From an uncultured Alphaproteobacteria bacterium (GTDB lineage Bacteria > Pseudomonadota > Alphaproteobacteria > CAAHEQ01 > UBA3637), in contig CALARE010000009.1 of assembly GCA_937888725.1 (NCBI GenBank), forward strand, positions 970-64,969: 64,000 bases of DNA, written 5' to 3'. A model generated the notes under the pieces. The model saw only the letters and a program-made list of their open reading frames with translations. It had not been told where the DNA came from and did no database searches. Of this stretch, positions 1 through 64,000 are shown one piece after another. The position numbers were made by a program, and so were the translations under genes. Each line of letters starts with the position of its first letter. Within the stretch, counting starts at the first letter, position 1.

Positions 1-145
1 AATGGTTATTTTTATATCGCCCCCATAATCGTTGTTGCCTTACATATAATACAAGTGGGTTATTATCTAAACTTATTCGAACATTGTTCCCTTTTACTCG
101 ATTAGGTTTTCATCCTTGTATTTTCTCTATATTTCTTTATAATAT

Positions 146-174
146 TTGACAAACAACTTCAAATACGCTATAAA
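146..174 (+). promoter_or_regulatory. sigma70-like promoter (TTGACA-17-TATAAA) upstream of the ankyrin gene
   Basis: TTGACA at 146-151, 17-nt spacer, TATAAA at 169-174, about 35 nt upstream of the ATG at 211. Confidence 0.45.
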
Positions 175-210
175 AAAGGTATATTTTAATAAAGAAAAGA
201 AAGGTAATAA

Positions 211-1548
211 ATGAATATATCAGATCTTAACGACCTTTTAGAGGCATCACTTGAAACAGGTGATTATTCGAAACTTAAAGCCATTATAAAAAAATATGAG
301 CATAAAAATATTTATTTATATGAACCCGAAAAAAAAGCCCTTGAAATTTATAATTATTTCATCAACTTAAATAAGAAAATTGATTTAATCTTTTTTTCAA
401 GAAAAGACAGATCTGCTTTTATACAGGCTATTCGGTCTGGAAATTTAAAAAAAATTACTTCTTATTTGAAAAAATATGAAGATTTTAAAGTTTTTGAATG
501 GGTGAAAGAAGGATTGATTGAAAAAGTATCAGAAGCATTGAAAAACGGTTTAAATCCAAATAAAAAAACAGACAATAAAGAAAGCCTTTTACAAGTAGCG
601 TCTGCGTTTGGAGAAACAGAAATTGTTGATCTACTCCTTAAAAAAGGAGCAAGAATTAACCCTTCATTTTTTGATAGTGAAAAAGAAAGTCCAGCTTTGC
701 GAGTAGCTGTTTATCATAATCAAACAAAAACAGCCCTTTTTCTTCTTGAACATGGAGCTAAAATTTCAAGCAAGGTTTTGTCAATGGCAATAAAAAACCA
801 AAATGAACCTCTTGTTCAAGGCATTTTAAATGTTTATCAGCAAAAATATGCACATAATGAATATGAAAGTACACTATTTTGGCAAAGCACTCCTGCTTTA
901 ACATATGCAATTGAATCTGGAAATGAAAAGATTGTAAAATTGCTATTAGACGCTGGAGCTAATGTTAACACAGAAGGCTCTACTCTTCCTGTTAAGGAAG
1001 CCTTTTTATCACGAAATAACACCATTATTGATATGGTTTATGAAAAAGCTGATCAATTTCAAAGATCTCAAATGGCATCTATGGCTATACATAATAGATT
1101 GTCATCTATTATGTTTCATCTTTATCAAAAAAAATGCCCTGTATTTTCTGAAGATTTAAATCATTTCACAATTGAAAACATATTAGGCTTTACATTTTTG
1201 AACAATGACAGAGCAACATATGATATGATTATGAAAACATTATCTGATGATGAAAAAGCAAAAATTGATTGGAAAGAGGCAAAATCCCTCGTTAATGATA
1301 ATGGGCATATGCCTGATACTGCAAGGAATTTAATCGTGCGTACTTTTAAAGAAGTGTTTCAAGAAGAACAAAAACAGCAAGAAGCAGAAAGAAAACCCCT
1401 ATATTCAAATCCAACACCTTGTTTTTCTGTATCAGGAAATTCTGAGGCACATACGGATATTTTGCATGCCACTTTCCCTACATTAATTGCTTATCAAAAA
1501 CCGATTTTTCAATTTACTGATAAAGAAAGAGGCACAAGAGAGATATAA
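211..1548 (+). CDS. ankyrin-repeat protein (445 aa)
   Basis: Long ORF with repeated ~33-aa ANK-like units (…TALFLLEHGAKI…, …GNEKIVKLLLDAGANVN…). A hairpin plus T-run follows at 1569-1601. Confidence 0.75.
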   Translation: MNISDLNDLLEASLETGDYSKLKAIIKKYEHKNIYLYEPEKKALEIYNYFINLNKKIDLIFFSRKDRSAFIQAIRSGNLKKITSYLKKYEDFKVFEWVKEGLIEKVSEALKNGLNPNKKTDNKESLLQVASAFGETEIVDLLLKKGARINPSFFDSEKESPALRVAVYHNQTKTALFLLEHGAKISSKVLSMAIKNQNEPLVQGILNVYQQKYAHNEYESTLFWQSTPALTYAIESGNEKIVKLLLDAGANVNTEGSTLPVKEAFLSRNNTIIDMVYEKADQFQRSQMASMAIHNRLSSIMFHLYQKKCPVFSEDLNHFTIENILGFTFLNNDRATYDMIMKTLSDDEKAKIDWKEAKSLVNDNGHMPDTARNLIVRTFKEVFQEEQKQQEAERKPLYSNPTPCFSVSGNSEAHTDILHATFPTLIAYQKPIFQFTDKERGTREI

Positions 1549-1568
1549 TCTATACTTTATAAAAACAC

Positions 1569-1601
1569 AAAAGCCTTGCTAAATAAGCAAGGCTTTTTGT
1601 G
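1569..1601 (+). terminator. rho-independent terminator
   Basis: aaaagccttgcttatttagcaaggcttttt stem-loop followed by a T-run. Confidence 0.6.
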
Positions 1602-1668
1602 GTTTATTCATCGGCATGCTGTGTCTTTAATATATTTAAACAAACGCATTTTAATGAATTCTATTTTT

Positions 1669-2181
1669 TTACTCAGTTCTTTCCCCGCGAGATGTATCTT
1701 GCGTTGGTAATTTCTTCTGATCGGTGATTTTTTGAATTTGAGGGGCTGATTGTTGGCTACATTTATTTACTACTGTTGCAGTCAAAAGGATACCGCTTCC
1801 TGCAACAAGAGTGGATAGTACCGAATAAAGTACTAACTTAAATCGTGATAGATTTTTTTCAACCTTTTCAAAAGAATATGTTCGTTTTTCACCTTTATCT
1901 TCAACGGTATAAGTTGATTTATCCCACTCAACGGATTGAACATTTTTTGCCCCCGTCATTTCATCACCTTTGTTGTTATACAACGTCCAATCCCCCACTA
2001 TATTTCGAATAGCAATATATTTCGGTGCTTTTTCATTATATTTATAATCATAACCACCATGATAAGTTATAAACCAGCCATTACGAGCAGCAATAACATA
2101 AAAAGGTATATCATCACCATAAGATTTTACTTTATGATCTGTTCTAAAATATCTATTATTAATAAACTTCTTTTCTGTCAT
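1669..2181 (-). CDS. hypothetical protein with a C-terminal TM helix and conserved ~23-aa tail (QIQKITDQKKLPTQDTSRGERTE)
   Basis: 170-aa ORF. The tail is almost identical to the C-terminus of the adjacent 2196..2939 gene product. Confidence 0.55.
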   Translation of the reverse strand: MTEKKFINNRYFRTDHKVKSYGDDIPFYVIAARNGWFITYHGGYDYKYNEKAPKYIAIRNIVGDWTLYNNKGDEMTGAKNVQSVEWDKSTYTVEDKGEKRTYSFEKVEKNLSRFKLVLYSVLSTLVAGSGILLTATVVNKCSQQSAPQIQKITDQKKLPTQDTSRGERTE

Positions 2182-2195
2182 ATAATGCTTTTTCT

Positions 2196-2939
2196 TTATT
2201 CATCTCTTGCACCACGAGAAGTATCTTGAACTGGCAATTTCTTTTGATCTGTTATTTTTTGAACCTGACCTGGAACAGATACATCATCGCCTTGTATATC
2301 CTCATCTAAGCATGGTTGAATATTGTCCAAAAGTGTTTTGCCATAATTCTCAACGAGTTGAGGTGTAATATCTTGCACACGAACAACTGGTGTTGGAAAT
2401 TTTTGTTCTAAATCCGCATCACTAATGGGGACAAAACTTTCTTCTTTAATGGCTTTTCTGATATGGGCTCTAACAGCTTGACTGTGTTCACTCTTTTGAT
2501 GCATAAATTCAAGCATTCCATTTTTCATAACATCTGAATGTGCCAAATCGATGGGTGTATCTCCCATTTTGTTTTTTCTATCCATAGATGCTCCATTATT
2601 CAATAAAGCAACAACTAAATGTTCTAGGCCTTCTTTTTGAACAGCAATGTGTAATAAAGTGTCCCCGTCCATATCTGCTTTTTGCACATTGCAGGTTTTA
2701 TTTTGGATAGATTTGATAATACAACTTTCTAATTGAGGGGTATGTTCAGAATATTTCATAATTGCAATATATTCTAGTGTTTCATCTGGATCTTTTGATG
2801 TATCACAAACATGGTCCAAATCTTTATCAAAACCTTCTTCCGTATAAAGAGGTAATTCTTCAACTTGAGGCTTAAAAACCAAAACAGCTAAATTTTCAAT
2901 CTTTTTAAAAATCCTTGTTAACAAATTTTCTTTTTCCAT
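2196..2939 (-). CDS. ankyrin-repeat protein carrying the same conserved C-terminal tail (QVQKITDQKKLPVQDTSRGARDE)
   Basis: ANK units (GDTLLHIAVQKEGLEHLVVALLNNGASMD…GDTPIDLAH). Its N-terminus (LLTRIFKKIENLAVLVFKPQ) resembles the C-terminus of the 3155..3805 product. Confidence 0.65.
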   Translation of the reverse strand: MEKENLLTRIFKKIENLAVLVFKPQVEELPLYTEEGFDKDLDHVCDTSKDPDETLEYIAIMKYSEHTPQLESCIIKSIQNKTCNVQKADMDGDTLLHIAVQKEGLEHLVVALLNNGASMDRKNKMGDTPIDLAHSDVMKNGMLEFMHQKSEHSQAVRAHIRKAIKEESFVPISDADLEQKFPTPVVRVQDITPQLVENYGKTLLDNIQPCLDEDIQGDDVSVPGQVQKITDQKKLPVQDTSRGARDE

Positions 2940-3154
2940 TGTTTTTTACCTTTCCCAAATAAGTTTCAATATACTTCAATATACTTAATTTAAAAATGTT
3001 TGTCAAACATTATAAAAATATAAAATTATATTTTTTAAAACAATGAAAAAGGCTAAAAAAGACAAGTTACATCCTATACTTCTATTGTTCTTTTGTTAGA
3101 AAAAACACCCTTTGAAAACAAAGAGTGTTTTTGATATTTTTAAACTTATAGATT

Positions 3155-3805
3155 TTATTGATTTTCTCTTATTTGACGTTTAAAAACCATAAGTGCGAAA
3201 TTTTCAATTTGTTTTAATCCTCTTGTAATAAGGTTTCCACCAACTGATTTGTTCGACTCACTTGTCAATTGTTTATAAAATTTATCTTTTTCACACTTTT
3301 GAGCATGTAAGATAGCTGCTTTTTCTTTTAATTTTTCATATCTAATAGCTTTTTGCTGTCTTTCTTGTTTTGTATCAGGAGCCAAAACTTCAAATGCAAA
3401 TGCTGATAATTCCATATCATTTAAAGAACATAACATTTTAGAATAGACAAAAATTTTATCAGCGATTTGCTTTATTTTCCCTGCTCTACATTCAAGGTAT
3501 AACGGATAAGTTGCATCAATATCTGGCAACTTTCTTAAATCTGAATCAGACTTTTGGTTGTCAAATAAAAAAGCAGCTCTTGCCTTTGTTTGTTTTGTTG
3601 CTGGGAGAAAATATGCAGATGTCAGTTGCTGAACAATTTCTTTTTGTAAACAAAGAGGTCCTTCTTTTTGTTCTTCTAATATAAAATCAACCAATTCGTT
3701 CCGTTTTTTTATAGGAAGCAAACGTAATATTCTTTTCAATTCTTCTAATTCTTGTTTTGTGTTAGATGATAATTCCCTAAAATAAATTTTTGAGCTTTCT
3801 GTCAT
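3155..3805 (-). CDS. hypothetical protein (216 aa) sharing a module with the neighbouring effector-like proteins
   Basis: ORF whose C-terminal segment (NLITRGLKQIENFALMVFKRQ) is similar to the N-terminus of the 2196..2939 product. Confidence 0.5.
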   Translation of the reverse strand: MTESSKIYFRELSSNTKQELEELKRILRLLPIKKRNELVDFILEEQKEGPLCLQKEIVQQLTSAYFLPATKQTKARAAFLFDNQKSDSDLRKLPDIDATYPLYLECRAGKIKQIADKIFVYSKMLCSLNDMELSAFAFEVLAPDTKQERQQKAIRYEKLKEKAAILHAQKCEKDKFYKQLTSESNKSVGGNLITRGLKQIENFALMVFKRQIRENQ

Positions 3806-3937
3806 ATTTTACCCTTACTGATTTGATGAATAACGGCTTATTGTATCATATTTATTTTTATTTGTCAATATTTTTATATTATTTATTTTGTATCGTGTTT
3901 CAATATGAATAATGATATAAAAAACCATTTTTATTTA

Positions 3938-4699
3938 TCAAACTCTGGATTGGTCTTTTAAGAATTTTTGAACTGATTTGACAAGGTTGTGACGGGGTTG
4001 TTTCCCCACAATCTTATCCATATAAGCATAAGGTTGTGCAATCTCTTGAAAAGGGGAAATCGTCCCATTGGACCAAACCCGTTTTAATGATGGAAGATGT
4101 TTTTTTGTCACATAGATACACAAATTGTCAACAATACGTTCCTTTTCTTCTTGATGAATGGGTGGATTTTTCAAGTGGTTGGGATTAATTATCAAATCTT
4201 CAATCCCCAAATGTATCATCTCATGTACGATAATATGAGCCAAAGCAGACTTATCCTCCCATTGATTACCAAATCCAAGGATGATATGGCCAATATTTTG
4301 CTTGTCTCTAAAATACTTACCCCCGACACTAAACGCCACCAAATCAATCTGGTATGCTGGTAAAATTTCAAATCCCCAATGATTCTTTAGTTGTTGTATT
4401 TCATAAAAACAACTTTGTACCATCGGCAATACGGCTTGAACTTTTTGAATAAACGGTAAGTATTGCTCTTTATTATAAAGTTCATTTCGATAAAGAGAAA
4501 AATACTTATTCTTAAAGGTTGAAGAATCCAATCCTCTGTCTTTAATCATCTGATTAATCAAGGGGTTATTTAATTTTTGATAATATTCAAGCCGATTACT
4601 ACGACCATTATTTATATACCAATCTAAATGACAAATGTTTGATTGCAAATGTTTAAAAGCGCTCTCAACATCAGGTACAGGAATTGTAATCGAAAACAT
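3938..4699 (-). CDS. hypothetical protein with an HExxH motif (possible zinc metallopeptidase fold)
   Basis: 253-aa ORF containing IIVHEMIHLG. No other recognisable motif. Confidence 0.4.
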   Translation of the reverse strand: MFSITIPVPDVESAFKHLQSNICHLDWYINNGRSNRLEYYQKLNNPLINQMIKDRGLDSSTFKNKYFSLYRNELYNKEQYLPFIQKVQAVLPMVQSCFYEIQQLKNHWGFEILPAYQIDLVAFSVGGKYFRDKQNIGHIILGFGNQWEDKSALAHIIVHEMIHLGIEDLIINPNHLKNPPIHQEEKERIVDNLCIYVTKKHLPSLKRVWSNGTISPFQEIAQPYAYMDKIVGKQPRHNLVKSVQKFLKDQSRV

Positions 4700-4837
4700 A
4701 GGACTCCTATTTCATAAAAAAGATGGGTATAGAAATATTATCTACTTCCTCTTGTTTTTAGTAATATTTTTCATGGTATCATATATCTGAATTTTTTTCA
4801 ATGTAAATTTATTTATAAGTCTATCTTTTTCACCTAC

Positions 4838-4937
4838 TCTCGGCTCAGACTCACGTTGCCCCCGTGAGTCCGCTTCTCTAACCTCTACGCATACAAAAAT
4901 AGCCCTCAAAAGAGGGCTGTTTTTGTATGGTGCCGCT
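4838..4937. repeat. ~100-bp direct repeat, copy 1 (tRNA-Thr 3' end plus terminator hairpin)
   Basis: Near-identical to 5025..5121. It ends in tggtgccgct (the reverse complement of the tRNA 3' AGCGGCACCA) and contains the agccctc/gagggct hairpin. Confidence 0.7.
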
Positions 4938-5024
4938 CGTTCGAATGGGTATTCCCATTGTTCCAATGGGTCCCTTTCGCCACGCAACCGCTCGTTCGGC
5001 ACAAAATGCCGTCTCGCGGGCTAT

Positions 5025-5111
5025 CGGCTCGGCCTCACGTTGCCCCCGTGAGTCCGCTTCTCTAACCTCTACGCATACAAAAATAGCCCTCAAAAGAGGG
5101 CTGTTTTTGTA

Positions 5112-5121
<10 letters not shown>
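5025..5121. repeat. ~100-bp direct repeat, copy 2, contiguous with tRNA-Thr
   Basis: Same sequence as 4838..4937 and overlaps the 3' end of the tRNA. Confidence 0.7.
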
Positions 5122-5186
<65 letters not shown>

Positions 5187-5320
5187 AATAGAGCGATATA
5201 ACAATGTGTTATTTCTATATGAGTTTTAGCAACTTGTCAAGATGTTTTTCTGTTAACTTTAAATTATTTTGAAAAAAATGAAAAATGTGTTATAATATCA
5301 GATATAGATTGGAGACGATA

Positions 5321-6136
5321 ATGGATTTTTATTACAGTTGCTATCAAAAAGAACTTAAAAATATTCTTCAAGAATATAAAAAAGAACATCTTTCTATAAT
5401 GCCGACAACATTTATTGACCAAGGAGAAGACACTCTTTTTTCAAGTCAGTTATTGCGAGATATTGGTAAGGTCTTTCCACCTCAATCCTATCTCTCGAAA
5501 TCTTGGCTTTTGCATCAAAAGTTTGTGCATAAGCTGACGCCAAACGAAAATAAATTTATTTATAGAGCAATTCGTTTTTTTGATAAAAATAAAGAAAAAT
5601 ACAACCAAGTTCAGCAAAATCCAACTTTTGAAAATATCCGTACCTTTGGTCTTGCAAATTGCGGGGAATTGGCTGACGCTTGCATTTTAGAACAAGATAA
5701 AGAAAATCCAATTATACCAGCGTTAAAAGAGGTCTCTTTTCTTCGGGCAAGTATTCAAATTCATATACCAACAGACAAATTAGTGGCAAAAGGGATTATC
5801 TCAGCTGATAATCAGATGCCAAAAAAAATACCATTAGACCATGTTTTTTTGATTTGTGAACAAGGTGCTGATAAGTCTACTTCTGAGATGATTAAAAATT
5901 TTAAATCAGCAACTCGTGAAGCTGAAGCTCTTGATTTGTGGCAAAGAAGGTCTGGGAAGGCACATCAGTTGATTATAAATTATATGAAATCAGCTGGTGT
6001 TTCAATGGCTCAATTGAGACTTTTAAACCCTAAAACAGGTGAAAAAAGGTATTTTAATCTCACATGTAATGATGGTAAACTTTTAATCATTCCTGCAGAT
6101 AATAATATAAAGGCTTTTTCAAATGACAATAGATAG
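5321..6136 (+). CDS. hypothetical protein
   Basis: ORF. The internal ATG at 5321 follows GGAG, making it a better start than the ORF-track start at 5285. Confidence 0.5.
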   Translation: MDFYYSCYQKELKNILQEYKKEHLSIMPTTFIDQGEDTLFSSQLLRDIGKVFPPQSYLSKSWLLHQKFVHKLTPNENKFIYRAIRFFDKNKEKYNQVQQNPTFENIRTFGLANCGELADACILEQDKENPIIPALKEVSFLRASIQIHIPTDKLVAKGIISADNQMPKKIPLDHVFLICEQGADKSTSEMIKNFKSATREAEALDLWQRRSGKAHQLIINYMKSAGVSMAQLRLLNPKTGEKRYFNLTCNDGKLLIIPADNNIKAFSNDNR

Positions 6137-6806
6137 CATACGGCAAGAGCTTTTAAAATATCAGGATGATGATTATAAGCTGTTTATTCAAAAACTCATC
6201 CCTAATTGTGATAACATTATTGGGGTTCGCATGCCCCTCTTAAAAAAAATGGCAAAAGAAATTGCAAAGAATAATCCGCACACTTTTATGGCTTCTACCC
6301 CGCAATCTCATGAAGAAAATATTTTGCAAGCACTTGTTATTGCCAAATGTGTTAAATCGCCTAGTGATTTTCAATTAATTATAAATTTTATCCCCCAAAT
6401 TAATAATTGGGCGGTATGTGATACGTTTTGCACTTATTTAAAAAGTGTTTCCCAATTCCCAAACGAAACTCTTGAATTTTTATCTCCTTATTTAAAGTCC
6501 ACACAAGAATTCGAGGTGCGATTTGCCCTTGTTTTACTTTTATTTCACTTTGTTGAGAAGAAATATTTGCCTTTTATTTTTAAAGCATTAGATGATTTTA
6601 ATCATCAAGAATATTATGCTCAAATGGGTGGTGCATGGCTGTTATCCACTTGTTTTATCAAGTACCCAGAGCAAACGCTTATGTATTTGAAAAAATCAAA
6701 ACTAGAGACACAAACATTCAACCGTGCTATTCAAAAAATCTGTGAATCAACAGCCGTTTCCCCGACATTAAAAATAACAATAAAACGCTTAAAACGCCCT
6801 TTTTAA
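6123..6806 (+). CDS. DNA alkylation repair protein (AlkD-like HEAT-repeat family)
   Basis: Motifs such as GVRMPLLKKMAKEI and NNWAVCDTF, at the typical ~230-aa size of the family. Confidence 0.55.
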   Translation: MTIDSIRQELLKYQDDDYKLFIQKLIPNCDNIIGVRMPLLKKMAKEIAKNNPHTFMASTPQSHEENILQALVIAKCVKSPSDFQLIINFIPQINNWAVCDTFCTYLKSVSQFPNETLEFLSPYLKSTQEFEVRFALVLLLFHFVEKKYLPFIFKALDDFNHQEYYAQMGGAWLLSTCFIKYPEQTLMYLKKSKLETQTFNRAIQKICESTAVSPTLKITIKRLKRPF

Positions 6807-7747
6807 TGGGATATGTAATACATTGTTTTTTGAAATAAATAATAAAGATAATCTAAAATTGGAAAACCTTTATTCATCAAAATAGCCTCTTTATAAGCGT
6901 AAAATTTTTGCCACTCAAAAAATTCAAGAGCATTTGATTTCCATGGTTTCTTTTTACCACTATAATGGTAAATCACCTTATCAAAAGGTGTATGAATCCG
7001 ATGTTGTGCATTATATTTAACAGGAAGTGTCTTTATTTGATGCATAAAAACCAAATTAATCGCATCTTGATCATAATGTGTAAATTCATTTTGATAGCGA
7101 TTTGTTACGTCAAATAACCTTGCAACCGCATCAGATTGACGCATTTTATCTAAATCCATCAAAAGAACCCCTGAATTAATATAAAAAGGAATCCCTTTCA
7201 AAATAGGTTTTTGCGTTACTTCCTCAGATTCTAAATCTTCAATCACACCCGCTATAACATGTTGCCCTAAATCAATTTTAAAAAGAGGTGTTAAGTCATC
7301 TAATACCACAATATCACCATCAAGATATAACACTTTGTCTTTATTTGATAAAATATCAGCGGTTAAATATCTAAAATAAATGCTTTCATTCCATCTGTTT
7401 GTCATTGGAAACTTTTGAAAAGCCTCGAATTGAATAGGTAAAATTTGAATCGTAACATGTGGTAATTTGTCATCTAATTCCAACAGCTTTTGACGATTAA
7501 TTTGATTAAATCCCTTTGTCAAAATAAAAACATTCACAGGGGTTTTTGTGGTCATATTAAGTGACGTTAATGCCACACTGAGTGGTTTGATATAATTATC
7601 ATCTCCCGCAAAAACAATATCAAGAGGGGTTTGGTGATTTAACAGATTTTTATCCTTAAAAAATTGCCATTCATTTAATATACTTAAAAATAAAGCGATG
7701 AACGTTACAAAAATAATCACAAAAGATATTTTAAAGAAACGTTTCAT
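6803..7747 (-). CDS. glycosyltransferase family 8 (LPS glycosyl/galactosyltransferase-like), membrane-anchored
   Basis: N-terminal TM helix. IVFAGDDNYIKPLSVALTSL and the DxD context LYLDGDIVVLDD are typical of GT8. Confidence 0.65.
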   Translation of the reverse strand: MKRFFKISFVIIFVTFIALFLSILNEWQFFKDKNLLNHQTPLDIVFAGDDNYIKPLSVALTSLNMTTKTPVNVFILTKGFNQINRQKLLELDDKLPHVTIQILPIQFEAFQKFPMTNRWNESIYFRYLTADILSNKDKVLYLDGDIVVLDDLTPLFKIDLGQHVIAGVIEDLESEEVTQKPILKGIPFYINSGVLLMDLDKMRQSDAVARLFDVTNRYQNEFTHYDQDAINLVFMHQIKTLPVKYNAQHRIHTPFDKVIYHYSGKKKPWKSNALEFFEWQKFYAYKEAILMNKGFPILDYLYYLFQKTMYYISH

Positions 7748-7772
7748 CGCTCTACCTGACTAAAAACAAATA

Positions 7773-10376
7773 TTATGCTTTTATTTTCTTTTCATCCTCA
7801 CCAAAAACACAGGTTGTCAGACAAAGTGCCTGCCCCGCTAAGAATGAGATATTATTTTCTTTAATATTTGCCGCATTAATAATATCTTCTTTTGACAAAG
7901 CTTGCAATTCAATTGCCCCTTCTGGAACAGCGACAATCAACTCTAACACAGGCGTTTTAATCGAACGCTTTTGTTCAGCTTTTTCTTTTCTAATCAAATT
8001 AATCAACTGAACCGCTTGGTCATAAATATTGGCATTTCCTTGAATTAACGCAAATTCCTCAGCAGAAGGGAATGGCATTTTATGAATAGATATATTTGAA
8101 TTATTCCAAGGACGTGATTGCCAAATTTCTTCAGTTGTAAAGGCCAAAGCTGGGGCAAACAAACGCATCAAAACATCAATTGTAAACATAAGCGTTGAAA
8201 CGGCGGAAACTGGATTTTCACTGTAAGCTCTCCCTTTAATAAGCTCAAGATAATTGTCGCAGAAATCCCAGAAGCATTTTTCAGTCAACTCAAGTGCAAA
8301 AGCATAATCATTATTTTCAAATGCACGGTTGGCGCTTGAAACAACTTCTTTAACCTTCATCACCCAGGATTTGTCAAGGTCAGAAGTAATATTTTGCATA
8401 TAGTTGCCATCTAATGCTACACCAGACTTTTCAACCATCATAAAGGCAAATTTGCTGGCATTAAACATTTTCATCGTCAGCTTTCTACCTTGCTCCATAA
8501 TCTGTTCTTCAAAAGCTGTATCAATCCCTAATTTAGCACGAGAAGCCCAATAGCGAACAGCATCAGCCGAATGCTTGACCAACAAATCCATTGGTGTAAC
8601 AACGTTGCCCTTTGATTTACTCATTTTTTTACGATCTGGATCTAAAATAAAACCACTAATCAAAGCTTCATGCCATGGCTCTTTTCCTTCATGCGCAAAA
8701 GATTTCATAATCGTATAAAATGCCCAAGTACGGATAATATCATGTGCTTGTGGACGTGCATCAAATGGCAAGCTTAGGTGATGCCCTTCAGGTGCGTGAG
8801 CCAAAGCAATTTGTGGTGTGAGCGAACTGGTTGCCCATGTATCCATCACATCCTTATCCGCGGTGAAACCGTTTGGTTTATCACGCATTTCTTCTGTATA
8901 ACCAGTTGGAACCATCGTTGATGGGTCAACAGGCAACTGTTCTAATGAGGCGTAAATCGGATGATCAAAATCAATCATCCCTTCTGCATCAAGTGGGTAC
9001 CATACAGGGAATGGCACACCAAAAAACCGCTGACGTGAAATGCACCAATCTTGATTAAGACCTTCAACCCAAGCTTCATAACGAGATTGCATATGTGCAG
9101 GTGTCCATTTGATTTTTTGACCCAATTTTAAAAGTTCTTCTTTATATTTTAAAATTGAAATAAACCATTGACGAGAAGAAACAAATTCCAATGGAATGTT
9201 CCCCTTTTCATAGAATTTAACAGGGTGCATAAGCGGTTTTGGTTCACCAAGCAAAGCCCCCTCCTCTCTCAACATTTCAACCACTTGAGTTCTGGCATCT
9301 TTCACTTTAAGACCAGCCATACGGGCAAAGTTTGCTTTTGCCTTTTCAACATTTAAGGATACAAATGCCCCTTCACCATAAGTGATATTCATAATTCGAC
9401 CATCTAAACCAATAATTTGTTTAATTGGAAGACCTGATTGTTTCCACCAAGCAACGTCAGCCGCATCACCAAAAGTACAAACCATCATAATACCCGTTCC
9501 TTTGTCCATTTCGGCATGTTCTGATGGTACAATTGGAACAGGAATGTCAAACAATGGAACAATCGCTTTTTTACCAAAGAAAGGTTTGTAGCGTTCATCA
9601 TCTGGATGAGCCACAACCGCAATACAAGCGGGCAAAAATTCGGGTCTTGTTGTTGCAATGGTAAATGTTGTATCACTTCCTTCAACTTTAAACGCAATAT
9701 CATGGAAGAAACCAGCTGTTTCTCTATCTTCAATTTCCGCTTGTGCAATGGCTGATTGGAATGTTACATCCCACATCGTTGGAGCTTCAACCGATTTTGC
9801 CATCCCTTTTTCAATTAAATCTAAGAATGATTTTTGAGCTTCTTTAATTGCTTTTGGACCAATAGTTGTATATTTGAGTGACCAGTCATAAGAATGACCG
9901 ATTTGATGGAAGATATCTTCGAATGCCTTTTCATCCATAGCGGTGAGTTCTTCACAAGCTTCAATAAAGTTTTGACGCGAAACTTCTTGTCTTTTCCCTT
10001 CATTTTTAGGGTTGTGGACAGGTTTAAAATCCTTATCATAAGGGATGCCAGGATTACACGCAATATTATAATAATTTTGCACACGACGCTCTGTTGGCAG
10101 GCCATTATCATCCCACCCAATTGGATAGAAAATTGATTTTCCCTTCATACGGTTATAGCGAACCATTACATCTGTTTGGGTGTATGAAAAGATATGCCCA
10201 ATATGCAAAGACCCAGACACCGTTGGTGGTGGTGTATCAACCACAAATGTATTGTCACGAGTTGCTGTTTTATCAAAAGCATAAACTTGGTTTTCTTCCC
10301 AAAAGCGAATGGCTCTTGTTTCAATCTCGGCTGGGTTAAACTTATCATCTAATTTCTTTTCATTTTTATATTGCAT
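7773..10376 (-). CDS. valS: valyl-tRNA synthetase, short (archaeal/rickettsial-type) form lacking the C-terminal coiled coil
   Basis: PPPTVSGSLHIGH (HIGH motif), KMSKSKGN, ValRS-like CP1 editing segment TTRPEFLPACIAVVAHPDDERY…DKGTG, 867 aa. Confidence 0.8.
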   Translation of the reverse strand: MQYKNEKKLDDKFNPAEIETRAIRFWEENQVYAFDKTATRDNTFVVDTPPPTVSGSLHIGHIFSYTQTDVMVRYNRMKGKSIFYPIGWDDNGLPTERRVQNYYNIACNPGIPYDKDFKPVHNPKNEGKRQEVSRQNFIEACEELTAMDEKAFEDIFHQIGHSYDWSLKYTTIGPKAIKEAQKSFLDLIEKGMAKSVEAPTMWDVTFQSAIAQAEIEDRETAGFFHDIAFKVEGSDTTFTIATTRPEFLPACIAVVAHPDDERYKPFFGKKAIVPLFDIPVPIVPSEHAEMDKGTGIMMVCTFGDAADVAWWKQSGLPIKQIIGLDGRIMNITYGEGAFVSLNVEKAKANFARMAGLKVKDARTQVVEMLREEGALLGEPKPLMHPVKFYEKGNIPLEFVSSRQWFISILKYKEELLKLGQKIKWTPAHMQSRYEAWVEGLNQDWCISRQRFFGVPFPVWYPLDAEGMIDFDHPIYASLEQLPVDPSTMVPTGYTEEMRDKPNGFTADKDVMDTWATSSLTPQIALAHAPEGHHLSLPFDARPQAHDIIRTWAFYTIMKSFAHEGKEPWHEALISGFILDPDRKKMSKSKGNVVTPMDLLVKHSADAVRYWASRAKLGIDTAFEEQIMEQGRKLTMKMFNASKFAFMMVEKSGVALDGNYMQNITSDLDKSWVMKVKEVVSSANRAFENNDYAFALELTEKCFWDFCDNYLELIKGRAYSENPVSAVSTLMFTIDVLMRLFAPALAFTTEEIWQSRPWNNSNISIHKMPFPSAEEFALIQGNANIYDQAVQLINLIRKEKAEQKRSIKTPVLELIVAVPEGAIELQALSKEDIINAANIKENNISFLAGQALCLTTCVFGEDEKKIKA

Positions 10377-10493
10377 GATTCATCCTTAAAAAAAATTAAA
10401 AAAACTTTTGTTATTTTAACTGAAAGTATTTATAAAATCAAGAACAATCTTTTAAAAAAAGAAGATAAAATATCAATTTTAAAAATTAACACT

Positions 10494-10521
10494 TGACAAG
10501 CAAGTTAATTAGATATATAAA
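10494..10521 (+). promoter_or_regulatory. strong sigma70-like promoter for tRNA-Val (TTGACA-16-TATAAA)
   Basis: Consensus -35 element and a -10 element ending 12 nt before the first base of the tRNA. Confidence 0.55.
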
Positions 10522-10533
10522 GCAAACAGTTTC

Positions 10534-10610
10534 GGGTGTATAGCTCAGTTGGTTAGAGCGCTCCGTTCACATCGTAGAGGTCGTTGGTTCGAGTCCAACT
10601 ACACCCACCA
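10534..10610 (+). tRNA. tRNA-Val (anticodon CAC), with one C·T mismatch in the anticodon stem
   Basis: Acceptor GGGTGTA/TACACCC, D and T arms close to enterobacterial tRNA-Val, anticodon loop TTCACAT, CCA encoded. A terminator hairpin follows at 10614-10650. Confidence 0.7.
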
Positions 10611-10613
10611 TTT

Positions 10614-10650
10614 AAAAGCCACTCTTTATGGGTGGCTTATTTTTTTTATG
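10614..10650 (+). terminator. rho-independent terminator
   Basis: agccactc…gggtggct hairpin followed by a T-run. Confidence 0.6.
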
Positions 10651-10663
10651 TTAAATGCTTTGT

Positions 10664-11203
10664 TTAATCCCAAGGAATAAGGGTTGTATTTTGAATTTCC
10701 AAATGTTGATATGATTTTTGATATTCGCCCAAATCAAATATGTGCGGATACTTTTTTAAATAAAGCATCATTCTGATAGCACCCCCATGCGTCACAATAA
10801 GGGTGTCTTCATCTCTATCTAATTCGTAAAAAAATGAATGAATCCGTTCATAGATTTTAGCAAAGGATTCAGCATTGATTTTTTCAGGCGTGTTGTTAAA
10901 CATCTCCCACATCTCAAGAGGGATATCCTTTTTTATCAATCCTTCAATATCACCATAGCCAATCTCACGCAATCGTTTATCAAATAAAAGTGGGACATTC
11001 AGGTACGAATTAATAATTTCAGCCGTTTGTCTAGCTCGTTTTAAATCAGATGAAATAATTTTATTAATACCTTTTTTTACAATTTGTTGTGCCAAATTAT
11101 GTGCATCAGCTATCCCCTTTTGATTAAGCATGATATCTGTTTGTCCTTGCATTCGACCCATCAAATTCCAATCTGTCTGCCCATGCCTTACTAAATAAAT
11201 CAT
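10664..11203 (-). CDS. histidine phosphatase family protein (phosphoglycerate mutase/GpmB-like)
   Basis: LVRHGQTDWN (RHG catalytic motif). The start was moved to the ATG at 11201-11203, which is preceded by GAGGGG. Confidence 0.65.
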   Translation of the reverse strand: MIYLVRHGQTDWNLMGRMQGQTDIMLNQKGIADAHNLAQQIVKKGINKIISSDLKRARQTAEIINSYLNVPLLFDKRLREIGYGDIEGLIKKDIPLEMWEMFNNTPEKINAESFAKIYERIHSFFYELDRDEDTLIVTHGGAIRMMLYLKKYPHIFDLGEYQKSYQHLEIQNTTLIPWD

Positions 11204-11275
11204 ACACCCCTCAAATTTAACAAATATTTTTTTTAAAAACGACACCACAATTTCACGGTTAGCATATTATTTTAA

Positions 11276-12819
11276 TTAGTCACCATTTTGACGAGATGTT
11301 TCTTTTTTAAGAGAAACTCCTTGATTAGAAAGGATTGTTCTTTCATTTTGATGAATAAGTCTGGCAATTTCAACACCTAAATCCACATCATATCCATCTC
11401 GTGAATTTTGAATAACAAAAAAGGCAACGTCCATTGCATTTATTCCTTTTTCACTTATAACAGTTGCTCCTTTATCCAACAACAATTGAACCATCTCTTT
11501 ATTGAGCATATAGACAGCACTTGTCAAAGGCGTATCGCCACTTTCATTAACGTAATTTACATCAGCCCCTTTTTCAATCAATAATTTTGCAAAATTGGTT
11601 TGCCCTTCCATAATAGCAACTTGCAATGCTGAATAATGTGGCTCCTCTAAAATTTTTGCATTCACGCTTGCCCCTTTTTCAATCAATTCTTCAGCATGCT
11701 TTATGTTTTTTGTTCTAATTAAGTTAATCAATTCAGCATTTAGATGCGGTTTTATATCAACATCTTTAAATTGACCCTCATTTTCCAAAAAAGATTCAAT
11801 TTGCTTATGTCCATTTTTTCGAGCAATGTAAAGTGCACTATCAACACTATACGCATCTAACCAATCAACCAAAATTTCTGTTAAAGATTGGTTGCCGTTT
11901 TCAGCGGCATAATACAATGCATTATTGTTCAATTTATCAACAATTTTCCTTTCAGCACCCACCTCTAACAAATGTTTAACCAAATGTTCATGCCCATTTT
12001 TTGTTGCCACAATTAACGGTGTTTGACCGTCTTTATCCATCACATTTGGGTCAATTTTTTTATCCAGCAAAAAATCGACCCCTTCTTGCCAACCCATTTG
12101 AGAAGCCAAAACAAGAGCGGGTGTTCCATTTTTATCAAATGCCATTGGGTGAACACCTTTTTTAATTTGTTCTGCCATAAGATTTAAATTCTTCTCTCTC
12201 ACAGCTGATGTAAACGTTTGATATTCTGTCTGCATTTGTTTTAAAAAGTCGACAAGTTCCCTATTTTGAGTTTTTGTAGCACACTCAATAACATCATAAT
12301 GATGCACCTCACACCCAAAATAAGTTAAGACAGGGTTACCATGAATCACATGGAAAATATTTGCCCCTTGATTTAAAAGGGACTTTACCGCATCAATATC
12401 TCCTTCTTCAGCCAGATGACAAAGATCATAATCAAGATGAGATTGTGAATAACAATCCCATATCGGTTGCGGTGAAATGGCACCCCCAATTTTTATCAAA
12501 TTTTCAACCTTTTGAATCTGTTTTTTAATCCCTTTCACATGGCAAGCTTCGCAAGTAGACAAGCAACGGTTTAAAATATCTAAACAGGTATGGCCAGCAT
12601 TATCTTTTATCATAACACTTGCCCCATAACGCACCAACATATCAAATGCAAGAAAATACCCATTTTCAAGAGCAAGCATGACAGCTGTTTTACCCTCTTT
12701 ATTTTGCACATTTTTATCAGCCCCTAGATTGAGAGCATAGGCTACAAAGTTTGGGTCACCTCTTGAAACAGCATTTAACAAAAGTTGATTGTTTTCTTCT
12801 TGACTTCTTTGGTCCATGA
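11276..12819 (-). CDS. ankyrin-repeat protein (~514 aa)
   Basis: More than ten ANK units. The start was set at MDQRSQ (ATG 12817-12819), preceded by AAGGAGG. The ORF-track N-terminal extension to 13186 is judged spurious. Confidence 0.7.
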
Positions 12820-12977
12820 TATCCTCCTTACTCACCAAAAAAATATTAACTATACTAAGGCATATTTTGATACAAAAATCAAGAAAAATATCCTTTTTAA
12901 CCAATATTATTTTTTTGTTTACTTTTTTTAAAAAATATTGTATAATAAAATCGTATTCATTTATTATGGAGGGTACC

Positions 12978-13883
12978 ATGACAATAAATACAACGAATAC
13001 ACATATACTTAAACCACTTCCCAAAAGAAAAGAGCATTTTTTTGGCAGATGGATAAAAAGGGCATGGAATTTTATCCCAAGTGTAAAGGCTGTCACAAAA
13101 GGTGTTAAATATGTGTTTAAAAAATTTGTTACCCAAACAAAAAAAGGGATAAATACCAATGAGATAAAACAACTCGTCAAAAGCATTTTTAAAACATTAA
13201 CAGCTTTTGCCTCTTATCCTATTAAATCCGTTCAAAAAACAGCTAATCATTGTCCATTGGATGAAAAGCCTATGATCATTAAAATTGAATCAAATGCTTC
13301 ACAAAATAGACATTTTCATGGTGGTGCCTATTATGATGGGATTGCTGTGGACAGCGATGGACGAGGCAATAATGGTACACCTGATGGCAAGATGGAAGCC
13401 CCTGTTGATACAAAAGCGACTTATTTTATTCTCTATCCTTCAAAATTAGGGTTAGATACAAAAAAATTAAAACAAGCTTTTCAAATTGAATCACAAAAAC
13501 AAGGCGATTATGATTTTTACATTAATAATTGCATTAATCATGTTATCCGACCGCTCCAACAAGCGGGTGCCAAAATTGATTTTGGTGAAATTGCAACACC
13601 CAAAGAATTGTGTATTTGGTGCGATAGCGTTTGTCTAAATGGGGCTGGTTTTTGCTTAAATGAGACAGAATATCAAAAGCTTTTAACACAGCTTGAAGCA
13701 AAAGAACATAATAAACAAATCATTGAAAAACTTTATGCCTTTTCAAAATTAAAAGCTGAAATGAAACAAGTAAAACCTTATGCTATGGCTCAGATTGAAA
13801 TCCCACAAGCAAAAACACACATTCATAAACAAGGGATTAAAATTCGACCCTATCAAAGAAAAGAACATGCTCTTTGTGCATAA
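12978..13883 (+). CDS. hypothetical protein
   Basis: ORF preceded by GGAGGG. The start is trimmed from the ORF-track value. No recognisable domains. Confidence 0.5.
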   Translation: MTINTTNTHILKPLPKRKEHFFGRWIKRAWNFIPSVKAVTKGVKYVFKKFVTQTKKGINTNEIKQLVKSIFKTLTAFASYPIKSVQKTANHCPLDEKPMIIKIESNASQNRHFHGGAYYDGIAVDSDGRGNNGTPDGKMEAPVDTKATYFILYPSKLGLDTKKLKQAFQIESQKQGDYDFYINNCINHVIRPLQQAGAKIDFGEIATPKELCIWCDSVCLNGAGFCLNETEYQKLLTQLEAKEHNKQIIEKLYAFSKLKAEMKQVKPYAMAQIEIPQAKTHIHKQGIKIRPYQRKEHALCA

Positions 13884-14161
13884 GAAAAACAATAAAAAAG
13901 TCATCTTTTTAGATGGCTTTTTTTCTGCAACAAAAAGAATGGTTGCAAATTTAGAAATAGATTGTCACAATAAAACAAAAAGATTCTTGTATTTTAGAAA
14001 CGTTAAAAAAGATTTATCACCATACAAACACAATAAATCAATTTATGATTGAATCTTATGCGTATCTTGTTCAAAATGAAAAAGAAATTAGAAAACAAAT
14101 GCCTTAAATTCCATCATTTTTCCATAAAATAGATATTCCATTAAATTTTATAAATTTGGCA

Positions 14162-14190
14162 TTGATAATTAAACTTTGTTACACTATATT
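14162..14190 (+). promoter_or_regulatory. candidate promoter (TTGATA-17-TATATT) upstream of bcp
   Basis: Hexamers at consensus spacing about 25 nt upstream of the RBS AAGGAGA. Confidence 0.35.
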
Positions 14191-14214
14191 TAAAATATAA
14201 CAAAAGGAGATAAA

Positions 14215-14664
14215 ATGGAAAATATCAAATTACAAGGAATTGATAAAAACGGGGTTGAAAAAGAGTTTTCTCTATCAGATTTTAAAGGGGAAAAAGTGAT
14301 TTTATATTTTTATCCAAAGGATAATACTTCTGGTTGTACGGCTGAGGCCTGTTCTTTTCGAGATAATATGAATAGATTGCTGAAATATGCAACGGTTATT
14401 GGTGTTAGTCCTGATAGCATCAAAAGCCATCAAAAATTTAAAGAAAATCAAAACCTTAATTTCACACTTTTGTCTGATCCAGAGCATAAGCTAGCCTTAC
14501 AATTTGGTGTATGGGTTGAAAAATCAATGTATGGTCGCAAGTATATGGGGATTGAAAGATCCACCTTTGTGTTAGATGAAAACTTAAATACCATCAAAGA
14601 ATGGCACAAAGTTAACGTAAAAGGCCATGTGGACGAGATTCTTGCTTTTTTAACAAAAAAATAA
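14215..14664 (+). CDS. bcp: thiol peroxidase Bcp (peroxiredoxin)
   Basis: YFYPKDNTSGCTAEACSFRD peroxidatic-cysteine motif, 149 aa, good RBS. Confidence 0.85.
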   Translation: MENIKLQGIDKNGVEKEFSLSDFKGEKVILYFYPKDNTSGCTAEACSFRDNMNRLLKYATVIGVSPDSIKSHQKFKENQNLNFTLLSDPEHKLALQFGVWVEKSMYGRKYMGIERSTFVLDENLNTIKEWHKVNVKGHVDEILAFLTKK

Positions 14665-14668
14665 GTTA

Positions 14669-15637
14669 TCAAACTTGATTAATTGATTTTTCAACACCTT
14701 TTTTGAGGGTATTCATACATTTAGTAATCATTTTATTGAGCTTTGTTTCTTGCAAATCAATCCGTTGTTCTTTTGAAAAAAGGGCATATCCTGCGCTTGT
14801 AAAAACAGCTGGTTTGATTTGGCCTTCTTTCATCCAATAGCGAATGGTTGAAACAGGTACCTTGCAAATTTCAGCAAACTTTGAAATGGTGAGTAGTTCA
14901 TCTTTTTCTGCAATTTCAACAGGATTATTTAACATCATTTGAAAAGAACGCTTTAAGGCTTGATTCATAAACATATGGTATGTATCAATCCGCCCCTTTG
15001 ATTGATAAATTTCCAATACCTCAAAAAACCGTTTTTTATCAATCGTCCTTAACAATAATGGGCAATAGCCATTTTTAAGCAGTAAAACACTTAATAAAAT
15101 AAATGCGACATAAAAATTCCCCCGCTTAAACGGAGCTATTGTTAAAAATTTGTTATAAATTTCAAATATATTGGCAAGAGCGTTCGTATCTTTTTTTTGT
15201 ATAAGTAAATCAAGTGCTTTCATCTCAGCCATAATTGCAGAGGGAATAATCGTTTTTAATTTCAAATTTGGATATTGCTCTCTTGATTTACGATATTGCC
15301 CTGCCTCTCCTTCAATTCTATCAAAAATCATTTGATGTATTTTTTTCATAAAAAAGGAATCAATAACCACTTTTTTATAATTTTCAAAAACAAAATCAAG
15401 CGTTTCATTCAGTTGAAATAATAATAAATAATCATGAAAGGATTTGCCACCTGCCGTTTCATTTTGATGAATAAAAAGTTCAATTTCTTGACGTGAAAAA
15501 GACCCCTCCTCCACCATATTTAGCATACAAGAAAGTTCCGTTTTAATGTACAATTTTAAGCGGTTAAACGCTTTTTTATCTTTTAAAATAATACTCAACG
15601 ACAAACGTTCTTTATTAAATTTATGATTATAATTCAA
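14669..15637 (-). CDS. Fic/Doc-like fold protein with a degenerate Fic motif (APFKRGNFY in place of HPFxDGNGR) fused to a C-terminal MerR-type HTH
   Basis: The C-terminal ISKFAEICKVPVSTIRYWMKEG…GYALFSKEQRIDL matches the MerR N-domain signature. The central motif lines up with the Fic core but lacks the catalytic His. Confidence 0.5.
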   Translation of the reverse strand: MNYNHKFNKERLSLSIILKDKKAFNRLKLYIKTELSCMLNMVEEGSFSRQEIELFIHQNETAGGKSFHDYLLLFQLNETLDFVFENYKKVVIDSFFMKKIHQMIFDRIEGEAGQYRKSREQYPNLKLKTIIPSAIMAEMKALDLLIQKKDTNALANIFEIYNKFLTIAPFKRGNFYVAFILLSVLLLKNGYCPLLLRTIDKKRFFEVLEIYQSKGRIDTYHMFMNQALKRSFQMMLNNPVEIAEKDELLTISKFAEICKVPVSTIRYWMKEGQIKPAVFTSAGYALFSKEQRIDLQETKLNKMITKCMNTLKKGVEKSINQV

Positions 15638-15651
15638 AGTATAGCCCCCGC

Positions 15652-15747
15652 TTTATAGTTTTATTATTTTTATAACTATAAACATTTTTTTAAATATATC
15701 AAGCAAAAAATAATGGTTTTGTATTTTTTTAAACTATAAAGTTATAG
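15652..15747. promoter_or_regulatory. cluster of TATAG/CTATA palindromes (TTATAGTT…AACTATAA and CTATAAAGTTATAG) in the promoter region of the Fic-HTH gene
   Basis: Inverted repeats seen directly in the sequence. They are candidate operator sites. No other function is evident. Confidence 0.3.
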
Positions 15748-15912
15748 ATATAATAAAATGATGCCTTATCATTTATTTTTTTTATCCTATTTTTTATCAT
15801 TCAAGGGTTATATCGCATACCCATTCTTGCCCATGTCAGCCGTGTTATTTGCATTTTATGGCATAAAAAAACAAGGAGCAAATGCCCCTTGTTTTTTTGT
15901 TTTTGTTTCGGA

Positions 15913-18900
15913 TTAGAAACCGAAAGTGACACCACTTCTAAACGTTGTTGAGCCATTGCCACCATAAGCAGCACCCGCATTCAACAAAATATTGTCGTTC
16001 ACATGGTGGAATGCACCAACGGCAAACCCTGTCGTCCCACGATAGTACCCCGTACCCAATGATAATTGCGTATCACCAGCTGAGCGTGCATTGGGGACTA
16101 ATGCTGATAAGGCAGCTAAACTTGCAAAACCAGATCTCATTTCATGATCCATTTTGTTCATTTCATCTTCAACACGGCTTAAATTGCTATCTAACGAACT
16201 GACCGCACTGGACAAATCACTCCCTGATTTGATGTAATTTGTACTCGTATAAGCACGGTTACCAATGGCGGCATCAATCCTATCTAAATTGGCAACAACA
16301 GATGAACCTTGAGCTAAATTGTTATTTCTATTTTGCATTTGACTCATATCACCAATTGTGGCGTTGATTGCATCAATATTAGCATTTATGGAATTTGAAG
16401 CTAATACCCCATTGTAATTGGTCGTTGTTGCAGAACCAATATTTCCAGCAACTTGATTGATTGCCCCTGTTACAGAGGTATCACTCCAACTAGATGGCTC
16501 ATAATTGGTTGAGGTAGCAATGCTATATTGACGATTGCCAATCGCGGTATCAAGACTGTCTAAGTTTGCATTTATCGAATTATTCGCATCAATGTTACCA
16601 TTTGCCCCAGTTACAGCATCACCAATATTTGCATTAACCGTTTGAATGGCATCGCTTAAAGAGGCTTGATCTGGCATTGCATAGTTAACTGCCCCACCAG
16701 AATATGTTAAATCACCAATAGCTGTATCCAAACTTGTAATAGCGGTTGTTAAATCTGTGGCTGTGGAGGCGTTATTCGTTGCGGAAAAATCAGCCGTACC
16801 AATGGCATCACCCGCCGCTTTTAACCCTGAGGCAACATCCGTTGCTGTCCCAGCGTTAATAGCTGTATTAGTGCTTGTTATTGTGCGATCACCAATCGCT
16901 GTATCCAAGGCAGTTAAGTGTGATTGAACCGTTTTATCCGCTCCTTGATCAAGGTTTGAACCTGTCAATTCTTTAACATTACCGATTGTGGCATCTAACG
17001 CATTCAAGGATGAAGTCACATCAGCCCCAGCGGTGAGGTTTTTATTCCCTTCATTTAAAGTACCTGTACCAAGAGCCCCTTGCAGTGTTGAATCTTGACC
17101 GTTCCATTGAACATCCACTTTTGCAGAATCCACTTCCCCAGCATCATTTAAAACATTATTCAAAGCTTCCGTCGTTGTCGACACCGCCTCTTTTAATGTT
17201 GCTGGTGTTGTTGCCGCCGTTTTAACAGTTTCACCCGTATAATCGGCGTTTTCAGCATTTACTTTGATTTGAGAATCCGTTTTTGTGGCGGTATAAACAG
17301 TATCAGTTGAAGCATCCGTATCCGTGATTGTAATGGTGCCAGCCGTTGAATCAATTGTAACAAGATTGTCTAGATTTGTCATCGTTTGATTAAGAGCTGT
17401 GTTTGTTTCAGCCAAAGCACCCCCTAAAGTGTCCGCAGAACCACCCGTCACTTTTGTACCTGTGTATGTTCCATTTTCAGCCTGACCAATCACCGTGTTA
17501 TAAACGGTTGCATTCGTTGCAAGTGTTGATGTCCCAGTCGCATCAGTCAAATTTGAACCTGTATCAATGCCATCAACAGTTGTTCCACTTAAAACAAGAG
17601 AACCCCCTTCGATAGAACCTGCACCAACACTCAATGAGGTCCCTGTAATGTCACCAGCCGTGATTGTATTTAAAGTGGCATTCCCTTTTTTTGTGATGCC
17701 ATATGAACCATCTCCAACGGTTAATCCGCTTTCAAATGAGGCATTTCCCACAACGGTTAAATCCTTTCCCGCAACAATAGAACCATCTGTCCCAATGGTT
17801 GTTTTTGTCACCGTGCCAAATGTTGTTTCGCCCGTAAAGGTATTATCACCTGTAAATGTGCTATCTGATTGAACCAATGCATTGATTGCATTTGAGATAT
17901 TTGTATCGGTTTGAGCAGCTGTATAAGCCGTTGTTTCATCATTACCCTCAGCCGTTCTAAATTTAATTGTACCATTTGTTTCTGATACAAGGTTGTTCAA
18001 AGCAGCTGTTGTTTGAGTGATTGTATTGTTTAAATTTGTTTGTAATGCCGAGATGTTAGCCGTATTTGTGTTAATATTTTGTGCATTATTAGCAATGGCA
18101 TTTGTATTTGTCGCAATATTGGCTTTATTGTCAGAGATAGCACTCGCATTTTGATTAATCGCTGTTGCATTATTCGCAATTGCAGTCGCATTATCACCGA
18201 TTTTAGCCGTATTAGAAGCTATATTTTGGGCATTTTCAGAAATATCACTTGTATTTTTGGCAATGGCATCTGCATTTTCTGAGATATCTTCTGTATTTGC
18301 CTCAATCTTTGCCGTATTGGCAGAGATTGCCGTGGCATTTTTGCCAATATTAGTCGTGTTTGTTGTAATATTCCCAGTATTTGTTGTAATATTAGCCGTA
18401 TTTGCCGCAATATTGGCTTTATTGTCAGAGATAGCACTCGCATTTTGATTAATCGCATCTGCATTATTCGCAATTGCAGTCGCATTATCCCCGATTTTAG
18501 CCGTATTAGAAGCAATATCAGCTATATTTTTGTCAATGGCTGTTTCATTTTTTTCGATATCAGCGGTGTTTGCCTCAATAGCTGTTGTATTAGAAGCAAT
18601 ATCAGCTATATTTTTGTCAATGGCCGTTTCATTTTTTGCGATATCAGCGATGTTTGTTGCAATATTTGCCGTATTTGTTGCAACTTGAGCCACAGTGTCG
18701 GCTGTTACACCCGAATCAACTGCCGCTAGCTGGTCAGTCGTTAAACTTGCTTGTTTACCATCTAACGCTGTATTAATGTCTGAAATGGCTGCTTCAGTAT
18801 TGTCTACACGCGTATCTAATTTATCAAACGAGGTACCCAAATCGGTAACCATGTTTATACTTGCTTTTCCTTGAACAGCGGTATTAATTGCTTCTTTAAC

Positions 18901-19143
18901 CGCAGATTCAGTCAAAATATTTGCACTTGACGAATTAGCCCCATCAACAATTGTATATTCTGTACCTGTGCCTGTTGCACCACCAGAACCCATCACATTT
19001 CCATCTGTTTCAGGAATTGTAATTGTTGCCGCACCTGCTGAAGTGGAAATTGCCACCCCAGAGCCAACCAATGTGGCGATAATAACTGCCCGAAAGCGGG
19101 CTTTTAACTCTCTAATAGCGGTTTTTGATAACTTTAACGTCAT
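15913..19143 (-). CDS. trimeric autotransporter adhesin (YadA-like), 1076 aa
   Basis: Extended signal peptide, a long repetitive stalk (NTANIATNIADIAKNETAIDKN…), and a C-terminal YadA-type membrane anchor ending …GVTFGF. Confidence 0.85.
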   Translation of the reverse strand: MTLKLSKTAIRELKARFRAVIIATLVGSGVAISTSAGAATITIPETDGNVMGSGGATGTGTEYTIVDGANSSSANILTESAVKEAINTAVQGKASINMVTDLGTSFDKLDTRVDNTEAAISDINTALDGKQASLTTDQLAAVDSGVTADTVAQVATNTANIATNIADIAKNETAIDKNIADIASNTTAIEANTADIEKNETAIDKNIADIASNTAKIGDNATAIANNADAINQNASAISDNKANIAANTANITTNTGNITTNTTNIGKNATAISANTAKIEANTEDISENADAIAKNTSDISENAQNIASNTAKIGDNATAIANNATAINQNASAISDNKANIATNTNAIANNAQNINTNTANISALQTNLNNTITQTTAALNNLVSETNGTIKFRTAEGNDETTAYTAAQTDTNISNAINALVQSDSTFTGDNTFTGETTFGTVTKTTIGTDGSIVAGKDLTVVGNASFESGLTVGDGSYGITKKGNATLNTITAGDITGTSLSVGAGSIEGGSLVLSGTTVDGIDTGSNLTDATGTSTLATNATVYNTVIGQAENGTYTGTKVTGGSADTLGGALAETNTALNQTMTNLDNLVTIDSTAGTITITDTDASTDTVYTATKTDSQIKVNAENADYTGETVKTAATTPATLKEAVSTTTEALNNVLNDAGEVDSAKVDVQWNGQDSTLQGALGTGTLNEGNKNLTAGADVTSSLNALDATIGNVKELTGSNLDQGADKTVQSHLTALDTAIGDRTITSTNTAINAGTATDVASGLKAAGDAIGTADFSATNNASTATDLTTAITSLDTAIGDLTYSGGAVNYAMPDQASLSDAIQTVNANIGDAVTGANGNIDANNSINANLDSLDTAIGNRQYSIATSTNYEPSSWSDTSVTGAINQVAGNIGSATTTNYNGVLASNSINANIDAINATIGDMSQMQNRNNNLAQGSSVVANLDRIDAAIGNRAYTSTNYIKSGSDLSSAVSSLDSNLSRVEDEMNKMDHEMRSGFASLAALSALVPNARSAGDTQLSLGTGYYRGTTGFAVGAFHHVNDNILLNAGAAYGGNGSTTFRSGVTFGF
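18113..18671. repeat. in-frame DNA repeats within the adhesin stalk (110-bp copies 294 bp apart, plus a tandem 84-bp pair)
   Basis: 18113-18223 is nearly identical to 18407-18517. 18504-18587 is nearly identical to 18588-18671. Confidence 0.7.
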
Positions 19144-19532
19144 TTTTTGTCTCCTTTACTTTGAAGATTTTTATTTTTAACTGGCTCTTTTGACATGCAA
19201 ATGGCAAAAATTGATTGAATGGCTCTCGCCTCTTTTTCATCCATAAATTCAAGGATATTTGTTTCAGGCCTTGTTTTTAATTGTTCCATAAAAATAGCGA
19301 ACAAATAGGCTTGTTCATCTGACAAACGATAATCCACAACATTATTAAAGCAAGCACAATTTTCTTGACAAGTGGCTTTTATTCGCTCTCTATCTGACAA
19401 TTCAACTTGCTGTTCAAAAGCAATATTATTTGTCCCCTTTTCTTGTGCCAACACATTAAAACCACACAGAGCGATACCAAAGGCTAACCCGAGATTTAAA
19501 AACAACCTGTTATAAAATCTGCCTTTTTTCAT
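19140..19532 (-). CDS. hypothetical secreted protein, translationally coupled to the adhesin gene (ATGA overlap)
   Basis: N-terminal signal peptide. Its stop overlaps the adhesin ATG. Confidence 0.5.
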   Translation of the reverse strand: MKKGRFYNRLFLNLGLAFGIALCGFNVLAQEKGTNNIAFEQQVELSDRERIKATCQENCACFNNVVDYRLSDEQAYLFAIFMEQLKTRPETNILEFMDEKEARAIQSIFAICMSKEPVKNKNLQSKGDKK

Positions 19533-19540
19533 CCTCACCC

Positions 19541-19999
19541 CTAGTACAACCAATTTGTTTTATGTGTATAGATTTCAACTTCAACACGACGAGAGCGTTC
19601 ATGACACTCATCTTCATGACAAACAGGTTCCGCATCCCCTTTAAAATCTGTATGAATTCTATCTTCATCAATTCCTTGTTCAACTAAATAATCTTTAACT
19701 GCATCAGCTCTTTTTTCAGATAAAACAAGGTTTTGATCTATATCACCTGTTGGATCAGCATGCCCAATCAAATTGACATGCCGTCTTTCAAAACGTTCCA
19801 ATTTTTCAACAACCCAATTTAGATTTTCTTTTTCCTGTGATGTTAATTTAGACTCATCCACATCAAAATAAACAATCGGCTGACATCCTTTTACAACACT
19901 TCCTTGACAAACTGAACCATTTTGCGAAAAACCGTATTGTGAAAAAGTAGAACATCCGCCTAAAAATATCGCAACTGTTAAAAAGAGTATTTTTTGCAT
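19541..19999 (-). CDS. OmpA-family lipoprotein (peptidoglycan-associated)
   Basis: Lipobox LGGC and an OmpA-like C-terminal domain (GHADPTGD…NLVLSEKRADAV). Confidence 0.8.
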   Translation of the reverse strand: MQKILFLTVAIFLGGCSTFSQYGFSQNGSVCQGSVVKGCQPIVYFDVDESKLTSQEKENLNWVVEKLERFERRHVNLIGHADPTGDIDQNLVLSEKRADAVKDYLVEQGIDEDRIHTDFKGDAEPVCHEDECHERSRRVEVEIYTHKTNWLY

Positions 20000-20131
20000 A
20001 ACTGTCCCCTGTTATATTTCCCCTTCTTTCTTTTTAGAATAAAAAAATATAACTTGTCAAATACTTTTTGCATAAAATTTTATTTATTTTTATACCAACG
20101 TATTATCAAAGGGAGAGAGTCTTAAAAAAGA

Positions 20132-21733
20132 TTAGCTAATCTGTTGATAATATTGCCAACCACCTGCAAAACTCACAACATTTTTAAACCCATGTTGTAA
20201 CAACATCCGTGTCACAACATAACTTGTATAACCCCGCACACAATAAACCAAAATCGGCTTATTTGTTGGCAATTCATCAAGACGATTTCTCAATTCAAAA
20301 AATGGAATATTAACCGCACCTGATATGTGACCTTGCTGATACATTTGAGTTGGGCGGACATCTAAAACAAAATACGCATCAAAATCCATCTCAAAATAGC
20401 CATCTACAAGACCACGCAATTGATTTTCAATCGCCATTCCCATTAAATTTATCACGTCTTTCGCACTTGAATACGGCGGTGCATAACATAGTTCTGCATC
20501 TCGCATATCATAAATTGTACCTTTGAGACGCATCACAGTTGCAACCACATTTATTGTTTTATCAACCCCTTCAGCACCAATGGCAGACGCCCCTAAAATC
20601 TCACCTTTTTGATTATATAAGAGTTTAAAGGTTATCTCACTTCCGCCTGGATAATATCCAGCATGTGAATGAGATGTAATGACCATTTTTTGATATGGGA
20701 TATGATGCGATTTAAGCCCTTCTTCATTTGCCCCTGTTATCGCAGCTGTTGTATCAAACACCTTAATAATACTGGTTCCTTGCGTTCCTGTATAGGGGTA
20801 TTGATAGCCCATGATATGGTCCGCAATTAATCGCCCTTGCCGATTAGCTGGGCCTGCCAAAGCCCGCACACCAGATACGGGCAAGACAAAATCCTTTACC
20901 GCAACAGCATCACCAGCGGCATAAATATCTGTTTGATTTGTTTGCATATATTCATTGGTTAAAATAGCACCATTATTATCTAATGCGATATCCAAATTAT
21001 GTAAAAAGCTTGTTTCTGGCTGAACACCTAAAGCAAAAATAAGCATATCAACCTTTATTTCATCCCCATTTGAAAGATGACACATCCCATTAGAATCAAC
21101 CTCAGAAAGCACACTTCCTAAATGCAGAACAACATCCTGCTTGGTTAGTTTATTTTCCAAAATGCGAGCCATCTCAGGGTCAAAATAAGGAAGAATTTGC
21201 CTCTTTTTATCAATCACATGTACATTTAACCCTAAATGAGTGAGATTTTCCGCCATCTCAATCCCAATATACCCTGCCCCAACAATCAGGGCCGATTTTG
21301 GGTGCTGTGTTTGAATAAAAGATTTTATTTTATCAGCATCTGCTAAACTTTTAACACAAAAAGAGGGGATATTTTCTTGCCCTGCTATTGTTGGAATAAT
21401 GGGCTTTACTCCCGTTGCAATGACTAATTTATCATAATCATAACACGCCCCTGTTTGTGTATAAATTTGATGTGCCTTCACATCAACATGCGTTACTTCA
21501 ACATGATGAATAACCTCTATATTAAACAGATTTTTAAACAGTTCTGGCTTTGCCACTTGCATTTGATTTTTATTCGTTATCACATCCCCAATAAAATATG
21601 GCAATCCGCAACTTGCAATCGAATTTTCACCCGTCTTTTCTAAAACCAAAATCTCAGCTGTTTCATTTAACCGTCTTAACCTTGTTGCACAGCTAGAACC
21701 TGCAGCTCCTCCCCCAATGATAATAACACGCAT
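20132..21733 (-). CDS. CoA-disulfide reductase with a C-terminal rhodanese domain (CoADR-RHD)
   Basis: FAD-binding GGGAAG, the active-site SCGLPY cysteine, and a C-terminal rhodanese Cys loop (VYCVRGYTS). Confidence 0.8.
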   Translation of the reverse strand: MRVIIIGGGAAGSSCATRLRRLNETAEILVLEKTGENSIASCGLPYFIGDVITNKNQMQVAKPELFKNLFNIEVIHHVEVTHVDVKAHQIYTQTGACYDYDKLVIATGVKPIIPTIAGQENIPSFCVKSLADADKIKSFIQTQHPKSALIVGAGYIGIEMAENLTHLGLNVHVIDKKRQILPYFDPEMARILENKLTKQDVVLHLGSVLSEVDSNGMCHLSNGDEIKVDMLIFALGVQPETSFLHNLDIALDNNGAILTNEYMQTNQTDIYAAGDAVAVKDFVLPVSGVRALAGPANRQGRLIADHIMGYQYPYTGTQGTSIIKVFDTTAAITGANEEGLKSHHIPYQKMVITSHSHAGYYPGGSEITFKLLYNQKGEILGASAIGAEGVDKTINVVATVMRLKGTIYDMRDAELCYAPPYSSAKDVINLMGMAIENQLRGLVDGYFEMDFDAYFVLDVRPTQMYQQGHISGAVNIPFFELRNRLDELPTNKPILVYCVRGYTSYVVTRMLLQHGFKNVVSFAGGWQYYQQIS

Positions 21734-21951
21734 ATCGCCTCCTTAATATTTTATATATAATTAAGGTAGATAATTTTTGCCGATTATGCAATGAAAAAAA
21801 CGTTATCGATTGAACAATTTTTTATCAGTGTTCACAACTAAAATTTTCAACCGCTTTCAACATAAATGCGTTTTTTTTAATAAGGTCAATTGCATAGCGG
21901 TGTCCTTTTGGCAAAAAAATAATAAATACAATAAAAAGGTTAAACCATTCA

Positions 21952-23325
21952 TTATTTTTTTACATTGTTAGGGATAATGAACTCATAAACACCTTTTTTA
22001 TTTAATTTAAAACGTTCAATCCCCCAATTTTGCCAATCAACTTCTAAAATGCCATTTGCTTGTTTTTTAACAGCACCACATTCATATAACATAGATTGAC
22101 GACATCCTTGGTCCCCTTTTTTTGTTAAATAAAACGTATCAGACCAATTTTTATGCTTTAATGACAAAATATCACCATTCGGTTTATGTCGCCATATAAC
22201 ACCTTTCCCCAAAACAAAAGACTGCGTTTCTCCATTTTCCCAAGTAACTTCAATTTCATTATCAGATTTTTTAAGCAATTGCCCACTTTCTCCTTCAGCA
22301 ACACGTTTGACTTGCCCATTGTCACCCACTTCTAAAAAATCCTCCCAATAGTTCAATGTATCTTTTAAATAATATGAAGCTTGAATATCCTTAGGACAAT
22401 TGAGCACATATCGATCTTGCAAGTGCTGTTGTGGGATTTTTGGATTTTGTTCATTATGAAGTATTATCTTTTTTAAAAGAGTGCATTTTTCATATGTATT
22501 ATACTCAAATTTGATATCCTTTTCATCAGGGACAAAAAATCTTGAAATCATTTTTTTACGAATATTAAGCGAATTTTCAATCATTTTTTCATAATAACTT
22601 GGACTATTAAAATAATGGATCCGCCTAAAAACAAGCACGTCATAAATTCTTGCTAAATTTCCTCCCGCCATCACCATTTTGACAAAAAAATCATAATCCT
22701 CAGCGGAAACAAGTGATTGATCATATTGAATTTTATGTTTTTTCACAAAATCCTTTTTAAAAAAAGATGCCACATTTGGAAATCGATTATAAAACATAAG
22801 TTCAATCGCAAAATAGGCTGGCGTATCAACCAGTGTGTATAAAGCAGGTTCTTTGGGTATATATTTTTGTATCACACTTTCATCTTTAATTGTGTCTAAC
22901 CCACCCGTCATCGCGTCAATTTCAGGATTCTCTTGCATAAAAATAAGAGACTTTTCCAATCGTTCAGGAACGGACCAATCATCTGAATCCATAATGGCGA
23001 TATACTTCCCTTTTGCCAAATCTAAGCCCCGTTGGCGAGAATAAGATATCCCTTTATTCACATCATTATGATAAATGTGAATACGTTTATCCTTTTGAGC
23101 ATAACTTTTTAAAACGTTTTTTGTTTTTTCATTTGACGCATCATCAATAATGATAAACTCAAAATCTTTTTCCGTCTGATTCAGAATGGACTCAATTGCC
23201 CTTGCAAGCAAATCAGTGCGATTATAAACAGGCATAACAACCGATATTGTGGGCTTATCAAAAGCCTTTACACAAAAAAGACCCACCAACAACACACAAC
23301 AACATATGATTATCTTTTTTTTCAT
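21952..23325 (-). CDS. membrane-anchored glycosyltransferase family 2 with a C-terminal extension
   Basis: VVMPVYNRTDLL…IIIDDASNEKT GT2 signature. The start is set at MKKKII (ATG 23323-23325), preceded by AAAGGGGA. An A8 tract occupies codons 2-4. Confidence 0.7.
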   Translation of the reverse strand: MKKKIIICCCVLLVGLFCVKAFDKPTISVVMPVYNRTDLLARAIESILNQTEKDFEFIIIDDASNEKTKNVLKSYAQKDKRIHIYHNDVNKGISYSRQRGLDLAKGKYIAIMDSDDWSVPERLEKSLIFMQENPEIDAMTGGLDTIKDESVIQKYIPKEPALYTLVDTPAYFAIELMFYNRFPNVASFFKKDFVKKHKIQYDQSLVSAEDYDFFVKMVMAGGNLARIYDVLVFRRIHYFNSPSYYEKMIENSLNIRKKMISRFFVPDEKDIKFEYNTYEKCTLLKKIILHNEQNPKIPQQHLQDRYVLNCPKDIQASYYLKDTLNYWEDFLEVGDNGQVKRVAEGESGQLLKKSDNEIEVTWENGETQSFVLGKGVIWRHKPNGDILSLKHKNWSDTFYLTKKGDQGCRQSMLYECGAVKKQANGILEVDWQNWGIERFKLNKKGVYEFIIPNNVKK

Positions 23326-23454
23326 TAAATTCCCCTTTAAATACATTTTACCCTAGTAAAACACATAAAAATAAATTAATCAATTAAAAAGAATACACTC
23401 TTGACAAAGAAAGCAACTCATTATAAGCTAAACTTAAATTTTTAAGGAGGGATT

Positions 23455-23685
23455 ATGAAAAAAATATTATTTGCAACATTATTTTTGTTATCAGCTTGTT
23501 CGAGTGGGAACAAAGAACTTTATACCAATCCATATGGATATGGCATTTTTTCAGCCACAGGGGATAGCCTTGGTGAATGTTATCAAAAAGCAAATGACAC
23601 CTGCCCCAATGGGTTTGAAAAGTTAGATCGCATCGTCAACCCAAAAGCTGATGAGGCTGTTGAGCTTGTCTATGAGTGCAAATAG
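23455..23685 (+). CDS. small lipoprotein (76 aa)
   Basis: AAGGAGGG RBS. Signal peptide plus lipobox LSAC. Confidence 0.6.
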   Translation: MKKILFATLFLLSACSSGNKELYTNPYGYGIFSATGDSLGECYQKANDTCPNGFEKLDRIVNPKADEAVELVYECK

Positions 23686-24196
23686 GATTTTAATTATTGG
23701 CCCGTTAGGGGCTGGTAAATCAACTTTAGCTTATGAGCTTAACAAGCGGTATCACCTTTCCCGTTTAAATTTGGATGAAGTTGCCAGAAACCCTAAAAAT
23801 GGTGATTATTATTCCTGGCAAGTGCAAGAAAAAACATTACACCAATTTCTTAAAACAAATGCATCATGGGTGATTGAGGGGTGTCAAAAATCACTCTACG
23901 AACAGACGAATCCTAATTTAATTGTGGATATGCGTATCTCGCCTCTTGTTGCTGTTAAACGTTTCACATTGAGGTTTATAAAAGCAAAACGCTTAATTGG
24001 CAAAAGGGTTGATAAAAACGCCCCTGTTCAAGCTTATCATTACCGTAAACTCAGCATAAAAAAAATATTGGAATATAATGCTGTTAATAGACAAATCAAT
24101 CAAGAAATTAAAGAATATCTTTCAAAAGTGAACTGTAACGTCGTTGCTTGCAAAGGGATAAAAGATTACAACCATATCTTTAAGTTAATTCAATAA
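23672..24196 (+). CDS. P-loop NTPase (adenylate/shikimate-kinase-like, 'topology modulation'-type small kinase fold)
   Basis: Walker A GPLGAGKST near the N-terminus. It overlaps the upstream gene. The exact start is uncertain between 23651 and 23672. Confidence 0.5.
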   Translation: MSANRILIIGPLGAGKSTLAYELNKRYHLSRLNLDEVARNPKNGDYYSWQVQEKTLHQFLKTNASWVIEGCQKSLYEQTNPNLIVDMRISPLVAVKRFTLRFIKAKRLIGKRVDKNAPVQAYHYRKLSIKKILEYNAVNRQINQEIKEYLSKVNCNVVACKGIKDYNHIFKLIQ

Positions 24197-24353
24197 GAAT
24201 TAAAACAAATAAATATTTTAATTATCCCCCCAAAAAATAACCGCTTGTTATTTAAAATTTATCATAATATATTAATATTTTATTTGAAAAAGTTGAAAAA
24301 ATATGATATACTCCCCCCAACAAAACGTTTCAGCCTCTTTTGGAGCAACAAAA

Positions 24354-26081
24354 ATGCAAAATAGTCATACAAAAATTCATATCCTTGGCGGGAATAATAA
24401 TTCTCGTATTGGTGCCTCTGCACAACTTATTGAGCATGAAAATGAATTAGGCGATACGACTAAAATTTTGGTTGATTTAGGTGCCCTTTTTCCATCTAAA
24501 CACTTTTCAAATACACATTTTATTCCCCCTGTTACACAATACCTTGGTTATAACCCACCTAAAAACGAACTTAATCCCCTATTAAAAACATATCATCAAT
24601 CTATTGGTGGAAAAAGAGAACCGCAGATTGAAGCTCTTTTTTTAACACACATGCATGAGGATCATATTGGTGGGGTTGTGTCGCTTTTAAAATCGGGCTT
24701 TAACTTTCCAACAATTTATGCTTCAGAGGCAACAATTTATGTTTTATCCCGTTTATTGATTGAAGAAGGGGTTGAAAATTTACCAACACTTCAACCGATT
24801 AAAGGCCCTGTTCAAGTGTCAAAAGATATGATTGTAACCCCTTTTTCTGTTTCACACACAACACTTGGGTCATATGGATATCATATTTTAACAAAATATA
24901 ATAAACACAATGATGTTGGCATTATTCATTTAGGGGATTTTAATTTATCTGATGTTTTAATTGGTGAGGGTTATCAACAAGACGTATTTAACCAATTTTT
25001 AAGCACGCATTACGTCACCCATGTTTTAACAGATTCCACCTCTGTTTCAAATAAATTTAATCAAGAGCTTACGTTTCAAGAGGCGATCACTCATTGGCAA
25101 AACCTCATGAAAGAAACGGATAAACGTATTATTACAGCTGTTATTTCACGCAGTACACAAAACATGGCTCCTATTATTTTTGCCGCACAAAAAACTGGTC
25201 GCACAGTTTTTATTGATGGGTATATGCAAAAAATTGTTTATGATGAACTACAAAAAGCAGGATTGTTAGAGGATTTTGCCGATACCGTTTATCACCACAA
25301 TAACATTTTTTCAGGCGATTTGCCCACATTTACAAAAGCAAGTAAACCAAAAGAACAAGTTATTATTTTTTCAGGGGCCTTTGCCGAAGGGCTGGATTGC
25401 CCTGCGGAACAAGGATCTGGTCTTGTTCACATTGCCAAGCAAACACATAAAAACTTTTTACTTAATTCAAGCTCTCTTGTCGCTTTATCCCAACGGGCTA
25501 TTCCTGTTGATGACATTCCTCAATCTATGCGTGAAATGGCTTTTTTATTGGGTAGACAAAATGGCAATAACATTATTCAAAATCAAACAAGTGACACGCT
25601 TTCACTCGGTGATTATCCAATGAAAGCCTTGCAACGCACGGGACATGCCACATTTAAAGAAATGATTGCCGTGCTCAGTAGTATTAAGCACCATCGTTTG
25701 AATAAAGATGACACGTTAACGGTTATCCCACTTCATGGTGATGAGGGACAGCTAAAAAATGCGGTTAAATGTGCGAAATTAATTAAAGCTGAAACCGTTT
25801 TAGCGGGAAATGGTTCATATATCGCTCTCTTACCAAATGGCACCCAAGGTATTTTAAAAACACCCGAGCACCCTTGGATTAGTTTTAAAACACAAAAAAC
25901 AACTAAATCATGTACATATGAGATGAACCTTGTTCAAGAAGTTAGAGAAACCCGTGCAAAAAGTGCTTATCAATTGGTGGCCCGCTTAGGAGGTGGGAGC
26001 TATTTAATCCCACATCCACAAAAAAAACAAATCCTTTTTAACATTATGCGGACAACACTTGCCCGAAAAATGGAACGCTAA
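24354..26081 (+). CDS. metallo-beta-lactamase-fold RNase J-like ribonuclease
   Basis: THMHEDHIGG (HxHxDH) motif, an RNase J-like N-terminal beta-strand region, ~575 aa. The start is moved to the ATG at 24354, preceded by GGAGC. Confidence 0.6.
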   Translation: MQNSHTKIHILGGNNNSRIGASAQLIEHENELGDTTKILVDLGALFPSKHFSNTHFIPPVTQYLGYNPPKNELNPLLKTYHQSIGGKREPQIEALFLTHMHEDHIGGVVSLLKSGFNFPTIYASEATIYVLSRLLIEEGVENLPTLQPIKGPVQVSKDMIVTPFSVSHTTLGSYGYHILTKYNKHNDVGIIHLGDFNLSDVLIGEGYQQDVFNQFLSTHYVTHVLTDSTSVSNKFNQELTFQEAITHWQNLMKETDKRIITAVISRSTQNMAPIIFAAQKTGRTVFIDGYMQKIVYDELQKAGLLEDFADTVYHHNNIFSGDLPTFTKASKPKEQVIIFSGAFAEGLDCPAEQGSGLVHIAKQTHKNFLLNSSSLVALSQRAIPVDDIPQSMREMAFLLGRQNGNNIIQNQTSDTLSLGDYPMKALQRTGHATFKEMIAVLSSIKHHRLNKDDTLTVIPLHGDEGQLKNAVKCAKLIKAETVLAGNGSYIALLPNGTQGILKTPEHPWISFKTQKTTKSCTYEMNLVQEVRETRAKSAYQLVARLGGGSYLIPHPQKKQILFNIMRTTLARKMER

Positions 26082-26164
26082 TATCCATTCATCAAAACAC
26101 GTTCTTTGAATACCATACGCTAACAAATAAAGTTAAGGGGCGTTTTATTTTCGCCCCTACCCTT

Positions 26165-27424
26165 TTATTTTAAGATAACACGAAGGAAGTTTTTCTTCCC
26201 TTTACGCAAAAGTAAGAAATCCTCATTCCCTTCTTTCACTTTCAATGCGTCCGTTTGTGATAAAACTTTTTCATCATCAATGGTAAGGCCACCTTGCTGT
26301 ATCATACGACGGGCCTCCCCCTTTGATGGGAACAAACCAACCTCAACCGACAAATCAACAGCATTAATCCCTGCTTCAAATTTTGCTTTATCAAATGTTG
26401 CTGTTGGCACGTTTTCCATATTCATTCCACCAGCAAAGAGGGATTGTGCTGCCTCAACTGCTTTTTGAGCTTCTTCCTCCCCATGAACAAGTTTTGTCAC
26501 CTCAAAAGCCATCCGTTTTTTAGCTTGGATAATATCCGTTTTGCACAATTCTTCAATTTCAGCAGTTGGAATATCCGTGAAAAGTTTTAAAAGCATTTCA
26601 GTGTCAGCATCCGCTGTGTTATAAAAATATTGATAAAAAGCATAAGATGTTGTCTTATCTCTAGCAACCCAAAGCGTGCCAGATTCAGTTTTACCCATCT
26701 TTTTCCCTTCTTTTGTCATCAAAAGTGGACAGGTCAAACCAAATGTATCGGGTTTATCCTGTGTTGCATTCCCTTCATCATGGAAATTCATTTTACGACT
26801 AAGTTCCGTCCCAGCCACAATGTTGCCCCATTGATCAGAGCCTCCAATTTCAAGCACACAATCATATGTTCTATTCAAATGCACAAAATCATATGCTTGC
26901 ATAAGCATATACCCCATTTCAAGGAAAGTTAAGCCCCCATTTTCCAACCGTTTTGAATATGCATCTGATGCGAGCATCTTATTCACATTAAAATGTGTGC
27001 CAACAATACGCATAAAATCAACATAATTAAAGCTATTAATCCATTCAGAGTTATCCAAAATTAAAGCAGCATTTTCGCCCTCAGTTTCAATAAATCTAGC
27101 GGCTAAACGTTTCACCTCAGCCACATTGTGTGCGACATCTTCTTTTGTAAGCATTTTACGCATATCAGATTTCCCAGTTGGGTCACCAACAAGTGCTGTT
27201 GCACCGCCTACAACTAAAATACCACGATGCCCTTTACGTTGCAGATGACGAAACATCATTAAAGCAAAAAAATGCCCGATATGCAAGCTATCCGCCGTTG
27301 GATCAATCCCAAGATAAAATGTAATTTTTTTATCCGAATTTAAGATGTTTTTAATTTCATCTTCATGCGTTGATTGGTAAACATAACCACGTTCTTTTAA
27401 GTATTCAAAAAAATTATCAGACAT
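26165..27424 (-). CDS. tyrS: tyrosyl-tRNA synthetase
   Basis: HIGH motif (LHIGHFFAL), KMGKT (the KMSKS variant), a C-terminal S4-like domain, 419 aa. Confidence 0.85.
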   Translation of the reverse strand: MSDNFFEYLKERGYVYQSTHEDEIKNILNSDKKITFYLGIDPTADSLHIGHFFALMMFRHLQRKGHRGILVVGGATALVGDPTGKSDMRKMLTKEDVAHNVAEVKRLAARFIETEGENAALILDNSEWINSFNYVDFMRIVGTHFNVNKMLASDAYSKRLENGGLTFLEMGYMLMQAYDFVHLNRTYDCVLEIGGSDQWGNIVAGTELSRKMNFHDEGNATQDKPDTFGLTCPLLMTKEGKKMGKTESGTLWVARDKTTSYAFYQYFYNTADADTEMLLKLFTDIPTAEIEELCKTDIIQAKKRMAFEVTKLVHGEEEAQKAVEAAQSLFAGGMNMENVPTATFDKAKFEAGINAVDLSVEVGLFPSKGEARRMIQQGGLTIDDEKVLSQTDALKVKEGNEDFLLLRKGKKNFLRVILK

Positions 27425-27555
27425 CTTTCCATCCTTTTGTTAAATAAATCAGTATAATTTTAGCCAAATACAAAAAAAATGCAATACTTTTTTAAAAAAG
27501 ATAAAAAAATACTTGCAAAAGGCATAAAGTTGAGATAAAAATTATAAAAAGCTTA

Positions 27556-27632
27556 CGGAGTATAGCGCAGCCTGGTAGCGCACTCGTCTGGGGGGCGAGT
27601 GGTCGTGGGTTCAAATCCCGCTACTCCGACCA
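27556..27632 (+). tRNA. tRNA-Pro (anticodon GGG)
   Basis: Acceptor CGGAGTA/TACTCCG, anticodon arm CTCGT-CTGGGGG-GCGAG, T-arm GGTTCAAATCC, CCA encoded. Confidence 0.8.
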
Positions 27633-27639
27633 AATCAGA

Positions 27640-27670
27640 AAAAGACCACTTTTTAGTGGTCTTTTTTTTG
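27640..27670 (+). terminator. rho-independent terminator after tRNA-Pro
   Basis: aaagaccac…gtggtcttttttt hairpin plus T-run. Confidence 0.6.
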
Positions 27671-27801
27671 ATTTAGCCTGGAGAAGCGGGTTTGAAGTCA
27701 CGAGAAAGTGGGTTCAACCGCCGAAAAAAGGCAGACGAGAGTATGCCGGTTTTGTTTTAACAAAATTTTTCAAGGTCTGCGAAGGCTTTAAGCCGAAAGC
27801 A

Positions 27802-27822
27802 AAATCCCGCTACTCCGACCAA
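27802..27822 (+). repeat. 21-bp direct duplicate of the tRNA-Pro 3' end (att-like scar)
   Basis: aaatcccgctactccgaccaa is identical to 27613-27633. A further partial T-arm copy, gtgggttcaaccgcc, lies at about 27709-27723. Confidence 0.65.
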
Positions 27823-28171
27823 TATCAAAAAGCGGAAGTTTATACTTTCGCTTTTTTTGTTATCCAATTCCCCTGCAAAGCCCTAGGACAGCCAACTGTT
27901 AAAAAGTGATTTTATACCAAAATCGATGTGATTGCCGAGATTTTTCCAAATTGATATATACTTTTGCCCGAATATATATACCTTGTGCAATGTGATTTTT
28001 TCGCCAGAGCCACTTGACCGTAAGTTATTGTTTTTGAATAATTGATTATAATGGTATGACATTAACTTTCCGAATCTTGCCAAGCAGTGGTTGGTTTAGA
28101 AACCCAAAAACTGATATCACAATTTATACACCTCTCTAAAAGCCTTATTTTATAAGGGGTTTAATTTTTTT

Positions 28172-28193
28172 ATAACTTACACACATGGTGTTT
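28172..28193. repeat. 22-bp direct repeat flanking the two-gene helicase module (right-hand copy is at 37878..37899)
   Basis: ataacttacacacatggtgttt versus acaacttacgcacatggtgttt, 20 of 22 identical. Confidence 0.6.
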
Positions 28194-28239
28194 ACTATGC
28201 TATCTAATTATATAGTTTGATATAAAAATTCTTCGGCAT

Positions 28240-31200
28240 TTAATTCTTAGTGTAAAAAATTCTAGTTGGATAATTATCTCCTATTATGCTAGGTAATTCA
28301 ATGCTAATTTTTTGAACTTGAAAATCAACACTAGATTCAAATGGGAATAAATTTTCATAGTAATTGTACGCAGCACATCTCCAATATAAAAATCCTTGAT
28401 CGAAAATTAGATTTATAACATCCCCATTTTCTAGCTCAATAATTAAAATTCTATTGTGTTCTAGATATTTTTTATTTCTTTCTTGAATATTAAATTTTAG
28501 ATCAATGCTTGCAAACAATTTATTTAAAACAGCCTTGCGTTCAGATGATCTAGGCCATTCATCGTAAAATTTACCAGGTGTATATTTTATATTATCTTCA
28601 TTTTCACATGTTAATAAATTAATTTCAGTACACTTCCAATTATTTGCATATTTATTTTTTATTGCCTTTATAAAATTAAAGAATAAACCACAAGAAAGAG
28701 GATTTTTGATATAACGATCTTTGTACGTTATTTTTACTATATTGGATGAAATTCCGTTATTTAAACTCTCAGATAAAATATTTAACAAGCTTTGACCAAA
28801 TAAATTTCCGGAACAGTTTACTTCAGAGGAAATATTATACATTTTATCAAAGCTTGTTTTGATATCGCTGTTTAATGCTACATCGTAAAATTCTTTTTTA
28901 TCAATATCAATATATCCTGAAAGAATTGAAGTATTAACATTACTTCCCCAATATGGATTTAATTTTTTTACATCTTGATCTAAAGAAGCATAAGCATAAA
29001 AACCGGTACCGTTATTTATAACAGCCATTATATTCTTATTCAAATTATCTGGAATTGACTTTATTGAAACATTTTTATACTTAGAAAGCAATCCTAGAGT
29101 TTCTTTTACATCGTCACTGATTTTTGTCGCATCAACACATAAAATTGTATCAATTCCCATGGAATTATATCTATTTACTAATCTATATAATGGTGAGTTT
29201 AAAAAATCTTCATCATCATCTTGTTGGGGTACCAACAAATACAATTCCTTAATACTTAGAGTATCTTCAATTAAACTTTCGATACTGGCCGAAGCGATAA
29301 CTGTGGTATCGCCAAAAATTTTCATATTGTCGGCTAAAGTATTTTTTGAAATCCATTCATCTGTTAAAAAGTCTAAAGCTAATAACCTATCTAGGTGTTT
29401 ATAGTTGTATTTAGTATCATTTTGTAAAATACATTTATTACATGATTGAGCACAGTCACAAGTTAATGTATCTTTGGCATACTTAAATATGCGACTTAGA
29501 TTTTTGATAATATCATCAGATGAACAATAACCTGATGCATTTTTATCAAACAATTCTATTGAAAATCCTTTTTTATTTGATCCAACAAGTTTTATTTCTT
29601 TTGTTCCACAGCCAATTTCGTCAGTTTCGATATTCATATATTTGGCTATACCACTGCGAATTGCTACTGCCAATGAATATGCGAGAGTTTTATCGTTAAC
29701 AATTTCTCCGTTAATATCTGATAAAATAAGTTCCAAAACATCAGTTTTGACTTCAACTCCTAGAGAAATATTTTCCACTATTGAATATGGAGAATGATTA
29801 CATTCTACTTTCATATTTCTCATGTTGGGATTAAAACTATTTGCACTTCTTAAACGATAATGTGATTTTCTAAACTCAACTCTGTTCTTTTCATTGTTTG
29901 CAACAACTCTGCCACACTCTAAACAAAGTATGTAGCCGTCACCACCGCCATTTGAGTAATGAATGACACTTCCTTCTTTATCATTTTTATATTTTATGTA
30001 AGGTAAACCCAAATAATTATTTAAATCATTGTGAGCAGTAACTAGTGGTTCACATAAATTTACAAAATGTTGAACAGATACGTTATTATTAACGGGAGCA
30101 TTAAAATCAACAGAAAAACCTGCTGGCTGTATATACTTGTGAATATTATGTCTATCGATTTCTTCACCACATACATCACAGTGAATATCTAGTAATCTTG
30201 TTGATGTACCACTTGCACCACATTTATTACAACGCCAAAAATAACGAATTGACTGAATTTCTTTAACCTCTGTTTCTGAGGCAGGAATATGCCAATTTAG
30301 TGTAATACCTGCAGATTTATATACAAGACCATCAATAACAACATCGCTACCGGGAGCGTACTCTCTTAATGCTGTGCAAATATCTCTTGAAGGCAATTCT
30401 CTTCTTTTAAATAAATTGTCTTCTCTTTCTCCATAATTCTTTTGCATTCTATAGTCTTGATTTTCGATGCTATATCGATTGTTTGTATCAAAAGTTACGA
30501 TATTTATTGGAAAACCATATCGTGGTAAAATTCCATATCCTATCATTTCTTTTAATAGGTATTCATGCAGTAAGCGTGTCTCAGTATTTTTAATAGCGAT
30601 TAAACTAATTTTATGATCTTTTTCTCTCTTTTTTTGCTCTTGAATTGCATCATATTCAGCAAACCACTTCTTTTGCATATTTTCAATTTGCAGGCTCAAT
30701 TCTGAGACAAACACATCAAAACTAATATGTTCATAATGTGTATTTTTGATTAAAGAATGAATAGCCGCCTGAACTCGATTATTTGTTCTGATAGCATCTT
30801 TGCAGAAACGTTTAAATTTGGAAAGCTTATTATCTTTAAAAGGTAACATAAGCCATTCCATATTAAGTTTGGTCGCATCACTAATTTGGCCTTTAATTGA
30901 TTCAAAAAAGTAGGATAACAATAAAGAATTTATATGTCTCAATAATACAATAAAGCTGTATTGATCTACGTAAGGAGCATTTATTTTTGATGTAAATGCC
31001 CATTTGGGATGATTAAAAACATATTGGTCATGAGAGTTGTCTTTACATAAAGTAAAGCTTATCGCCTTTGTTTCTCTACGTCTTCCTGCACGTCCTGCAC
31101 GTTGTAAATAATTGGCCGGATGTGGCGGAACATTATTCATAGATGCAATCGTTATACCACCGATATCAACACCCATTTCCATTGTGGTTGAACAGTTAAG

Positions 31201-34200
31201 AACATTTATAGCTCCACTTTTAAATTCATCTTCATATCTTTTTAATAGTCGATGAGATTGTTGAGCCGAGTGTTCCGCTGTTCTGAAATATCTATTTCCA
31301 AGGATAATTGAGCTTGCAACGTTGCTCCATAACCCAAGTTTTTTTAAATTTTGTACATCTTCGTTGCTTTCAAGCCAATCTCTTCTTAATGAAATACATT
31401 CTTCATAAGATTTTCCTAGTTCATTTTTAAAATCATAAATTGGATAATTATATTTATTACACTTAGGGGTCGTTTTGCTTGAAGAATAAGGAGAATACCC
31501 TTTAAGTACAACATCTAAAGCCTTATTTGTCATAGGACAAATATAAATTTCTTTAGGTCTAGTTAAACCGATTTTATTTACATCTAATTTATATGTTTTT
31601 GCCGTTGACGGTGTTAAAATTCCAGTGGTAATTGTTAAAGCATCCCAAGCTTCTTTCATAATTTGATTTAAAATATCTAAATGAAGATCATTATCTATAC
31701 TTAAATCAAGAGCATATGACAATAAATTTATTATATTTTTATTTTTTTTCTTTTTTGCTACAGGCCAGTTTTCCTGATCTAAAGCTCTGTTTGTTCTTTG
31801 AAGAGCTCCCCATTTATTCCAGTTTTCAGGATAAGCAACATATCCATTGGCACGAATATAAAAATCTATTAGTATTTTAAGAAAGTCTTTCCATTCATTT
31901 AATTCAAAAAATCTATGTATAGTATCTGGTACTTTCGTGATTTTGCTAAAATCATAAACTGTTGATAACAATCCTAATGTTTCAACATTATTCGCTTTTT
32001 TCGGTCTTCGTAATAGTTCTCTAGCAAACAATATTTCTATTAAATTACGACGTCCTTTATCTGCATCAAAAATGGAATCTTTATCTCGATAATAATTATA
32101 TATCCATCTTAAATCATTGTCGTTAAATTCTTTTATTATTTGATTTAAGACCTCGTCTTCTTTTGCAAAAGAATCGTGTTTTTGTTCCAATTCTTTAATT
32201 GCATTTAATAAAGCAGGAAGTTTTGTCGTTTCATATAGTTTTTTTAATGCTGCAATATCAGTACTTCCTGATGGTTTTGTTTTTTCTTGTTCTAATAATG
32301 AAACAACGTGTAATAAGATACTTCTGAAACTGTTTCTTTCGGAGTTTTGTTGTAGTTGAACAGCTAACCTAGCAGTTCCCTGTCGGCTATCTGTAAAACA
32401 TATCATTTTCTGTCCTTTATGAGGATTTTCATCCAATTTTTCTCCTGCTTCAGCATAATTTAATAATGTCGGTAAAGCATGACTTAAAACAAATGGTGCA
32501 CCTTGCATAGGAAGAAATGATTTGATTTGGTCAATTTCAGGAGTATCACAACAATGGACATATTCATCATCTTCAAAAACATTTATCTTAATTCCATTTT
32601 CACAATTGCTAGACAATGAATTATCTGCAGTATTCAAATAAACAGAAGAATTATCATCTACATTGTAAATATATGCTGTGTGAGTTTCCAGTTCTACAAT
32701 ATTATTTTCTTCGTCTTCCAATGAAAACTCATCAACATTTTGCAACATCGTAGGATATAAGTATTTAGTGCCTGATTTTTTATCTTCACTGATTTTTGCT
32801 TCTAAGAAAGGTGTTCCACAATTTGAACAGGCTTTTACTCTGAAAACAGGAGCACCACATTCACAAGAGCATTGTTCTTTTAAGTAAATTTTTCCGTATT
32901 TCCACCCATCTATGTTGTCTTTATGCGTACATTTATCATTGCAGCAGGCCCATATACCAGGAAACGTCTTATGGAATAAATGCAAACGAAGTGGCAAAAA
33001 CGCCTTTTCTTTATTAGGAGTAACGGATAATAAATCAAGCCATTCTGCTGCTTCTTCCTTTGAAATTTTAAAAGTCTTACATATTTCTGATAAGGTTCTA
33101 GCAACAGAACGTGTCCCATCTTCAGAAATAAAGAATGATCGTAATTGGCAAGCAAATTTATTGTTTTTTAATTCTTTAATAAGTACATCAGGATCCGTTA
33201 TAATTTGCAGCTCAGATAATGATTTTGTTTGATTATCTGCTGTAATCGTTGGAATTTCATTATGTCCAAAAACAACTTCAATATTTTCTTCATTAACACC
33301 TGAAATACTTGATAAAAATTGTTTTAATTGCTGTTCTGCGTTTATGCTTCCGATAGTAGCAGATGTTGCGATAAACTTAACATCTTGAGCATTTACATCA
33401 AATGCATCTAAAACTCTCTTCAGAAGTAATGACAACTCTGCAGCTTGTGAACCAATATATGTATGAGCTTCGTCTAGAATAATGTATTTTAACATTCCCT
33501 TAGATTTATCAATAATTTGCTTATCATTTGCTCTAATAAGCATGTACTCTAACATCGTAGTATTGGTAATCAATAATGGTGCAGGAGATAAGCGAAGTCC
33601 CTGTCTATCGGTTATTTCTTCCAAGGATTTTTTTTGTTCGTGATTTGGATTTTCAGTAGGTAATAATCCATTATAAAGACAGAAACGAATTTTACCTTCG
33701 TAAGGTTTAGTCCATTCGCTAAAACGTTCTTTTTGGTTCTGAATTAATGCATTAAGAGGATATATAAATAAAGCCTGGACACCTTCTAAAACGTTTGAGC
33801 TACCTTTAGATTGTCTTACCAAATCAGATATGATGGGTATCATAAAGCATTCTGTTTTTCCTGAACCTGTACCACTTGAAACAACCAATGAATTATTTGT
33901 ATTTAATAATGTTTTCCAAGATGTTATTTGGTGTTCATAAGGGTGCATTGTTTTAGAAAATCTATATTCTGTAGATTTATTTAATACATTAACAAAAGAA
34001 CGTTCGAGCAGTTTTCCGGACAACTCTTCAAAAGAATTGCTATCTGTTTTATAACTAAACATTGGTTCAAACACAGGGTCAGAAAGGAATTTTTCATCTT
34101 CCAGTGAAAACTTATCTCTTAAAAACTCACGCAAATTTTGTGGCAATATGGATAAAGTGCTCATAATGGCATCTTTTGATTGCTCTGGTAATATTTTTAA

Positions 34201-34227
34201 GATTTCACTGTAACTGTTTCTTTTCAT
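28240..34227 (-). CDS. giant DEAH-box helicase with a DUF1998/MZB-type zinc-ribbon domain and an unknown ~600-aa C-terminal domain (DruE-like, 1995 aa)
   Basis: Motif I SSGTGSGKTE, motif II ILDEAHTY, motif VI QRAGRAGRR. After the helicase core come paired CxxC zinc ribbons (CNKCG…CDVCG, CLECG…C…C, CDCAQSCNKC). It is translationally coupled 1 nt after the upstream gene. Confidence 0.6.
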   Translation of the reverse strand: MKRNSYSEILKILPEQSKDAIMSTLSILPQNLREFLRDKFSLEDEKFLSDPVFEPMFSYKTDSNSFEELSGKLLERSFVNVLNKSTEYRFSKTMHPYEHQITSWKTLLNTNNSLVVSSGTGSGKTECFMIPIISDLVRQSKGSSNVLEGVQALFIYPLNALIQNQKERFSEWTKPYEGKIRFCLYNGLLPTENPNHEQKKSLEEITDRQGLRLSPAPLLITNTTMLEYMLIRANDKQIIDKSKGMLKYIILDEAHTYIGSQAAELSLLLKRVLDAFDVNAQDVKFIATSATIGSINAEQQLKQFLSSISGVNEENIEVVFGHNEIPTITADNQTKSLSELQIITDPDVLIKELKNNKFACQLRSFFISEDGTRSVARTLSEICKTFKISKEEAAEWLDLLSVTPNKEKAFLPLRLHLFHKTFPGIWACCNDKCTHKDNIDGWKYGKIYLKEQCSCECGAPVFRVKACSNCGTPFLEAKISEDKKSGTKYLYPTMLQNVDEFSLEDEENNIVELETHTAYIYNVDDNSSVYLNTADNSLSSNCENGIKINVFEDDEYVHCCDTPEIDQIKSFLPMQGAPFVLSHALPTLLNYAEAGEKLDENPHKGQKMICFTDSRQGTARLAVQLQQNSERNSFRSILLHVVSLLEQEKTKPSGSTDIAALKKLYETTKLPALLNAIKELEQKHDSFAKEDEVLNQIIKEFNDNDLRWIYNYYRDKDSIFDADKGRRNLIEILFARELLRRPKKANNVETLGLLSTVYDFSKITKVPDTIHRFFELNEWKDFLKILIDFYIRANGYVAYPENWNKWGALQRTNRALDQENWPVAKKKKNKNIINLLSYALDLSIDNDLHLDILNQIMKEAWDALTITTGILTPSTAKTYKLDVNKIGLTRPKEIYICPMTNKALDVVLKGYSPYSSSKTTPKCNKYNYPIYDFKNELGKSYEECISLRRDWLESNEDVQNLKKLGLWSNVASSIILGNRYFRTAEHSAQQSHRLLKRYEDEFKSGAINVLNCSTTMEMGVDIGGITIASMNNVPPHPANYLQRAGRAGRRRETKAISFTLCKDNSHDQYVFNHPKWAFTSKINAPYVDQYSFIVLLRHINSLLLSYFFESIKGQISDATKLNMEWLMLPFKDNKLSKFKRFCKDAIRTNNRVQAAIHSLIKNTHYEHISFDVFVSELSLQIENMQKKWFAEYDAIQEQKKREKDHKISLIAIKNTETRLLHEYLLKEMIGYGILPRYGFPINIVTFDTNNRYSIENQDYRMQKNYGEREDNLFKRRELPSRDICTALREYAPGSDVVIDGLVYKSAGITLNWHIPASETEVKEIQSIRYFWRCNKCGASGTSTRLLDIHCDVCGEEIDRHNIHKYIQPAGFSVDFNAPVNNNVSVQHFVNLCEPLVTAHNDLNNYLGLPYIKYKNDKEGSVIHYSNGGGDGYILCLECGRVVANNEKNRVEFRKSHYRLRSANSFNPNMRNMKVECNHSPYSIVENISLGVEVKTDVLELILSDINGEIVNDKTLAYSLAVAIRSGIAKYMNIETDEIGCGTKEIKLVGSNKKGFSIELFDKNASGYCSSDDIIKNLSRIFKYAKDTLTCDCAQSCNKCILQNDTKYNYKHLDRLLALDFLTDEWISKNTLADNMKIFGDTTVIASASIESLIEDTLSIKELYLLVPQQDDDEDFLNSPLYRLVNRYNSMGIDTILCVDATKISDDVKETLGLLSKYKNVSIKSIPDNLNKNIMAVINNGTGFYAYASLDQDVKKLNPYWGSNVNTSILSGYIDIDKKEFYDVALNSDIKTSFDKMYNISSEVNCSGNLFGQSLLNILSESLNNGISSNIVKITYKDRYIKNPLSCGLFFNFIKAIKNKYANNWKCTEINLLTCENEDNIKYTPGKFYDEWPRSSERKAVLNKLFASIDLKFNIQERNKKYLEHNRILIIELENGDVINLIFDQGFLYWRCAAYNYYENLFPFESSVDFQVQKISIELPSIIGDNYPTRIFYTKN

Positions 34228-34228
34228 G

Positions 34229-37200
34229 TTATCCTGCCAATTTTTGGTTTAACATTATAGATATTGCAATTTTATACACTTCTATAAAATAATTTTGGTT
34301 AAAATTTATAAAATCTTTTATTGAAAATTTAATTAATTCATTAATATTTGATGGGTTTGAATTAAGCTCTTGATAAAAAGAATAAAAAGCACAGACTTGA
34401 GGGAAATTAACAACATCTTCTATAAAGTAATTAAATTTATTCAATCTAAATAAATGTTTTTCAAGATTACTTAATTCTACCGGGTGTTTTACTTTTATTT
34501 CATTGTATACCTTATCAAATGGTAGATATATCCAATTATCTTCCTCTAATGAATTTTGTGTTTGTAGTTGATGCATCCAACACATTTCAACAATATTCCC
34601 GTATTCGTCAAATACTTGTTTTGTAAAAATTTCATCACTTAGCTCTTTAATACTTTTTGTATTTGCGATAGAAACATGAGGAACGATATTGCCAAGTATA
34701 AGAAAATTGTAAAACTTTGAAAGCAAACCGCAAAGTGAATAATATACAGCCAATTCTATTTCGGGGAATGTTTCAGACAAGATATTAAATTGCTCATTAA
34801 TTTGCGATTTTAGAATTTCTTCCATGCCTGGTATAGAAGAAAATGTTGTTTTAATATAGTTTAAATATTCTTCAATAGCAGGCTCCCAAAGTGAGAATGG
34901 GATAGTTGCCGGAACAGATATTACTTCTTCTTTTATTTTTTGAAGCATAAATCTATCAGATGAAAAATAGATGAGCAATCTGCATAATATTTTTTCATCT
35001 GAACATAATATTTGCCAAAGGTTCATAGATGATAGTGGAATGTCGTGTGAAACAAAAATTTGCTTCAAACTACTAATATCTTTCCATACATCAGATGAAA
35101 AATCTGAAAGGTTTGCAAGTATGATATCTTTTATTTGTTGTTTATTATCGGCCTCTAAAACAGCTTCTTCAATTTCTTCAAAAGAAGCATCTGAGTAAGA
35201 AATTTCATTTTTTAAAATTACTAATTTATATAATTCGGTAAGTTCATCTAGACTAGTATCACTATATAGAATTAGAGGTTTGGTGTTTATTTGAGATTTT
35301 TTATCAGAAACCAGGATGTAACAATTCTTTTTTAAATCAATTGGTTCAATACTCCAATATCCTGTACATATTTGGTCCTCCATCTTCTGCTCAAGAATAA
35401 CAGGTTCACATTCAGGATCGGATAAATTGATGGCTTTGACTATTGTGTTTTTGAGCATGTCATTTGTATACATACCAAAATTTGCAGGCGGTATATAAAC
35501 TGATTGGGTTTCTAGCAACAGATGTGTATCGTATCTTGAAACATTTATAAATCCCAAATTTTTATTTTCTAACGTTATAGATATTTTGACTTTGTCATCT
35601 TCATTTTCGGAATACCCAAATAAATTTTTTATATTGTCTTCAAAATCAATTAATTTAATCTCTGTTAATACGTCATTTGTGTATATATGGCGTGTTAAAG
35701 ACAAATTTTTACTTGTTCGTACTTTTGTACGTAATTCAAAATGAAGTTTATATTTTGAAGAAGATTTTAAGTTATTAAATATTCTAATTCTTTTGCCCAT
35801 TAAATGAACTAAAGAAATATTAGAAGAATTTATACATTTTTTATTTTCATCAAAAAATGATACTCCAACTGAAGGGTATGGAAGATATATCAGAGATGTA
35901 CCACCGCTATACCAATATATCTTAAAACATACTTTATCTGGTTTTGTTGTTGTAGTTTCAAATTGAAATTCACATCCATCAACTACTGTGCATTTTAATG
36001 AATCAGATAATAATGGTTCAATTTTAATGGCATTTAAACTATTAAGCTTAATTACTCCATTACCATTTTCCAACGCATTAAAATTTATTGATGAACTGGG
36101 TGGTAATATCGTCACGCTAAAAGTTTTAGAAATACCACCATGGGTACAATTGATATCAAGATTTCCCGAAAACTTATTGATGTCTACAATGGGGTGTGTT
36201 GTATCTTTGTAATAATAATTTATATATCGTGAAGAAACATCATTTTTTTTAGAAGTCTCATCATAATATATAATTTTTGGAATTCCACGATAAGCAACAA
36301 ATGGGAAAGTTTTATACGTTATAATATTGCCTTCTACACAATATTTATTGTTTGAAGGGTTAGATGAATTTAATTGAACAAAAAAGTCATCAAATTCAAA
36401 ACTTTCTTTGCATTTAATTAATCTGAAGACAATATCGTCAATTACAATATCAGTTACATATTCACCTACTGAACTATAATCATTGTTTTTTTCATTATAT
36501 GCTATAAAGCATTCGCTTTCTCTTAAATACGCACTTCCATTGTTTTTTAATATTAATAGGCCATCTTCGTTTTCAGTAAATACAAGGGGCCTATTAACAT
36601 CAATTGATTGAGAAATTGTGATGCTATTTGATTGTATTTTATTATCAGCACTGGATAAAAATAATGTTACAGAATTTTTGACATCAAGTCTATCGTCAAA
36701 TTGTCTTATTTTATACTGTTTTTTTGATCCAAGTATTAAGTTTACAATAGCAATTGTTGTATTTTCGCTATCTAAGTTATTGATATAAAATGTTTGAGGT
36801 AATGTATTTACATCAGTAATTCCAAAATATTTTGAAAAATATTTAGCCTCTACATTAAATTCAGGAAAAATAAATTGAAATTTTAATTTATTTGAATTTT
36901 CTAAATCCAGTATTCTTTCAACTGTTGGGATTTTCCCCTGTACTCTCACTCCTGTGGAACGACTTGCTTCTTCTACGAAACCACTCAACATTTTTTCAAC
37001 AGATGCATCCTCCATAAGAAGAGGAAACTGAGACTTCCAATCTGGAGCTCGTTGATTTAATATTTGAATTGGATTTTTATACTCTTGTAGCTTATAATCT
37101 ATTTTTAGCTTGATAATAGTTGTTACTAAACTTGTAATAAGTTCACAAATTTCATCTTTTCTAATGGCTTCAGGAAGTATTTTTTGCAGATTTTTAACAT

Positions 37201-37720
37201 ATGCAAATAATTCAGCTCCGTTTGAAGTATGCTCTGTTGCAAATCTAATTGTATGATGCAGTATTTTTACAACAGGAGAATTTTTGCTTGCTGCTTGTAT
37301 AAATTTAGAAGGAATACCACCATTTGCTACAATTGCACCTAAATATTTTTTACCAGAAACTAAAGTTATGTTATACTTCCAGTACTGTAAAGCTTCTATA
37401 ATTGCATTGGTTCTTACGTTGGATTGATATATTTTTAATTCGTCATTGGAAATAGATGAAAATATGGGATCCCATGACCAAGCACCACCCTTGTATTCAC
37501 GTTTCCACCATTCAGAAGCATAAAGCACAAAGCAGCGAGAAAAATACTTATTTTTAAGCAAATCTACGAGCGAATGGTATTGACAGCAATATTTTAGTTT
37601 GTTTCTAAGGTCTTCGTATTCTGCTTTGTTCATCTGATATGCATAAAGCATCATGCCATTTGGGTAAGGCATATTCCTTTTTTGTAAAAAATCTCTTAAA
37701 AATTCATGTAATATTTCCAT
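34229..37720 (-). CDS. large hypothetical protein (~1163 aa) with no recognisable motifs, upstream partner of the helicase (DruH-like by position)
   Basis: Long uninterrupted ORF. The start is chosen at the ATG at 37718-37720, preceded by AAAGGTG (the ORF-track start at 37756 has no RBS). The stop is 1 nt before the helicase ATG. Confidence 0.5.
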   Translation of the reverse strand: MEILHEFLRDFLQKRNMPYPNGMMLYAYQMNKAEYEDLRNKLKYCCQYHSLVDLLKNKYFSRCFVLYASEWWKREYKGGAWSWDPIFSSISNDELKIYQSNVRTNAIIEALQYWKYNITLVSGKKYLGAIVANGGIPSKFIQAASKNSPVVKILHHTIRFATEHTSNGAELFAYVKNLQKILPEAIRKDEICELITSLVTTIIKLKIDYKLQEYKNPIQILNQRAPDWKSQFPLLMEDASVEKMLSGFVEEASRSTGVRVQGKIPTVERILDLENSNKLKFQFIFPEFNVEAKYFSKYFGITDVNTLPQTFYINNLDSENTTIAIVNLILGSKKQYKIRQFDDRLDVKNSVTLFLSSADNKIQSNSITISQSIDVNRPLVFTENEDGLLILKNNGSAYLRESECFIAYNEKNNDYSSVGEYVTDIVIDDIVFRLIKCKESFEFDDFFVQLNSSNPSNNKYCVEGNIITYKTFPFVAYRGIPKIIYYDETSKKNDVSSRYINYYYKDTTHPIVDINKFSGNLDINCTHGGISKTFSVTILPPSSSINFNALENGNGVIKLNSLNAIKIEPLLSDSLKCTVVDGCEFQFETTTTKPDKVCFKIYWYSGGTSLIYLPYPSVGVSFFDENKKCINSSNISLVHLMGKRIRIFNNLKSSSKYKLHFELRTKVRTSKNLSLTRHIYTNDVLTEIKLIDFEDNIKNLFGYSENEDDKVKISITLENKNLGFINVSRYDTHLLLETQSVYIPPANFGMYTNDMLKNTIVKAINLSDPECEPVILEQKMEDQICTGYWSIEPIDLKKNCYILVSDKKSQINTKPLILYSDTSLDELTELYKLVILKNEISYSDASFEEIEEAVLEADNKQQIKDIILANLSDFSSDVWKDISSLKQIFVSHDIPLSSMNLWQILCSDEKILCRLLIYFSSDRFMLQKIKEEVISVPATIPFSLWEPAIEEYLNYIKTTFSSIPGMEEILKSQINEQFNILSETFPEIELAVYYSLCGLLSKFYNFLILGNIVPHVSIANTKSIKELSDEIFTKQVFDEYGNIVEMCWMHQLQTQNSLEEDNWIYLPFDKVYNEIKVKHPVELSNLEKHLFRLNKFNYFIEDVVNFPQVCAFYSFYQELNSNPSNINELIKFSIKDFINFNQNYFIEVYKIAISIMLNQKLAG

Positions 37721-37877
37721 ATAGGCACCTTTAATGAATACAATATTGTATTTCATAGCATATTTTTTTTAATTATTCAACAAACTTCATTATTAGAAGT
37801 GCCAAAAAATGACGTTTGTTCATATGTTTTTTTGCAAAAATAGTTAAGGTATCTACTTTAAGGAACTTTAATATTTT

Positions 37878-37899
37878 CTACAACTTACGCACATGGTGT
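37878..37899. repeat. 22-bp direct repeat, second copy, in the divergent promoter region
   Basis: See 28172..28193. Confidence 0.6.
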
Positions 37900-38020
37900 T
37901 TGGGGTATATAAAGAGATTTTCATTTTTTTTGAAAAAAATGACTATTTTCTTGCAATTTTAGGTATAAGTCGTTAAAATGTGACGGATTATAATTTTATG
38001 CTGATAAATGAGGTGTTTTC

Positions 38021-40069
38021 ATGGCAGACGATATTCAAATTCAAAAAATGGACGGCAAGAGCCTTGATGTGACGGGCGTAAACAAGGAAAAGTTGAAAAC
38101 GGTTTTTCCTGAGTGTTTTACCGAGGGTAATTTGGATATTGATAAACTGTTGTCTTTATGTGGTGAATACATAGACAACGATTTTGAAAAGTATAAATTT
38201 GAATGGAAAGGCAAATCTGAATGTTATCGGATTACTGGTAAGCGTTCAACCGGGACACTTCGTCCTTGTGTGGAAGAGAGCGTGGATTTTGAAAACACCA
38301 ATAATCTTTATATTGAAGGCGACAATTTAGAAGTTTTGAAACTTTTACAAACAGCCTATTATCGCAAAGTCAAAATGATTTATATTGATCCGCCGTATAA
38401 CACAGGCAATGATTTTGTTTATGAAGATGATTTTAAGAACCCGATGGCAAAATATAAAGAAATTACAAGCCAAACAACAAAATCAAATCCCGAAACAATG
38501 GGCAGATATCATACCAACTGGTTGAATATGATGTATCCTCGCTTGCGTTTAGCCTCTAACTTACTTCGTGATGATGGTGTGATTTTTATCAGCATTGATG
38601 ATAATGAAGTTACAAATCTTCGTCGTTTATGCGATGAGGTATTTGGGGAGGAGAATTTTGTAGCTCAATTTATAGTAGCCTCTAATTCAACAAAAAATAA
38701 TTCAAAATATGTTTCTGTTTCTCATGAGTATATTTTATGTTACTGTAAAAATATCTACTCACTTGGAGATGAGTGGAAAGTAAAAAAGAATAACGTTGAT
38801 GAATATTACAATCGTGCAATGCAACTTGTTAAAAGAAATTTATCAGAAGATGAGATTCATAATGAATTATTAGAGTTGGTAAAATATCCAAGATTTTATG
38901 ATTTAGATCACTATACCTATGCGGATAAAAAAGGAATATATCAGACAGATAATCCTGGTGGAGTAACCAATGGAAATATGCTTACGGAAGTTATTCATCC
39001 TGTAACAGGAAAAGTCTGTGCAAAACCCATTGGGGGTTGGAGATATAAAGATGAAGAAATCAAAAGATTAGAAAAAGAAGGTTTGTTAGCTTTTGGTAAA
39101 GATGAGACAATCGTTCCTAGACCTAAACGATATTTAGGGGATTATATTTATCAAGTTCCTAAATCAACGCTTTTCTTTGACTCTCAATCATCTACAAAAT
39201 GGTTAAAAGCTAATAATTTGCCTTTTGATTTTGCAAAGGCAGTTGATTTTATAAAGTATATTTTATCTACCTCATCTAAGGAAGACGATATCATTCTTGA
39301 CTTTTTCTCAGGCTCTGCAACTACGGCTCATGCAGTTATGCAATTAAATGCCGAAGATGGTGGCAAACGTCAATTTATCATGGTGCAATTACCGGAAGTA
39401 ACCGATGAAAAGTCTGAAGCATTCAAAGCCGGATATAAAAACATTTGTGAAATAGGTAAAGAGCGTATCCGTCGTGCCGGTGCTAAAATCAAAGCAGAAG
39501 ATGATTTATGGAAAGAAGTTCCTCTTAATCGACTTCCCACACCAGAAGCACAGGCTTGGGTGCCTCCAAATTTAGTTAGAGTAGAAGACTTAAAAGATAG
39601 AAAATCACCAATAGAATATGTTGATGAAAGTAAAAATCCTGATGTTGGCTTTAAAGTATTCAAATTAGATACTTCAAACCTTGTTAAATGGGATGATACT
39701 CCTATTGAAGGGGTTGATACAACCGATTTGTTTAATCGTATGGACGGTATGGTTGAAAGCATTAAAAAAGACCGGACCGAACTTGATGTTGTCTATGAAG
39801 TAATGTTAAAACTCGGGATTCCCTTGACATATAAAGTCTTTGAAAATGAAGTGAATGGTCGCAAAGTTTACTCTATTGGCGATGATGGGTTGATTTTGGT
39901 ATGCTTGGATAAATCAAATGGCGGCATTACACCGGAAGATATTTCTGCTATGTGCGATTTAACACCGGCTAAAATCGTAGCTGCAGAAGAAGCCTTTAAG
40001 GACGATGTCGCTCTTTCAAACGCTTACTACATCTCAAAAGACAAAGGCGTGGAAATAGAATTGTTGTAG
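38021..40069 (+). CDS. mod: Type III R-M-like N6-adenine DNA methyltransferase (Mod, beta-class)
   Basis: Motif IV DPPY (IYIDPPYNTGNDF) N-terminal to motif I FLDFFSGSATT, ~680 aa, GAGGTG RBS. Confidence 0.75.
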   Translation: MADDIQIQKMDGKSLDVTGVNKEKLKTVFPECFTEGNLDIDKLLSLCGEYIDNDFEKYKFEWKGKSECYRITGKRSTGTLRPCVEESVDFENTNNLYIEGDNLEVLKLLQTAYYRKVKMIYIDPPYNTGNDFVYEDDFKNPMAKYKEITSQTTKSNPETMGRYHTNWLNMMYPRLRLASNLLRDDGVIFISIDDNEVTNLRRLCDEVFGEENFVAQFIVASNSTKNNSKYVSVSHEYILCYCKNIYSLGDEWKVKKNNVDEYYNRAMQLVKRNLSEDEIHNELLELVKYPRFYDLDHYTYADKKGIYQTDNPGGVTNGNMLTEVIHPVTGKVCAKPIGGWRYKDEEIKRLEKEGLLAFGKDETIVPRPKRYLGDYIYQVPKSTLFFDSQSSTKWLKANNLPFDFAKAVDFIKYILSTSSKEDDIILDFFSGSATTAHAVMQLNAEDGGKRQFIMVQLPEVTDEKSEAFKAGYKNICEIGKERIRRAGAKIKAEDDLWKEVPLNRLPTPEAQAWVPPNLVRVEDLKDRKSPIEYVDESKNPDVGFKVFKLDTSNLVKWDDTPIEGVDTTDLFNRMDGMVESIKKDRTELDVVYEVMLKLGIPLTYKVFENEVNGRKVYSIGDDGLILVCLDKSNGGITPEDISAMCDLTPAKIVAAEEAFKDDVALSNAYYISKDKGVEIELL

Positions 40070-40079
40070 AGGTGTTGGG

Positions 40080-40802
40080 ATGATTTTTATATTTGAAGAA
40101 ATAATAACAAAAGGTTTTTGGGATTGGATTGAAACAATAGCCACAATATTGGGTAATATTGGTCTTTTTATTATTACTTTTTACGTATTCTGGAAACAAT
40201 ATTTTTCAAAAAATATAAAAATAACTTCAAGCGGAGAACATTCGTCTATTTACTTTGGAAATGCGATTAACTGTACGCTTTTTAACAAGACACTTTCACC
40301 TGTTGTTGTTGAAAAAATTGATGTTGTATATGATAATAAATATGAAGTAACTATAAAAGATTTTAAAGAAAATCCTCTTGTTCTAGAATATTTTAGATCA
40401 GCTTATATTAAAGGGGAAAGATATACTTCATTATCTGAAAAATTAAATACTCTTTTTGCAAGAGATGTCTATTATAAAGTCAAAACCCCAGATAAAACTA
40501 TACTGATAAAAAGTAGAGGAAAAATAAAGAAGAAAAATAAACTTACGCATATTGCAACATTTACACAACGTTTTGATGATACTGTAATTTCAAAAGGTGT
40601 ACGCTATGTTTTAATTTATTGGCTAAAAGGAACTAAGGAATTTAATAGGGTATTCATTTTAGATAACGGTATGATGGACAAGAATATTGCAAACTTCAAT
40701 CAATTACCAAGAGAAATTCTTGGCAAACCAAAAGAAATGTTAAAGTTTTTTAAAGAAACATTCAACAATCCAGATTTAAATATTCGGATTCATGAACTTT
40801 AA
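40080..40802 (+). CDS. small membrane protein of unknown function inserted between mod and res
   Basis: 240-aa ORF with an N-terminal TM helix (IATILGNIGLFIITFYVFW). An AGGTG RBS sits 10 nt after the mod stop. Confidence 0.5.
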   Translation: MIFIFEEIITKGFWDWIETIATILGNIGLFIITFYVFWKQYFSKNIKITSSGEHSSIYFGNAINCTLFNKTLSPVVVEKIDVVYDNKYEVTIKDFKENPLVLEYFRSAYIKGERYTSLSEKLNTLFARDVYYKVKTPDKTILIKSRGKIKKKNKLTHIATFTQRFDDTVISKGVRYVLIYWLKGTKEFNRVFILDNGMMDKNIANFNQLPREILGKPKEMLKFFKETFNNPDLNIRIHEL

Positions 40803-40829
40803 TCAGTTTATTGCCAAGTGAGGATATTA

Positions 40830-43800
40830 ATGAAACTAAAGTTTAAGAATCAAGAATTTCAGACCGATGCCGTGAATGCGGCGGTGGAGCTGTTCAAAGG
40901 CCAAGAAAAAGCAAATATGACTTTTTCAATCGCTGATAACTCCGCGCAAGCCTCTTTTTTGCAAAATGAATTCGGTTTTGGTAACAAGTTGGTGTTAGAT
41001 GAGGAAACAATAAACAACAATCTTCATGCAATCCAAAAAGCTCATTCTCTCCCCCAAACCGATATTGAATCTGGCAAAGCCTTGCCCATTTCTATTGAAA
41101 TGGAAACCGGAACCGGTAAAACCTATGTTTACACAAAAACTATTTTGGAACTCAATAAACGTTATGGTTTTACAAAATTTATCATTGTTGTGCCAAGCAT
41201 TGCTATTCGTGAAGGTGTGAATAAATCTTTCCAAATCACCGAAGAACACTTTAAAAATCAGTATGACAGCGTGCCTTACAGATATTTTATCTATAATTCG
41301 GCTAAACTGTCTGATGTTCGGGCTTTTGCAACCTCCAGTAACATTGAAATTATGATTATCAACATTGATGCTTTCAAAAAAGCTGAAAATATCATCAATC
41401 AAGAGCAAGAAAAGCTCAATGGCGAAACCGCAATGAGATATATTCAAGACACAAATCCGGTTGTGATTATTGATGAACCGCAAAGCGTTGATAATACACC
41501 TAAGGCAAAAGAAGCCATTGCGACCTTAAATCCTTTGTGTGTCTTACGTTATTCTGCAACCCACAGAGAAAAGCAAAATCTTGTCTATCGTTTAACGCCG
41601 GTTGATACTTATCAAATGGGATTGGTTAAGCAGATTTGTGTTATTTCAAACTCGGTTATCAACGATTCAAACAAGCCTTACATTGCATTAAAATCTGTTT
41701 CCAGTAGCGGTGGATTTAGTGCCAAAATTGAAATCGATGTTGAAGGTAAAGACGGTAAAGTGTCCCGTAAAACAATAACCGTTAAGCCGGGAGATGATCT
41801 GTACTTAAAATCAGGACATCGTCAATTATACGAAGGCTATGTCGTGGCCGGTATTGACTGTACAAGCGGTTATGAGTGTATTGAATTTTCTAATGCCGAA
41901 TGCTTGAATTTAGGTAAAACCATCGGTAGTGTTGATGAAAGTATCATTAAACGAGCTCAGATTTATCACACCATCAAAACACATTTGGAAAAGGAAATCC
42001 GCTTGTTTGACAAAGGAATTAAGGTCTTGTCCTTGTTCTTTATTGATGAAGTTAAAAAATACCGTTTAGAGGATGGCGGACAAGGTATTTATGCCAAAAT
42101 GTTTGAAGAATGCTATAACGAATTGATAAATAATCCTCGTTATGCTGTTTTAAAAGAAAAGTTTAATACGGATGTTACCAAGGCTCATGACGGATATTTC
42201 TCTCAGGATAAAAAAGGTAAATATAAAGACACCAAGGGCGATACGCAGGCCGATGATGATACCTATAACACCATTATGAAAGACAAAGAAAAACTGCTAT
42301 CTTTTGAATGTCCGTTAAGATTTATCTTCTCTCACTCCGCACTAAAAGAAGGTTGGGATAACCCGAACGTTTTCCAAGTTTGCACTTTAATCGAGCAAAA
42401 ATCGGTCTTTACCTGTCGTCAAAAGGTCGGTCGAGGACTTCGTTTGTGTGTCAATCAGGATGGCGAACGCATTGAGGATAAAGACGTCAATGTCTTGCAT
42501 GTCATTGCTAATGAAAGCTTTGCCGAGTTTGCCGATAAACTGCAAAAAGAAATTGAAGAAGAAACCGGCGTTAAGTTTGGTGTTTTGGAAATCGGTATGT
42601 TGACAGGGTTAACTTACGAAGAAGAAGTTAAGGTTGAAAAACAAATCTCTCAGGAAACTGCCGAAACAGTTGTTCAAGAACTTCAAAAGACCGGCGTTAT
42701 TGATGATTGTGGGGCGGTTAATAAAGAAGTGGCCGTTGAAACAATTGAGCTTTCAAGTGTGCCGGAACCTGTTAAAAAAGAAATTATTGAAACGATAAGA
42801 CAGGAAAAACCCGTAACAGTTGCTGCTCTTTCGCAAACAACCTATACCGAAACAAAGGTTGAAAAAGTTTCTGTCAGCTATGAAGAAGCCGTTCAAATCA
42901 TGGAAGATTTAAAAGGCACTCAGGTCATTGACAGTAAAGGTAAAATCAAAGATACCATGAAGGCAGAACTGGCCGCCGGTACTTTGAATTTAAGCGACAG
43001 ATGGTCAAAGGCAAAACAACGTGCTGTTTTACAGGCCTTAAATAAAGCCGATAATAAACCGGTTATTCGGGATGCAAGCAAAGAAGTGACTGTTAAATTA
43101 AAGAAAAAAGCAATCCTTAGTCCCGAATTTATGGAATTGTGGAATAAAATCAAGCAAAAGACCACTTATCGTGTTCAATTTGATTTGGATACTTTGGTTG
43201 CAAACAGCATTAAAGAAATTAAGGAAATGCCCGAAATCGGAACGGCTCGCTTACTCAGTCAAACAGCCAGTGTTAATATTGAAAAATCGGGTGTTTCGCA
43301 CCAAGCAGGAAGAACATATATTCAAGATTTAACCCGTAACTATGAAACATTACCGGATATTTTACGCCTGATTTCCACGAAGACGCTTTTGAAACGGTCA
43401 ACAGTTAATCGTATTTTACAAGAAAGTGGTCGCATGGCAGACTTTTTGAAGAATCCGCAAGAGTTTTATGAAAAAACATTGGAAATTATTGAACGCAATC
43501 GTCATAAATTGGCTATTGACGGTATTAAGTATATTAAACTCGCCGATGAAGAATACTATGTTCAAGAAATTTTTGACAGCACTGAGTTGATAGCTAACCT
43601 TGATAAGAACGCAGTTGCCGTTGAAAACAGTGTTTATGATCATGTCATTTATGATAGTGGAGTTGAAAGCAAATTTGCTGTTGCCTTGGATAAAGATCCG
43701 GATGTTAAAATGTTCTTTAAAATCCCAAGCCGATTTAAAATTGAAACACCTATCGGAACCTATAATCCGGACTGGGCAGTTTATTTAGAGAAAAATGGCG

Positions 43801-43973
43801 AGCAAAAACTTTACTTTGTGTTAGAAACCAAAGGAACGGATAATTTATTCTTGCTTAGAGAAGAAGAAAAATTGAAAATCATGTGCGGAGCCGAACACTT
43901 TAAGGCTTTAGACGGCGTTAGTTTTTCAAAAAATCCTGTCAGAGAATGGAAAGAATTTAAACAAACGGTGTAA
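40830..43973 (+). CDS. res: Type III restriction enzyme Res subunit (SF2 helicase/ATPase plus C-terminal PD-(D/E)xK nuclease)
   Basis: METGTGKTYV (motif I), VIIDEPQS (motif II), QKVGRGLR (motif VI), and a C-terminal …YNPDWAVY…LETKG nuclease motif. GAGGA RBS. Confidence 0.75.
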   Translation: MKLKFKNQEFQTDAVNAAVELFKGQEKANMTFSIADNSAQASFLQNEFGFGNKLVLDEETINNNLHAIQKAHSLPQTDIESGKALPISIEMETGTGKTYVYTKTILELNKRYGFTKFIIVVPSIAIREGVNKSFQITEEHFKNQYDSVPYRYFIYNSAKLSDVRAFATSSNIEIMIINIDAFKKAENIINQEQEKLNGETAMRYIQDTNPVVIIDEPQSVDNTPKAKEAIATLNPLCVLRYSATHREKQNLVYRLTPVDTYQMGLVKQICVISNSVINDSNKPYIALKSVSSSGGFSAKIEIDVEGKDGKVSRKTITVKPGDDLYLKSGHRQLYEGYVVAGIDCTSGYECIEFSNAECLNLGKTIGSVDESIIKRAQIYHTIKTHLEKEIRLFDKGIKVLSLFFIDEVKKYRLEDGGQGIYAKMFEECYNELINNPRYAVLKEKFNTDVTKAHDGYFSQDKKGKYKDTKGDTQADDDTYNTIMKDKEKLLSFECPLRFIFSHSALKEGWDNPNVFQVCTLIEQKSVFTCRQKVGRGLRLCVNQDGERIEDKDVNVLHVIANESFAEFADKLQKEIEEETGVKFGVLEIGMLTGLTYEEEVKVEKQISQETAETVVQELQKTGVIDDCGAVNKEVAVETIELSSVPEPVKKEIIETIRQEKPVTVAALSQTTYTETKVEKVSVSYEEAVQIMEDLKGTQVIDSKGKIKDTMKAELAAGTLNLSDRWSKAKQRAVLQALNKADNKPVIRDASKEVTVKLKKKAILSPEFMELWNKIKQKTTYRVQFDLDTLVANSIKEIKEMPEIGTARLLSQTASVNIEKSGVSHQAGRTYIQDLTRNYETLPDILRLISTKTLLKRSTVNRILQESGRMADFLKNPQEFYEKTLEIIERNRHKLAIDGIKYIKLADEEYYVQEIFDSTELIANLDKNAVAVENSVYDHVIYDSGVESKFAVALDKDPDVKMFFKIPSRFKIETPIGTYNPDWAVYLEKNGEQKLYFVLETKGTDNLFLLREEEKLKIMCGAEHFKALDGVSFSKNPVREWKEFKQTV

Positions 43974-43976
43974 ACA

Positions 43977-46541
43977 ATGGCTGAGGCTTCACGTTTTCAA
44001 TCCTCGTTTGAAGCGGTTTGGACGGCAAGATGTCTTGCCGGTCTTGTTGATGATGAAAATTTAGTGCCTGCGTTTGCCTCTGCTAACATTAAGATTTTGC
44101 CATATCAAATAGCGGCGGCCCGTTTTGCTTTGCGATCTGCAAACTTAAAAGGCTGTATTTTATGTGATGAAGGCAGTCTTGGTAAAACTTATGAGGCTTT
44201 GTTGGTTGTATCGCAACGTTGGTATGAAGGTAAAGAACGGATTTTAATCGTTTTGCCCCAAAACCTTAAAAGTCAATGGCAAGAAAAACTCACCAAAGAA
44301 TTTACTCTACCGATAACCGATTGGAGCGAATATACACAAGAGACCAAAGGCCTGTGCCTGATGACGTATGATGAAGTCATTAAAAATGAAGAAAAAGTCG
44401 GCCAAATTGTTTGGGATTTAGCTGTTTTTGATGAGGCAGATTTTCTATTCAAACCAGACAACAAATCGGTTTCTACGATTAAAAAGGCAGTTGGGAATGC
44501 GTTTAAATTGCTTTTAACCCCGACCCCTATTACATTAAGCATCATGGATATTTATGGACTTATCCATTTTATTGATGAAACTTTGTTGCCCGATGCTGAC
44601 AGCTTTTATAAAAGATATTTTAGAAAGCCCGAAAACTATCCTGAACTTTCATCATGGGTATCCAAATTTGCGTTTAGAACTTTAAAAAGACAGGTTGAAC
44701 CTTATGTTAATTTTACCAAACGTTTGCCGGTTGTTCTAAATTACACGCCACAAGATGACGAGAAAAAGCTCTATGATTTAACCGAAAAATATTTGGCTCT
44801 TGATAACAAAACTGCCTATCCGCAAATGGATAATTATCAGTTAGCATTACAATTTTATAGAAATCTTTCTTCCTCTCCGCAGGCTTTTGCCAATATGCTG
44901 TCGGCTCCGATTGAACGGGCTTCGTCTGATGAACGCATTATTTTACAGACAATGCAAAAAATGGCTTTAGATGTTTCCGTTTCGGCTAAAATGGAAGAAT
45001 TATTAAAGGCACTAAAAACAACATTTACGCATTTAAAATCACGCAAAGAAGTGCAAAAAACCATTATTTTTGTTGATAACCTGACAACTTTATCCGTTTT
45101 ATCAGAGTTATTAAAGGAACATTATTCGATTATAAAACACACAGATGATAATGCTTTGAACATTTTTAGAGAAGATAAAAATATTCAAATTCTTATCACA
45201 AACGATGCAACTGCCAAAGGCTTAGACATAGAATATTGCCCCATTGTCGTGAACTATGATTTACTTTATAACGCCGTTGAGATGGAACAACGAATTTGTC
45301 GTTGCCACCGCCAAGGACAACAATCCGATGTGTTGGTTATCAATTTGCTCAGTCAGGAAAATATGTCTGATGTGCGTATTTTGGAATTGATTAACAAACG
45401 AACTTTACAATTTCAGGGTATTTTCGGGATGTCAGACGATATTGTCGGTCATTTTGATGAAACTTTGGAGGCTGTTTTACAAAAACGACGAACCTTGCCC
45501 GATATTCAACGGGATTTTGCACAGAACTTAGAAACAAATAAAGATGCCAACTCTCAAGTTGTTTCGGATGCCGAAAGTGTTTTGTTTACGACATTTACAA
45601 AAGATGTAGCCGAAAAAGTACAGGTTTCACCGCAGTATATTCAAGAACAGGCCGAGTTCATCAATCGGGACTTATGGGAGGTTGTAAAGTTCTATTTTGA
45701 AAAACATTTTCCTGAATATGTTATTGATGAAAACAATCAAACCTTAACCCTTTCGGACGGTTATGAGCCGCCAAAGATGTTCTATTATTGGAATGGGACA
45801 AGAAATACACCTTATACGGGAAAACGTCAGTATGGTATGGCAAAAGATTTTAAACCTTCCAGTGGTCGGATTACCCTGACATCAATTTTAGCCAAGGGAA
45901 TTTTTAGTGAAATTGAATGTTCTACAGAGGGTAAAATGCACCTTGAAACAGATATACCTTCCTGTCAAATCAGCATGTATATGGTTGAATTACGCCGAAA
46001 AGGAAAGTTCCTTAAATGTTATGATGTTTTAACCGGTAAGACGAGAGATGGCAAGATTTTAACACAAGAAGAATGTGTAAAAATTCTATCACAGCCAATT
46101 AAATCTCTTGAAAATAAGGATAGAGAACGGTCTTATTGGCTTGCAAACAGTTCGTTTTCTGACAGATTGCCATTAGCCTTAGAGAATGAGTTGAAAAACA
46201 ACTATATCAAGCAACAAGAAAATTGTTTTAATGCTGATATTGATATCATTAAAATGCGTTCATCTCGTCAAAAAGCCGTATTAGAACAAACTCTTGAATC
46301 CTTACGCCAAGAAACATCAAAAATTAAAGAGAGTATCGGTAGTGCTAAAGACCGCTTAGAAGAACTTAAAATTCAAAAACAAATCAACGAAATGGAAAAA
46401 CAACTCCGCAAAAAAGAAGAAGGCTTGTTCTTTGAACAAATGCGTATCGAAGCCACCGCCGAAGAACAAATAGAACAACTCTGTGCTACTGAAAATATAG
46501 AGGTTAAATTATCAAAGGTATTTAAGGTGATGGTTTGTTGA
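43977..46541 (+). CDS. SNF2-family helicase-like protein with a C-terminal coiled-coil region (854 aa)
   Basis: LPYQIAAARF, CDEGSLGKTYEALLV, VFDEADFL, LLLTPTP, QRICRCHRQGQ. The start is 4 nt after the res stop. Confidence 0.65.
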   Translation: MAEASRFQSSFEAVWTARCLAGLVDDENLVPAFASANIKILPYQIAAARFALRSANLKGCILCDEGSLGKTYEALLVVSQRWYEGKERILIVLPQNLKSQWQEKLTKEFTLPITDWSEYTQETKGLCLMTYDEVIKNEEKVGQIVWDLAVFDEADFLFKPDNKSVSTIKKAVGNAFKLLLTPTPITLSIMDIYGLIHFIDETLLPDADSFYKRYFRKPENYPELSSWVSKFAFRTLKRQVEPYVNFTKRLPVVLNYTPQDDEKKLYDLTEKYLALDNKTAYPQMDNYQLALQFYRNLSSSPQAFANMLSAPIERASSDERIILQTMQKMALDVSVSAKMEELLKALKTTFTHLKSRKEVQKTIIFVDNLTTLSVLSELLKEHYSIIKHTDDNALNIFREDKNIQILITNDATAKGLDIEYCPIVVNYDLLYNAVEMEQRICRCHRQGQQSDVLVINLLSQENMSDVRILELINKRTLQFQGIFGMSDDIVGHFDETLEAVLQKRRTLPDIQRDFAQNLETNKDANSQVVSDAESVLFTTFTKDVAEKVQVSPQYIQEQAEFINRDLWEVVKFYFEKHFPEYVIDENNQTLTLSDGYEPPKMFYYWNGTRNTPYTGKRQYGMAKDFKPSSGRITLTSILAKGIFSEIECSTEGKMHLETDIPSCQISMYMVELRRKGKFLKCYDVLTGKTRDGKILTQEECVKILSQPIKSLENKDRERSYWLANSSFSDRLPLALENELKNNYIKQQENCFNADIDIIKMRSSRQKAVLEQTLESLRQETSKIKESIGSAKDRLEELKIQKQINEMEKQLRKKEEGLFFEQMRIEATAEEQIEQLCATENIEVKLSKVFKVMVC

Positions 46542-46566
46542 TCGTTTCTTTATAGCGAAACATGTG

Positions 46567-47499
46567 TTATGTTGAGCTAATAAAATTTTTATTTTTTTTC
46601 ATTTTTAAATAATAAGGACAATCATTGCAAGGAATATCAATTGTATTGTCCTGCATACATTTTCCAGTTAAGAGTCTTTTTGCATAACGAACTTCTTTTG
46701 ATTTTAAAGCCTTTTCTAGTCCAACATTAAAAACATTACATTTAAAATCATTTAAATAAACACAACAGCATCCCAACAAACGACCATCCCAATTAATTTG
46801 AGGGGAATTCCATAATTCCAAACAAGGTATCCAATTGAAAGAAAAAGGTGTTTCTTTAGAAAAAGATAACTTGGTTTCTTTTTCAAGCAAATCAGAATTT
46901 ATAGGTATAAAACTTTCATTCCATGTCTTTTTAAAAGAAATTGACATGTTCAATTGTTTTGCTAGTTTTTTTGCTCGTTTTATTTCATTAATATCTTGCG
47001 TTGTATCCATAACAATATACTGCCAGTTCAACAACGGATAATTGCTGTGGTAGATTTCTTTATACTTATTTATCAATTCAATATTAGCAATCACCTTATT
47101 AAATTTTCCATTGATGCGATAGGTTTTATATACTTCATCAGAAGCTCCATCTAAAGAGATGTTTAAAGAATAAAGTTGAAATTTAACTATTTTTTCTATA
47201 GCTGTTTCTTTTATTGAATTTAAATTAACTCCATTATTGGCGGTTAATTTGATTTTATTATTATAAGCAATTTCTAAAATTTTTTCAAAGTCAGGATTTA
47301 AAAAAATTTCACCACTGTTTGATATTTCTATTTCCTGTATAAAGGGATTTCGTTTGAGAAATTCTTTAAACTGTTCTGCAGTTGTATACCCTTTTCCAAC
47401 AGTTCCGTAATTTGACTTTCTCATATAGCAATCTTTACATTTTAATTGACAAGCTGTACATATATCCAATCTCACTCTTTTAGGTAATCTATGCGTCAT
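46567..47499 (-). CDS. radical SAM / SPASM-domain protein
   Basis: CxxxCxxC (CQLKCKDC) near the N-terminus and a C-terminal Cys-rich cluster. AAAGGA RBS. Confidence 0.65.
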   Translation of the reverse strand: MTHRLPKRVRLDICTACQLKCKDCYMRKSNYGTVGKGYTTAEQFKEFLKRNPFIQEIEISNSGEIFLNPDFEKILEIAYNNKIKLTANNGVNLNSIKETAIEKIVKFQLYSLNISLDGASDEVYKTYRINGKFNKVIANIELINKYKEIYHSNYPLLNWQYIVMDTTQDINEIKRAKKLAKQLNMSISFKKTWNESFIPINSDLLEKETKLSFSKETPFSFNWIPCLELWNSPQINWDGRLLGCCCVYLNDFKCNVFNVGLEKALKSKEVRYAKRLLTGKCMQDNTIDIPCNDCPYYLKMKKNKNFISST

Positions 47500-47564
47500 A
47501 ATAAATCCTTTTGTTTTTTATTAGGATAACATAAAAAATATAAGTTTGTCAAAATATAAATTTA

Positions 47565-47592
47565 TTGATTTTTTGAGAAAATATGTTATAAT
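47565..47592 (+). promoter_or_regulatory. candidate promoter TTGATT-16-TGTTATAAT (extended -10)
   Basis: Upstream of the acetyltransferase gene. Confidence 0.4.
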
Positions 47593-47616
47593 ATAGAAAG
47601 TTTTGATTTAATAGGT

Positions 47617-48171
47617 ATGACCATGAATAAAATAAAAAATAATTCTTTATATAAAGGTAATGAACCAGAATTATTAAGATTAAAAGAACAAACAGCAAAG
47701 ATATTACATGAAATTAATTTGGCCTCTCCAATAGATAGAGAAAAAAGTCATAGAACTTTATTCCCTTTGATTTTTAATCGCTTGGGAAAAAACACTTGGT
47801 TTGAACTTCCTTTTAATTGCGATTACGGAAAACATATTGAAATAGGAGAAAACTGTTATTTTAACCATCATTGTTCTATTGGTGACGGTGGAAAAGTAAT
47901 TATTGGAAATAATGTTTTAATTGGTCCATATGTCGGCATTTATACGGCACAACATCCTCTAGATTCTAAACTGCGATTAGAAGGATGGCAAAGCGTTTCA
48001 GATATTGAAATCGGAGATAATGTATGGATTGGAGCTAATTGTACCATTCTTTCTGGGGTAAAAATAGGAAACAATGCCGTGATTGGGGCTGGAAGCGTTG
48101 TAACAAAAGATATTCCTGAAAATACATTGGCCTATGGAGTACCATGTAAAATTATAAAGATTTTAACATAA
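47617..48171 (+). CDS. hexapeptide-repeat O-acetyltransferase (maltose/galactoside acetyltransferase-like)
   Basis: Left-handed beta-helix hexapeptide repeats (IGDGGKVIIGNNVLIGP…IGANCTIL…IGAGSVV). Confidence 0.75.
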   Translation: MTMNKIKNNSLYKGNEPELLRLKEQTAKILHEINLASPIDREKSHRTLFPLIFNRLGKNTWFELPFNCDYGKHIEIGENCYFNHHCSIGDGGKVIIGNNVLIGPYVGIYTAQHPLDSKLRLEGWQSVSDIEIGDNVWIGANCTILSGVKIGNNAVIGAGSVVTKDIPENTLAYGVPCKIIKILT

Positions 48172-48182
48172 AGAGAGGTATT

Positions 48183-50090
48183 TTGATACATTTATGTACA
48201 ATGATTGGCGAGAATACATTACTTCTAAATGAGTTTATAACGCACTATAAAAATTTAGGAGTAGATCGCTTTCACTTTATTGTTCACGATCCATCAGAAG
48301 AACAATATTTTACTAAAGATGTCAAAGATATTTTGGCTTTATATCATATTGGTGTAGAAGAAGTTTATAGCGGTAAATGGAATGGTGCAATTTGTACAAA
48401 ATTAATAAACTCTGTAATGAAAAAATATCCAGAAGAATGGTTTGTTATTGCAGATTTAGACGAATTTCAAATTTATCCTCAAAATCTGAAGACAATAATC
48501 TCTGAACAAGAGAAGAAAAAAAAAGATTTTGTAACAGGTCTTTTATTAGATAGATTTTCTCAAAGTGGCCATTTAACTTCAGTGAAACGTAATTTATCAA
48601 TATGGTCTCAATTTCCTATGTGCGGTTTTTTTTCTTTTCCTCTAACTCGAAGCAATCCTTATAAAATTACCCTATCTAAGGGAAAATTAACTCTTTCAGA
48701 AGGGCAACATGGGGTAATTTTTTTTAATGAGAAATATCCTCAAATAAATGAAATTATTGCAGAAGTTCATCATTTCAAATGGAATGATATCCTGTTAGGA
48801 AAAATAAAAAATAGATTAACCTATGAACGAAGGGGAGATTGGATTAATTCTTATCAAGGATATAAAGGCGAACTGGAATGTATATTAAAATATTTTGGCA
48901 CACATTATAAAACAGACTTAACAAATCCTCTTTTTATGTTTACTCGTGAAAAAGAAGATCACTCCTATGCAAATTTTAATAGTATTAAACGGTTGGCTGC
49001 AGATTGGGACGTTTTACATGCATATCCAACGCTTGATCAGAATATTTTTGAAGCAACGATAATCATAAGTTCTTATAATCAGGGGGATATAATACAAAAA
49101 AGTGTAAAAGAGTTAATACAACAAGCAACTCAAAGTGATAAAAAAATTCAAATTGTTCTCGCAGATGATGGATCTACATTAAGCGAGCAGGAAAAATGTA
49201 CGGCATTAACACAATATAGTACAGACAACATAAAAGTCCAATTTGTGACACAAGAGGATAAAGGGTTCAGATTAGCTGCATCAAGAAATAATGCAATAAA
49301 ATTAGCTCAGAGTAATGTGCTCATTTTTATAGATGGTGACTGTTTCCCTATGCCAGGTTTTTTGAATGAACATATAAATTTTCACAAAAAAAATTCTTAT
49401 GCACTTTGTGTCGGTTCTAGAGGATATGCTCCATTAGAAGCTCTGAAGCAAAAGAGTTTACAATCTGACAAAAGTTATGAGTTAATGGAAGCGATGGAAA
49501 GCTACACAGTTAATGAAAAAGCTAACTCACAATACCCTTGGAGAGCTGTTTTGGGTAGAAATTTCAGTGTAAAATCATATTTTCCTCTTCCGCTTTTTGA
49601 TGAAAATATAAAAGGTTGGGGATTTGAAGATACCGCTTACGCTCTGGATCTTTTCTTTATGGGATATCAAAAAGTTGTATTTTCTGGCAATGCCAGAGTG
49701 GTTCAATTTGATGACTTTTCAAGTACAAATGATCCCTTTAAATCACTAAATAATGATAAGATTGCTGCTACTCAAAAAAATGCCTTATATTTGATGAGTA
49801 AGTACAAGAGATACGACGATATATTTATGGAACTTGGTGCCTATCTTTCATTTTTTGCAGAACCTTTTGATTATAATAATGGTGTATTCATACTAAATGA
49901 AGAGAAACGTCAAAGAGTTCATAAGCTTTTCTCTGATGGAGAAAGAAAATCTAAACAAGAATATGTAGATTTATTTAATTCTTGCAGAAAGAAACTTATA
50001 GATTTTTACAAGAGACGATCTTTAAAAACGCAGAAAATTTGTACCAACCATCAGCCTTATCATCAAACTTTTCAAAAGGTTAGAGAGTAA
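48183..50090 (+). CDS. two-domain glycosyltransferase (unknown N-terminal domain plus a GT2 domain)
   Basis: TTG start preceded by AGAGAGG. GT2 signature IISSYNQ…LADDGST…IDGD. An in-frame A9 tract lies at 48516-48524. Confidence 0.65.
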   Translation: MIHLCTMIGENTLLLNEFITHYKNLGVDRFHFIVHDPSEEQYFTKDVKDILALYHIGVEEVYSGKWNGAICTKLINSVMKKYPEEWFVIADLDEFQIYPQNLKTIISEQEKKKKDFVTGLLLDRFSQSGHLTSVKRNLSIWSQFPMCGFFSFPLTRSNPYKITLSKGKLTLSEGQHGVIFFNEKYPQINEIIAEVHHFKWNDILLGKIKNRLTYERRGDWINSYQGYKGELECILKYFGTHYKTDLTNPLFMFTREKEDHSYANFNSIKRLAADWDVLHAYPTLDQNIFEATIIISSYNQGDIIQKSVKELIQQATQSDKKIQIVLADDGSTLSEQEKCTALTQYSTDNIKVQFVTQEDKGFRLAASRNNAIKLAQSNVLIFIDGDCFPMPGFLNEHINFHKKNSYALCVGSRGYAPLEALKQKSLQSDKSYELMEAMESYTVNEKANSQYPWRAVLGRNFSVKSYFPLPLFDENIKGWGFEDTAYALDLFFMGYQKVVFSGNARVVQFDDFSSTNDPFKSLNNDKIAATQKNALYLMSKYKRYDDIFMELGAYLSFFAEPFDYNNGVFILNEEKRQRVHKLFSDGERKSKQEYVDLFNSCRKKLIDFYKRRSLKTQKICTNHQPYHQTFQKVRE

Positions 50091-51069
50091 TTGTATCTAC
50101 ATATCCTAACTCAATAAAAGTCCTTTTTAAAAAGTCTGGATCATTAATTTTAAAGAGAAGTTCATGTTGCCCCTTATGTTTTAAACCATAATTTTCACCA
50201 TCTTTTGCTCCGGCAATAGTAAATTTTCCAAAAGGCCTATCTTTTCCCTTTGTTTTCCATATTTCGATTTTTGCTTGTATTTTTTCATAATCCATTTTTA
50301 ATTCTGGATCTTGATTTAAGAGCATTACAACCTCTCTAAAGCCAGCCTTCCAAGCATTAAATGGAGAGGTATTAAAATTAGTAATCGAGGCTATTTCTTT
50401 TATACCTCTTGTTTTTAAAATACCACCGCTAGCAATGGGATCTATTTTATCATTTTGGATTCTTCTAAAATTTTCAGTTGGACAAGATTTTATTCCGCCA
50501 TATCCATAAACTAAATCATTTACAGGATTGCGTGTCATATAAAAATGCATCTCGTTTGGTAAAGGAGGTGTTACAGAGTATAAATCAAATTCATCAAGAA
50601 CTAAATTATCCCCATCAATTAAAACATAATAACTACTCTCGACCATCTCAGCAACATTTCGGAAAGCCCTAGACAAACCTTTTACTCTATGCAATCGTTT
50701 TAAGTTGGGATATTTTTTTAATAGATTTTCAAAATTATCTTCTGCATTGTTTTCATTATATGTTAAATATACAATATCTGGTTGTTTTTTATTTCCAAAT
50801 GGAATGTATTTATCAATAATATTTTTCTTTTGAATTACAGGATAATACTTCATTAACTCATTTAATGTCTCTGGAATAAAAAACTCATCTGCTTGAGCAC
50901 TTATTGCGATAAAGGAATCTGTATCCGTAATTAAAGCCGCCATCTTATAAGCATCTTCTTTAGATAACCCATGAACCCTTTTGATATCGGGAAAAAAATG
51001 TTGAAGAGATTGAAAAAAAAGTTCAATTTTCGAATTAAAACAACCTGACGATATAAAAACTATCTCCAT
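50080..51069 (-). CDS. hypothetical protein, possibly a nucleotide-sugar transferase (DxD-like IDGDN)
   Basis: ORF in cluster context. Weak motif only. Confidence 0.4.
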   Translation of the reverse strand: MEIVFISSGCFNSKIELFFQSLQHFFPDIKRVHGLSKEDAYKMAALITDTDSFIAISAQADEFFIPETLNELMKYYPVIQKKNIIDKYIPFGNKKQPDIVYLTYNENNAEDNFENLLKKYPNLKRLHRVKGLSRAFRNVAEMVESSYYVLIDGDNLVLDEFDLYSVTPPLPNEMHFYMTRNPVNDLVYGYGGIKSCPTENFRRIQNDKIDPIASGGILKTRGIKEIASITNFNTSPFNAWKAGFREVVMLLNQDPELKMDYEKIQAKIEIWKTKGKDRPFGKFTIAGAKDGENYGLKHKGQHELLFKINDPDFLKRTFIELGYVDTITL

Positions 51070-51071
51070 TT

Positions 51072-52001
51072 TTAGTCCTTTTGATTTTGATACATTTTTT
51101 GTATATCTAAGATGTTATTTATTGATTTTCTTTGCGAAGCAACACAATGATAACAGGGTCTACATAAAAAATCTTTTTTAGAATCTTCTAAGCCAGCAAC
51201 CTGTAAACGTTTTAGATTATATACTCGTGAATGTAGTATATCATCTAATGAACTTGTATTTATATTTCCTACAATGTGGTTTTGTAACCAATCATGACAA
51301 CAAAAAGATACATTTCCATTATGAAAAATGTAGGTTCGATCTAAGTGTCTATTAAAATCACAACCTTCAGGTTGTATTTGAATATTTCTTTGCTGTTTTG
51401 ATTGTATGAGACCCGATCGATTAACAAAACTATATTTTTCTATAGAAATCCCGTTATCTGTCCAAAAGGAATTATCTTGTGCTTTTCCAATATTAAGACC
51501 AGCATCTTCTAATCCTGTGAGTTTGACAACAGACAATGATGTAGTAGATCTTCGTTCTTTTAATACTTGATTTAGATATAAAATATTTTTACAAACCTGT
51601 TCATAATTTATAGATTTTCCCATAATTTTATACGTTTGATCTCTATCATTTCCAAACACACTAAATAGTATCTTATCGATATTTAAGTCACTTAAGCGAT
51701 CAGCAATAGATGGAGTTAATAGCATTCCATTTGTAGATATTTCAATTTTTGCGGTTGGAATGAGAGTTTTAATTTGGTGCAATCTATCAATCATCTGATT
51801 GTCTATAAATGGTTCATTGTTTAAATAAGGAATAATCCATTTAGGTTTGAGAACTGATAATTCTTCTAATAATTTTCGCCATGTAGTATCTGACATATAT
51901 TCAAGCTTTGTCCTACCTTTCATATCGTGCCAAGGACAGACAACGCAAGAAGAATTGCAATAAGACACTGTTTGAATTTCAATAGCTTCTAGTTTGTACA
52001 T
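51072..52001 (-). CDS. radical SAM / SPASM-domain protein
   Basis: CNSSCVVC (CxxxCxxC) and a C-terminal CRPCYHC cluster. Confidence 0.65.
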   Translation of the reverse strand: MYKLEAIEIQTVSYCNSSCVVCPWHDMKGRTKLEYMSDTTWRKLLEELSVLKPKWIIPYLNNEPFIDNQMIDRLHQIKTLIPTAKIEISTNGMLLTPSIADRLSDLNIDKILFSVFGNDRDQTYKIMGKSINYEQVCKNILYLNQVLKERRSTTSLSVVKLTGLEDAGLNIGKAQDNSFWTDNGISIEKYSFVNRSGLIQSKQQRNIQIQPEGCDFNRHLDRTYIFHNGNVSFCCHDWLQNHIVGNINTSSLDDILHSRVYNLKRLQVAGLEDSKKDFLCRPCYHCVASQRKSINNILDIQKMYQNQKD

Positions 52002-53158
52002 GTTTTTTCTCTTTTAAATTCTGAAATAAATTTTTTTGCAATTTTGAAAGATGTTAATTTTTTTGTACATTCATATGATTTTTTAGACATAGCCAACCAA
52101 AAATCTAGATCAGAATTTAATTTTTGAATTATTTCTACCAATTTTTTAGGTGATGAATATAAAAGCTCATTAGGTATAAACTCTTTAAACCAATCAAAAT
52201 TAGGAGCTACGCAAGGAATTCCAAGAGCCATAGAATCTATGCAGGACATAGACCAAGGAGTACCTTTTCGGTATGGAGCTAAGCAACACAAAGCTCCGTT
52301 AAAAGCCTCTTTATAAATATCTCGGTTATTACCATCTACCCGAATCGTCACATTTTTATATTTCGAAAGTGCTTGTCTGTATTTCTCAACAGATGTGTCT
52401 AATCTTTTTCTTTTGGGATCTCGATTCCCTAAAATATCAAATATTTCAAATTCAAAATCGCCTATTTGATTTAAATTTGAAATTGTTTCCAACAAAAAAG
52501 ATGTTCCATAATGTTCATATAAACGATGATTATAAATAATTCGATTAGAGTGTCCATTTGGAGAATTATAAATGAACAGAGGATCTTTAGGTGGCGGATT
52601 AATAATAAACTTATGTGTATTAAAACTCTTATTATACTTTTCTAAAAGAAATTTTATGTTTTGTAAAGAGGTTTTGCTATGAGTGAATATAGTGTCAGCT
52701 GACAATATTCCAGAGAGAAAACTTAATTGTATAGTCTCATTTATGTTTCCTGCATTCAAAGAAGTGTCTGTATTTATTTTATTTTTTTGAAAAAAATAGG
52801 GAATATAATGAGCATATCCAATAATTTTAATAGTTGATAATTCTAAGTGTTCGATTAAAGCTTTGTAATTCGGGATAAGTTCTATTTGATTAATTAGTAG
52901 AACATCTGGATTTTCTTGCTTTATTATTTGCTCTATCTTATCCCAATTAAAATTAAATCTAACTGCATACTTACTATTTCCGAAATCAAAAGGAATATGT
53001 TTGATATTTTCATTTGATAAAGGTCTGGGAGATGCAAATAAAAAATCTATATCCTCATTAAGAAAGTCTTTAACTAATGTATTATAAAAAATATATGCAG
53101 AGTCTGTGGATAAATTATCTTTATTACTTACATTTAAAAAACATAAAACTCGAACCAT
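51989..53158 (-). CDS. glycosyltransferase family 1 (GT-B)
   Basis: C-terminal E-x7-E-like motif region and a Gly-rich nucleotide-sugar loop. Confidence 0.55.
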   Translation of the reverse strand: MVRVLCFLNVSNKDNLSTDSAYIFYNTLVKDFLNEDIDFLFASPRPLSNENIKHIPFDFGNSKYAVRFNFNWDKIEQIIKQENPDVLLINQIELIPNYKALIEHLELSTIKIIGYAHYIPYFFQKNKINTDTSLNAGNINETIQLSFLSGILSADTIFTHSKTSLQNIKFLLEKYNKSFNTHKFIINPPPKDPLFIYNSPNGHSNRIIYNHRLYEHYGTSFLLETISNLNQIGDFEFEIFDILGNRDPKRKRLDTSVEKYRQALSKYKNVTIRVDGNNRDIYKEAFNGALCCLAPYRKGTPWSMSCIDSMALGIPCVAPNFDWFKEFIPNELLYSSPKKLVEIIQKLNSDLDFWLAMSKKSYECTKKLTSFKIAKKFISEFKREKTCTN

Positions 53159-53161
53159 ATT

Positions 53162-53878
53162 TCACCTCTTTCTCATAATTGCTAAACCTGGATATATAGG
53201 TAATCTAAACTTTTCATACATTTCATCTGAGATATCGGTAAATGCATCAAAACCACCTGCTATATCTAAAGTACCTGTTGAAGGAAAATCCTTTTTTAAT
53301 TGTGGATCCACATCATGAGCAATTATAATAGCATCCTTTTTTAGTTTTGGATAAAAATTTTTAAAATCGTGCATAATTCCAGCATAACTGTGATCACCAT
53401 CTACATACAATAAATCAATTTCTTTAAAGGAATTTGCGTTAAGCAAATATTCTGCAGATGTTTGTTTAAAGTGCGTGATAATATCTTCCAAGTGATATTT
53501 TTTCCATAAATTATAAACTTCTTCTTCAGAATCCCATTTCCCAATCCCATACCAATGGTTTTTATCTTCGTTTGCAACGGAGTAAGAAGGATCTATAAAA
53601 TGTAACTGTGGAGTTACAGAGTGCTTTAGTATAACTTCTTCACAATCAACTTTTTTTATTTCTCCTCCTTCGTTATCTCTTAATCCCAAACCAAACATTA
53701 TTGGAGAAAAACCTGCTTTAGATCCAATAACAACAACATTCATGGGCCGAATAGACCGAACCAATGAGTAAAAAATAAAACCAAATCCTAAATTATTTGT
53801 TTTCAAATCAGTTACTTGAAAACTCGGCATTGTGTTACTTAAAATATCCGTTATTAAATCTTTTGTTAATGAAAACAC
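53162..53878 (-). CDS. class I SAM-dependent O-methyltransferase (TylF/CmcI-like)
   Basis: VVIGSKAGFS SAM-binding loop and the LYVDGDHSY motif characteristic of the TylF/macrocin O-methyltransferase family. Confidence 0.6.
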   Translation of the reverse strand: MFSLTKDLITDILSNTMPSFQVTDLKTNNLGFGFIFYSLVRSIRPMNVVVIGSKAGFSPIMFGLGLRDNEGGEIKKVDCEEVILKHSVTPQLHFIDPSYSVANEDKNHWYGIGKWDSEEEVYNLWKKYHLEDIITHFKQTSAEYLLNANSFKEIDLLYVDGDHSYAGIMHDFKNFYPKLKKDAIIIAHDVDPQLKKDFPSTGTLDIAGGFDAFTDISDEMYEKFRLPIYPGLAIMRKR

Positions 53879-53883
53879 TTTAA

Positions 53884-55074
53884 TTACTCCTTCATTTTTT
53901 TTAAAAAACCATTAATTTGTTGTAGTCTTTTTTTGCTAAAGTTACTTCCAAAATAATGTTTCCAGTTTTGCACAACACTAACCTGGTATGGTATTTCTAA
54001 TTGGATGTTAAAAGGCTTCTCGTCCGAAGAAGTTAGTAATGCTTGAAATAATCCCGCTAACCAAAGTCCTCGAGTCAACATTATTTCAGGATCGCCTTTT
54101 AAATTTTTTCCATAGACTCTGTCAAAATTAATGGGGAATGTCCCATTTGTAATAAAAAGAGATTTTTTCTTTGATATATTAAAAGTAAAATCATCAAAAG
54201 GTTTTTCAGGATTAAATGGGACTTTTATTCCTGTAAGAAAATTACTAAACTCTGTATCTTTAGAGGATGCGGAAACTAAAATTACTTTTTCCTTTAGATC
54301 CGCTATCATTTCTTTTGTTAAAGATGAAACCCCTGTAGTTCCAATCAAACAGTCTGATTCTTTCAATAGCATCTTTAAACTTCTAAAAAAAACAGGAGGA
54401 ACTTTTTCTTGTTGTAAATCATAACAGATAATATTCAATCCTTTTTTAGAAAAAAAATCTAACAAAGAGTTTCCTATAGCTCCTCCTCCCAATACGCCAT
54501 ATGTAAACTCTTTTTTTATTAAATGTCTTTTATCTAGAGCATTAAATATAGAGGCAGCAATAAAATTTGATTCTAACTCCCTTTTTGCTTTTGAGATTGC
54601 CACCTCAATAACCGGATAACGGTATTCAGAGTATGTCCCTTGCGTTGTTAATTCAACGCCAATCACATCCATTTCTTGAGGTAATAATATTTCTGAAACT
54701 GCTTGGGTAAGAGCCGCTCCGCTATCCATTACAATTATTTTTGGGTTAGAACTTTTTTGCGTTGTTTTAAAAAGTTGTTGAATCATAGTTTTGGCAGCTA
54801 AATAAGAAACTCTTTCATAGTCACCCCAACAAGAGGGGAGATCCATATGAAATACATTAAAACTATTCTTTTGTAGATAACTAAAAATTTCCGGAACAGT
54901 AGAATAGGATTTTCCTAATATAAAAATATTCTCCTTTTTAAAACCCAATTCTATCAAGGTTTCAAAAAAAGAAAGTGAGGAATACAAAATATGTGCATGA
55001 AAACAGATGAAGATGTCATCAAAGTTCGACCGTTTTTTATAAATATCATTAGCAATATCTTTTAAAAAAAACAT
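53884..55074 (-). CDS. NAD(P)-binding Rossmann-fold protein of unknown function (adenosylhomocysteinase-like dinucleotide-binding region)
   Basis: GVLGGGAIGNS…ICYDL GxGxxG motif. The N-terminal domain is unrecognised. Confidence 0.4.
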   Translation of the reverse strand: MFFLKDIANDIYKKRSNFDDIFICFHAHILYSSLSFFETLIELGFKKENIFILGKSYSTVPEIFSYLQKNSFNVFHMDLPSCWGDYERVSYLAAKTMIQQLFKTTQKSSNPKIIVMDSGAALTQAVSEILLPQEMDVIGVELTTQGTYSEYRYPVIEVAISKAKRELESNFIAASIFNALDKRHLIKKEFTYGVLGGGAIGNSLLDFFSKKGLNIICYDLQQEKVPPVFFRSLKMLLKESDCLIGTTGVSSLTKEMIADLKEKVILVSASSKDTEFSNFLTGIKVPFNPEKPFDDFTFNISKKKSLFITNGTFPINFDRVYGKNLKGDPEIMLTRGLWLAGLFQALLTSSDEKPFNIQLEIPYQVSVVQNWKHYFGSNFSKKRLQQINGFLKKMKE

Positions 55075-55212
55075 TTTATCAATCTCATTTTATTAACATC
55101 TTGATACATTTTAGCATAAAATTATAAATTTTCAAGTTATTTTTTCTTTACACAAGTTTTTTTTTATGCTAAAATCAAATTGAAATCGTTTAAAATCTTC
55201 ACGAGAATTGTA

Positions 55213-56679
55213 ATGCACAAACCAATACGAATTGAAAAATTATCATTAGAACTACCGCATAAAACATGTTTTTATGATTTTTCTACACAAATTCATTCGG
55301 GAGATAGAATTGGGATTATAGGGAAAAATGGATCAGGAAAATCTTCTTTAATTAAAATTCTTTTAGATCAAATAGAACCATCGAAGGGAAATGTTTATAA
55401 TTTATCCCATTTATCTATTGGATATGTTCCACAAACAATACTAAATCATGACGATCTTAGTGGTGGAGAACGCTTTAATCGGGCACTTTCTGATGCTTTA
55501 GAAATGGATCCAGATATTTTAATACTTGATGAGCCAACAAATCATTTGGATCAGCAAACCAGATATTCTTTAATGAGAATGTTAAATAATTACAGAGGAA
55601 CATTAGTAATAGCAACACACGATACAAATCTTATCAATCAATGTGTTAATACAATATGGCATATAGATCAAGGGAAAATAAATGTTTTTTCTGGAAATTA
55701 TGATGATTACAAAAGAGAATGTTTGATTTGTAGGAATAGTCAAGAAAGAACGTTAGAATTATTAAAAAAAGAAAAGAAGAAAATAAAAGAAGCAAAAATA
55801 AAAGAATTAAAGAAAAGTTCTAAACAGGGAAAATCAAAACCAAAGGATAATGAAAAGCTCTCCTATAATGGAAAAGCAAGTAAGGGAAAAGCCACATCTG
55901 ATGCGAGAGTTAGTGCGTTAAAAAGTGAATTAGAAAATATTCAAAAGGATATGAGCGCTTCTAGATTACCAGAAATTTTGATACCAAAATTCAAGTTAAA
56001 TAGCGCTTCTGTTTCTTTATCTAAAACAGTCTTATCTATTTCTCAAGGTTCTTGTGGATATGGAAACAATCCGATTGTTTCAGGAATTTCACTCTCTATA
56101 TCTGGTACAGATAAAATATCTCTTTCTGGAAATAATGCTTCCGGTAAAACAACTTTTTTGAAAGCTATTTTAAGTAATAAATCTATTTTACGGCAAGGAT
56201 TTTGGAATGTTCCTAATCCACAAGATATCGGCTATGTAGATCAGCATTATGAAAACTTATCTCCGACTAAAACTGTTGAGGAAATTATTTATGAACGTTC
56301 TCGTTTGCCACATTCAGAAATTCGAAAACATTTAAATGATTTTTTATTTAGAAAAAATGAAGAAGTTTTTGAAAAGGTTCAAAATTTATCTGGTGGGGAA
56401 AAAGCTCGCTTATCTTTAGCACAAATAGCAATTGCCCCACCTAAATTACTTATTTTAGATGAAATAACAAATAATGTAGATATTGAAACAAAAGAATATA
56501 TTTCAGCAGTTCTTTCTAATTATCCTGGAGCTTTTATAATTATTTCTCACGAACCTGATTTCTTAGCTTCACTTCCTTTAACTGGCAAATATGTTATAGA
56601 GAAAGGCAAATTCCTTCTTGAGCGACAACAATCATCTCAATTATGTCACTCATTTCCAAATGGTAGGGAGCGAAGTTAA
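55213..56679 (+). CDS. ABC-F family ATPase (two ABC cassettes, no TM domain)
   Basis: Walker A GKNGSGKSS and GNNASGKTT, two LSGGE signature motifs, and a Lys/Glu-rich linker. The start is set at the ATG at 55213, downstream of a TGcTAAAAT -10-like element. Confidence 0.7.
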   Translation: MHKPIRIEKLSLELPHKTCFYDFSTQIHSGDRIGIIGKNGSGKSSLIKILLDQIEPSKGNVYNLSHLSIGYVPQTILNHDDLSGGERFNRALSDALEMDPDILILDEPTNHLDQQTRYSLMRMLNNYRGTLVIATHDTNLINQCVNTIWHIDQGKINVFSGNYDDYKRECLICRNSQERTLELLKKEKKKIKEAKIKELKKSSKQGKSKPKDNEKLSYNGKASKGKATSDARVSALKSELENIQKDMSASRLPEILIPKFKLNSASVSLSKTVLSISQGSCGYGNNPIVSGISLSISGTDKISLSGNNASGKTTFLKAILSNKSILRQGFWNVPNPQDIGYVDQHYENLSPTKTVEEIIYERSRLPHSEIRKHLNDFLFRKNEEVFEKVQNLSGGEKARLSLAQIAIAPPKLLILDEITNNVDIETKEYISAVLSNYPGAFIIISHEPDFLASLPLTGKYVIEKGKFLLERQQSSQLCHSFPNGRERS

Positions 56680-57169
56680 GACATAATAAGTATTTTTATC
56701 TTCCACAAATTTCATCATAAACAAGGTTGTTTCGGTCAAGTTGACGGAATGGTTTCTTATGTATCTTTCTCGTAATTGGCATAAATCGGCTCGTAAATCA
56801 GGCAAAAATCACCGTTGATATTTGTCGTGCAACCAGCGGATGCGATCAATATCAACAACATTATCACGTATCGTTTTAGCTTTTTGAACATTTTCCAAGG
56901 TTCCTTTCATCGTTTTGACTTGTTCTTTGTGTTTTCCTTTTTTAATTTATCTTGCCTAAATACATTGACTTTTATGCAAGAAAGTGTTACGCTTATCTTT
57001 GTAAAAAAAGTTTAAGGGATCAAATGGCACAAATGGTATCGACTTATCAGACACATTTAAAAAAAGAGCAAGTTTGGCAATCTGTAGCTACAACCATAAA
57101 ACGATGTAACTATCAAAATAATTGATAGCAACTTGTATTTATTTTAGTATTTTAAGGAAGGAAATTATT

Positions 57170-57625
57170 ATGATTAGACGGGCAACGATGTCTGATGCAC
57201 CAGCTATTTTAGAATTGGTAAATTTTCATGCAGAACAAGGGTTAATGTTAAAAAAATGCCCTTACGATATTTATAAAAGTATTCAAGCCTTCTTTGTGTG
57301 TGAAGAAGATGGCAAAGTTGTTGGTTGTTCGAGAGTGGCAGTTGTATGGAAAGATTTGGTTGAAATTGCCTCTTTAGCGGTCCATCAAGATTATAAAAAA
57401 AGGGGAATTGGCAGATTATTGGTTGAAAAATGCCTTGAACGAGCCAAAGAATTGCATGTACCAAGGGCGTTTTCCCTCACCTATCAATGTGAATTCTTTT
57501 CAAAATGCGGGTTCTATGAGGTTGAAAGGGACTCCCTCCCCCATAAAGTGTTTGGCGATTGCCTCAATTGTGCAAAAGTTGATTGTTGTGATGAACACGC
57601 TTTTATTAAGGACATTGAGCTTTAA
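57170..57625 (+). CDS. GNAT family N-acetyltransferase
   Basis: AAGGAAGGA RBS. Acetyl-CoA-binding motif (HQDYKKRGIGRLL). Confidence 0.7.
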   Translation: MIRRATMSDAPAILELVNFHAEQGLMLKKCPYDIYKSIQAFFVCEEDGKVVGCSRVAVVWKDLVEIASLAVHQDYKKRGIGRLLVEKCLERAKELHVPRAFSLTYQCEFFSKCGFYEVERDSLPHKVFGDCLNCAKVDCCDEHAFIKDIEL

Positions 57626-57632
57626 ACGAATA

Positions 57633-57690
57633 AAAATACCGCTTTTTGCCGTTGGAATATAAAAGCAATGAAGCGGTATTTTTTTATTTA
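57633..57690. terminator. bidirectional terminator hairpin
   Basis: aataccgct…agcggtatt stem with flanking A and T runs, between convergent genes. Confidence 0.45.
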
Positions 57691-57704
57691 TATCAAAAAA
57701 TTTC

Positions 57705-58490
57705 TCACATAAACCCGTGAATTTTGCACTGACGCATAACGATTTCATTCTTACTTTTTTGGATTTTTGCGATTTCTTCAGCTCGCTTACATTCCCATTC
57801 GTCAACGGGATAAATCGCATTCCAAATCACAAAAATACGTCGCATCTGATCACTGATTTTAAACCAAGAATACGCCGATTCAAAATAAAAATAGGTTCTA
57901 GCAATCATCCCCTTTGAATATTTGGGGGGTTCAACTTTTCGACCTTGTATCTTCATTTCACAGGAGCCAAAAGTGTTCGGTATCCCAGCAAAAAACTCTG
58001 TAAACCCATAATTAGAGCGTAACGCATTCACCGCACCAACAGAAGGGACTAAATTGAACAAATCAGCTTGGGCACGTCGAAAATCTTGGCTAACCAACTC
58101 GGCACATTTGCGTCCTTTAAAGGGCTTTCCCTTTTTATCGACACATAAGGGATGTCCCTCACGCCAGGCAACCTCATGCCTGCCAAAATTCTCAGCTGGC
58201 ACCACATGTTCCCACTCAATCCGTTTGGTACGTTTTTCATATTTTGGCGTCTCAAATCCAGCGGGTAATTCAACATTTCCCTTTTCATCAAATTTAGCCT
58301 TGCAATAGAAAGTTTCAGGATGATTTTTATAAATCTTTCGCATATGTTTTTTTGCCACTGTAAATGATTCAATGGTTGTATTCCCCTCTGGCAAATGAAA
58401 AAAGGGATGCACCTCCTCAGCGTATGCAGGCGCCACAAAAAATGCCAATGCCATTAAGTAAAGTGCTGTTTTTCTAATAAATTTATTCAT
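57705..58490 (-). CDS. endA: endonuclease I (periplasmic/extracellular DNase, EndA/Dns family)
   Basis: Signal peptide, the TFYC…EWEHVVPA core, and P(V/S)VGxVN…ARTYFY…YPV…WEC motifs colinear with E. coli EndA. Confidence 0.8.
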   Translation of the reverse strand: MNKFIRKTALYLMALAFFVAPAYAEEVHPFFHLPEGNTTIESFTVAKKHMRKIYKNHPETFYCKAKFDEKGNVELPAGFETPKYEKRTKRIEWEHVVPAENFGRHEVAWREGHPLCVDKKGKPFKGRKCAELVSQDFRRAQADLFNLVPSVGAVNALRSNYGFTEFFAGIPNTFGSCEMKIQGRKVEPPKYSKGMIARTYFYFESAYSWFKISDQMRRIFVIWNAIYPVDEWECKRAEEIAKIQKSKNEIVMRQCKIHGFM

Positions 58491-58500
58491 TTAACCTCCC

Positions 58501-59790
58501 TCATCTATTTTCAAATAAATGAATATCACGATCAGCCACATCAACCCATGGGATTTTAAATTGTCCCATATACCCCTTTAAAACCTCTAAAATACTATCA
58601 CGCCCCGTAGCACCCATTAACATTGGCTCTTTATCATAAATAAATTCTTCCAACGTAATACCATAATTAAATTTCATCAAATAATTAAAAAATTTATTAT
58701 GAACCAAATCATTATCTTTTAAGCCAGGCACCTGTTTTTGATAATAGGGCATATGTTCAACAACTGTCTTAATAAAATGAGTGCGTCCGTTGTGCTCTAG
58801 ATAACTTTTTCGTGGGGTATATTTATGTTGATTAACGAGCACTTTATGAATCGTTTCAGCTAATGATTCAGGGGTAAATTCTTTCGCATACTCTCCCGCC
58901 TTGGGATAAATTGCGGGACTTGTCCCACGGATAAATTTATTATAATCTTTAAAAATAACAATCGGCGTGTTCGCACTCATTGCTTCATGAATAAATCTGT
59001 TTTTCCCTTCGCAAATTGAGGCAAGAACAGCACATTTTGACATGCTAAAATATTTTGTTAATTCCGCATAGGGTATTGTTGGCACCAACTGTATATAGGA
59101 AAATATCTGACCGCCCAAAATTTCATCAACCTTTTGAAATACCCCCTTTTCATAATCACTTAAAGACGAAATATCAATCCGACCATCTTTTTGAAGTTTA
59201 TGTGAATGAGCCCCGATCCCAAGCACAAAGTGTAATCGATGCTGATACTTTTTTTCATAAGCCAGAAGCATTTTTGCCAACATAGGCAAATTTTTAACAG
59301 GGTAAGCCGTGGAAAGGCAAAAAACGTCAATAACCTTTGGTAATGGGACAGAAAAAGGGGCCATAAAGCGTTCATTTGTCCAGTCCGCATCTTGCAAAGG
59401 GAGATAGATTAAATCCCGACGATGTGGATACTTTTTTTTATAATAATTTTCTCTTTTTTTATTCTTAAACAAGGTAAAAAGGCAATCAACCCCTTCAGAC
59501 CAAGCATATGAAAAAGTCATTGCATTGCCACAAATATGAAATAGCCTTTTAATATTTGGCACTTTTTTTATCAAATATTCACTCACTTGCGAATAGGCAA
59601 AGCCTTTGATAAAAATTGGACCAAATTTAACAGGTGGAATACAGACGGTTAAATTGGCTTTTTTTTCAAAAGGTTCCCCTTGTGTATAAATTTCTTCAAA
59701 GCTAAACGCATCTAAGGTATCCCAAATTTTTTCAATCGGTTGATTTGGATTTGGGTTATCCAAATACTGAACTGGCCATACCCCTTTCAT
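58501..59790 (-). CDS. GT-B fold glycosyltransferase-like protein
   Basis: EGKNRFIHEAMSANTPIV (E-x7-E-like). Confidence 0.45.
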   Translation of the reverse strand: MKGVWPVQYLDNPNPNQPIEKIWDTLDAFSFEEIYTQGEPFEKKANLTVCIPPVKFGPIFIKGFAYSQVSEYLIKKVPNIKRLFHICGNAMTFSYAWSEGVDCLFTLFKNKKRENYYKKKYPHRRDLIYLPLQDADWTNERFMAPFSVPLPKVIDVFCLSTAYPVKNLPMLAKMLLAYEKKYQHRLHFVLGIGAHSHKLQKDGRIDISSLSDYEKGVFQKVDEILGGQIFSYIQLVPTIPYAELTKYFSMSKCAVLASICEGKNRFIHEAMSANTPIVIFKDYNKFIRGTSPAIYPKAGEYAKEFTPESLAETIHKVLVNQHKYTPRKSYLEHNGRTHFIKTVVEHMPYYQKQVPGLKDNDLVHNKFFNYLMKFNYGITLEEFIYDKEPMLMGATGRDSILEVLKGYMGQFKIPWVDVADRDIHLFENR

Positions 59791-59936
59791 AGTTTGTCTC
59801 CTTAAATTTTGTGTCCTAAATGAGCTTTAGCATGATAGCTCAAAAAAGTCAATGTGCTATTTTTCCACTTGCAAAACATTTTTAAATATGCCATCATTTA
59901 ACCTGTTGATTTTTATTTATTAAACAGGATGCATTT

Positions 59937-61064
59937 ATGAAAAAAGATATTTATTTCCCAAATTACGACCATAGCATTCTTGCCCTATCAAATGCCTTAT
60001 TAAAAAAATATGGTCTTGCCCCTTACCACACCCCATTGAAATGTATTGAACAAAAGCTTCAACAATACAACAACATTGTACTCATGATTTTTGACGGCAT
60101 GGGGATGAATATTTTAAATCAGCATTTAAAAAAAGAGGATTTTTTAAGACAACATCTTTTTCAAGAGCTTTCTTCTGTTTATCCGACAACAACAGCCACA
60201 GCAACAACCTCTATTCATTCAGGACTTTCTCCGCTTGAACATGGTTGGCTTGGATGGATGCAATATTTTAAGGAATATGATAAGGTTATTGAATTGTTCC
60301 GCAACACTGATTTTTACACAGGCGAAAAGGTTGTTGATGGTGTGCCAATTGGTTTTGATGTTTTAGCTTATGAGGAAATTTACACAAAAATTACACATCA
60401 AAATCCTGATGTTCACTTTACAAAAATTTTCCCTGACTGGGCTGAAAATGGAGTTTCTTCTCTTTCTCAGATGAATGAACGAATTATAAACGCTTTAAAT
60501 TCACATAAGAAAAATCTAATTCTTTCTTATTGGACAGAACCAGACCACAGTATTCATCGCCATGGGGAAAAAAGCCTTATTGCCCATCAATTGATGCAAG
60601 AAATCAACAATAGTGTTGAAAATCTTTTTAATCACCTCAGAAATGATACCCTTATTCTTATAACAGCAGACCATGGGATTGTTGATGCTGATGAAATTTT
60701 TCTCAACGACATTGAAGGGTTTTCTGACTGCTTTAAAAATCCGCCATCAATGGAGGTTCGCCTTGTTTCATTCTTTATTAAAGAAGATAAAAAAGAACAG
60801 TTTTTATCCCTTTTTAATAAATATTTTAAAGATGACTTTTTGCTCTACACGCATGATGAATATATCAATTCTGGACTTTTAGGCGAAGGAACGCCACACA
60901 CAAAAGTTAATGATTTTGTGGGGGATTATGTTGCCATATCGCACGGGAAAAGAGCTCTTTGCTATTATACTGAAAAAGACAAAGCCATTTCCTTAACGGC
61001 TGATCATGCTGGCATTACAAAAGATGAAATTCTCGTCCCGCTTATTATTTTAGAAAAGGAATAA
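59937..61064 (+). CDS. alkaline-phosphatase-superfamily protein (nucleotide pyrophosphatase/phosphodiesterase-like)
   Basis: FDGMG metal-binding start, YPTTTATATTSIHSGLSPLEHG, and LITADHGI motifs. Confidence 0.55.
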   Translation: MKKDIYFPNYDHSILALSNALLKKYGLAPYHTPLKCIEQKLQQYNNIVLMIFDGMGMNILNQHLKKEDFLRQHLFQELSSVYPTTTATATTSIHSGLSPLEHGWLGWMQYFKEYDKVIELFRNTDFYTGEKVVDGVPIGFDVLAYEEIYTKITHQNPDVHFTKIFPDWAENGVSSLSQMNERIINALNSHKKNLILSYWTEPDHSIHRHGEKSLIAHQLMQEINNSVENLFNHLRNDTLILITADHGIVDADEIFLNDIEGFSDCFKNPPSMEVRLVSFFIKEDKKEQFLSLFNKYFKDDFLLYTHDEYINSGLLGEGTPHTKVNDFVGDYVAISHGKRALCYYTEKDKAISLTADHAGITKDEILVPLIILEKE

Positions 61065-61065
61065 C

Positions 61066-62271
61066 ATGACAATTCCATATAAAATTGCCCCACGTCTTGT
61101 ATATGTGGTTAATGCGTTACAAAATATGTTATTCCCCATCCCCATTTTAATGCTTTTTTATGGGTTTAAAGGGGTTGGAATTGGGGACTTTTACCTCATT
61201 CAATCAATTGCTCTTGCAATGGTGTTTCTGCTTGAAATTCCAACGGGATATGTTGCTGATTTATTCTCTCGTAAATTAACGCTTATTATTGGCTTGATGG
61301 GGTGGATTCTTGGTTATTTTTGTTGGATATTTGGCACTGGTTTTACCTTTATTTTATTAGGGGAACTCATTTTTTCAATTGGGATAAGCTTTATTTCTGG
61401 CACATTAGATGCTTATTTATATGACCTATTAAAACAGAATAAAAAACAACACCTCTATCATAAAAAACTTTCAAAAATGACAACATTTGGAAATATTGGG
61501 CTTTTTGTTGCAACATTGACAGGATCATTTTTCTATGAATTTTTAAGTCCAGTTGCACCAGCTGTTTTATCAACCATTGCCCTTTGTTTTGCCATCATCA
61601 TAATGATGATTTTGCCCGATGTAAAAGAAAGCCGTCGGAAAGTTCAAAAAAATAAAAGCAAGTGGCGTGATATTTTGGATATCTCAAAATCAGCTATTCA
61701 AAATAAACATATCAAATGGCTGATGATTTTTCCCGCTTTTTATGGTGCTTTAACCCTCACCTTGATGTGGGGACTTCAAAGCGTTATGATTGCGACAAAT
61801 ATCCCCGTTTATTTGTTCAGTTTTGTGGTGGGTGCAAATGCCTTTGGACGAATTTTATGGTCCCTATCTGCGGGGAAAATTTTAGATACAGTCGGACTAA
61901 ATAAGGCCATTTTTATCTTATGTTCTTTGCTAAGCATCAGCTTAATTGCAGCTATTTTATCAACAAGCGTACCGCCTGTGTTTGTTTATTTCTGCCTATT
62001 TTTAATGATTATTTCTGCAGGGTCAAGAGTGCTTTTAAGTATTGTATCAACAACACTTATCAACCACCAAATCCAATCGGATGAAAGAGCAACGGTGTTA
62101 TCTGTTAAAAATATGGTAGACAAAATTGCCTCTTGCTTTGCCATGTTGATGCTCAAACCCTTATTTGACCATTTTTCAACCGCTCAAACATTTTTAATAA
62201 TCAGCGTACTGATTGTCCCGATTTTAATCAGTGCATATAACCTATTTAAATTAAATATTTCGCAAAAATAA
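61066..62271 (+). CDS. MFS-type transporter (about 12 TM helices)
   Basis: Hydrophobic periodicity and an MFS-like loop DLFSRK between TM2 and TM3. Confidence 0.6.
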   Translation: MTIPYKIAPRLVYVVNALQNMLFPIPILMLFYGFKGVGIGDFYLIQSIALAMVFLLEIPTGYVADLFSRKLTLIIGLMGWILGYFCWIFGTGFTFILLGELIFSIGISFISGTLDAYLYDLLKQNKKQHLYHKKLSKMTTFGNIGLFVATLTGSFFYEFLSPVAPAVLSTIALCFAIIIMMILPDVKESRRKVQKNKSKWRDILDISKSAIQNKHIKWLMIFPAFYGALTLTLMWGLQSVMIATNIPVYLFSFVVGANAFGRILWSLSAGKILDTVGLNKAIFILCSLLSISLIAAILSTSVPPVFVYFCLFLMIISAGSRVLLSIVSTTLINHQIQSDERATVLSVKNMVDKIASCFAMLMLKPLFDHFSTAQTFLIISVLIVPILISAYNLFKLNISQK

Positions 62272-62283
62272 AAGGATGAATTT

Positions 62284-63321
62284 ATGAATAAAAGCCTTAT
62301 TGAACAATATGTAGAGTTGATTATAAACAACCTTCCTAAATTCAATTACAAAAAAGGTGCGTTTCAAAGGGAAAAACTTTCCTTTAAGAAAGAGGCGTTC
62401 AAAATTGATGCCACCCTTTCAAATGAAGAACAATTAACAGAACTTGGCAAGATTATTGAAAAACATATCCCCGATAACCATATTAATATCATCACAAAAG
62501 AAGGGGCAAAAGTGAACAGGGATATCCCCCTTTATCAAAACAATATTGCCTATCAACCAAACGAGATGTTAACCAGGTTTAAAATATCTAATAAAGACGG
62601 GATAAATGGCTGTTTTTATCTTGGGACAAAAAAAATAGCTGGGAAAAATGTGGGCGTTGTGAGTATACCATCCTTTTTCCACAACGGCACACAAGAGCAA
62701 GATGACAATCAACAAAAATTTATTGATGCTTTTTTCAAAATGAAAAAAGAGCAAAAATGGACGGACATTATTTTTGATTTTCGAGGGAATTATGGTGGAG
62801 ATGCGACCATTATCAAAGAAATTGCCGAACGTTTATCAGGGAAAGAGGTTTTTTATAGCAACACAACAAAAGTTATCACCCCCTACCCCCTTTATCAAGA
62901 GCATAAAAAAGCTTTTGCTGAAAAAGAACATACAATTGATATGCCTTCTTTTACAAAAAAACAACAAGAAGGCGATGCTTTTAATGGTGAGATTTATATT
63001 TTGCAAGATAGATGCAATGCCTCCAGTGCGGAAGGTGCCATTTTTATGCTCTCACAACTTAAAAATGTCACCACAATTGGTGAAAACACCTTTGGTGCTT
63101 TTCAAGGGGGGGCAACGGTTGAGTTAAAAATGCCTTATGGCTCTCTTTTAATCGGGACAGAATATCGTGAACGTTTTTCAAAAAAGGGAGAACCCATCCT
63201 TGAAAAGGAAGGGATAAAGCCCGACATTTTTGTGATAAGTGAAAAAGCCTTTGAAACAGCTGTATCAAGAATCACAGCCATTGAAACGCAAAAACGCAAC
63301 CTATCAAACAACGAAAAATAA
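62284..63321 (+). CDS. S41-family (C-terminal processing) peptidase-like protein
   Basis: DFRGNYGGD and CNASSAEG motifs. Confidence 0.5.
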   Translation: MNKSLIEQYVELIINNLPKFNYKKGAFQREKLSFKKEAFKIDATLSNEEQLTELGKIIEKHIPDNHINIITKEGAKVNRDIPLYQNNIAYQPNEMLTRFKISNKDGINGCFYLGTKKIAGKNVGVVSIPSFFHNGTQEQDDNQQKFIDAFFKMKKEQKWTDIIFDFRGNYGGDATIIKEIAERLSGKEVFYSNTTKVITPYPLYQEHKKAFAEKEHTIDMPSFTKKQQEGDAFNGEIYILQDRCNASSAEGAIFMLSQLKNVTTIGENTFGAFQGGATVELKMPYGSLLIGTEYRERFSKKGEPILEKEGIKPDIFVISEKAFETAVSRITAIETQKRNLSNNEK

Positions 63322-63360
63322 AACCTTTAAAACAGTCTTATTTGATATTATACAAAACAT

Positions 63361-63389
63361 TTGACAAGAATTTTGTTTTTTGATATAAT
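63361..63389 (+). promoter_or_regulatory. textbook sigma70 promoter TTGACA-17-TATAAT
   Basis: Exact consensus hexamers about 30 nt upstream of the ATG at 63419. Confidence 0.55.
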
Positions 63390-63418
63390 GGGATTTCATT
63401 TCGTTAAAAAAGGATACC

Positions 63419-64000
63419 ATGCAAGAACAAAATAAAGAGTTCAAATATCTCACCCCCAAAAAAATCGCACAAATGGCTCAATGTGATTCAAAGCTTGTGC
63501 GACCTTATTTTGAAAAATTCTATTTAAAACGCCTTACCTATATGGATAAAGGGGAAGAACGCCCTCTTATCCGCTTGATGCGAAAAGAGAATAAATTTGC
63601 CCTTTTGTTAAAAAACACGACAACATCCTTGCGTGCTTTTTATGAACAATGTGTTAAAATGAGTGCTTATTTTGTCTTACCTGTAAAACAAGATGGAATG
63701 CTCACACCAAATGAAATGCGTGACAAATGGGGTCGGACACATGATCTTTATCGTGATTTGGTTGAAGATGCCTATCAAGAAAAAATCTTTTTTGAAGAAA
63801 ATGGCATTCAAAAACCATTGATTATTATGGTTAAAAACCCTTATAAACCTGTTCTTGTTTTACAAGCTGGCGAAAAGGCTTTGAATCGATTTATTGAATT
63901 TACGCATGAAAAAGGGGAACATATTAATTTTAATATACCCCCTAGACGTGAAGCCTCAATGCTGAGTGCCACTAACTTGCATTATCGGTTTGGTGTGGCT
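63419..64000 (+). CDS. hypothetical protein, 5' partial (runs off the window)
   Basis: Open frame from the ATG at 63419 to the window end, preceded by the consensus promoter above. Confidence 0.4.
   Translation, partial: MQEQNKEFKYLTPKKIAQMAQCDSKLVRPYFEKFYLKRLTYMDKGEERPLIRLMRKENKFALLLKNTTTSLRAFYEQCVKMSAYFVLPVKQDGMLTPNEMRDKWGRTHDLYRDLVEDAYQEKIFFEENGIQKPLIIMVKNPYKPVLVLQAGEKALNRFIEFTHEKGEHINFNIPPRREASMLSATNLHYRFGVA

Follow-up and report, generated by a model that had tools for sequence, protein, structure and literature searches.

Three open reading frames, ORF A, ORF B and ORF C, lie on the minus strand of the window (the whole stretch of DNA that was analysed, 64,000 nucleotides), and all three are present at the positions given in Table 1. 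No Pfam family was found in ORF A. In its AF2 model, nine strands have pLDDT values of 55-82 and the helix and tail fall below 40; the helix is seen in the Kyte-Doolittle profile as a 19-residue maximum of 1.88 (residues 116-134 of A) that stops 15 residues short of the tail motif. The homologues of ORF A (P0020, P0022-24 and P0081) all terminate in the tail. ORF B is an ankyrin-repeat protein, as the initial annotation had it: Pfam Ank is matched at E=6e-6, with PF00023 at 26.7 bits (cut-off 21.1) and PF13637 at 23.7 (cut-off 22.7), and the AF2 model is confident in the ankyrin core alone (residues 91-196), where the helical repeats reach pLDDT 70-90. The N-terminal module of ORF B, which has a hydrophobic moment of 0.58, is conserved throughout the B family. 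Its resemblance to the C-terminus of ORF C, noticed earlier, is significant (residues 5-28 of B against 191-214 of C, 14/24 identical, E=1e-6). ORF C shares 48% identity with P0085 over its residues 9-178 (E=1e-53), and the C-termini of P0084, P0085 and P0086 consist of a helix plus the tail.

Table 1. Features in and around ORFs A, B and C (positions in the window)
Feature	Position	Strand	Description
ORF A	1669..2181	-	170 aa; orphan body rich in beta structure, followed by one hydrophobic helix, a linker and the tail
A hydrophobic segment, putative tail-anchor helix	1768..1836	-	residues 116-138, LVLYSVLSTLVAGSGILLTATVV
A tail-coding segment	1669..1740	-	23 codons plus stop, QIQKITDQKKLPTQDTSRGERTE
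ORF B	2196..2939	-	247 aa; from the N-terminus: amphipathic module, acidic linker, ankyrin core, a further acidic segment (LDEDIQGDDVSVPG), tail
B tail-coding segment	2196..2267	-	23 codons plus stop, QVQKITDQKKLPVQDTSRGARDE
B N-terminal module, amphipathic helix	2865..2927	-	residues 5-25, NLLTRIFKKIENLAVLVFKPQ; matches the C-terminus of C
ORF C	3155..3805	-	216 aa; body homologous to helix-plus-tail proteins, yet B-type module at its end
C C-terminal module	3173..3235	-	residues 191-211, NLITRGLKQIENFALMVFKRQ
X130 remnant	1608..1649	-	13 codons, MRLFKYIKDTACR then stop; from the conserved 130-aa gene X130
Bidirectional hairpin terminator	1569..1597	.	12-pair stem then T run, both strands
Promoter-like site upstream of B	2978..3006	-	TTGACA-17-TATATT, 11/12, match to consensus alone
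Last 38 residues of the 445-aa ankyrin protein (211..1548, +)	1426..1539	+	second shared C-terminal module, ends ...DKERGTREI

ORFs B and A, 14 nt apart, look like one operon, and the hairpin downstream of them is predicted to close both this operon and the convergent gene for a 445-aa ankyrin protein. Between the hairpin and ORF A lies the remnant of X130, a gene that follows tail genes in relatives and of which full copies exist in related loci (L005, L009, L011, L013, L014, L022 and L025). A likeness by eye between X130 and the B-type N-terminal module was dropped, since the module HMM gives X130 only 2.9 bits. The C-terminus of the 445-aa ankyrin protein was likewise rejected as a further copy of the tail: it has no score with the tail HMM, and its last 38 residues represent a second module held in common with a relative, P0002, whose post-tail extension they match at 15/38 (E=2e-5).

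A C-terminal peptide on unrelated bodies

The tails of A (QIQKITDQKKLPTQDTSRGERTE) and B (QVQKITDQKKLPVQDTSRGARDE) have the same residue at 19 of their 23 positions. BLASTP of A against B finds similarity only in the C-terminal ~25 residues (21/27, E=3e-10); as the tail alone is aligned, the two bodies are unrelated, and the initial annotation was right on both counts. The tail HMM scores A at 58 (E=1e-16) and B at 60.5. The consensus, Q-x-QKITDQ-x6-DTSRGAR-x-E followed by the stop codon, is bipartite, with six variable residues between the halves. The next-to-last residue is limited to T, S, E or D and the last is Glu or Asn; five K/R against three or four D/E give a net charge of +1 to +2, and two of the Arg are conserved. 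The peptide is hydrophilic and disordered, residues 197-247 of B being modelled by AF2 at pLDDT of about 30 and with no secondary structure. The shared part thus amounts to 23 residues, or up to about 60 when an optional acidic and helical insert is counted.

A and B carry the only two copies of the tail in the 64-kb window. Taking all copies together, at least eight mutually unrelated small-protein bodies end in it, with an identity across these bodies of about 85-100% over the 23 residues; in every case the tail occupies the 3' end of the ORF, in the same frame and at a fixed distance to the stop codon. A scan of 185,579 species genomes with a strict tail pattern, by which both the number of genomes and the copy number in each are defined, located the tail in about 8 related gut alphaproteobacterial MAGs only (GCA_017466695.1, JAFYRI01, JAGCKR01, JAZTVX01 and CALCTR01 among them), at several copies per genome and up to five per MAG. 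An exhaustive profile search of 1.84 billion (1.84e9) representative proteins yielded only 15 true tail clusters. The earlier view of the tail as a module conserved on otherwise different proteins thus holds well beyond A and B. The lineage in question consists of animal-gut Alphaproteobacteria without a cultured member or known biology, and a literature search on RF32 and Rs-D84 gut Alphaproteobacteria retrieved nothing on secretion or ankyrin proteins.

The tail has no Pfam relative, and a PDB profile search gave no match below E=0.3; among the tail-bearing bodies, only the ankyrin one belongs to a Pfam family. A known domain or structure was therefore rejected. A phage or plasmid origin was rejected as well, since tblastn against phages returned two matches at E=8, the level of chance, and neither the pattern search of IMG/VR nor the search of plasmids returned any.

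In six body families, a late and moderately hydrophobic helix precedes the tail. These helices have Kyte-Doolittle values of 1.5-2.05 and are rich in Gly, Ser and Thr. Among ten helix-bearing proteins that were measured, nine have 14-19 residues between the end of the helix and the tail motif, while P0021 has 27; the spacing seen in A recurs in proteins of five other families, and most of the helices stop some 36-38 residues short of the stop codon. The soluble bodies, namely those of B (ankyrin), fam5 and fam7, have an acidic linker in place of the helix.

Exchange of cassettes and selection on the peptide

Related loci differ in ways that bear on how the shared segments are used. A syntenic relative, L014, has no gene A, and its gene B switches from the sequence of window B to that of window A inside the tail. 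In L017-L019, the terminal segment of C continues in frame into the B body. Gene A itself occupies three different positions in different genomes. The crossover within the tail and the fusion of C to B indicate that the repeats drive the gain, loss and fusion of cassettes: as far as these junctions show, the coding DNA of the tail and that of the amphipathic module of B and C have acted as homology tracts for cassette insertion, deletion and fusion. By the same comparison of genes and genomes, A, B and C are shown to be members of one family of modular cassette genes, with orphan bodies, that is specific to this lineage. The module swapping proposed in the initial annotation is thereby upheld in so far as the family recombines through shared modules; for the N-terminal module, swapping holds in the B and C families only. 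The locus provides a clean natural example of coding repeats that serve as crossover points for the gain, loss and fusion of cassettes.

The tail DNAs of A and B are about 80% identical, and the differences between them are mostly synonymous, which argues against a recent duplication. Chance was rejected on the BLASTP E-values and on the excess of synonymous differences, and so was a recent local duplication, the outcome that would have emptied the initial proposal; copies exist outside this locus, and the peptide is under selection. The latter point follows from where the tail DNA varies, chiefly at the third position of codons: over the 23 tail codons, nucleotide diversity adds up to 3.4, 2.3 and 7.8 at codon positions 1, 2 and 3, respectively, and the invariant Gly of the tail is encoded by all four of its codons. 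Judged by this pattern, purifying selection is shown to keep the tail at the level of the peptide.

The segment might nonetheless matter purely as DNA, as a recombination or mobility repeat akin to the integron attC site or to the Rickettsia palindromic element, with the peptide as a passenger. Such a role would account for breakpoints that fall within the tail and within the B/C module, for an order of cassettes that varies among genomes and for the integrases found near one locus (L020). In-frame DNA repeats of these two kinds are however palindromic and conserved in nucleotide sequence whatever the frame, and the tail is neither: it shows no palindrome or stable fold (consensus fold -2.8 kcal/mol), it keeps one frame and the 3' end of the ORF every time, and it has zero copies in intergenic DNA, phages and plasmids. 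The concentration of variation at codon position 3 largely refutes a role as DNA only, which I regard as the least probable of the explanations considered here. An element acting at the RNA level, or a palindromic DNA element, was rejected on similar grounds, there being no RNA structure in the tail DNA and only tRNAs among the Rfam matches.

Possible functions of the tail

No signal peptide was found at the start of the tail-bearing bodies, and soluble proteins and proteins whose sole hydrophobic helix is a late one both end in the tail, so the bacterial cytoplasm is the sole compartment common to all tails. This makes a recognition tag that is read there the most likely function, and the tail is most likely a shared address or recognition tag. 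A possible course of events is that the tail, as the protein leaves the ribosome or shortly afterwards, is recognised in the cytoplasm by one common partner, most probably a substrate receptor or adaptor that serves a one-step pathway of export or translocation. This pathway would deliver an effector-like set of proteins, and those with a helix would become tail-anchored in the target membrane. A type IV secretion system (T4SS) of the VirB/VirD4 type, T4SS being the example given in the initial annotation, is the leading candidate because its signals are C-terminal, hydrophilic and basic. On the strength of sequence features, I favour such a cytoplasmically read export tag tentatively, at somewhat below an even chance. 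The surroundings are those of eukaryote interaction: besides a Fic protein, a YadA-type protein and autotransporters there are three ankyrin proteins, and related loci contribute LRR, MORN and polysialyltransferase genes. The window also holds restriction and defence genes and many envelope glycosyltransferases, for which reason the organism need not be intracellular. Neither the 64-kb window nor about 30 related loci contain secretion-system genes (T4SS, T1SS, T3SS or T6SS).

In type IVA systems, VirD4 reads a positively charged signal at the C-terminus of the substrate; transmembrane segments occur in about a third of T4SS effectors, and those effectors that are moderately hydrophobic or tail-anchored escape SRP and rely on a cytoplasmic C-terminal signal (PMC12981334). 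The signals of Agrobacterium VirF and VirE2 and the tails of Bartonella Beps form a hydrophilic, unstructured end of the protein that contains Arg and is net basic, and VirB/VirD4 substrates are unrelated proteins, ankyrin and transmembrane effectors included, that the coupling protein reads in the cytoplasm (PMC12981334). The tail has the hydrophilic, unstructured extreme C-terminus of this class. VirB/VirD4 signals are however defined by charge and degenerate, whereas the tail is a fixed, bipartite peptide of 23 residues that is weakly basic and ends in Glu. It does not resemble Dot/Icm (T4BSS) signals (PMC12981334): its last 20 residues, KITDQKKLPVQDTSRGARTE, include no ExxE and the last three are polar. 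Tail-anchored and transmembrane effectors of T4SS and T3SS (Krampen 2018, PMC6110835; Malmsheimer 2024, PMC11602083) have, as here, a single helix of moderate hydrophobicity near the C-terminus, and the short polar stretch behind it has to remain accessible in the cytoplasm; in those effectors this stretch is not conserved from one to another, and here it is nearly identical. Against an export tag of the kind favoured here speak also the weakly positive charge of the tail with its acidic final residue, and the presence of a eukaryote-like domain in only one of the eight bodies.

Conserved C-terminal features of other kinds offer partial parallels. The Bartonella BID and Xanthomonas XVIPCD modules are reported to mark the whole substrate set of one system and to allow it to be listed in silico (PMC6509941, PMC8740702). 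These are folded modules of about 100-140 residues, in contrast to a disordered peptide of 23 residues without a Pfam or PDB relative. The CTD of type IX secretion is a beta-sandwich of about 70-100 residues from Bacteroidota; the tail, which is short, disordered and alphaproteobacterial, has no Pfam CTD match. Sortase, exosortase and rhombosortase signals (LPXTG, PEP-CTERM, GlyGly-CTERM) also combine a C-terminal signature with a hydrophobic helix on many proteins per genome, but the order is reversed, helix then motif in the present case, the signal peptide is missing and three families have no helix. Encapsulin cargo peptides and dockerin-type tags are, like the tail, short conserved C-terminal peptides that follow a flexible linker on unrelated proteins and bind one receptor. 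They share no sequence similarity with it, however, and no shell or scaffold gene lies nearby; six of the eight bodies have a membrane helix, and proteins with such a helix are implausible as encapsulin cargo.

Instead of being read during export, the tail could act at the destination, as a docking or targeting motif. It would then be a short linear motif bound by a single partner common to all, which might be a host protein or a scaffold of the bacterial envelope. Strict bipartite conservation around a variable six-residue spacer is typical of a peptide that fits a groove, tail and membrane helix are 14-19 residues apart in nine of ten helix-bearing proteins, and a penultimate T, S, E or D would suit a phospho-dependent or acidic contact; the recurrence of X130 and DUF6626 genes beside tail genes also goes in this direction. 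If the helix proteins insert N-in into the bacterial membrane, however, their tails are periplasmic while those of the ankyrin, fam5 and fam7 proteins are cytoplasmic, and a single bacterial partner could not reach both. A host partner would in turn need prior export, and an encapsulin or scaffold gene was seen in no locus. I consider docking of this sort rather unlikely.

Two further roles would be played out inside the cell. As a C-terminal degron or quality-control tag, the tail would be seen by a protease or adaptor (ClpXP, Lon, FtsH or a tail-specific protease) that keeps protein levels low. Its terminal, exposed and disordered state on non-essential, fast-evolving cassette proteins agrees with this, as does a gene for an S41 C-terminal processing peptidase in the window (62284..63321), although that gene is 60 kb away and housekeeping-like. 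Known bacterial C-terminal degrons are short and have non-polar ends, in contrast to 23 polar residues ending in Glu or Asn, and there is no obvious reason why eight unrelated families should bear an identical degron of this length, all of which makes it improbable. The tail might also be a nascent-chain peptide that pauses in the exit tunnel at the stop codon, as do TnaC, SecM and XBP1u, either holding the ribosome during targeting of the helix or coupling translation to the next cassette 12-17 nt downstream. Peptides of this type (MifM among them) likewise measure about 20-25 residues, are conserved in amino acid sequence and keep a fixed distance from the site of stalling or termination; XBP1u and MifM also have a hydrophobic segment upstream, as do the helix-bearing tail proteins. 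The tail has about the tunnel-proximal length, the helix ends some 36-38 residues before the stop, roughly the length of the tunnel, and behind many tail genes there is a gap of 12-17 nt to an RBS and a further gene. The helix is absent from three families, however, several tail genes run directly into a terminator, and the gene that comes next differs from case to case. Each TnaC-type peptide sits on a single protein, a dedicated leader or monitor that precedes the one gene it regulates; the tail is borne by eight bodies, with a downstream gene that varies or is absent. Arrest peptides are moreover unusual on large folded proteins, and neither a Pro-rich nor another known arrest motif is present, so that pausing seems very improbable.

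To return to a cytoplasmically read export tag, known T4SS, T1SS and T3SS signals are degenerate in sequence, and none of them is known to approach the identity of about 85-100% over 23 residues found in the tail. Conservation of this kind sets the tail apart from known secretion signals and would fit a specific peptide-protein interaction of any kind. The tail could be an address label, defined by its sequence and read by a dedicated receptor, for a route of export or sorting that has yet to be described; the products of X130 and of the DUF6626 gene are candidates for the receptor. This version seems to me rather doubtful. If it were true, the full set of substrates, soluble and tail-anchored, could be read from any genome of the clade. 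One-step secretion and sorting signals are notoriously degenerate, and effector repertoires are for that reason usually found by experiment; a conserved terminal peptide offers instead a 23-residue bait and a search pattern with which both substrates and reader could be found. X130, a clade-restricted gene of 130 aa, and a DUF6626 gene are the ones that recur beside tail genes.

A conserved C-terminal peptide on unrelated bodies

ORFs A, B and C lie on the minus strand exactly where the initial annotation had placed them, and its proposal that A and B share a C-terminal tail on unrelated bodies was borne out by BLASTP: the last 27 residues align with 21 identities (E=3e-10), and no alignment was obtained outside them. 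The ankyrin repeats of B exceed the Pfam cut-offs, and no Pfam family matched A or C. The reported resemblance between the N-terminus of B and the C-terminus of C was also recovered (residues 5-28 against 191-214, 14/24, E=1e-6). The swapping of terminal modules is thus real, but it is limited to the B and C families, since an HMM of this amphipathic module is significant in B N-termini and C C-termini only. In a six-frame search of the window (33% G+C), the only tail copies are those of A and B. Recent local duplication does not explain this pair: the two tail DNAs are ~80% identical, and 8 of their 12 differing codons are synonymous. Promoter-like sites precede C and B.

Coordinates of features in the window and in related loci
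Feature	Position	Strand	Description
ORF A	window 1669..2181	minus	170 aa
ORF B	window 2196..2939	minus	247 aa
ORF C	window 3155..3805	minus	216 aa
Bidirectional terminator	window 1569..1597	both	closes B-A
X130 remnant	window 1608..1649	minus	13 codons only
X130 copies	L005 955..1347; L009 5638..6030; L011 513..911; L013 1334..1726; L014 10279..10677; L022 4484..4876; L025 10001..10393
DUF6626 (PF20331)	L014 10758..11180; L016 992..1414; L024 703..1107; L001		134-140 aa
Second C-terminal module	window 1426..1539	plus	end of 445-aa ankyrin gene (211..1548)
Direct repeat, ~95 nt	window 4840..4937 and 5028..5122		adjoins tRNA-Thr (5112..5186, minus)
253-aa ORF	window 3938..4699	minus	HExxH motif (HEMIH), no Pfam family
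636-aa protein	window 11276..13186	minus	many ankyrin repeats; host-interaction-type
Fic-domain protein	window 14669..15637	minus	with MerR HTH; host-interaction-type
YadA-anchor trimeric autotransporter	window 15913..19143	minus	1076 aa, then OmpA-family gene; host-interaction-type
Large defence island	window 28240..46541
Mobile-looking island	L020 1..13000		contains fam5 tail gene
Giant orphan proteins	L027 1..9784; L025 862..7254		flank tail genes
74-aa helix protein	L025 9759..9983		between ankyrin gene and X130

A degenerate DNA pattern for QKITDQ-x-K-x4-D-[TS]-[TS] was searched in 185,579 species, one genome each. Thirteen stretches matched, 12 of them true tail copies, distributed among eight MAGs that are all labelled 'Alphaproteobacteria bacterium'. 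The hindguts of water buffalo, roe deer and yak are the source of some of them; the others belong to further MAG sets, for which the record titles state no source. Five copies reside in a single MAG, RGIG7351. One gammaproteobacterium match was rejected as chance. The same pattern found four further contigs in JGI metagenomes and none in IMG/VR. When a tail profile was run exhaustively with HMMER over 1.84 billion representative proteins, 16 of them scored at E<=0.001: 15 true tail proteins and one protein with KITDQ repeats. The tail is therefore restricted to one narrow clade. A protein search with B returned its own family and unrelated proteins matching in the tail only. The source genome carries A, B and, I infer, probably an 86-aa tail protein, P0047, whose recorded contig measures 73,314 nt, just as the one with the ValRS of the window does. 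In the syntenic contig L014, a homologue is found past the 445-aa ankyrin gene, at a distance of ~4.7 kb.

Eight body families carry the tail: ankyrin family B, family A, fam3 (150 aa) with its 137-aa relative fam6, fam4 (138 aa), fam5 (262-280 aa), fam7 (86-109 aa), the 86-aa protein P0051, and the ORF C family. In the last, P0084, P0085 and P0086 have bodies homologous to that of C (48% identity, E=1e-53) and end in a hydrophobic helix plus tail, where C itself ends in the B-type module instead. Apart from the ankyrin one, no body matched a Pfam family, and inspection of the sequences revealed no N-terminal signal peptide. In six families, one helix of moderate hydrophobicity (Kyte-Doolittle 1.5-2.05), rich in Gly, Ser and Thr, is joined to the tail motif by a K/N/D-rich linker with Pro at its end; this linker measures 14-19 residues in 9 of 10 helix-bearing proteins measured and 27 in P0021. 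B, fam5 and fam7 are devoid of the helix, and an acidic LDEDIQGDDVxVPG segment, in some cases accompanied by an insert of 24 residues, ITEHIHRVQTIIDESKKLLHPTVPE, precedes their tail. In AF2 models of A and B, the tail region has a pLDDT of ~30 and no secondary structure.

Selection on the tail and exchange of cassettes

In a set of 20 distinct tail DNAs, the blocks QKITDQ and D-T-S-R-G-A-R show practically no variation, and the six intervening residues vary. Part of this invariance is due to the search pattern, which fixes codons 3-8, 10 and 15-17; the Gly, the Ala and both Arg lay outside the pattern. Nucleotide diversity, summed over the tail, amounts to 3.4 for first, 2.3 for second and 7.8 for third codon positions; all four codons are in use for the invariant Gly, and three for Arg-18. 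Diversity peaks at position 3, a consensus RNA structure is absent (fold -2.8 kcal/mol), and no relative was found in the PDB, phages or plasmids; it is therefore the peptide that is conserved, rather than the DNA or RNA. A variant tail in fam7 (...ATKITSQSRSIKKDTSRGAREN) indicates a core made up of KIT-x-Q and DTSRGAR. The next-to-last position, 22, is Thr in 11 tails, Glu in 6, Ser in 2 and Asp in 1; it is thus always phosphorylatable or acidic, a hint of a contact that depends on charge or phosphorylation.

L014 (220 kb) has C, a B ~90% identical to that of the window, and the 445-aa ankyrin gene, and lacks A. Its B ends with an A-type tail (...LPTQDTSRGERTE) followed by exactly the 3' flank of window A, namely the 13-codon remnant of X130, a conserved 130-aa gene, and the hairpin terminator. 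Because in a three-way alignment L014 tracks window B to the second tail codon and window A from there, the A cassette was gained or lost through a crossover within the tail repeats. Family A follows B in the window and fam3 in L002, and adjoins ValRS in L004, L021, L027 and L028. Three independent metagenome contigs (L017-L019) have only the last ~30 codons of C, joined in frame at the IEN-x-A module to the body of B; the B family is itself a mosaic of alternative blocks. Tail genes form same-strand arrays with RBS-containing spacers of 12-17 nt, and X130 and DUF6626 genes often come after them.

Possible functions of the tail

The tail is a robust, lineage-defining feature that provides an experimental handle; its anatomy, selection and recombination are observed, and its mechanism I infer. 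Where present, the helix would be handled only after translation, because it lies ~36-38 residues from the stop codon. If the helix proteins entered the bacterial membrane N-in, their tails would be periplasmic and those of the soluble proteins (ankyrin, fam5 and fam7) cytoplasmic, so the cytoplasm, before insertion or export, would be the sole place containing all tails. There the tail could be recognised as an exposed terminal peptide. A tag for export or translocation is the best explanation, to be held tentatively. The tail-bearing set is diverse and fast-evolving and includes an ankyrin protein, and other eukaryote-interaction domains are plentiful in the genome. Among T4SS substrates, VirD4 reads the T4ASS signals, which are positively charged and sit at the C-terminus; TM segments occur in about a third of the effectors, and moderately hydrophobic or tail-anchored ones avoid SRP and need a cytoplasmic C-terminal signal (PMC12981334). 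The export reading fits these properties. Against the export reading, tail charge is weakly basic; no secretion-system genes were seen in the 64-kb window or the fetched related loci.

The strongest point against export is the degree of conservation of the tail, which has no known precedent among such secretion signals and would be just as compatible with any other specific pairing of a peptide with a receptor. Among the rivals, a docking motif active at the destination is rather unlikely; a degron is improbable. Still less credence is given to a nascent-chain pausing peptide, and least of all to a repeat serving recombination as DNA only: crossovers do fall in the tail, but conservation acts on the peptide. 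As an export tag, the tail would in its possible mode of action be closest to VirB/VirD4 C-terminal signals. It would share with BID and XVIPCD the idea that one conserved C-terminal module marks all substrates; those are folded domains, and the tail is not. The tail also lacks an E-block, and the order of its elements is wrong for sortase-type signals. No profile matched it. The tail is a shared C-terminal tag outside every named family compared, and its motif and seven of the eight bodies are unannotated orphans.

Neighbouring genes

X130 (130-132 aa, MRLFKYIEDTFCAIFRPK...NKKRKRTRQRD) lies ~12-17 nt after tail genes in seven or more related loci. The gene product has a strongly basic C-terminus resembling a nuclear localisation signal. 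X130 has no Pfam family and occurs in this clade only (24 clusters, 69-95% identical). A DUF6626 protein recurs immediately downstream of tail genes or X130. Both are candidate partners of the tail.

The last 38 residues of the 445-aa ankyrin protein, convergent with B-A, are NSEAHTDILHATFPTLIAYQKPIFQFTDKERGTR. They are homologous to a 38-residue post-tail extension in the B-family protein P0002 (15/38, E=2e-5) and form a second exchangeable C-terminal module, whose end, -D-x-x-R-G-x-R-, echoes the DTSRGAR of the tail. The 74-aa helix protein of L025 ends in ...KTIKISRWETVPGVKSIKHVYSRSE, which may be a strongly diverged tail.

The ~95-nt repeat bordering the C-B-A region takes in the tRNA-Thr 3' end and a hairpin, AGCCCTCAAAAGAGGGCT, with ~90 G+C-rich nt between copies. 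It looks like an integration or duplication scar at the tRNA; it has no Rfam match, and similar sequence is present in L004. The HEMIH ORF directly upstream of C is not conserved beside the cassette array: in L014 its place is taken by an unrelated MORN-repeat protein.

The defence island of the window encodes a 1995-aa DEAD/ResIII helicase protein, a 1175-aa orphan, an N6/N4 DNA methylase, a type III restriction enzyme (ResIII plus endonuclease domain) and an SNF2 helicase. The L020 island, from one relative, contains two tyrosine recombinases, a shufflon-like type I R-M S-subunit gene set, DUF6876, ankyrin and LRR proteins and an ART-PolyVal ADP-ribosyltransferase. Of the giant orphans, one has >3,200 residues within the fetched part of its locus (4,699 in total according to the gene table) and the other 2,130 with an M48 peptidase domain. 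In L025, a polysialyltransferase-containing capsule cluster adjoins X130.

Follow-up and report, generated by a model that had tools for sequence, protein, structure and literature searches.

A terminator-bounded, tRNA-linked repeat module downstream of tRNA-Pro at the edge of a variable defence region

Introduction

When a run of defence genes begins right beside a duplicated tRNA 3' end, what does the duplication record? Such a locus is found on a contig (CALARE010000009.1) of an uncultured gut alphaproteobacterium, of which we analysed a stretch of 64,000 nt (hereafter the window; related contigs carry L numbers). An earlier note on this DNA had read two nested tRNA fragments as the product of repeated integrase-mediated insertions at tRNA-Pro, and the DNA to their right as a candidate accreted island. 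What are these fragments, what else do they keep company with, and is an integrase needed to account for them?

Results

The duplicated tRNA-Pro 3' end is part of a single module

The 21-mer AAATCCCGCTACTCCGACCAA, which consists of the last 20 nt of tRNA-Pro and the A that follows, occurs at 27613-27633 and again at 27802-27822. These are its only two matches in 64 kb, even when 3 mismatches are allowed, where shuffled sequence leads us to expect 0. With 189 nt from start to start and a gap of 168 nt, the recurrence some 170 bp downstream that the earlier note had described is borne out. So is its second T-arm copy, gtgggttcaaccgcc, which lies at 27708-27722, one base off the position of about 27709-27723 given there, as well as the G+C-rich, structured character of the stretch in between: G+C content is 46% versus a window mean of 33%, and the stretch folds better than 200/200 shuffled versions, with z = -4.3 when the terminator is left out and z = -5.4 when it is included.

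Rather than two scars left by an integrase, these pieces make up a single module between two intrinsic terminators (27679-27822; Table 1). It opens with an inverted copy of the tRNA 3' end and continues through a short loop into a direct T-arm copy; three G+C-rich hairpins come next, and a direct copy of the tRNA's last 20 nt ends the structured repeat, which is roughly 145 bases long in all. When aligned with the reverse-complemented 3' end of tRNA-Pro, the inverted arm scores 28-32, which 0/500 shuffles reach, and it does not match the other tRNAs. It pairs with the tail to give a closing helix that resembles an acceptor/T-stem and ends in ACCA (inverted repeat I2). The same arm also takes part in a larger symmetry: tRNA 3' half, terminator and inverted arm together form one long imperfect palindrome, with arms of ~50 nt, that is centred on the terminator loop. 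The palindrome of the window's Pro locus scores 58, that of a tRNA-Thr locus discussed below 53 and that of the related contig L022 58, none of which is reached by any of 300 shuffles (0/300); a tRNA-Val control scores 16. A strong terminator precedes each unit, and no promoter-like site was found upstream of the Pro unit. Small open reading frames in the unit extend to 36 aa at most and none starts with ATG, so that we dropped the reading of a tpr-like peptide.

Table 1. Coordinates of the tRNA genes, repeat units, terminators and variable region in the window
Feature	Position	Strand	Remarks
tRNA-Pro(GGG), CCA encoded	27556..27632	+	ARAGORN and Rfam
Intrinsic terminator T1 (aaaaagaccac-ttttta-gtggtc-T8)	27639..27669	+	Centre of the long palindrome; left arm is the tRNA 3' half
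Unit 5' arm TGGAGAAGCGGGTTTGAAGTCACGA	27679..27703	+	Inverted copy of tRNA-Pro 3' end: acceptor 3' strand and T-arm
Direct, nearly complete T-arm copy GTGGGTTCAACCGCC	27708..27722	+	Pairs with inverted arm over loop GAGAAA to form hairpin H1
Hairpin H2, GNRA tetraloop	27730..27747	+	Loop GAGA here, GGAA in L014, GCAA in L022
Hairpin H3 (GGTTTTGT/ACAAAATT)	27748..27767	+	Stem kept in three species, loop variable
Hairpin H4 (GC..GGCT-loop-AGCC..GC)	27779..27800	+	GGCT/AGCC core common to U1 and U3 unit types
3' tail, second 21-mer	27802..27822	+	Last 20 nt of tRNA-Pro and A, direct copy
Intrinsic terminator T2	27827..27856	+	Directly after the tRNA in L002
Variable mosaic defence and glycan region	27823..56712 (right end about)	.	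Replaces NUDIX gene of L001/L003
tRNA-Thr(GGT)	5112..5186	-	Bears downstream unit of Pro-unit architecture
tRNA-Thr-linked unit	4928..5065	-	Starts 49 nt after tRNA-Thr
Truncated second tRNA-Thr-linked unit	4840..4881	-	Only 5' arm, loop and start of direct arm

A unit with the same architecture follows tRNA-Thr

The earlier note had reasoned that finding the repeat behind an unrelated tRNA would speak against integration. In substance, this is what we observe: a unit of the same architecture follows tRNA-Thr (5065->4928). It comprises an inverted T-arm copy, GAGAAGCGGACTCACG (5062->5047, 15/16 nt), half a T-arm in direct orientation (5038->5029), a body rich in G+C and, as its tail, AGCGGCACCA (4937->4928), and it is flanked by identical terminators (5110->5077 before, 4926->4893 after) for a period of ~184 bp. 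Beyond the 10-nt tail, about 88 nt of downstream sequence are also identical. The window's tRNA-Val has a terminator alone and no unit. The contigs of three independent relatives (L036-L038) all end within the first terminator after tRNA-Thr and show no units, which is consistent with assemblies having broken off at the repeat or palindrome.

All unit types, including those introduced below, share a relationship to their own tRNA. Their first 60 nt align to the reverse complement of that tRNA's 3' end and not to those of other tRNAs, with arm scores of 24-31 that 0/500 shuffles reach (Pro units of four species, the Thr unit and the E. coli tyrT repeats). The inverted copy is longest in units of type U3, where it spans all 35 terminal nt and begins with TTGGT, the complement of ACCAA. 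The arm gives way to a loop (GAGAAA or GAGCAAGA), the 5' half of a direct T-arm, 75-90 nt of G+C-rich hairpins and a direct 3' tail; the bodies of every type are hairpin-rich and G+C-rich in a genome of 33% G+C.

Unit number and flanking sequence vary among close relatives

An exact-protein look-up of the neighbouring TyrS yielded five contigs from strains with identical TyrS. Despite 100% identity of this protein, these strains present four different right-hand contexts beyond tRNA-Pro, which bears out the claim of a variable, accreted region rightward of the second copy. In L003, tRNA-Pro is followed by terminator A, 'gatttagcctggaga' and a NUDIX gene. L001 has a window-type unit (U1) after tRNA-Pro and then two further units, U2 and U3, each with its own terminator, so that three stand in tandem with no island; a second copy of terminator A and 'gatttagcctggaga' follow U3, and then NUDIX. 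In L002, terminator B of the window and the 400 bp beyond it adjoin tRNA-Pro directly, followed by a Type III R-M system, so that this strain keeps the island but has no module. L004 diverges immediately after terminator A. Two details of these contigs deserve mention. The seemingly empty sites of L001 (8540-8600) and L003 (845-872) retain TGATTTAGCCTGGAGA, the first 16 nt of the inverted arm, after terminator A, and because of this remnant they look like deletion derivatives of a unit-bearing locus, not pristine sites. Multiple offset matches to L001 at window positions 18050-18700 trace to internal repeats in the gene of a large YadA-anchor protein, a repeat-variable adhesin.

Further afield, a scan of the genome collection for the unit's 5' motif returned only L013 and L014, 'Alphaproteobacteria bacterium' MAGs of two further species with tRNA-Pro, terminator and U1 in this order. 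Their TyrS (L013 2180-3313, L014 718-1935) is only ~33% identical to that of the window; the tRNA-Pro next to it is identical and the promoter similar. Two different TyrS types therefore neighbour tRNA-Pro in related genomes. In the sister species represented by L022/L023 (TyrS 94% identical), tRNA-Pro is followed by a terminator, a U3-like unit, another terminator and a U1-like unit. Pro-type units thus follow tRNA-Pro in three other species (L013, L014, L022). A search for more species by way of TyrS homologues gave no new units because synteny with tRNA-Pro is not kept there. At tRNA-Pro, the window has one unit, L001 three and L022/L023 two, with a range of 0-3 among close strains; tRNA-Thr has ~1.3. 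From their occurrence in L001, L013, L014 and L022/L023, and their absence in others, U1, U2 and U3 are a small family tied to tRNA-Pro, with or without the island, in 0-3 copies.

Searches beyond these loci came up empty. Viral and metagenome scans for unit 5' motifs returned chance matches only, viral scans for motifs of the U2/U3 tail, the U3 body and the U1 body found nothing, and BLAST of the unit against phage and plasmid records gave no match. At permissive thresholds, Rfam assigned the units to no family, including RtT, tmRNA and Y-RNA-like ones; a weak match to HrrF reflects terminator similarity only.

One way to obtain several copies and several subtypes of a short element with inverted terminal arms (11-15 nt, inverted repeat I2) would be a MITE-like miniature transposable element, whose terminal inverted repeats resemble the tRNA end by chance. 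We regard this as extremely improbable. Chance resemblance does not account for arms that match the local tRNA at each locus, be it Pro or Thr, nor transposition for a position and orientation relative to the tRNA that are always the same. Dispersed copies are absent from the 64 kb and from the fetched loci, there is no target-site duplication, and exact-pattern scans of genome, metagenome and viral collections place the unit only beside tRNA-Pro. Other identities were set aside more quickly: the unit is too short for a group II intron or IS fragment and has no ORF, there is no IntI to go with an integron attC site, and ARAGORN was negative for a split or permuted tRNA or tmRNA.

The variable slot lacks the hallmarks of site-specific integration

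To the right of the module, the region encodes a DEAD-helicase, a 1175-aa gene product, a Type III R-M system, SNF2, a glycan cluster and ABC-F before the conserved backbone, as judged by homology to L001, resumes at about 56712-56814. In place of all this, L001 and L003 have a single NUDIX gene, for which the region is thus a substitute and not a neighbouring insertion. In L002, the Type III R-M part is present and the helicase cassette (28193-37859) absent. This cassette of ~9.6 kb (28240-37756, minus strand), which pairs a 1995-aa DEAD/ResIII helicase-domain protein with a 1175-aa protein without Pfam match, may be a separately acquired defence system. L014 carries a DpnII-type R-M system (D12 methyltransferase, N6_N4 methyltransferase and DpnII endonuclease; 3793-6941) between a truncated U1 and NUDIX. 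Given the different content of L002, L014, L001/L003 and the window, the slot that follows the last unit is a hot spot of variation, and in several genomes it houses defence genes.

This setting invites comparison with tRNA genes that serve as att sites of integrative elements or islands, where a direct repeat of the tRNA 3' end likewise lies beside a variable, defence-rich region. Here, however, the repeat encloses just 168 bp, with neither an integrase nor a second repeat at the far end. Imagine that the fragments were indeed attL/attR-type scars of repeated integrase insertions, marking the left end of the island. The direct repeat, exact over 21 nt, would be as expected, as would the fact that the window and L002 differ by exactly the repeat-bounded 189 bp and that the variable region begins just after the tail in every genome seen. 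Yet we would also expect repeat and element to go together in relatives, and they do not: L001 has units only and L002 the island only. Module and island occur independently, and the module is conserved in other species (L013, L014, L022).

The machinery is missing as well. No recombinase or integrase was recognised by Pfam in the 15 ORFs of at least 100 aa that the island contains (27.8-56.7 kb), which upholds for these ORFs the earlier note's remark that the window has no integrase gene, and none was recognised among the neighbours in L014 and L022. The far att copy that the note had envisaged did not materialise: between 27.9 and 64 kb, no copy of the 3' 45 nt of tRNA-Pro rises above shuffled background, and no tRNA-derived repeat stands at the right end of the region. 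The junction in L014 falls inside the T-stem copy of U1 (between AAAATCCC and TTAAC) and not after CCA, from which we conclude that junction positions are not site-specific. Scars would, moreover, leave the inverted arm and the palindrome unexplained, along with the like unit after tRNA-Thr, and nothing resembling the unit was found in viral, phage or plasmid collections.

A viral contig does offer the integration reading some encouragement. L021 (IMG/VR, 55 kb) has the 3' 50 nt of a tRNA-Pro, from anticodon arm to CCA and with the same last 20 nt, at 4560-4665; a terminator follows whose start, AGCGGGTTTCAAG, resembles the start AGCGGGTTTGAAG of the units, and no unit is carried. This piece is probably an attP or a prophage end, and it shows that phages can target that sequence. 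Taken together, we consider integrase scars very unlikely and this reading largely refuted; the evidence points to homologous or illegitimate exchange rather than site-specific integration.

The units resemble the tRNA-linked repeats of E. coli

A closer parallel is provided by the tRNA-linked repeats (TLRs; rtT/RttR, RrA/B/F) of E. coli, described by Egan and Landy in 1978 and by Rudd in 1999, as reviewed in PMC8144298. [quoted passage not shown] Some lie between dual terminators and are transcribed by read-through, E. coli relatives being both transcribed and processed, and for the 5S-linked members conservation is reported only within Enterobacterales (PMC8144298).

The Pro and Thr units share this architecture almost point by point. 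They lie directly downstream of their tRNA on the same strand (47 nt after it for Pro, 49 nt for Thr) and repeat its 3' end over 20-21 nt (Pro, 21/21) or 10 nt (Thr), compared to the 18-19 bp in E. coli. As in TLRs, there are 1-5 tandem copies with partial terminal ones that recur every 180 nt or so (E. coli, 178; Pro and Thr loci, 184-189), and the interior holds a direct T-arm-like piece and G+C-rich hairpins. The 5' arm of the E. coli TLR is an inverted copy of the T-arm and acceptor end of tRNA-Tyr, just as the arms of the Pro and Thr units are of theirs, and the Pro unit's layout matches the dual-terminator case (PMC8144298). Measured from the tRNA end, the inverted arm starts at +35-59 nt and the direct tail at +159-169 nt for the window's Pro and Thr loci, L022 and E. 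coli tyrV. The tyrT locus is an exception, its best tail match being at +272. Controls (tRNA-Val, two tRNA-Lys, tRNA-Ser and the Pro genes of L002 and L003) remain at background score.

Is this homology? The E. coli tyrT locus gives four matches to the Rfam RtT model (RF00391), at 133-137 bits, and the closing helix of the RtT consensus, a 5' GGGGAAGG with a tRNA-like tail, is of the same kind as that of the Pro unit. The model does not match at E <= 10 within 27400-28250 or 4750-5250 (gathering score 45 bits), nor is there a match in sequence, so that what links the units to the TLRs of E. coli is their architecture, homology not being shown. The Pro and Thr units are thus a TLR kind of element, not a shown member of RF00391. 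Differences exist in the hosts (gut Alphaproteobacteria here, Enterobacterales for TLRs), in the cognate tRNAs, which here are Pro and Thr, and in the palindrome of tRNA half, terminator and inverted arm, which is clean here and weak or absent at E. coli tyrT.

tRNA-like end domains and small RNAs derived from tRNA operons also bear comparison, namely the tRNA-like domain of tmRNA and 3'ETS-leuZ. Like these, the unit brings its 5' and 3' ends together in an acceptor/T-stem-like helix with ACCA at its end, and it probably derives from a tRNA transcript. It differs in lacking a D-arm, an anticodon arm and a tag reading frame, and in being located past a terminator and not within a spacer; neither ARAGORN nor the Rfam tRNA and tmRNA models recognise the Pro unit.

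Read-through RNA or by-product of DNA rearrangement?

By analogy with TLRs, the unit is probably a small read-through RNA whose end helix resembles the top half of a tRNA. Folded in isolation, the Pro unit is predicted to join its 5' arm and tail in a helix of ~11 bp that ends in ACCA and closes a multi-branch junction. The prediction for the full read-through transcript differs: at lowest energy, the inverted arm is paired not with the tail but with the tRNA. Which of the two folds forms would depend on co-transcriptional kinetics. Three U1 sequences can be compared for signs of constraint. H2 keeps a GNRA loop in three versions, beside two pairs that have changed on both sides and yet remain paired, and variable columns make up 9/64 of paired compared to 15/56 of unpaired positions (p = 0.11, three sequences). 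In the closing helix, L022 has one change without compensation. With three sequences, these patterns are only suggestive of constraint at the RNA level.

The same anatomy might have arisen with no RNA function at all, as a neutral or mildly selfish DNA by-product of template switching and unequal crossing-over, in which the palindrome drives switching at the terminator hairpin and gene conversion keeps up the similarity to the tRNA. A terminator-centred palindrome, truncated units at array ends and the swing from 0 to 3 copies among close strains are all in keeping with such an origin. Strong terminators on both sides and the lack of a promoter-like site fit it too, and so do the U2 and U3 units of L001, whose tail (CCCGAACGAAGACCAA) no longer pairs with their 5' arms. 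E. coli TLRs themselves have otherwise 'no known function' 45 years on (PMC8144298).

Several observations sit less easily with a mere by-product. It would not be expected to retain a GNRA loop in three versions beside compensatory pairs, nor to maintain G+C-rich, hairpin-rich bodies in a 33% G+C genome, and the E. coli relatives are transcribed and processed (PMC8144298). The units are also conserved at least as well as tyrS and far better than neighbouring genes: between species, tyrS is 84.7% identical and neighbouring genes 70-72%, set against 88.6% for U1 (window versus L022) and 98% for the U3 body (L001 versus L022), although such high identity of the units could come from recent recombination instead of selection. 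On balance we think a functionless by-product somewhat unlikely. We favour, with moderate confidence, the view that 27634-27856 is one tRNA-linked repeat module of the TLR/RtT type that probably gives rise to a low-level read-through RNA and whose arms were copied from the adjacent tRNA.

Discussion

How might such a module come about and what might it do? The arms appear to have been copied from the adjacent tRNA, probably in two ways: by copying that folds back or switches template at the terminator hairpin, and by unequal crossing-over of the tRNA 3' end with the tail. Neither would need an integrase. If the module works as RrA/B/F and RttR do in E. coli, T1 would fail to stop a minority of the transcripts initiated at the tRNA-Pro promoter. 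The unit so transcribed would fold into a multi-branched structure, its ~11 bp closing helix with ACCA end mimicking an acceptor/T-stem stack, and T2 would end transcription. Enzymes that trim tRNA ends may then, again by analogy, release a discrete RNA of ~145 nt.

At the level of DNA, unit number and right-hand flank differ between strains at the short repeats, and the tail thereby constitutes the left junction of the variable defence slot. Homologous recombination between these repeats is the likely cause of the strain differences. Finding a tRNA 3' end duplicated next to a defence island does not, on its own, amount to evidence of integrase-mediated insertion.

More speculatively, TLR-type modules might form a widespread class that arises independently, by fold-back copying of a tRNA 3' half at a terminator. 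Once formed, they would persist as RNAs made by read-through, mimics of a tRNA's top half that might, for example, engage tRNA-end-processing enzymes or RNA-binding regulators, and their repeats and palindromes would seed recombination hot spots for defence islands. We hold this broader proposal to be doubtful as it stands. If it were true, the Pro and Thr units would extend the class beyond Enterobacterales for the first time and offer a comparative handle on a puzzle that dates from 1978, E. coli TLRs having been known since then with no accepted origin or function. The same architecture, with a very clean terminator-centred palindrome, has been rebuilt from two tRNAs in an unrelated, uncultured gut lineage, which suggests a general generative mechanism, and the Pro and Thr units supply independent sequences for comparative tests of structure and function.

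Follow-up and report, generated by a model that had tools for sequence, protein, structure and literature searches.

A Druantia type III druH-druE pair in a low-GC, repeat-bounded insert near tRNA-Pro of an uncultured gut alphaproteobacterium

Among the closest described systems is Druantia type III-A of E. coli (EDL933 / ATCC 8739; PDB 9tu7-9tuc for DruE and 9tud for DruH), in which the two genes lie in the order druH-druE. DruH and DruE alone suffice for defence in the systems tested, and homologous pairs are phage-protective in systems from E. coli, P. aeruginosa and M. smegmatis. DruE of subtype III-A carries two C-terminal PLD-like domains, while that of III-B is compact and mostly without them. 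The mechanism, which a first-pass annotation of the DNA studied here had called unknown, has been addressed by five 2026 studies that conflict over nuclease activity in the two proteins: it is reported for the DruE PLD domains and for DruH in the Jinek and Nobrega/Patel preprints, whereas the Taylor and Wahl preprints found the PLD domains dispensable and saw no DruE nuclease activity, with DruH described in the Taylor preprint as an ATP-inhibited ssDNA binder. The MZB cysteines C1681/C1683/C1687/C1690 of the E. coli protein (EcDruE) are needed for defence, and alanine substitution of R22 or K28 in DruH of the P. aeruginosa type III system (PaDruantia) abolishes it (Loeff, Chanez and Jinek 2026 preprint).

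MrfA/YprA of Bacillus subtilis (PDB 6znp) has the SF2 DEAH core, the OB fold and the MZB (DUF1998) domain in common with DruE, and the studied members of the MrfA/YprA-like helicases have 3'-to-5' polarity. MrfA, however, is a protein of 751 aa without inserted cap, zinc or dimerisation domains and without the PLD pair, and its partner is the exonuclease MrfB in place of DruH. DISARM is built from the same three modules and draws on the same helicase family, but there they are separate proteins, a YprA-type helicase (DrmA), a DUF1998 protein (DrmB) and a PLD protein (DrmC), together with a methyltransferase and, in class 1 systems, the SNF2 helicase DrmD, whereas in the protein described below they are fused and paired with DruH; DrmA profiles matched it only weakly (37-40 bits).

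The locus lies in a 64,000-nt stretch of DNA (the window), with the following coding features:

28240-34227, minus strand: druE, 1995-aa ORF for a YprA/MrfA-like SF2 DEAH helicase, Druantia type III-A DruE by sequence, carrying zinc modules, the MZB domain and a C-terminal pair of PLD-like domains
33349-33936, minus strand: DruE RecA1 domain, residues 98-293 (Pfam DEAD, E = 1.9e-24)
31078-31299, minus strand: DruE RecA2 core, residues 977-1050 (Pfam Helicase_C, E = 1.8e-10)
29428-29670, minus strand: DruE MZB/DUF1998 zinc-binding domain, residues 1520-1600, with C1590, C1592, C1596 and C1599
28243-29310, minus strand: predicted C-terminal tandem PLD-like domains of DruE, approximately residues 1640-1995
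34229-37756, minus strand: druH, 1175-aa ORF of the YjiT family, upstream of druE

Both ORFs are long, uninterrupted and on the minus strand, with druH placed before druE and only one base between the upstream stop and the downstream start in the junction ...GGATAAcATG..., as the first-pass annotation had read it. The upstream ORF of 1175 aa that it listed exists, but DruH itself is probably 1163 aa long and begins at the ATG at 37720 (Met13), since that codon is preceded, at 6 nt, by the ribosome-binding site AAGGTG, the NCBI annotation gives 1163 aa and profile matches begin at residues 13-20. The order of the genes is kept in relatives. Of 80 genome loci retrieved with DruE, five had no upstream DNA, and a DruH-profile match lay directly upstream of druE on the same strand in all 75 informative loci. 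The neighbours, tRNA-Pro and a type III restriction-modification (R-M) system, gave no matches to DruA-D, DruF or DruG. DruE, DruH and gene order each conform to Druantia type III at the sequence level, and the locus is very probably an intact anti-phage system of subtype III-A, encoded in a tightly packed druH-druE operon. It is thus a typical DruH-DruE pair of an already known and partly understood system, here in an uncultured gut alphaproteobacterium.

The PADLOC profile DruE3 (PDLC00037) matched DruE with 1899.7 bits along residues 2-1991 (profile 2-2051 of 2055), while the DruE profiles of types I, II and IV gave only partial matches of 342-554 bits. The solved EcDruE (PDB 9tu7, 2108 aa) aligned end to end (residues 5-1972 with 11-2085; 948 bits), with residues 5-682 and 727-1972 covered. 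Pfam matches to DEAD, Helicase_C and ResIII were obtained, and the complete SF2 DEAH helicase proposed at first pass was found in full: Walker A (GTGSGKT, 119-125), DEAH (252-255) and SAT (289) in RecA1, and motif VI (QRAGRAGRR, 1042-1050) in RecA2, all in columns invariant in an alignment of 18 homologues (A1). E253 aligns with E266 of the P. aeruginosa protein (PaDruE) and E252 of EcDruE, the helicase-dead positions. Some 680 aa of inserted domains separate RecA1 from RecA2.

Cysteine clusters occur at 428-470, 559/560, 1333-1353, 1435/1438 and 1590-1599, and their zinc motifs match the five zinc modules of EcDruE. The first-pass annotation had taken these clusters together as DUF1998/MZB. 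This holds for the last alone, C1590-C1599, and the others are separate zinc modules. Pfam PF09369 (MZB) was not listed in a scan of full-length DruE and exceeded its gathering cut-off of 24.2 bits in a scan of residues 1280-1639 alone (30.8 bits, profile 2-80 of 80); a precomputed PF09369 match is present in many DruE homologues. The spacing C-x-C-x3-C-x2-C is the same as in EcDruE, and the four cysteines are invariant in A1 and in alignment A4.

The C-terminus, previously described as about 600 unassignable residues, is shorter than that (approximately 350-450 aa) and can be assigned to tandem PLD-like domains. An AlphaFold model of residues 1540-1995 (pLDDT 84.3) retrieved MITD1, vaccinia F13, PLD, NgoAVII-R, SauUSI, Tdp1 and NucT in Foldseek; a resemblance of the PLD region to MITD1 has also been published for PaDruE. 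Conserved residues are D1674, D1837-R1838-Y1839 and H1924-x-R1926, and EcDruE has the second domain's DRY and HxR motifs as well. HxK(x)4D is absent from both proteins, a PLD-like fold having been published for EcDruE, and in residues 1600-1995 no HxK was found either, the sole similar motif being H1924-N-R1926; we therefore use the term PLD-like and make no claim of HKD-type catalysis for these domains. As modelled, the two domains mark the protein as III-A. In an approximate mapping onto PaDruE (Loeff, Chanez and Jinek 2026 preprint), made by way of a P. arcuscaelestis proxy at an offset of 6 residues, the defence-essential E266, D1740 and D1917/R1918 correspond to E253, D1674 and D1837/R1838, and H1999/R2001 to H1924/R1926, whereas H1830, R1951 and S2022 are not kept (P1758, C1874 and L1947 here). 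The key residues of helicase, MZB and PLD pocket are all kept.

DruH was matched by PADLOC DruH3 (PDLC00049; 309.4 bits, E = 1.2e-92, residues 17-1172), NCBIfam NF038336 (YjiT_fam; 451 bits, cut-off 150) and PDB 9tud (E = 9.4e-20), and Pfam YjiT_N and YjiT_2nd are precomputed on an identical protein. Its predicted model (pLDDT 83.3) has helices at 11-266, strands at 278-830 and helices at 833-1174, and Foldseek returned tandem Ig arrays only. The predicted architecture has two helical domains, N- and C-terminal, on either side of a beta-rich, Ig-like array, as published for the cryo-EM DruH. The N-terminal helical domain aligns with E. coli DruH (16-298 with 10-281), but the proteins are very divergent (73 bits), the C-terminal domain is not alignable and no mapping of the EcDruH ssDNA/ATP pocket was obtained by alignment. 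E82 is the kept equivalent of PaDruH E64, while R22, K28 and E220 correspond to M35, Q41 and S242. The R22 and K28 positions carry R or K in only 56/93 and 53/93 family sequences, respectively, and are thus not family-defining; that of K28 is Q in every close relative. A speculative possibility is that this DruH clade, without R22/K28 equivalents, senses infection in another way than the Pseudomonas protein.

Despite its shared architecture with the E. coli system, this locus differs in several respects. DruE is only approximately 31-38% identical to proteobacterial DruEs, an E. coli-like one included, and is 113 aa shorter than EcDruE, the part that corresponds to the dimerisation four-helix bundle of EcDruE being shorter by ~37 aa and partly unaligned. 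The host is a low-GC uncultured alphaproteobacterium, and in place of Zorya II and ARMADA II the pair adjoins the type III R-M system and an SNF2 helicase.

By analogy with the studied homologues (sources including PMC13316683), the most likely mechanism at this locus would be as follows. DruE, resting as a dimer, would act as an ATP-driven 3'-to-5' helicase of the YprA/MrfA kind that loads onto ssDNA exposed at forks or tailed duplexes arising from phage replication and recombination, and unwinds them in a reaction that would require the MZB zinc domain; the C-terminal PLD-like pair may contribute DNA cleavage, a point that is disputed. DruH, in which six Ig-like domains lie between helical N- and C-domains, would bind or trim ssDNA 3' ends and, at forked DNA, use its C-terminal domain to contact DruE. 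The phage's DNA intermediates would then be destroyed and the cell would survive.

The surroundings of the pair are described by the following features:

27556-27632, plus strand: tRNA-Pro(GGG) (ARAGORN; Rfam tRNA, 61.4 bits)
27815-28165, plus strand: left-end segment of the tRNA-Pro variable region, which accompanies Druantia at ~99% identity in L087 and L098-L104
28166-28193, plus strand: left junction repeat R, 28 nt, 47 nt downstream of the druE stop
37757-38020, no strand: divergent druH/mod intergenic region, which holds R' and a candidate mod promoter
37874-37901, plus strand: right junction repeat R', within that intergenic region, differing from R at 3/28 positions

The pair occupies a low-GC insert of 9.7 kb that lies between the two copies of an imperfect 28-nt direct repeat, within a ~29-kb variable region adjoining tRNA-Pro. 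The bracketing repeats had been put at 22 bp; they are real but measure 28 nt (25/28 identical) with a core of 20 nt, of which the window has exactly two copies where chance would give 0.01, and weaker similarity reaches ~41 nt. In the near-identical strain L002 a single copy of the repeat, identical to R, stands at an empty site: 28194-37873 and with it the Druantia genes are absent, while the R-M and SNF2 genes are present. The GC content of the cassette is 29.6% (GC3 ~19.5%), against 35.8% in the R-M operon (GC3 28-35% for mod, res and SNF2) and 34.6-35.3% in the flanking core. The greater A+T-richness reported at first pass is thus genuine, though "far" overstates a gap of six points. The 3' 21 nt of tRNA-Pro(GGG) are repeated at 27802-27822, just before the variable region starts; the right border, at 56.8 kb, lacks a tRNA-like repeat. 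A scan of ORFs between 20 and 57.6 kb gave no integrase or transposase domain, and no recombinase was found in the variable region; the combination of a recombinase gene with att/attC sites that marks integron cassettes and integrase islands was not present. None of 80 other Druantia loci carried the repeat, and the two matches to it in metagenomes were unrelated.

The Druantia segment recurs, at ~99% identity, beside three different tRNA-Pro genes. By blastn, 27815-38601 of the window is 99.07% identical to L087, and 27815-37751 is 98.89% identical to L098, L099 and L103; in all, such copies persist in many metagenomes and in no fewer than three genomic contexts. A homologous pair of ~78% DNA identity, with homology ending at the gene ends (window 28246-37786), lies beside SIR2-pAgo in another island. 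Among uncultured alphaproteobacteria the pair spreads horizontally, and the earlier proposal of an independently acquired cassette is supported by the empty site in L002, the copies by three tRNA-Pro genes and the lower GC.

One alternative is that the 1995-aa protein is a helicase of housekeeping DNA repair (MrfA/YprA- or Lhr-like) that has no part in defence and lies beside a large gene unrelated to it. The helicase core, OB fold and MZB are indeed common to MrfA, but PDB 6znp and Lhr-type helicases reach just 73.6 and 47-50 bits, against far stronger, full-length matches to DruE3 and to the solved DruE (948 bits); there is no MrfB-like exonuclease partner but a DruH upstream in all informative loci, near-identical strains either have or lack the locus, which lies beside R-M, pAgo-SIR2 and the like, and homologous pairs protect from phage in the three systems named above. 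The contexts of relatives are variable and rich in defence genes, with no conserved repair neighbourhood, so that the sequence findings which the first-pass annotation had named as speaking against Druantia were not encountered, and we regard a repair role as barely credible. Very unlikely, too, is a composite DISARM-like system in which methylation by the divergent type III R-M system would protect self DNA from DruE, with the SNF2 helicase in the part of DrmD. The domain inventory over 28.2-46.5 kb is that of DISARM class 1 (YprA helicase, DUF1998, PLD, SNF2, N6-methyltransferase), a 265-bp divergent intergenic region is common to druH and mod, and in L087 the same Druantia copy adjoins another Mod-type methyltransferase (with Mrr). 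The methyltransferase and SNF2 genes are, however, separable modules, unlike in DISARM: L002 has R-M and SNF2 without Druantia, L098-L104 have Druantia without R-M and in L088-L095 Druantia adjoins pAgo-SIR2; moreover, the SNF2 protein reaches 253 bits where the DrmD_b cut-off lies at 950, and DruH-DruE alone is enough in tested systems. That the pair is a relic, its defence lost or its function shifted, would fit the missing Pseudomonas-essential DruH residues and the shorter putative dimerisation region of DruE, but we consider it unlikely given the long, uninterrupted ORFs, the ~99% identical copies, the retained DruE key residues and the family-wide variability at R22/K28. An intact Druantia type III system thus remains the preferred assignment.

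As regards the insert, the repeat need not be an insertion scar: Druantia and R-M may be ancestral, and L002 may have lost Druantia by recombination between pre-existing similar sequences. The 3/28 differences and the similarity to ~41 nt look like diverged paralogous sequence and not like a fresh target-site duplication, and the last 12 nt, which the copies share, can accommodate the crossover whichever the direction. Against such a loss, the allele of the island in L002 has diverged (95.7-96.3% identity, compared with 98.7% for the core flank) and the Druantia-bearing copies are ~99% identical across different tRNA-Pro loci, which together fits recent spread of the Druantia-bearing segment, and the lower cassette GC fits acquisition. 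Loss in L002 is therefore a possibility to be taken seriously, if the less probable one, and it is a question of polarity only, since the repeat bounds a discrete unit in either direction. A doubtful further reading is that a ~10-kb unit (27815-37751 or 27815-37901) is a recombinase-less defence cassette that is mobilised in trans, enters tRNA-Pro-associated hotspots and recombines at the 28-nt repeat; if true, this would be a so far undescribed form of defence-system shuffling in these uncultured alphaproteobacteria.

The ~10-kb unit is made up of the left-end segment, the 28-nt junction repeat, druE and druH. The repeat contains an imperfect palindrome with the core ACAC-ACATG-GTGT, and the candidate mod promoter, a consensus match only, reads TTGCAA-17-TAAAAT at 37951-37979.

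The gene pair is a genuine Druantia system of type III-A, a kind already known, and comprises two reading frames:

34229..37756, reverse strand: druH, ORF of 1175 aa, head to tail with druE
28240..34227, reverse strand: druE, ORF of 1995 aa

A single base separates the druH stop codon from the druE ATG (GGATAAcATG), and DruE carries the motifs GTGSGKT (residues 119-125), DEAH (252-255), SAT (289) and QRAGRAGR (1042-1049), together with Cys clusters at 428-470, 559/560, 1333-1353, 1435/1438 and 1590-1599; the coupled frames and DEAH helicase motifs were present just as the first-pass annotation had described them. Its proposal of a DruH-DruE pair was confirmed by a PADLOC profile check, in which DruE matched DruE3 at 1899.7 bits over residues 2-1991 and DruH matched DruH3 at 309.4 bits (E = 1.2e-92, residues 17-1172). 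The 1175-aa frame, previously thought to have no recognisable motif, is in addition a member of the NCBIfam family YjiT_fam (451 bits, cut-off 150). DruE aligned over nearly its full length with the solved E. coli type III-A protein (EcDruE, PDB 9tu7, 2108 aa) at 948 bits, whereas its match to MrfA/YprA (6znp) reached only 73.6 bits; DruH matched the E. coli DruH (EcDruH, 9tud) with E = 9.4e-20, chiefly through the N-terminal domain. The identical-cluster entries at NCBI, both from an Alphaproteobacteria MAG, bear the generic labels "hypothetical protein" (DruH, MBE6453440.1) and "DEAD/DEAH box helicase" (DruE, MBE6453439.1). These findings therefore give the pair its correct name in an uncultured gut alphaproteobacterium and extend the range of Druantia III-A to a low-GC lineage, and leave knowledge of Druantia III as a kind unchanged.

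A genome scan with a DruE alignment yielded over 590 relatives, and the best 80 loci were examined for DruH. In 75 of these 80, a DruH-profile match on the same strand ended exactly where DruE starts, the remaining five having too little upstream DNA for its presence to be judged. Among species representatives, the closest loci were those of an uncultured alphaproteobacterium, with 69% DruE identity, and of Candidatus Enterousia (46%), with a DruE devoid of the C-terminal PLD-like region.

The predicted structure of DruH (pLDDT 83.3) comprised a helical N-domain (11-266), a beta-rich centre (278-830) and a helical C-domain (833-1174), and Foldseek searches with it, in a PDB library predating 9tud, returned tandem Ig-like arrays only. 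The true start is likely Met13 (ATG at 37720), since AAGGTG lies 6 nt upstream of this codon and no ribosome-binding site precedes 37756, profile matches begin at residues 13-20, residues 1-9 were modelled at pLDDT < 50, the NCBI annotation gives 1163 aa, and in copies of the L098 type, described below, homology to the window starts at 37751. Five distant DruH homologues of ~1460-1500 aa (P0010, P0012, P0014, P0017 and P0019) combine their YjiT domains with a precomputed PF04545 match (the helix-turn-helix domain of sigma-70 region 4), which hints at a DruH variant with a DNA-binding or regulatory role. Another protein, P0009, combines within 1015 aa Pfam matches typical of DruH (YjiT_N, YjiT_2nd) and of DruE (DEAD, ResIII, YjiV_N); either DruH and DruE are fused in it, or the assembly is frameshifted or chimeric.

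The Cys clusters of DruE had all been ascribed to DUF1998/MZB. On the full-length protein, Pfam reported DEAD, Helicase_C and ResIII alone, while a scan of residues 1280-1639 placed MZB/DUF1998 (PF09369) at residues 1520-1600 with 30.8 bits (cut-off 24.2; profile positions 2-80 of 80). The domain was thus unreported at E <= 0.1 on the 1995-aa protein and passed its gathering cut-off on a 360-aa fragment, and the closest DruE homologues likewise have no precomputed PF09369; absent domain calls in very long proteins need rechecking on fragments. The MZB spacing, C-x-C-x3-C-x2-C, is the same in EcDruE, where mutation of the motif abolishes defence. The MZB assignment therefore stood for this one cluster and not for the others, which correspond to the additional zinc modules of EcDruE (one pair within its inserted double zinc domain, another within its OB/zinc domain), and which were invariant in an 18-sequence alignment.

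Beyond MZB, the C-terminus of DruE had been regarded as unassignable, a view that has to be given up. Residues ~1640-1995 aligned with the PLD-like region of EcDruE, including its YxDRY and HxR motifs, and an AlphaFold model of 1540-1995 (mean pLDDT 84.3) retrieved with Foldseek MITD1, vaccinia F13, a bacterial PLD, the NgoAVII R-protein, SauUSI, Tdp1 and NucT, matches that place this region in the PLD superfamily. The same resemblance to MITD1 has been described for the Pseudomonas aeruginosa protein, PaDruE (Jinek preprint). No canonical HxK(x)4D motif was found in DruE, as also noted for EcDruE. Two C-terminal PLD-like domains mark subtype III-A as opposed to the compact III-B, and on the strength of the alignment and model the system was assigned to III-A. 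The DruE proteins P0040-P0050 and that of locus L024 (Candidatus Enterousia) are ~1610-1630 aa long, 46-49% identical to the window DruE over just 82% of its length, and end without the PLD-like region, which indicates that loss or gain of the PLD pair has occurred between fairly close relatives. Such turnover, as read from these alignments, fits reports that the pair is dispensable.

Contrary to the earlier statement that the mechanism of Druantia III is unknown, five 2026 studies address it. All five concur that the two proteins jointly confer protection while the cell survives, and that DruE, a helicase of 3'-to-5' polarity, forms dimers and loads at exposed ssDNA, 3' tails or forks. According to the Jinek preprint, DruH acts as a 3'-5' exonuclease, its C-domain and the DruE stalk mediate a 1:1 DruE-DruH complex whose formation is driven by forked DNA, and the PLD pocket is required for degradation and defence. 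Nuclease activity of both DruE and DruH is likewise reported in the Nobrega/Patel preprint, which suggests that DruH serves as a protein-sensing module. In the Taylor and Wahl preprints DruE showed no nuclease activity and its PLD domains could be dispensed with; in the former, DruH binds ssDNA in competition with ATP. The system of M. smegmatis is described as blocking phage DNA circularisation and replication (PMC13316683). By analogy, the window system would likely mount a helicase-driven attack on phage replication intermediates containing ssDNA, to which DNA cleavage by the PLD pair or by DruH may or may not contribute.

Residues reported for the P. aeruginosa proteins were mapped onto the window proteins; for PaDruE the numbering was transferred through the P. 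arcuscaelestis DruE as a proxy with a 6-residue offset, so that this mapping is approximate.

Residues of P. aeruginosa DruE and DruH and their counterparts in the window
PaDruE E266 (helicase): E253, conserved
PaDruE D1740: D1674, conserved
PaDruE D1917/R1918/Y1919: D1837/R1838/Y1839, conserved
PaDruE H1999/R2001: H1924/R1926, conserved
PaDruE H1830, R1951, S2022: P1758, C1874, L1947, not conserved
PaDruH E64: E82, conserved; E in 84/93 DruH sequences
PaDruH R22: M35, not conserved; R/K in 56/93
PaDruH K28: Q41, not conserved; R/K in 53/93, Q in all close relatives
PaDruH E220: S242, not conserved

A sequence as divergent as this one helps to separate family-wide from lineage-specific residues, and so to judge which of the published "essential" residues are general. 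The helicase motifs, the MZB cysteines, the DRY/HxR pocket and DruH E82 were kept, and PaDruH R22, K28 and E220 were not. Given that R or K occupies the R22 and K28 positions in just 56 and 53 of the 93 DruH sequences, we regard these basic positions as lineage-specific and not family-defining. This pattern bears on the disputed nuclease role of DruH and of the PLD pair in DruE. For the EcDruH ssDNA/ATP pocket (R1031, H1062, R1064, K1067), a phmmer search of window DruH 840-1175 against PDB gave no match, and EcDruH Y670, N672 and Y733 appeared unconserved in an alignment of the middle region that is too weak to rely on. The DruH of an Enterobacter MAG was tried as a proxy for E. coli numbering and dropped, as three of eight pocket residues matched.

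The genomic context was analysed using sister-strain contigs retrieved by the exact TyrRS protein of the window, and other contigs retrieved via near-identical DruE proteins; an exact look-up with the window DruH gave no record. The pair lies in a variable region of ~29 kb (27832-56813) that is wholly missing from two sister contigs, L001 and L003. This region holds Druantia III, a type III R-M system with an SNF2 helicase, an ABC-F ATPase, and a low-GC cluster of radical-SAM, glycosyltransferase, methyltransferase and hexapeptide-transferase genes; in its place L001 has ~1.2 kb with tRNA-like units and a NUDIX gene. In L003, too, ~1.2 kb with a NUDIX gene replaces it. The near-identical strain L002 offered an empty site, in which the left-end segment is followed immediately by the type III R-M. 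Window segments 27802-28193 and 37859-39494 both align to L002 with a 41-nt overlap, and a three-way alignment gave left flank, a single repeat copy and right flank, that copy being identical to the left copy of the window, from which the right copy differs at three positions.

The same unit recurs elsewhere. Window 27815-38601 is present at 99.07% in contig L087, beside tRNA-Pro(TGG) and with a different restriction partner (Mrr), and 27815-37751 in L098-L104 (98.89%), next to a further tRNA-Pro(TGG) of distinct sequence; there, HflX and Hfq lie downstream, and both the R-M and the right repeat copy are absent. For a more distant pair (82% DruE identity, ~78% DNA identity), homology is confined to 28246-37786, and this pair sits after SIR2-pAgo in another island with several different downstream flanks. 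That island (L088-L095, L006) encodes an EcoO109I-type R-M, a P63C-domain protein and SIR2 with a short pAgo (Piwi), and has at least three downstream flanks (AhpC/GreA, Metallophos/TatC and Na/H exchanger). The empty site in L002 and the ~99% copies at other tRNA-Pro genes bear out the suggestion of an independent cassette, and on these comparisons we consider the Druantia pair a discrete, horizontally moving unit. Filled and empty alleles, along with copies at three tRNA-Pro genes that are 99% identical, present a defence system as a discrete exchangeable hotspot unit. The event itself was either an insertion or a repeat-mediated loss. The L002 island is 95.7-96.3% identical to the window compared with 98.7% for the core flank and is thus a diverged allele, so that the Druantia-bearing version looks like the one that spread recently. 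No integrase or transposase was found across 20-57.6 kb (Pfam, PADLOC), the right border of the variable region had neither a tRNA 3'-end copy nor an att-like repeat, and the 10-kb unit gave no megablast match in plasmid and phage collections.

The direct repeats said to bracket the pair are present as two 28-nt copies, one at 28166-28193 and one at 37874-37901, which agree at 25 of 28 bases; the window contains their 20-nt core exactly two times, where chance would give 0.01. Among all retrieved Druantia loci and sister contigs the core was found in L002 only, and a JGI metagenome scan with the repeat gave two matches, neither homologous to the window, which we take to be chance matches. With just these occurrences, the repeat is not a widespread cassette site. 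An integron attC reading was rejected, there being no RYYYAAC/GTTRRRY core and no IntI gene. The Druantia segment has 29.6% GC (GC3 ~19.5%) compared with 35.8% in the R-M operon, which agrees with the A+T-richness noted earlier, and 34.6-35.3% in the core flanks. Sites found in a promoter and terminator scan were no more numerous than in shuffled sequence, and no promoter conclusion was therefore drawn.

The tRNA-Pro is followed by at least one unit of ~150-190 nt (window 27640-27826, L001 8640-9200, L098 12414-12585) with a GGAGAAGCGGG-like start and, at its end, a tRNA 3'-end copy (AAATCCCGCTACTCCGACCAA or AAATCCCGAACGAAGACCAA), then a terminator hairpin. The ends of the window unit pair as a closing stem (MFE -49.1 kcal/mol, z = -3.1). 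This unit gave no Rfam family and no ARAGORN call, and Rfam on 27.3-38.2 kb and the L001 tRNA-like units reported only tRNA above threshold. The units may be remnants of repeated tRNA-Pro integration or an undescribed tRNA-like small RNA.

In the R-M operon, divergent from druH, the slot between mod and res is variable, holding a 240-aa ORF of 26% GC with no family match in the window (40080-40802), a 316-aa ORF and a KilA-N protein in L002 (5238-7081), and in L087 an Mrr_cat nuclease immediately after mod (374-1276). Cargo between mod and res is unusual in type III R-M. After res, in the same direction, lies an 854-aa SNF2 helicase (43977-46541) whose best matches are DISARM DrmD (PADLOC 266 bits; NCBIfam DrmD_b 253 bits, cut-off 950). 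With DruE as its neighbour, every domain type of class 1 DISARM is represented in the island, but the modules are separate in other strains. Between the window, L087 and L002, the centre of mod (38601-39284, 39494-39770) differs and its two ends are 95-99% identical, the pattern that would be expected of target-recognition domain allele swapping.

What the first reader, a model, noticed from the sequence alone, without database searches (positions are those of the whole stretch)
28172..28193. 22-bp direct repeats precisely bracketing the two-gene helicase cassette
ataacttacacacatggtgttt (28172-28193, just downstream of the helicase stop) and acaacttacgcacatggtgttt (37878-37899, in the divergent promoter region) match at 20 of 22 positions in the same orientation. 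They enclose exactly the two large genes. This pattern is expected for cassette insertion or exchange at a hotspot, such as a site-specific recombination target or homologous-recombination anchors. The shared element could alternatively be a regulatory protein binding site.
Basis: seen in the sequence. Interest (0 to 1): 0.6.

Follow-up and report, generated by a model that had tools for sequence, protein, structure and literature searches.

The report
Insertion scars around a Druantia cassette
Two copies of a 22-35 bp sequence mark the spot where a two-gene anti-phage system (Druantia type III) was spliced once into a mobile defence island beside a tRNA-Pro gene; related bacteria still carry the unoccupied site, so this is a real but fairly ordinary insertion footprint, not a reusable docking site.

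Summary
The repeat is real. They match 20/22, or 34/35 nt with one indel, far above chance. They bracket a 9,708-bp, low-GC segment holding only DruE3 and DruH3.

The predicted empty site exists. One same-species contig and four other gut alphaproteobacterial species carry a single copy, joining A's left flank directly to B's right flank and the mod gene. The motif is single-copy per genome.

It is not a demonstrated hotspot:
- Only one cargo and one insertion event are seen; three occupied contigs share identical A/B variants.
- Later recombination breakpoints lie inside mod and in the spacer, not at the motif.
- The same gene pair also occurs with copy A only, and with no copy beside a serine recombinase.
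- The site has no dyad symmetry, terminal inverted repeats or attC-like fold, and the window has no recombinase.

Copy B is far more diverged than its flanks (4/35 vs 1/992 lineage-specific differences). It therefore looks like a homologous site brought in with the cassette, with crossover in the shared CACATGGTGTTT core.

The island lies directly after different tRNA-Pro genes. Verdict: a genuine insertion scar, modest interest.

The parts
27556..27632 (+). tRNA-Pro(GGG), the chromosomal anchor of the island
   Evidence: ARAGORN; Rfam tRNA match, 61 bits
27633..27821 (+). 169-nt integration remnant ending in a 20-nt duplicate of the tRNA-Pro 3' end (27802-27821). It is a separate scar, not part of the Druantia insertion.
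   Evidence: Exact duplicate of the tRNA 3' end. The remnant is absent from same-species contig L002 and present in several tandem copies in L001.
27822..28159 (+). Conserved non-coding left arm ('spacer') of the defence island. It has a hypervariable block (27895-27953), a sigma70-like promoter (28014-28042) and a weak hairpin plus T-run (28143-28171).
   Evidence: It follows seven different tRNA-Pro 3' ends in related contigs (alignment). Promoter scan; fold; no Rfam family.
28160..28193 (+). Repeat copy A (34 nt; 22-mer core at 28172-28193). This is the resident version, identical to the single copy in every empty site.
28194..28239 (-). 46-nt 3' untranslated tail of the inserted cassette. 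It is shared with D-type and W-type contigs but not with L050.
28240..34227 (-). druE (Druantia type III helicase-nuclease, 1995 aa)
   Evidence: PADLOC DruE3, 1899 bits over the full length; Pfam DEAD and Helicase_C
34229..37720 (-). druH (Druantia type III partner). The ORF is callable from 37756 (1175 aa), but the conserved start MEILHEF at 37720 gives 1163 aa.
   Evidence: PADLOC DruH3, E 1e-92. Homologues and the D-type lack the upstream ATG.
37721..37866 (-). druH 5' region. It contains a 14-nt palindrome (37738-37751). The stretch 37752 to about 37800 is shared with L050. About 37813-37866 is found only in doubly bracketed (W-type) islands.
37867..37901 (+). Repeat copy B (35 nt; 22-mer core at 37880-37901). 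This is the diverged version: 3 transitions and 1 indel relative to A and to all empty sites. It shares the 12-nt core CACATGGTGTTT (37890-37901) with A.
37902..38020 (+). Resident mod upstream region, left intact by the insertion. It holds a 10+10 palindrome (37921-37942) and a TTGCAA-17-TAAAAT promoter (37951-37979).
   Evidence: Contiguous with the motif in all empty sites. Scans.
38021..46541 (+). Resident island cargo: type III R-M mod (38021-40069), a variable-slot ORF (40080-40802), res (40818-43973) and an SNF2/DrmD-like helicase (43977-46541).
   Evidence: Pfam and PADLOC. Homologous modules occur in L002, L023, L028 and L029.

Best explanation
The two copies are the left and right joints of one historical recombination event. 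That event placed a 9.7-kb, recombinase-less Druantia type III cassette (druE-druH) into a non-coding stretch of a pre-existing defence island. The stretch lies between the island's conserved left arm and the promoter of its type III mod gene.

Shown:
- The unoccupied site with one copy exists in five related contigs.
- The occupied arrangement, with identical A and B variants, recurs in three contigs.
- Copy A equals the resident sequence.
- Copy B carries 4 differences in 35 nt, while about 1 kb of flanks carries only 1 lineage-specific difference.

Inferred:
- The incoming DNA carried its own, diverged but homologous, copy of the site.
- It recombined with the resident copy in a Campbell-type single crossover.
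- The crossover lay in or just right of the shared 12-bp core CACATGGTGTTT (between 37889 and about 37906).
- This leaves a resident-type joint on the left and a donor/resident hybrid joint on the right.

The catalyst is unknown. I consider short-homology recombination, or a recombinase supplied in trans, about equally likely, with a slight preference for the former because the site lacks recombinase-site anatomy.

Afterwards the cassette spread passively. It travelled as part of the island, which is found directly after different tRNA-Pro genes. It also moved by ordinary homologous recombination between island variants, using the long flanks rather than the 22-mer.
For: - Empty sites: L002 (same species; flanks 98.7% identical) and L006, L008, L009, L010 (four GTDB species). 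Each has one exact copy of the A sequence joining A's left flank to B's right flank and mod.
- Occupied sites with the same A/B variants: L022 and L023, next to other tRNA-Pro genes.
- Cassette GC is 27-31%, against 34-39% in the flanks.
- The cassette is 99.6-99.8% identical among occupied islands, while the adjacent mod region is about 96%.
- Lineage-specific fixed differences are 0 in 372 nt on the left and 1 in 620 nt on the right. Copy B has 4 in 35 nt (Fisher p = 5.5e-6).
- All three substitutions in B are transitions, which fits homology by descent rather than a chance match.
- The same gene pair occurs on another element beside a large serine recombinase, with homology ending at the druE stop codon. 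The pair therefore moves between mobile-element contexts.
Against: - No donor carrying a B-type site was found in the GTDB, JGI or IMG/VR pattern scans.
- No circular junction, and no second independent insertion at the site, is seen.
- A perfect identity of only 12 nt is short for RecA-mediated recombination.
- The site has no dyad symmetry, inverted repeats or attC-like fold, and no recombinase is nearby.
- Recombination among islands could have erased lineage-specific differences in the flanks, which would exaggerate B's apparent excess divergence.
- Polarity (insertion versus deletion) is inferred from how widespread and diverse the empty sites are, not proven.
Confidence: 0.55

Rival explanations
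1. Tandem accretion followed by deletion. A Druantia-only island (arm, motif, druE, druH) integrated at the tRNA-Pro gene in front of a resident R-M island that had the same arm. An internal deletion then removed the junction and all but the last ~35 nt of the second arm. Copy B would be that leftover.
For: - The tRNA-Pro site accumulates successive integration scars.
- Islands with arm, motif and Druantia but no R-M exist (L012-L018).
- Both island types begin with the same arm.
Against: - B should then look like an ordinary resident arm end. All five R-M islands have an identical 22-mer, yet B differs at 4/35 positions while the sequence immediately to its right is typical of R-M islands.
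- The ~54 nt to the left of B match no arm or island end.
- The Druantia-only form lacks the druH upstream region that the occupied form shares with L050, so it looks derived rather than ancestral.
- The model needs two steps.
Confidence: 0.15
2. Reverse polarity. The doubly bracketed arrangement is ancestral, and the 'empty' sites arose by deletion of the cassette through recombination between the two repeats.
For: - Direct repeats promote deletion.
- A crossover in the shared 12-nt core would leave a pure A-type copy, as observed.
Against: - The empty sites occur in five lineages that differ by 4-10% in the arm and in mod. All have the pure A copy and none has the occupied-lineage allele at 37906.
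- The cassette is nearly identical (99.0-99.8%) wherever it occurs and has foreign GC content.
- The model would need one very old deletion, or several identical ones.
Confidence: 0.08
3. Target-site duplication. A transposase- or casposase-like enzyme made staggered cuts 22-35 bp apart, and the duplicated target later drifted in copy B.
For: Direct repeats lie exactly at the ends of an insert that has compact non-coding ends.
Against: - From general knowledge, bacterial target-site duplications are 2-15 bp.
- There are no terminal inverted repeats and no transposase or Cas1.
- Copy B is over 100 times more diverged than the flanks.
Confidence: 0.05
4. A true site-specific cassette system. The 22-35-mer is an attachment site recognised by a recombinase encoded elsewhere in the genome, and the Druantia pair is a trans-mobilised cassette that can excise and re-insert.
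For: - The cassette is compact, recombinase-less and carries one site copy at its end.
- The core is identical while the arm is diverged, as with attP x attB products.
- An empty site with a single copy exists.
- The same gene pair lies beside a large serine recombinase in L050.
Against: - Only one event and one cargo are seen.
- Recombination breakpoints among islands are not at the site.
- There is no dyad symmetry or other site anatomy.
- L050 has neither the motif nor the flanking 46 nt.
- The cassette also exists with one copy only.
Confidence: 0.12
5. Functional motif. The sequence is a protein-binding or regulatory element of the mod promoter region, present twice for functional reasons.
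For: - The single copy lies about 50 nt upstream of the mod -35 element.
- It is invariant in all islands sampled.
Against: - The neighbouring sequence is equally conserved, so the motif does not stand out.
- Copy A sits beyond the 3' end of druE, where it has no obvious target.
- Prophage-borne versions of the same mod promoter lack the motif.
- A regulatory role does not explain the empty/occupied polymorphism.
Confidence: 0.05

Closest known systems
tRNA-linked genomic/defence islands bounded by att direct repeats (integrase-mediated; includes trans-mobilised CIME/IME-type elements)
   Same: - The surrounding island sits directly after the 3' end of tRNA-Pro genes.
- It is present, absent or allelic within one species.
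- The cassette is bracketed by short direct repeats, and an empty site has one copy.
   Different: - The Druantia repeats are not tRNA-derived and lie 540 nt from the tRNA.
- No integrase is present in the cassette, the island or the window.
- The repeats are imperfect, with only a 12-nt identical core.
- Only one event is documented.
Defence hotspots with no identifiable mobilisation machinery (E. coli hotspots, PMC10121019; P. aeruginosa core defence hotspots, PMC10250203)
   Same: - A defence system is inserted among other defence systems (type III R-M, SNF2 helicase) without mobility genes of its own.
- The locus is variably occupied across relatives.
   Different: - Those hotspots hold many alternative cargos between conserved core genes.
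- Here one precise intergenic point holds a single cargo type.
- The island itself is mobile rather than chromosomal core.
Integron gene cassettes (attC x attI)
   Same: - A compact, promoter-poor, recombinase-less unit carries one recombination-site copy at one end.
- After insertion the joints are hybrids.
   Different: - There is no attC-like imperfect palindrome or fold.
- There is no GTTRRRY core (direct inspection).
- There is no IntI and no array of cassettes.
Campbell-type integration by short or diverged homology (homology-facilitated or illegitimate recombination)
   Same: - A single crossover between a short shared sequence on incoming DNA and the chromosome yields direct repeats.
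- One repeat is resident-type and the other is a donor/resident hybrid, as observed.
   Different: - The donor molecule and its circular form are hypothetical here.
- 12 nt of perfect identity is at the low end for such events.
Pipolins and other bimodular defence platforms integrated at tRNA genes (PMC11551731)
   Same: tRNA-associated, repeat-flanked platforms that exchange defence cargo with other mobile elements.
   Different: No pPolB or tyrosine recombinase is present here. The exchange unit is a single two-gene cassette.

Membership tests
Druantia type III (the cargo) | DruE3-type large DEAD/DEAH helicase | tested here: met
   PADLOC DruE3 PDLC00037, 1899.7 bits over residues 2-1991. 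Pfam DEAD and Helicase_C.
Druantia type III (the cargo) | DruH3 partner encoded immediately upstream in the same operon | tested here: met
   PADLOC DruH3 PDLC00049, E 1.2e-92 over residues 17-1172. The genes are 1 nt apart on the minus strand.
Site-specific integrative element (att-flanked) | Direct repeats at both ends, and an empty site with a single copy in relatives | tested here: met
Site-specific integrative element (att-flanked) | Integrase or recombinase encoded within or next to the element | tested here: not met
   No recombinase domain in any ORF of the cassette, the island or the rest of the window (Pfam; PADLOC).
Site-specific integrative element (att-flanked) | Recombinase-type site anatomy (inverted binding arms around a short overlap) | tested here: not met
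   Only a 4-bp dyad, ACAC-ATG-GTGT. Symmetry of the attB-like and attP-like reconstructions is no better than in shuffles. Fold z-scores range from -0.25 to -1.6.
Site-specific integrative element (att-flanked) | Repeated, independent use of the same site (several events or cargos) | tested here: not met
   All three occupied contigs share identical A/B variants. The five other sites are empty. Breakpoints among islands lie elsewhere. Caveat: databases for this clade are sparse.
Integron cassette | attC imperfect palindrome with R''/R' cores, and IntI nearby | tested here: not met
   No significant hairpin at either cassette end. No integrase. No GTTRRRY/RYYYAAC pair by inspection.
Transposon / casposon | Terminal inverted repeats, transposase or Cas1, and an identical short target-site duplication | tested here: not met
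   Inner ends show no inverted repeat. No transposase or Cas1. The repeats differ at 4/35 positions and are longer than known duplications.
tRNA-linked mobile genomic island (the surrounding island) | Inserted at the 3' end of a tRNA gene and found at different tRNA loci or hosts | tested here: met
   The island arm starts right after CCGACCA of seven different tRNA-Pro 3' ends, of both GGG and TGG isoacceptors. It is absent from same-species L001 and L003.
tRNA-linked mobile genomic island (the surrounding island) | tRNA-derived direct repeat at the distal end, and an integrase | tested here: inconclusive
   The only tRNA 3' duplicate (27802-27821) bounds a 169-nt scar, not the island. The distal end was not located. 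There is no integrase in the window.
Xer/dif-type modules (IMEX, pdif) | 28-bp site with 11-6-11 architecture related to dif | tested here: not met
   No such symmetry. The sequence lacks the TTATG XerD-arm signature (inspection; the consensus is from my own knowledge).

The most novel reading that the evidence does not exclude
The 22-35-bp sequence is the attachment site of a recombinase-less defence cassette system in gut Alphaproteobacteria. Two-gene systems such as Druantia III would circulate as circles carrying one diverged site copy, and be inserted or excised by a recombinase supplied in trans. The recombinase could be, for example, the large serine recombinase that accompanies the same gene pair in L050, or the enzyme that serves the tRNA-Pro island. 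This would be an integron-like logic for whole defence systems.
Probability: 0.1. Interest if true: 0.7.

Novelty: new member of a known kind. Interest (0 to 1): 0.3.

Why it matters
This is a clean, nucleotide-resolved example of how a complete anti-phage system is added to an existing defence island without carrying mobility genes of its own. The occupied site, the empty site and alternative contexts are all recovered from uncultured gut Alphaproteobacteria. It shows three layers of mobility at work: cassette insertion at a short shared sequence, island transfer between tRNA-Pro genes, and homologous exchange between island variants. If the short site proved to be a reusable attachment site, it would help answer the open question of how 'immobile' defence systems move between hotspots. 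On present evidence, however, it is a one-off scar.

Tried and rejected
- **Generic repeat:** rejected. There are 2 copies in the window and one per genome in GTDB relatives. The hits in Bipolaricaulota and in two JGI contigs are unrelated chance matches.
- **Longer homology hidden upstream of the repeat:** rejected. Global and local alignments of the 110 nt upstream are at shuffle level, and BLAST of 37740-37905 finds nothing beyond the repeat.
- **Motif as a breakpoint for exchange between islands:** rejected. SNP-density transitions lie at about 38149 inside mod and in the spacer block 27895-27953.
- **attC-like hairpin, terminal inverted repeats, dyad symmetry:** none found.
- **Rfam family in the spacer or at the repeat:** none.
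- **Motif as a general companion of Druantia III:** rejected. It is absent from the 74% and 60% homologue loci L011 and L026/27 and from L050.
- **Phage or plasmid origin:** not found. There is no DruH relative in IMG/VR and no megablast hit in PLSDB or INPHARED. There are no exact hits for cassette-end sequences in IMG/VR. Twenty viral mod homologues lack the spacer and motif.
- **Failed look-ups:** the window's own DruH, P0001 and SNF2 proteins were not retrievable.
- **Incomplete scan:** the JGI pattern scan missed JGI contigs known to hold the motif (L012-L021), so that collection scan is incomplete.
- **Island right end:** it could not be located. Look-ups were exhausted, and the right boundary of the 29-kb strain-variable region (about 56814) carries no tRNA-derived repeat.

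Full report
**Observation**

The 22-mer ATAACTTACACACATGGTGTTT is at 28172-28193. Both are on the same strand and match at 20/22 positions. No further copy with up to 3 mismatches exists in the window, and none of 100 shuffles gave two matches.

The similarity extends leftwards through a T-rich stretch to 34/35 nt with one indel (28160-28193 vs 37867-37901). The local score is 48, against 23.6 +/- 2.9 for shuffles. It then stops: the 110 nt further upstream align no better than shuffles. Start-to-start spacing is 9,708 bp.

**What is enclosed and what surrounds it**

- The two minus-strand genes are Druantia type III: DruE3 (28240-34227) and DruH3 (34229-37756, more probably starting at 37720). 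Homologues begin at the conserved MEIL…, and one set of near-identical copies lacks the upstream ATG.
- To the left lie TyrRS and tRNA-Pro(GGG) (27556-27632).
- To the right lies a type III R-M system (mod, a 240-aa ORF, res) followed by an SNF2/DrmD-like helicase.
- The bracketed segment has 27-31% GC, against 34-39% on both sides.
- No recombinase, transposase or Cas1 is encoded anywhere in the window.

**Empty sites**

Contigs encoding exactly the window's TyrRS include L002. Its core flank is 98.7% identical to the window. In L002, tRNA-Pro is followed by the same about 350-nt non-coding 'spacer' and then a single copy of the 22-mer identical to copy A. Immediately after it come the sequence that follows copy B in the window and the mod start codon.

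A scan of one genome per GTDB species for AACTTACNCACATGGTGTTT gave five hits:
- Four are gut 'Alphaproteobacteria bacterium' MAGs with the same single-copy empty-site structure.
- The fifth, and both hits in the JGI scan, are unrelated chance matches.

The JGI scan evidently does not cover everything, because it missed JGI contigs that contain the motif.

**Other contexts of the cassette**

Cluster members of DruH gave three further arrangements:

1. *Both copies present (L022, L023).* These carry both repeat copies with exactly the same variants. The cassette is 99.6-99.8% identical to the window, but the contigs sit next to different tRNA-Pro genes in unrelated neighbourhoods.
2. *Copy A only (L012-L018).* These have spacer, copy A, druE and druH at 99.0% identity, but no copy B. 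Homology stops at a 14-nt palindrome in the druH 5' region (about 37751), and other genes follow.
3. *Neither copy (L050).* This has the same gene pair at 97.2% identity, with homology confined to 28239-37796. It has neither copy and its own terminator, and it lies beside a large serine recombinase and mobile-element-like small ORFs.

More distant Druantia III loci (74% and 60% DruH identity) lack the motif. The repeats are therefore a property of one particular arrangement, not of the cassette itself.

**The island**

The spacer begins immediately after the CCGACCA 3' end of seven different tRNA-Pro sequences, of both GGG and TGG isoacceptors. The whole region 27830-56814 is missing from same-species contigs L001 and L003. 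The Druantia insertion therefore lies inside a horizontally mobile, tRNA-Pro-associated island.

The tRNA site also carries separate integration scars:
- a 169-nt remnant ending in a 20-nt duplicate of the tRNA 3' end (27802-27821);
- this remnant is absent from L002 and present in several tandem copies in L001.

The R-M plus SNF2 module has 86-93% homologues in prophage-like contigs. Those lack the spacer and the motif, and homology starts only at 37925 or 37991.

**One event, not a hotspot**

- All occupied islands share the same A and B variants.
- In pairwise comparisons the jump in SNP density lies at about 38149 inside mod and in a hypervariable spacer block (27895-27953), not at the repeats. 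Later exchange between islands therefore uses long homologous flanks.
- No alternative cargo was found at the site.

**Nature of copy B**

Across five empty-site islands and four Druantia-bearing islands, lineage-specific fixed differences number 0 in the 372 nt ending with copy A. They number 1 in the 620 nt following copy B (C to T at 37906). Copy B itself differs from copy A, and from every empty site, by three substitutions and one indel in 35 nt (Fisher p = 5.5e-6).

All three substitutions are transitions, which argues for homology by descent rather than a chance match. B is therefore not a fresh duplicate of the resident target. It behaves like a diverged homologous site that arrived with the cassette.

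Divergence is high to the left of the 12-nt core CACATGGTGTTT and essentially nil to its right. This places the crossover in or just after that core. A Campbell-type single crossover between a resident site and a site on incoming, presumably circular, DNA would leave exactly this pattern.

**What could not be shown**

- No donor with a B-type site, no circle junction and no second event were found.
- The site has no dyad symmetry above shuffles, no terminal inverted repeats and no attC-like fold.
- The catalyst therefore remains open: short-homology recombination or a recombinase acting in trans.

**Rivals**

Each of the following conflicts with at least one of three observations. These are B's excess divergence, the diversity and uniformity of the empty sites, and the absence of the relevant machinery.
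- Tandem accretion of two islands followed by deletion.
- Reverse polarity, with the cassette lost by deletion between the repeats.
- A long target-site duplication.
- A purely regulatory motif.

**Comparison with known systems**

The cargo is a bona fide Druantia III pair, a system whose mechanism is now being worked out (papers listed). The setting resembles tRNA-linked defence islands and pipolin-like platforms (PMC11551731). It also resembles defence hotspots in which no mobilisation machinery can be identified (PMC10121019; PMC10250203).

It fails the membership tests for integron cassettes, transposons or casposons, and Xer/dif modules. For 'site-specific integrative element' it meets only the repeat and empty-site criteria.

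**Verdict**

This is a genuine, well-documented insertion footprint: a new member of a known kind, of modest interest. The residual novel possibility is a trans-mobilised cassette with a reusable attachment site, which I put at about 10%.

Noticed in passing
window 27613-27632 and 27802-27821 (remnant 27633-27801); L001 about 9210-8560 (minus strand): The last 20 nt of tRNA-Pro(GGG) are duplicated 170 nt downstream, and each copy is followed by a terminator hairpin. The intervening 169-nt unit contains a further degenerate T-arm-like piece. It is absent from same-species contig L002 and present as 3-4 tandem units in L001. These look like nested scars of repeated integrations at tRNA-Pro.
   Followed up: partly
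window 27822-28171: A 350-nt non-coding island arm is conserved at 90-99% across islands and sits behind seven different tRNA-Pro 3' ends. It has a hypervariable block (27895-27953) with three allelic versions. It also has a sigma70-like promoter (28014-28042) and a weak hairpin plus T-run (28143-28171), which together could define a ~120-nt small RNA. There is no Rfam match.
   Followed up: partly
window 40073-40825 (ORF 40080-40802): The slot between the mod stop and the res start holds different genes in different islands. Here it is a 240-aa ORF with no Pfam or PADLOC hit. L002 has a 316-aa ORF plus a KilA-N protein, L023 has an Mrr_cat nuclease, and L028 and L029 have Bro-N proteins. No flanking repeats were seen.
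   Followed up: partly
window 37720-37756; palindrome 37738-37751: The longest druH ORF starts at 37756, but homologues and the D-type copies start at the ATG at 37720 (MEILHEF). A perfect 14-nt palindrome, ATACAATATTGTAT, lies just upstream. It coincides with the homology breakpoint to L012.
   Followed up: partly
L050 7855-9450 (minus strand) and 10001-19481: In GCA_045638265.1 the same Druantia pair (97% identical) lies beside a 531-aa large serine recombinase, a 55-aa ORF and small mobile-element-like genes (DUF3768, AAA_14/DUF4143). Homology to the window ends exactly at the druE stop codon.
   Followed up: partly
window 37925-46529 and 56705-56942; L028, L029: The type III R-M plus SNF2 module, and a short region at the far edge of the strain-variable segment, have 83-93% homologues in prophage-like contigs. 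L029 carries tail genes and a different large serine recombinase with DUF2924 and HTH_17. L028 has inverted tRNA-Pro 3'-end remnants upstream of mod.
   Followed up: partly
window 27830-56814: The whole 29-kb stretch is absent from same-species contigs L001 and L003, which instead have a NUDIX gene plus the tRNA scars. The stretch comprises Druantia, R-M, SNF2, and then a glycosyltransferase / radical-SAM / methyltransferase cluster and an ABC-F ATPase. No tRNA-derived repeat marks its right edge.
   Followed up: partly
window 37779-37836: A 16-nt inverted repeat (37779-37794 / 37805-37820) is followed by a T-run on the plus strand. It looks like a plus-strand terminator inside the druH upstream region, and only its left half is shared with L050.
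   Followed up: no
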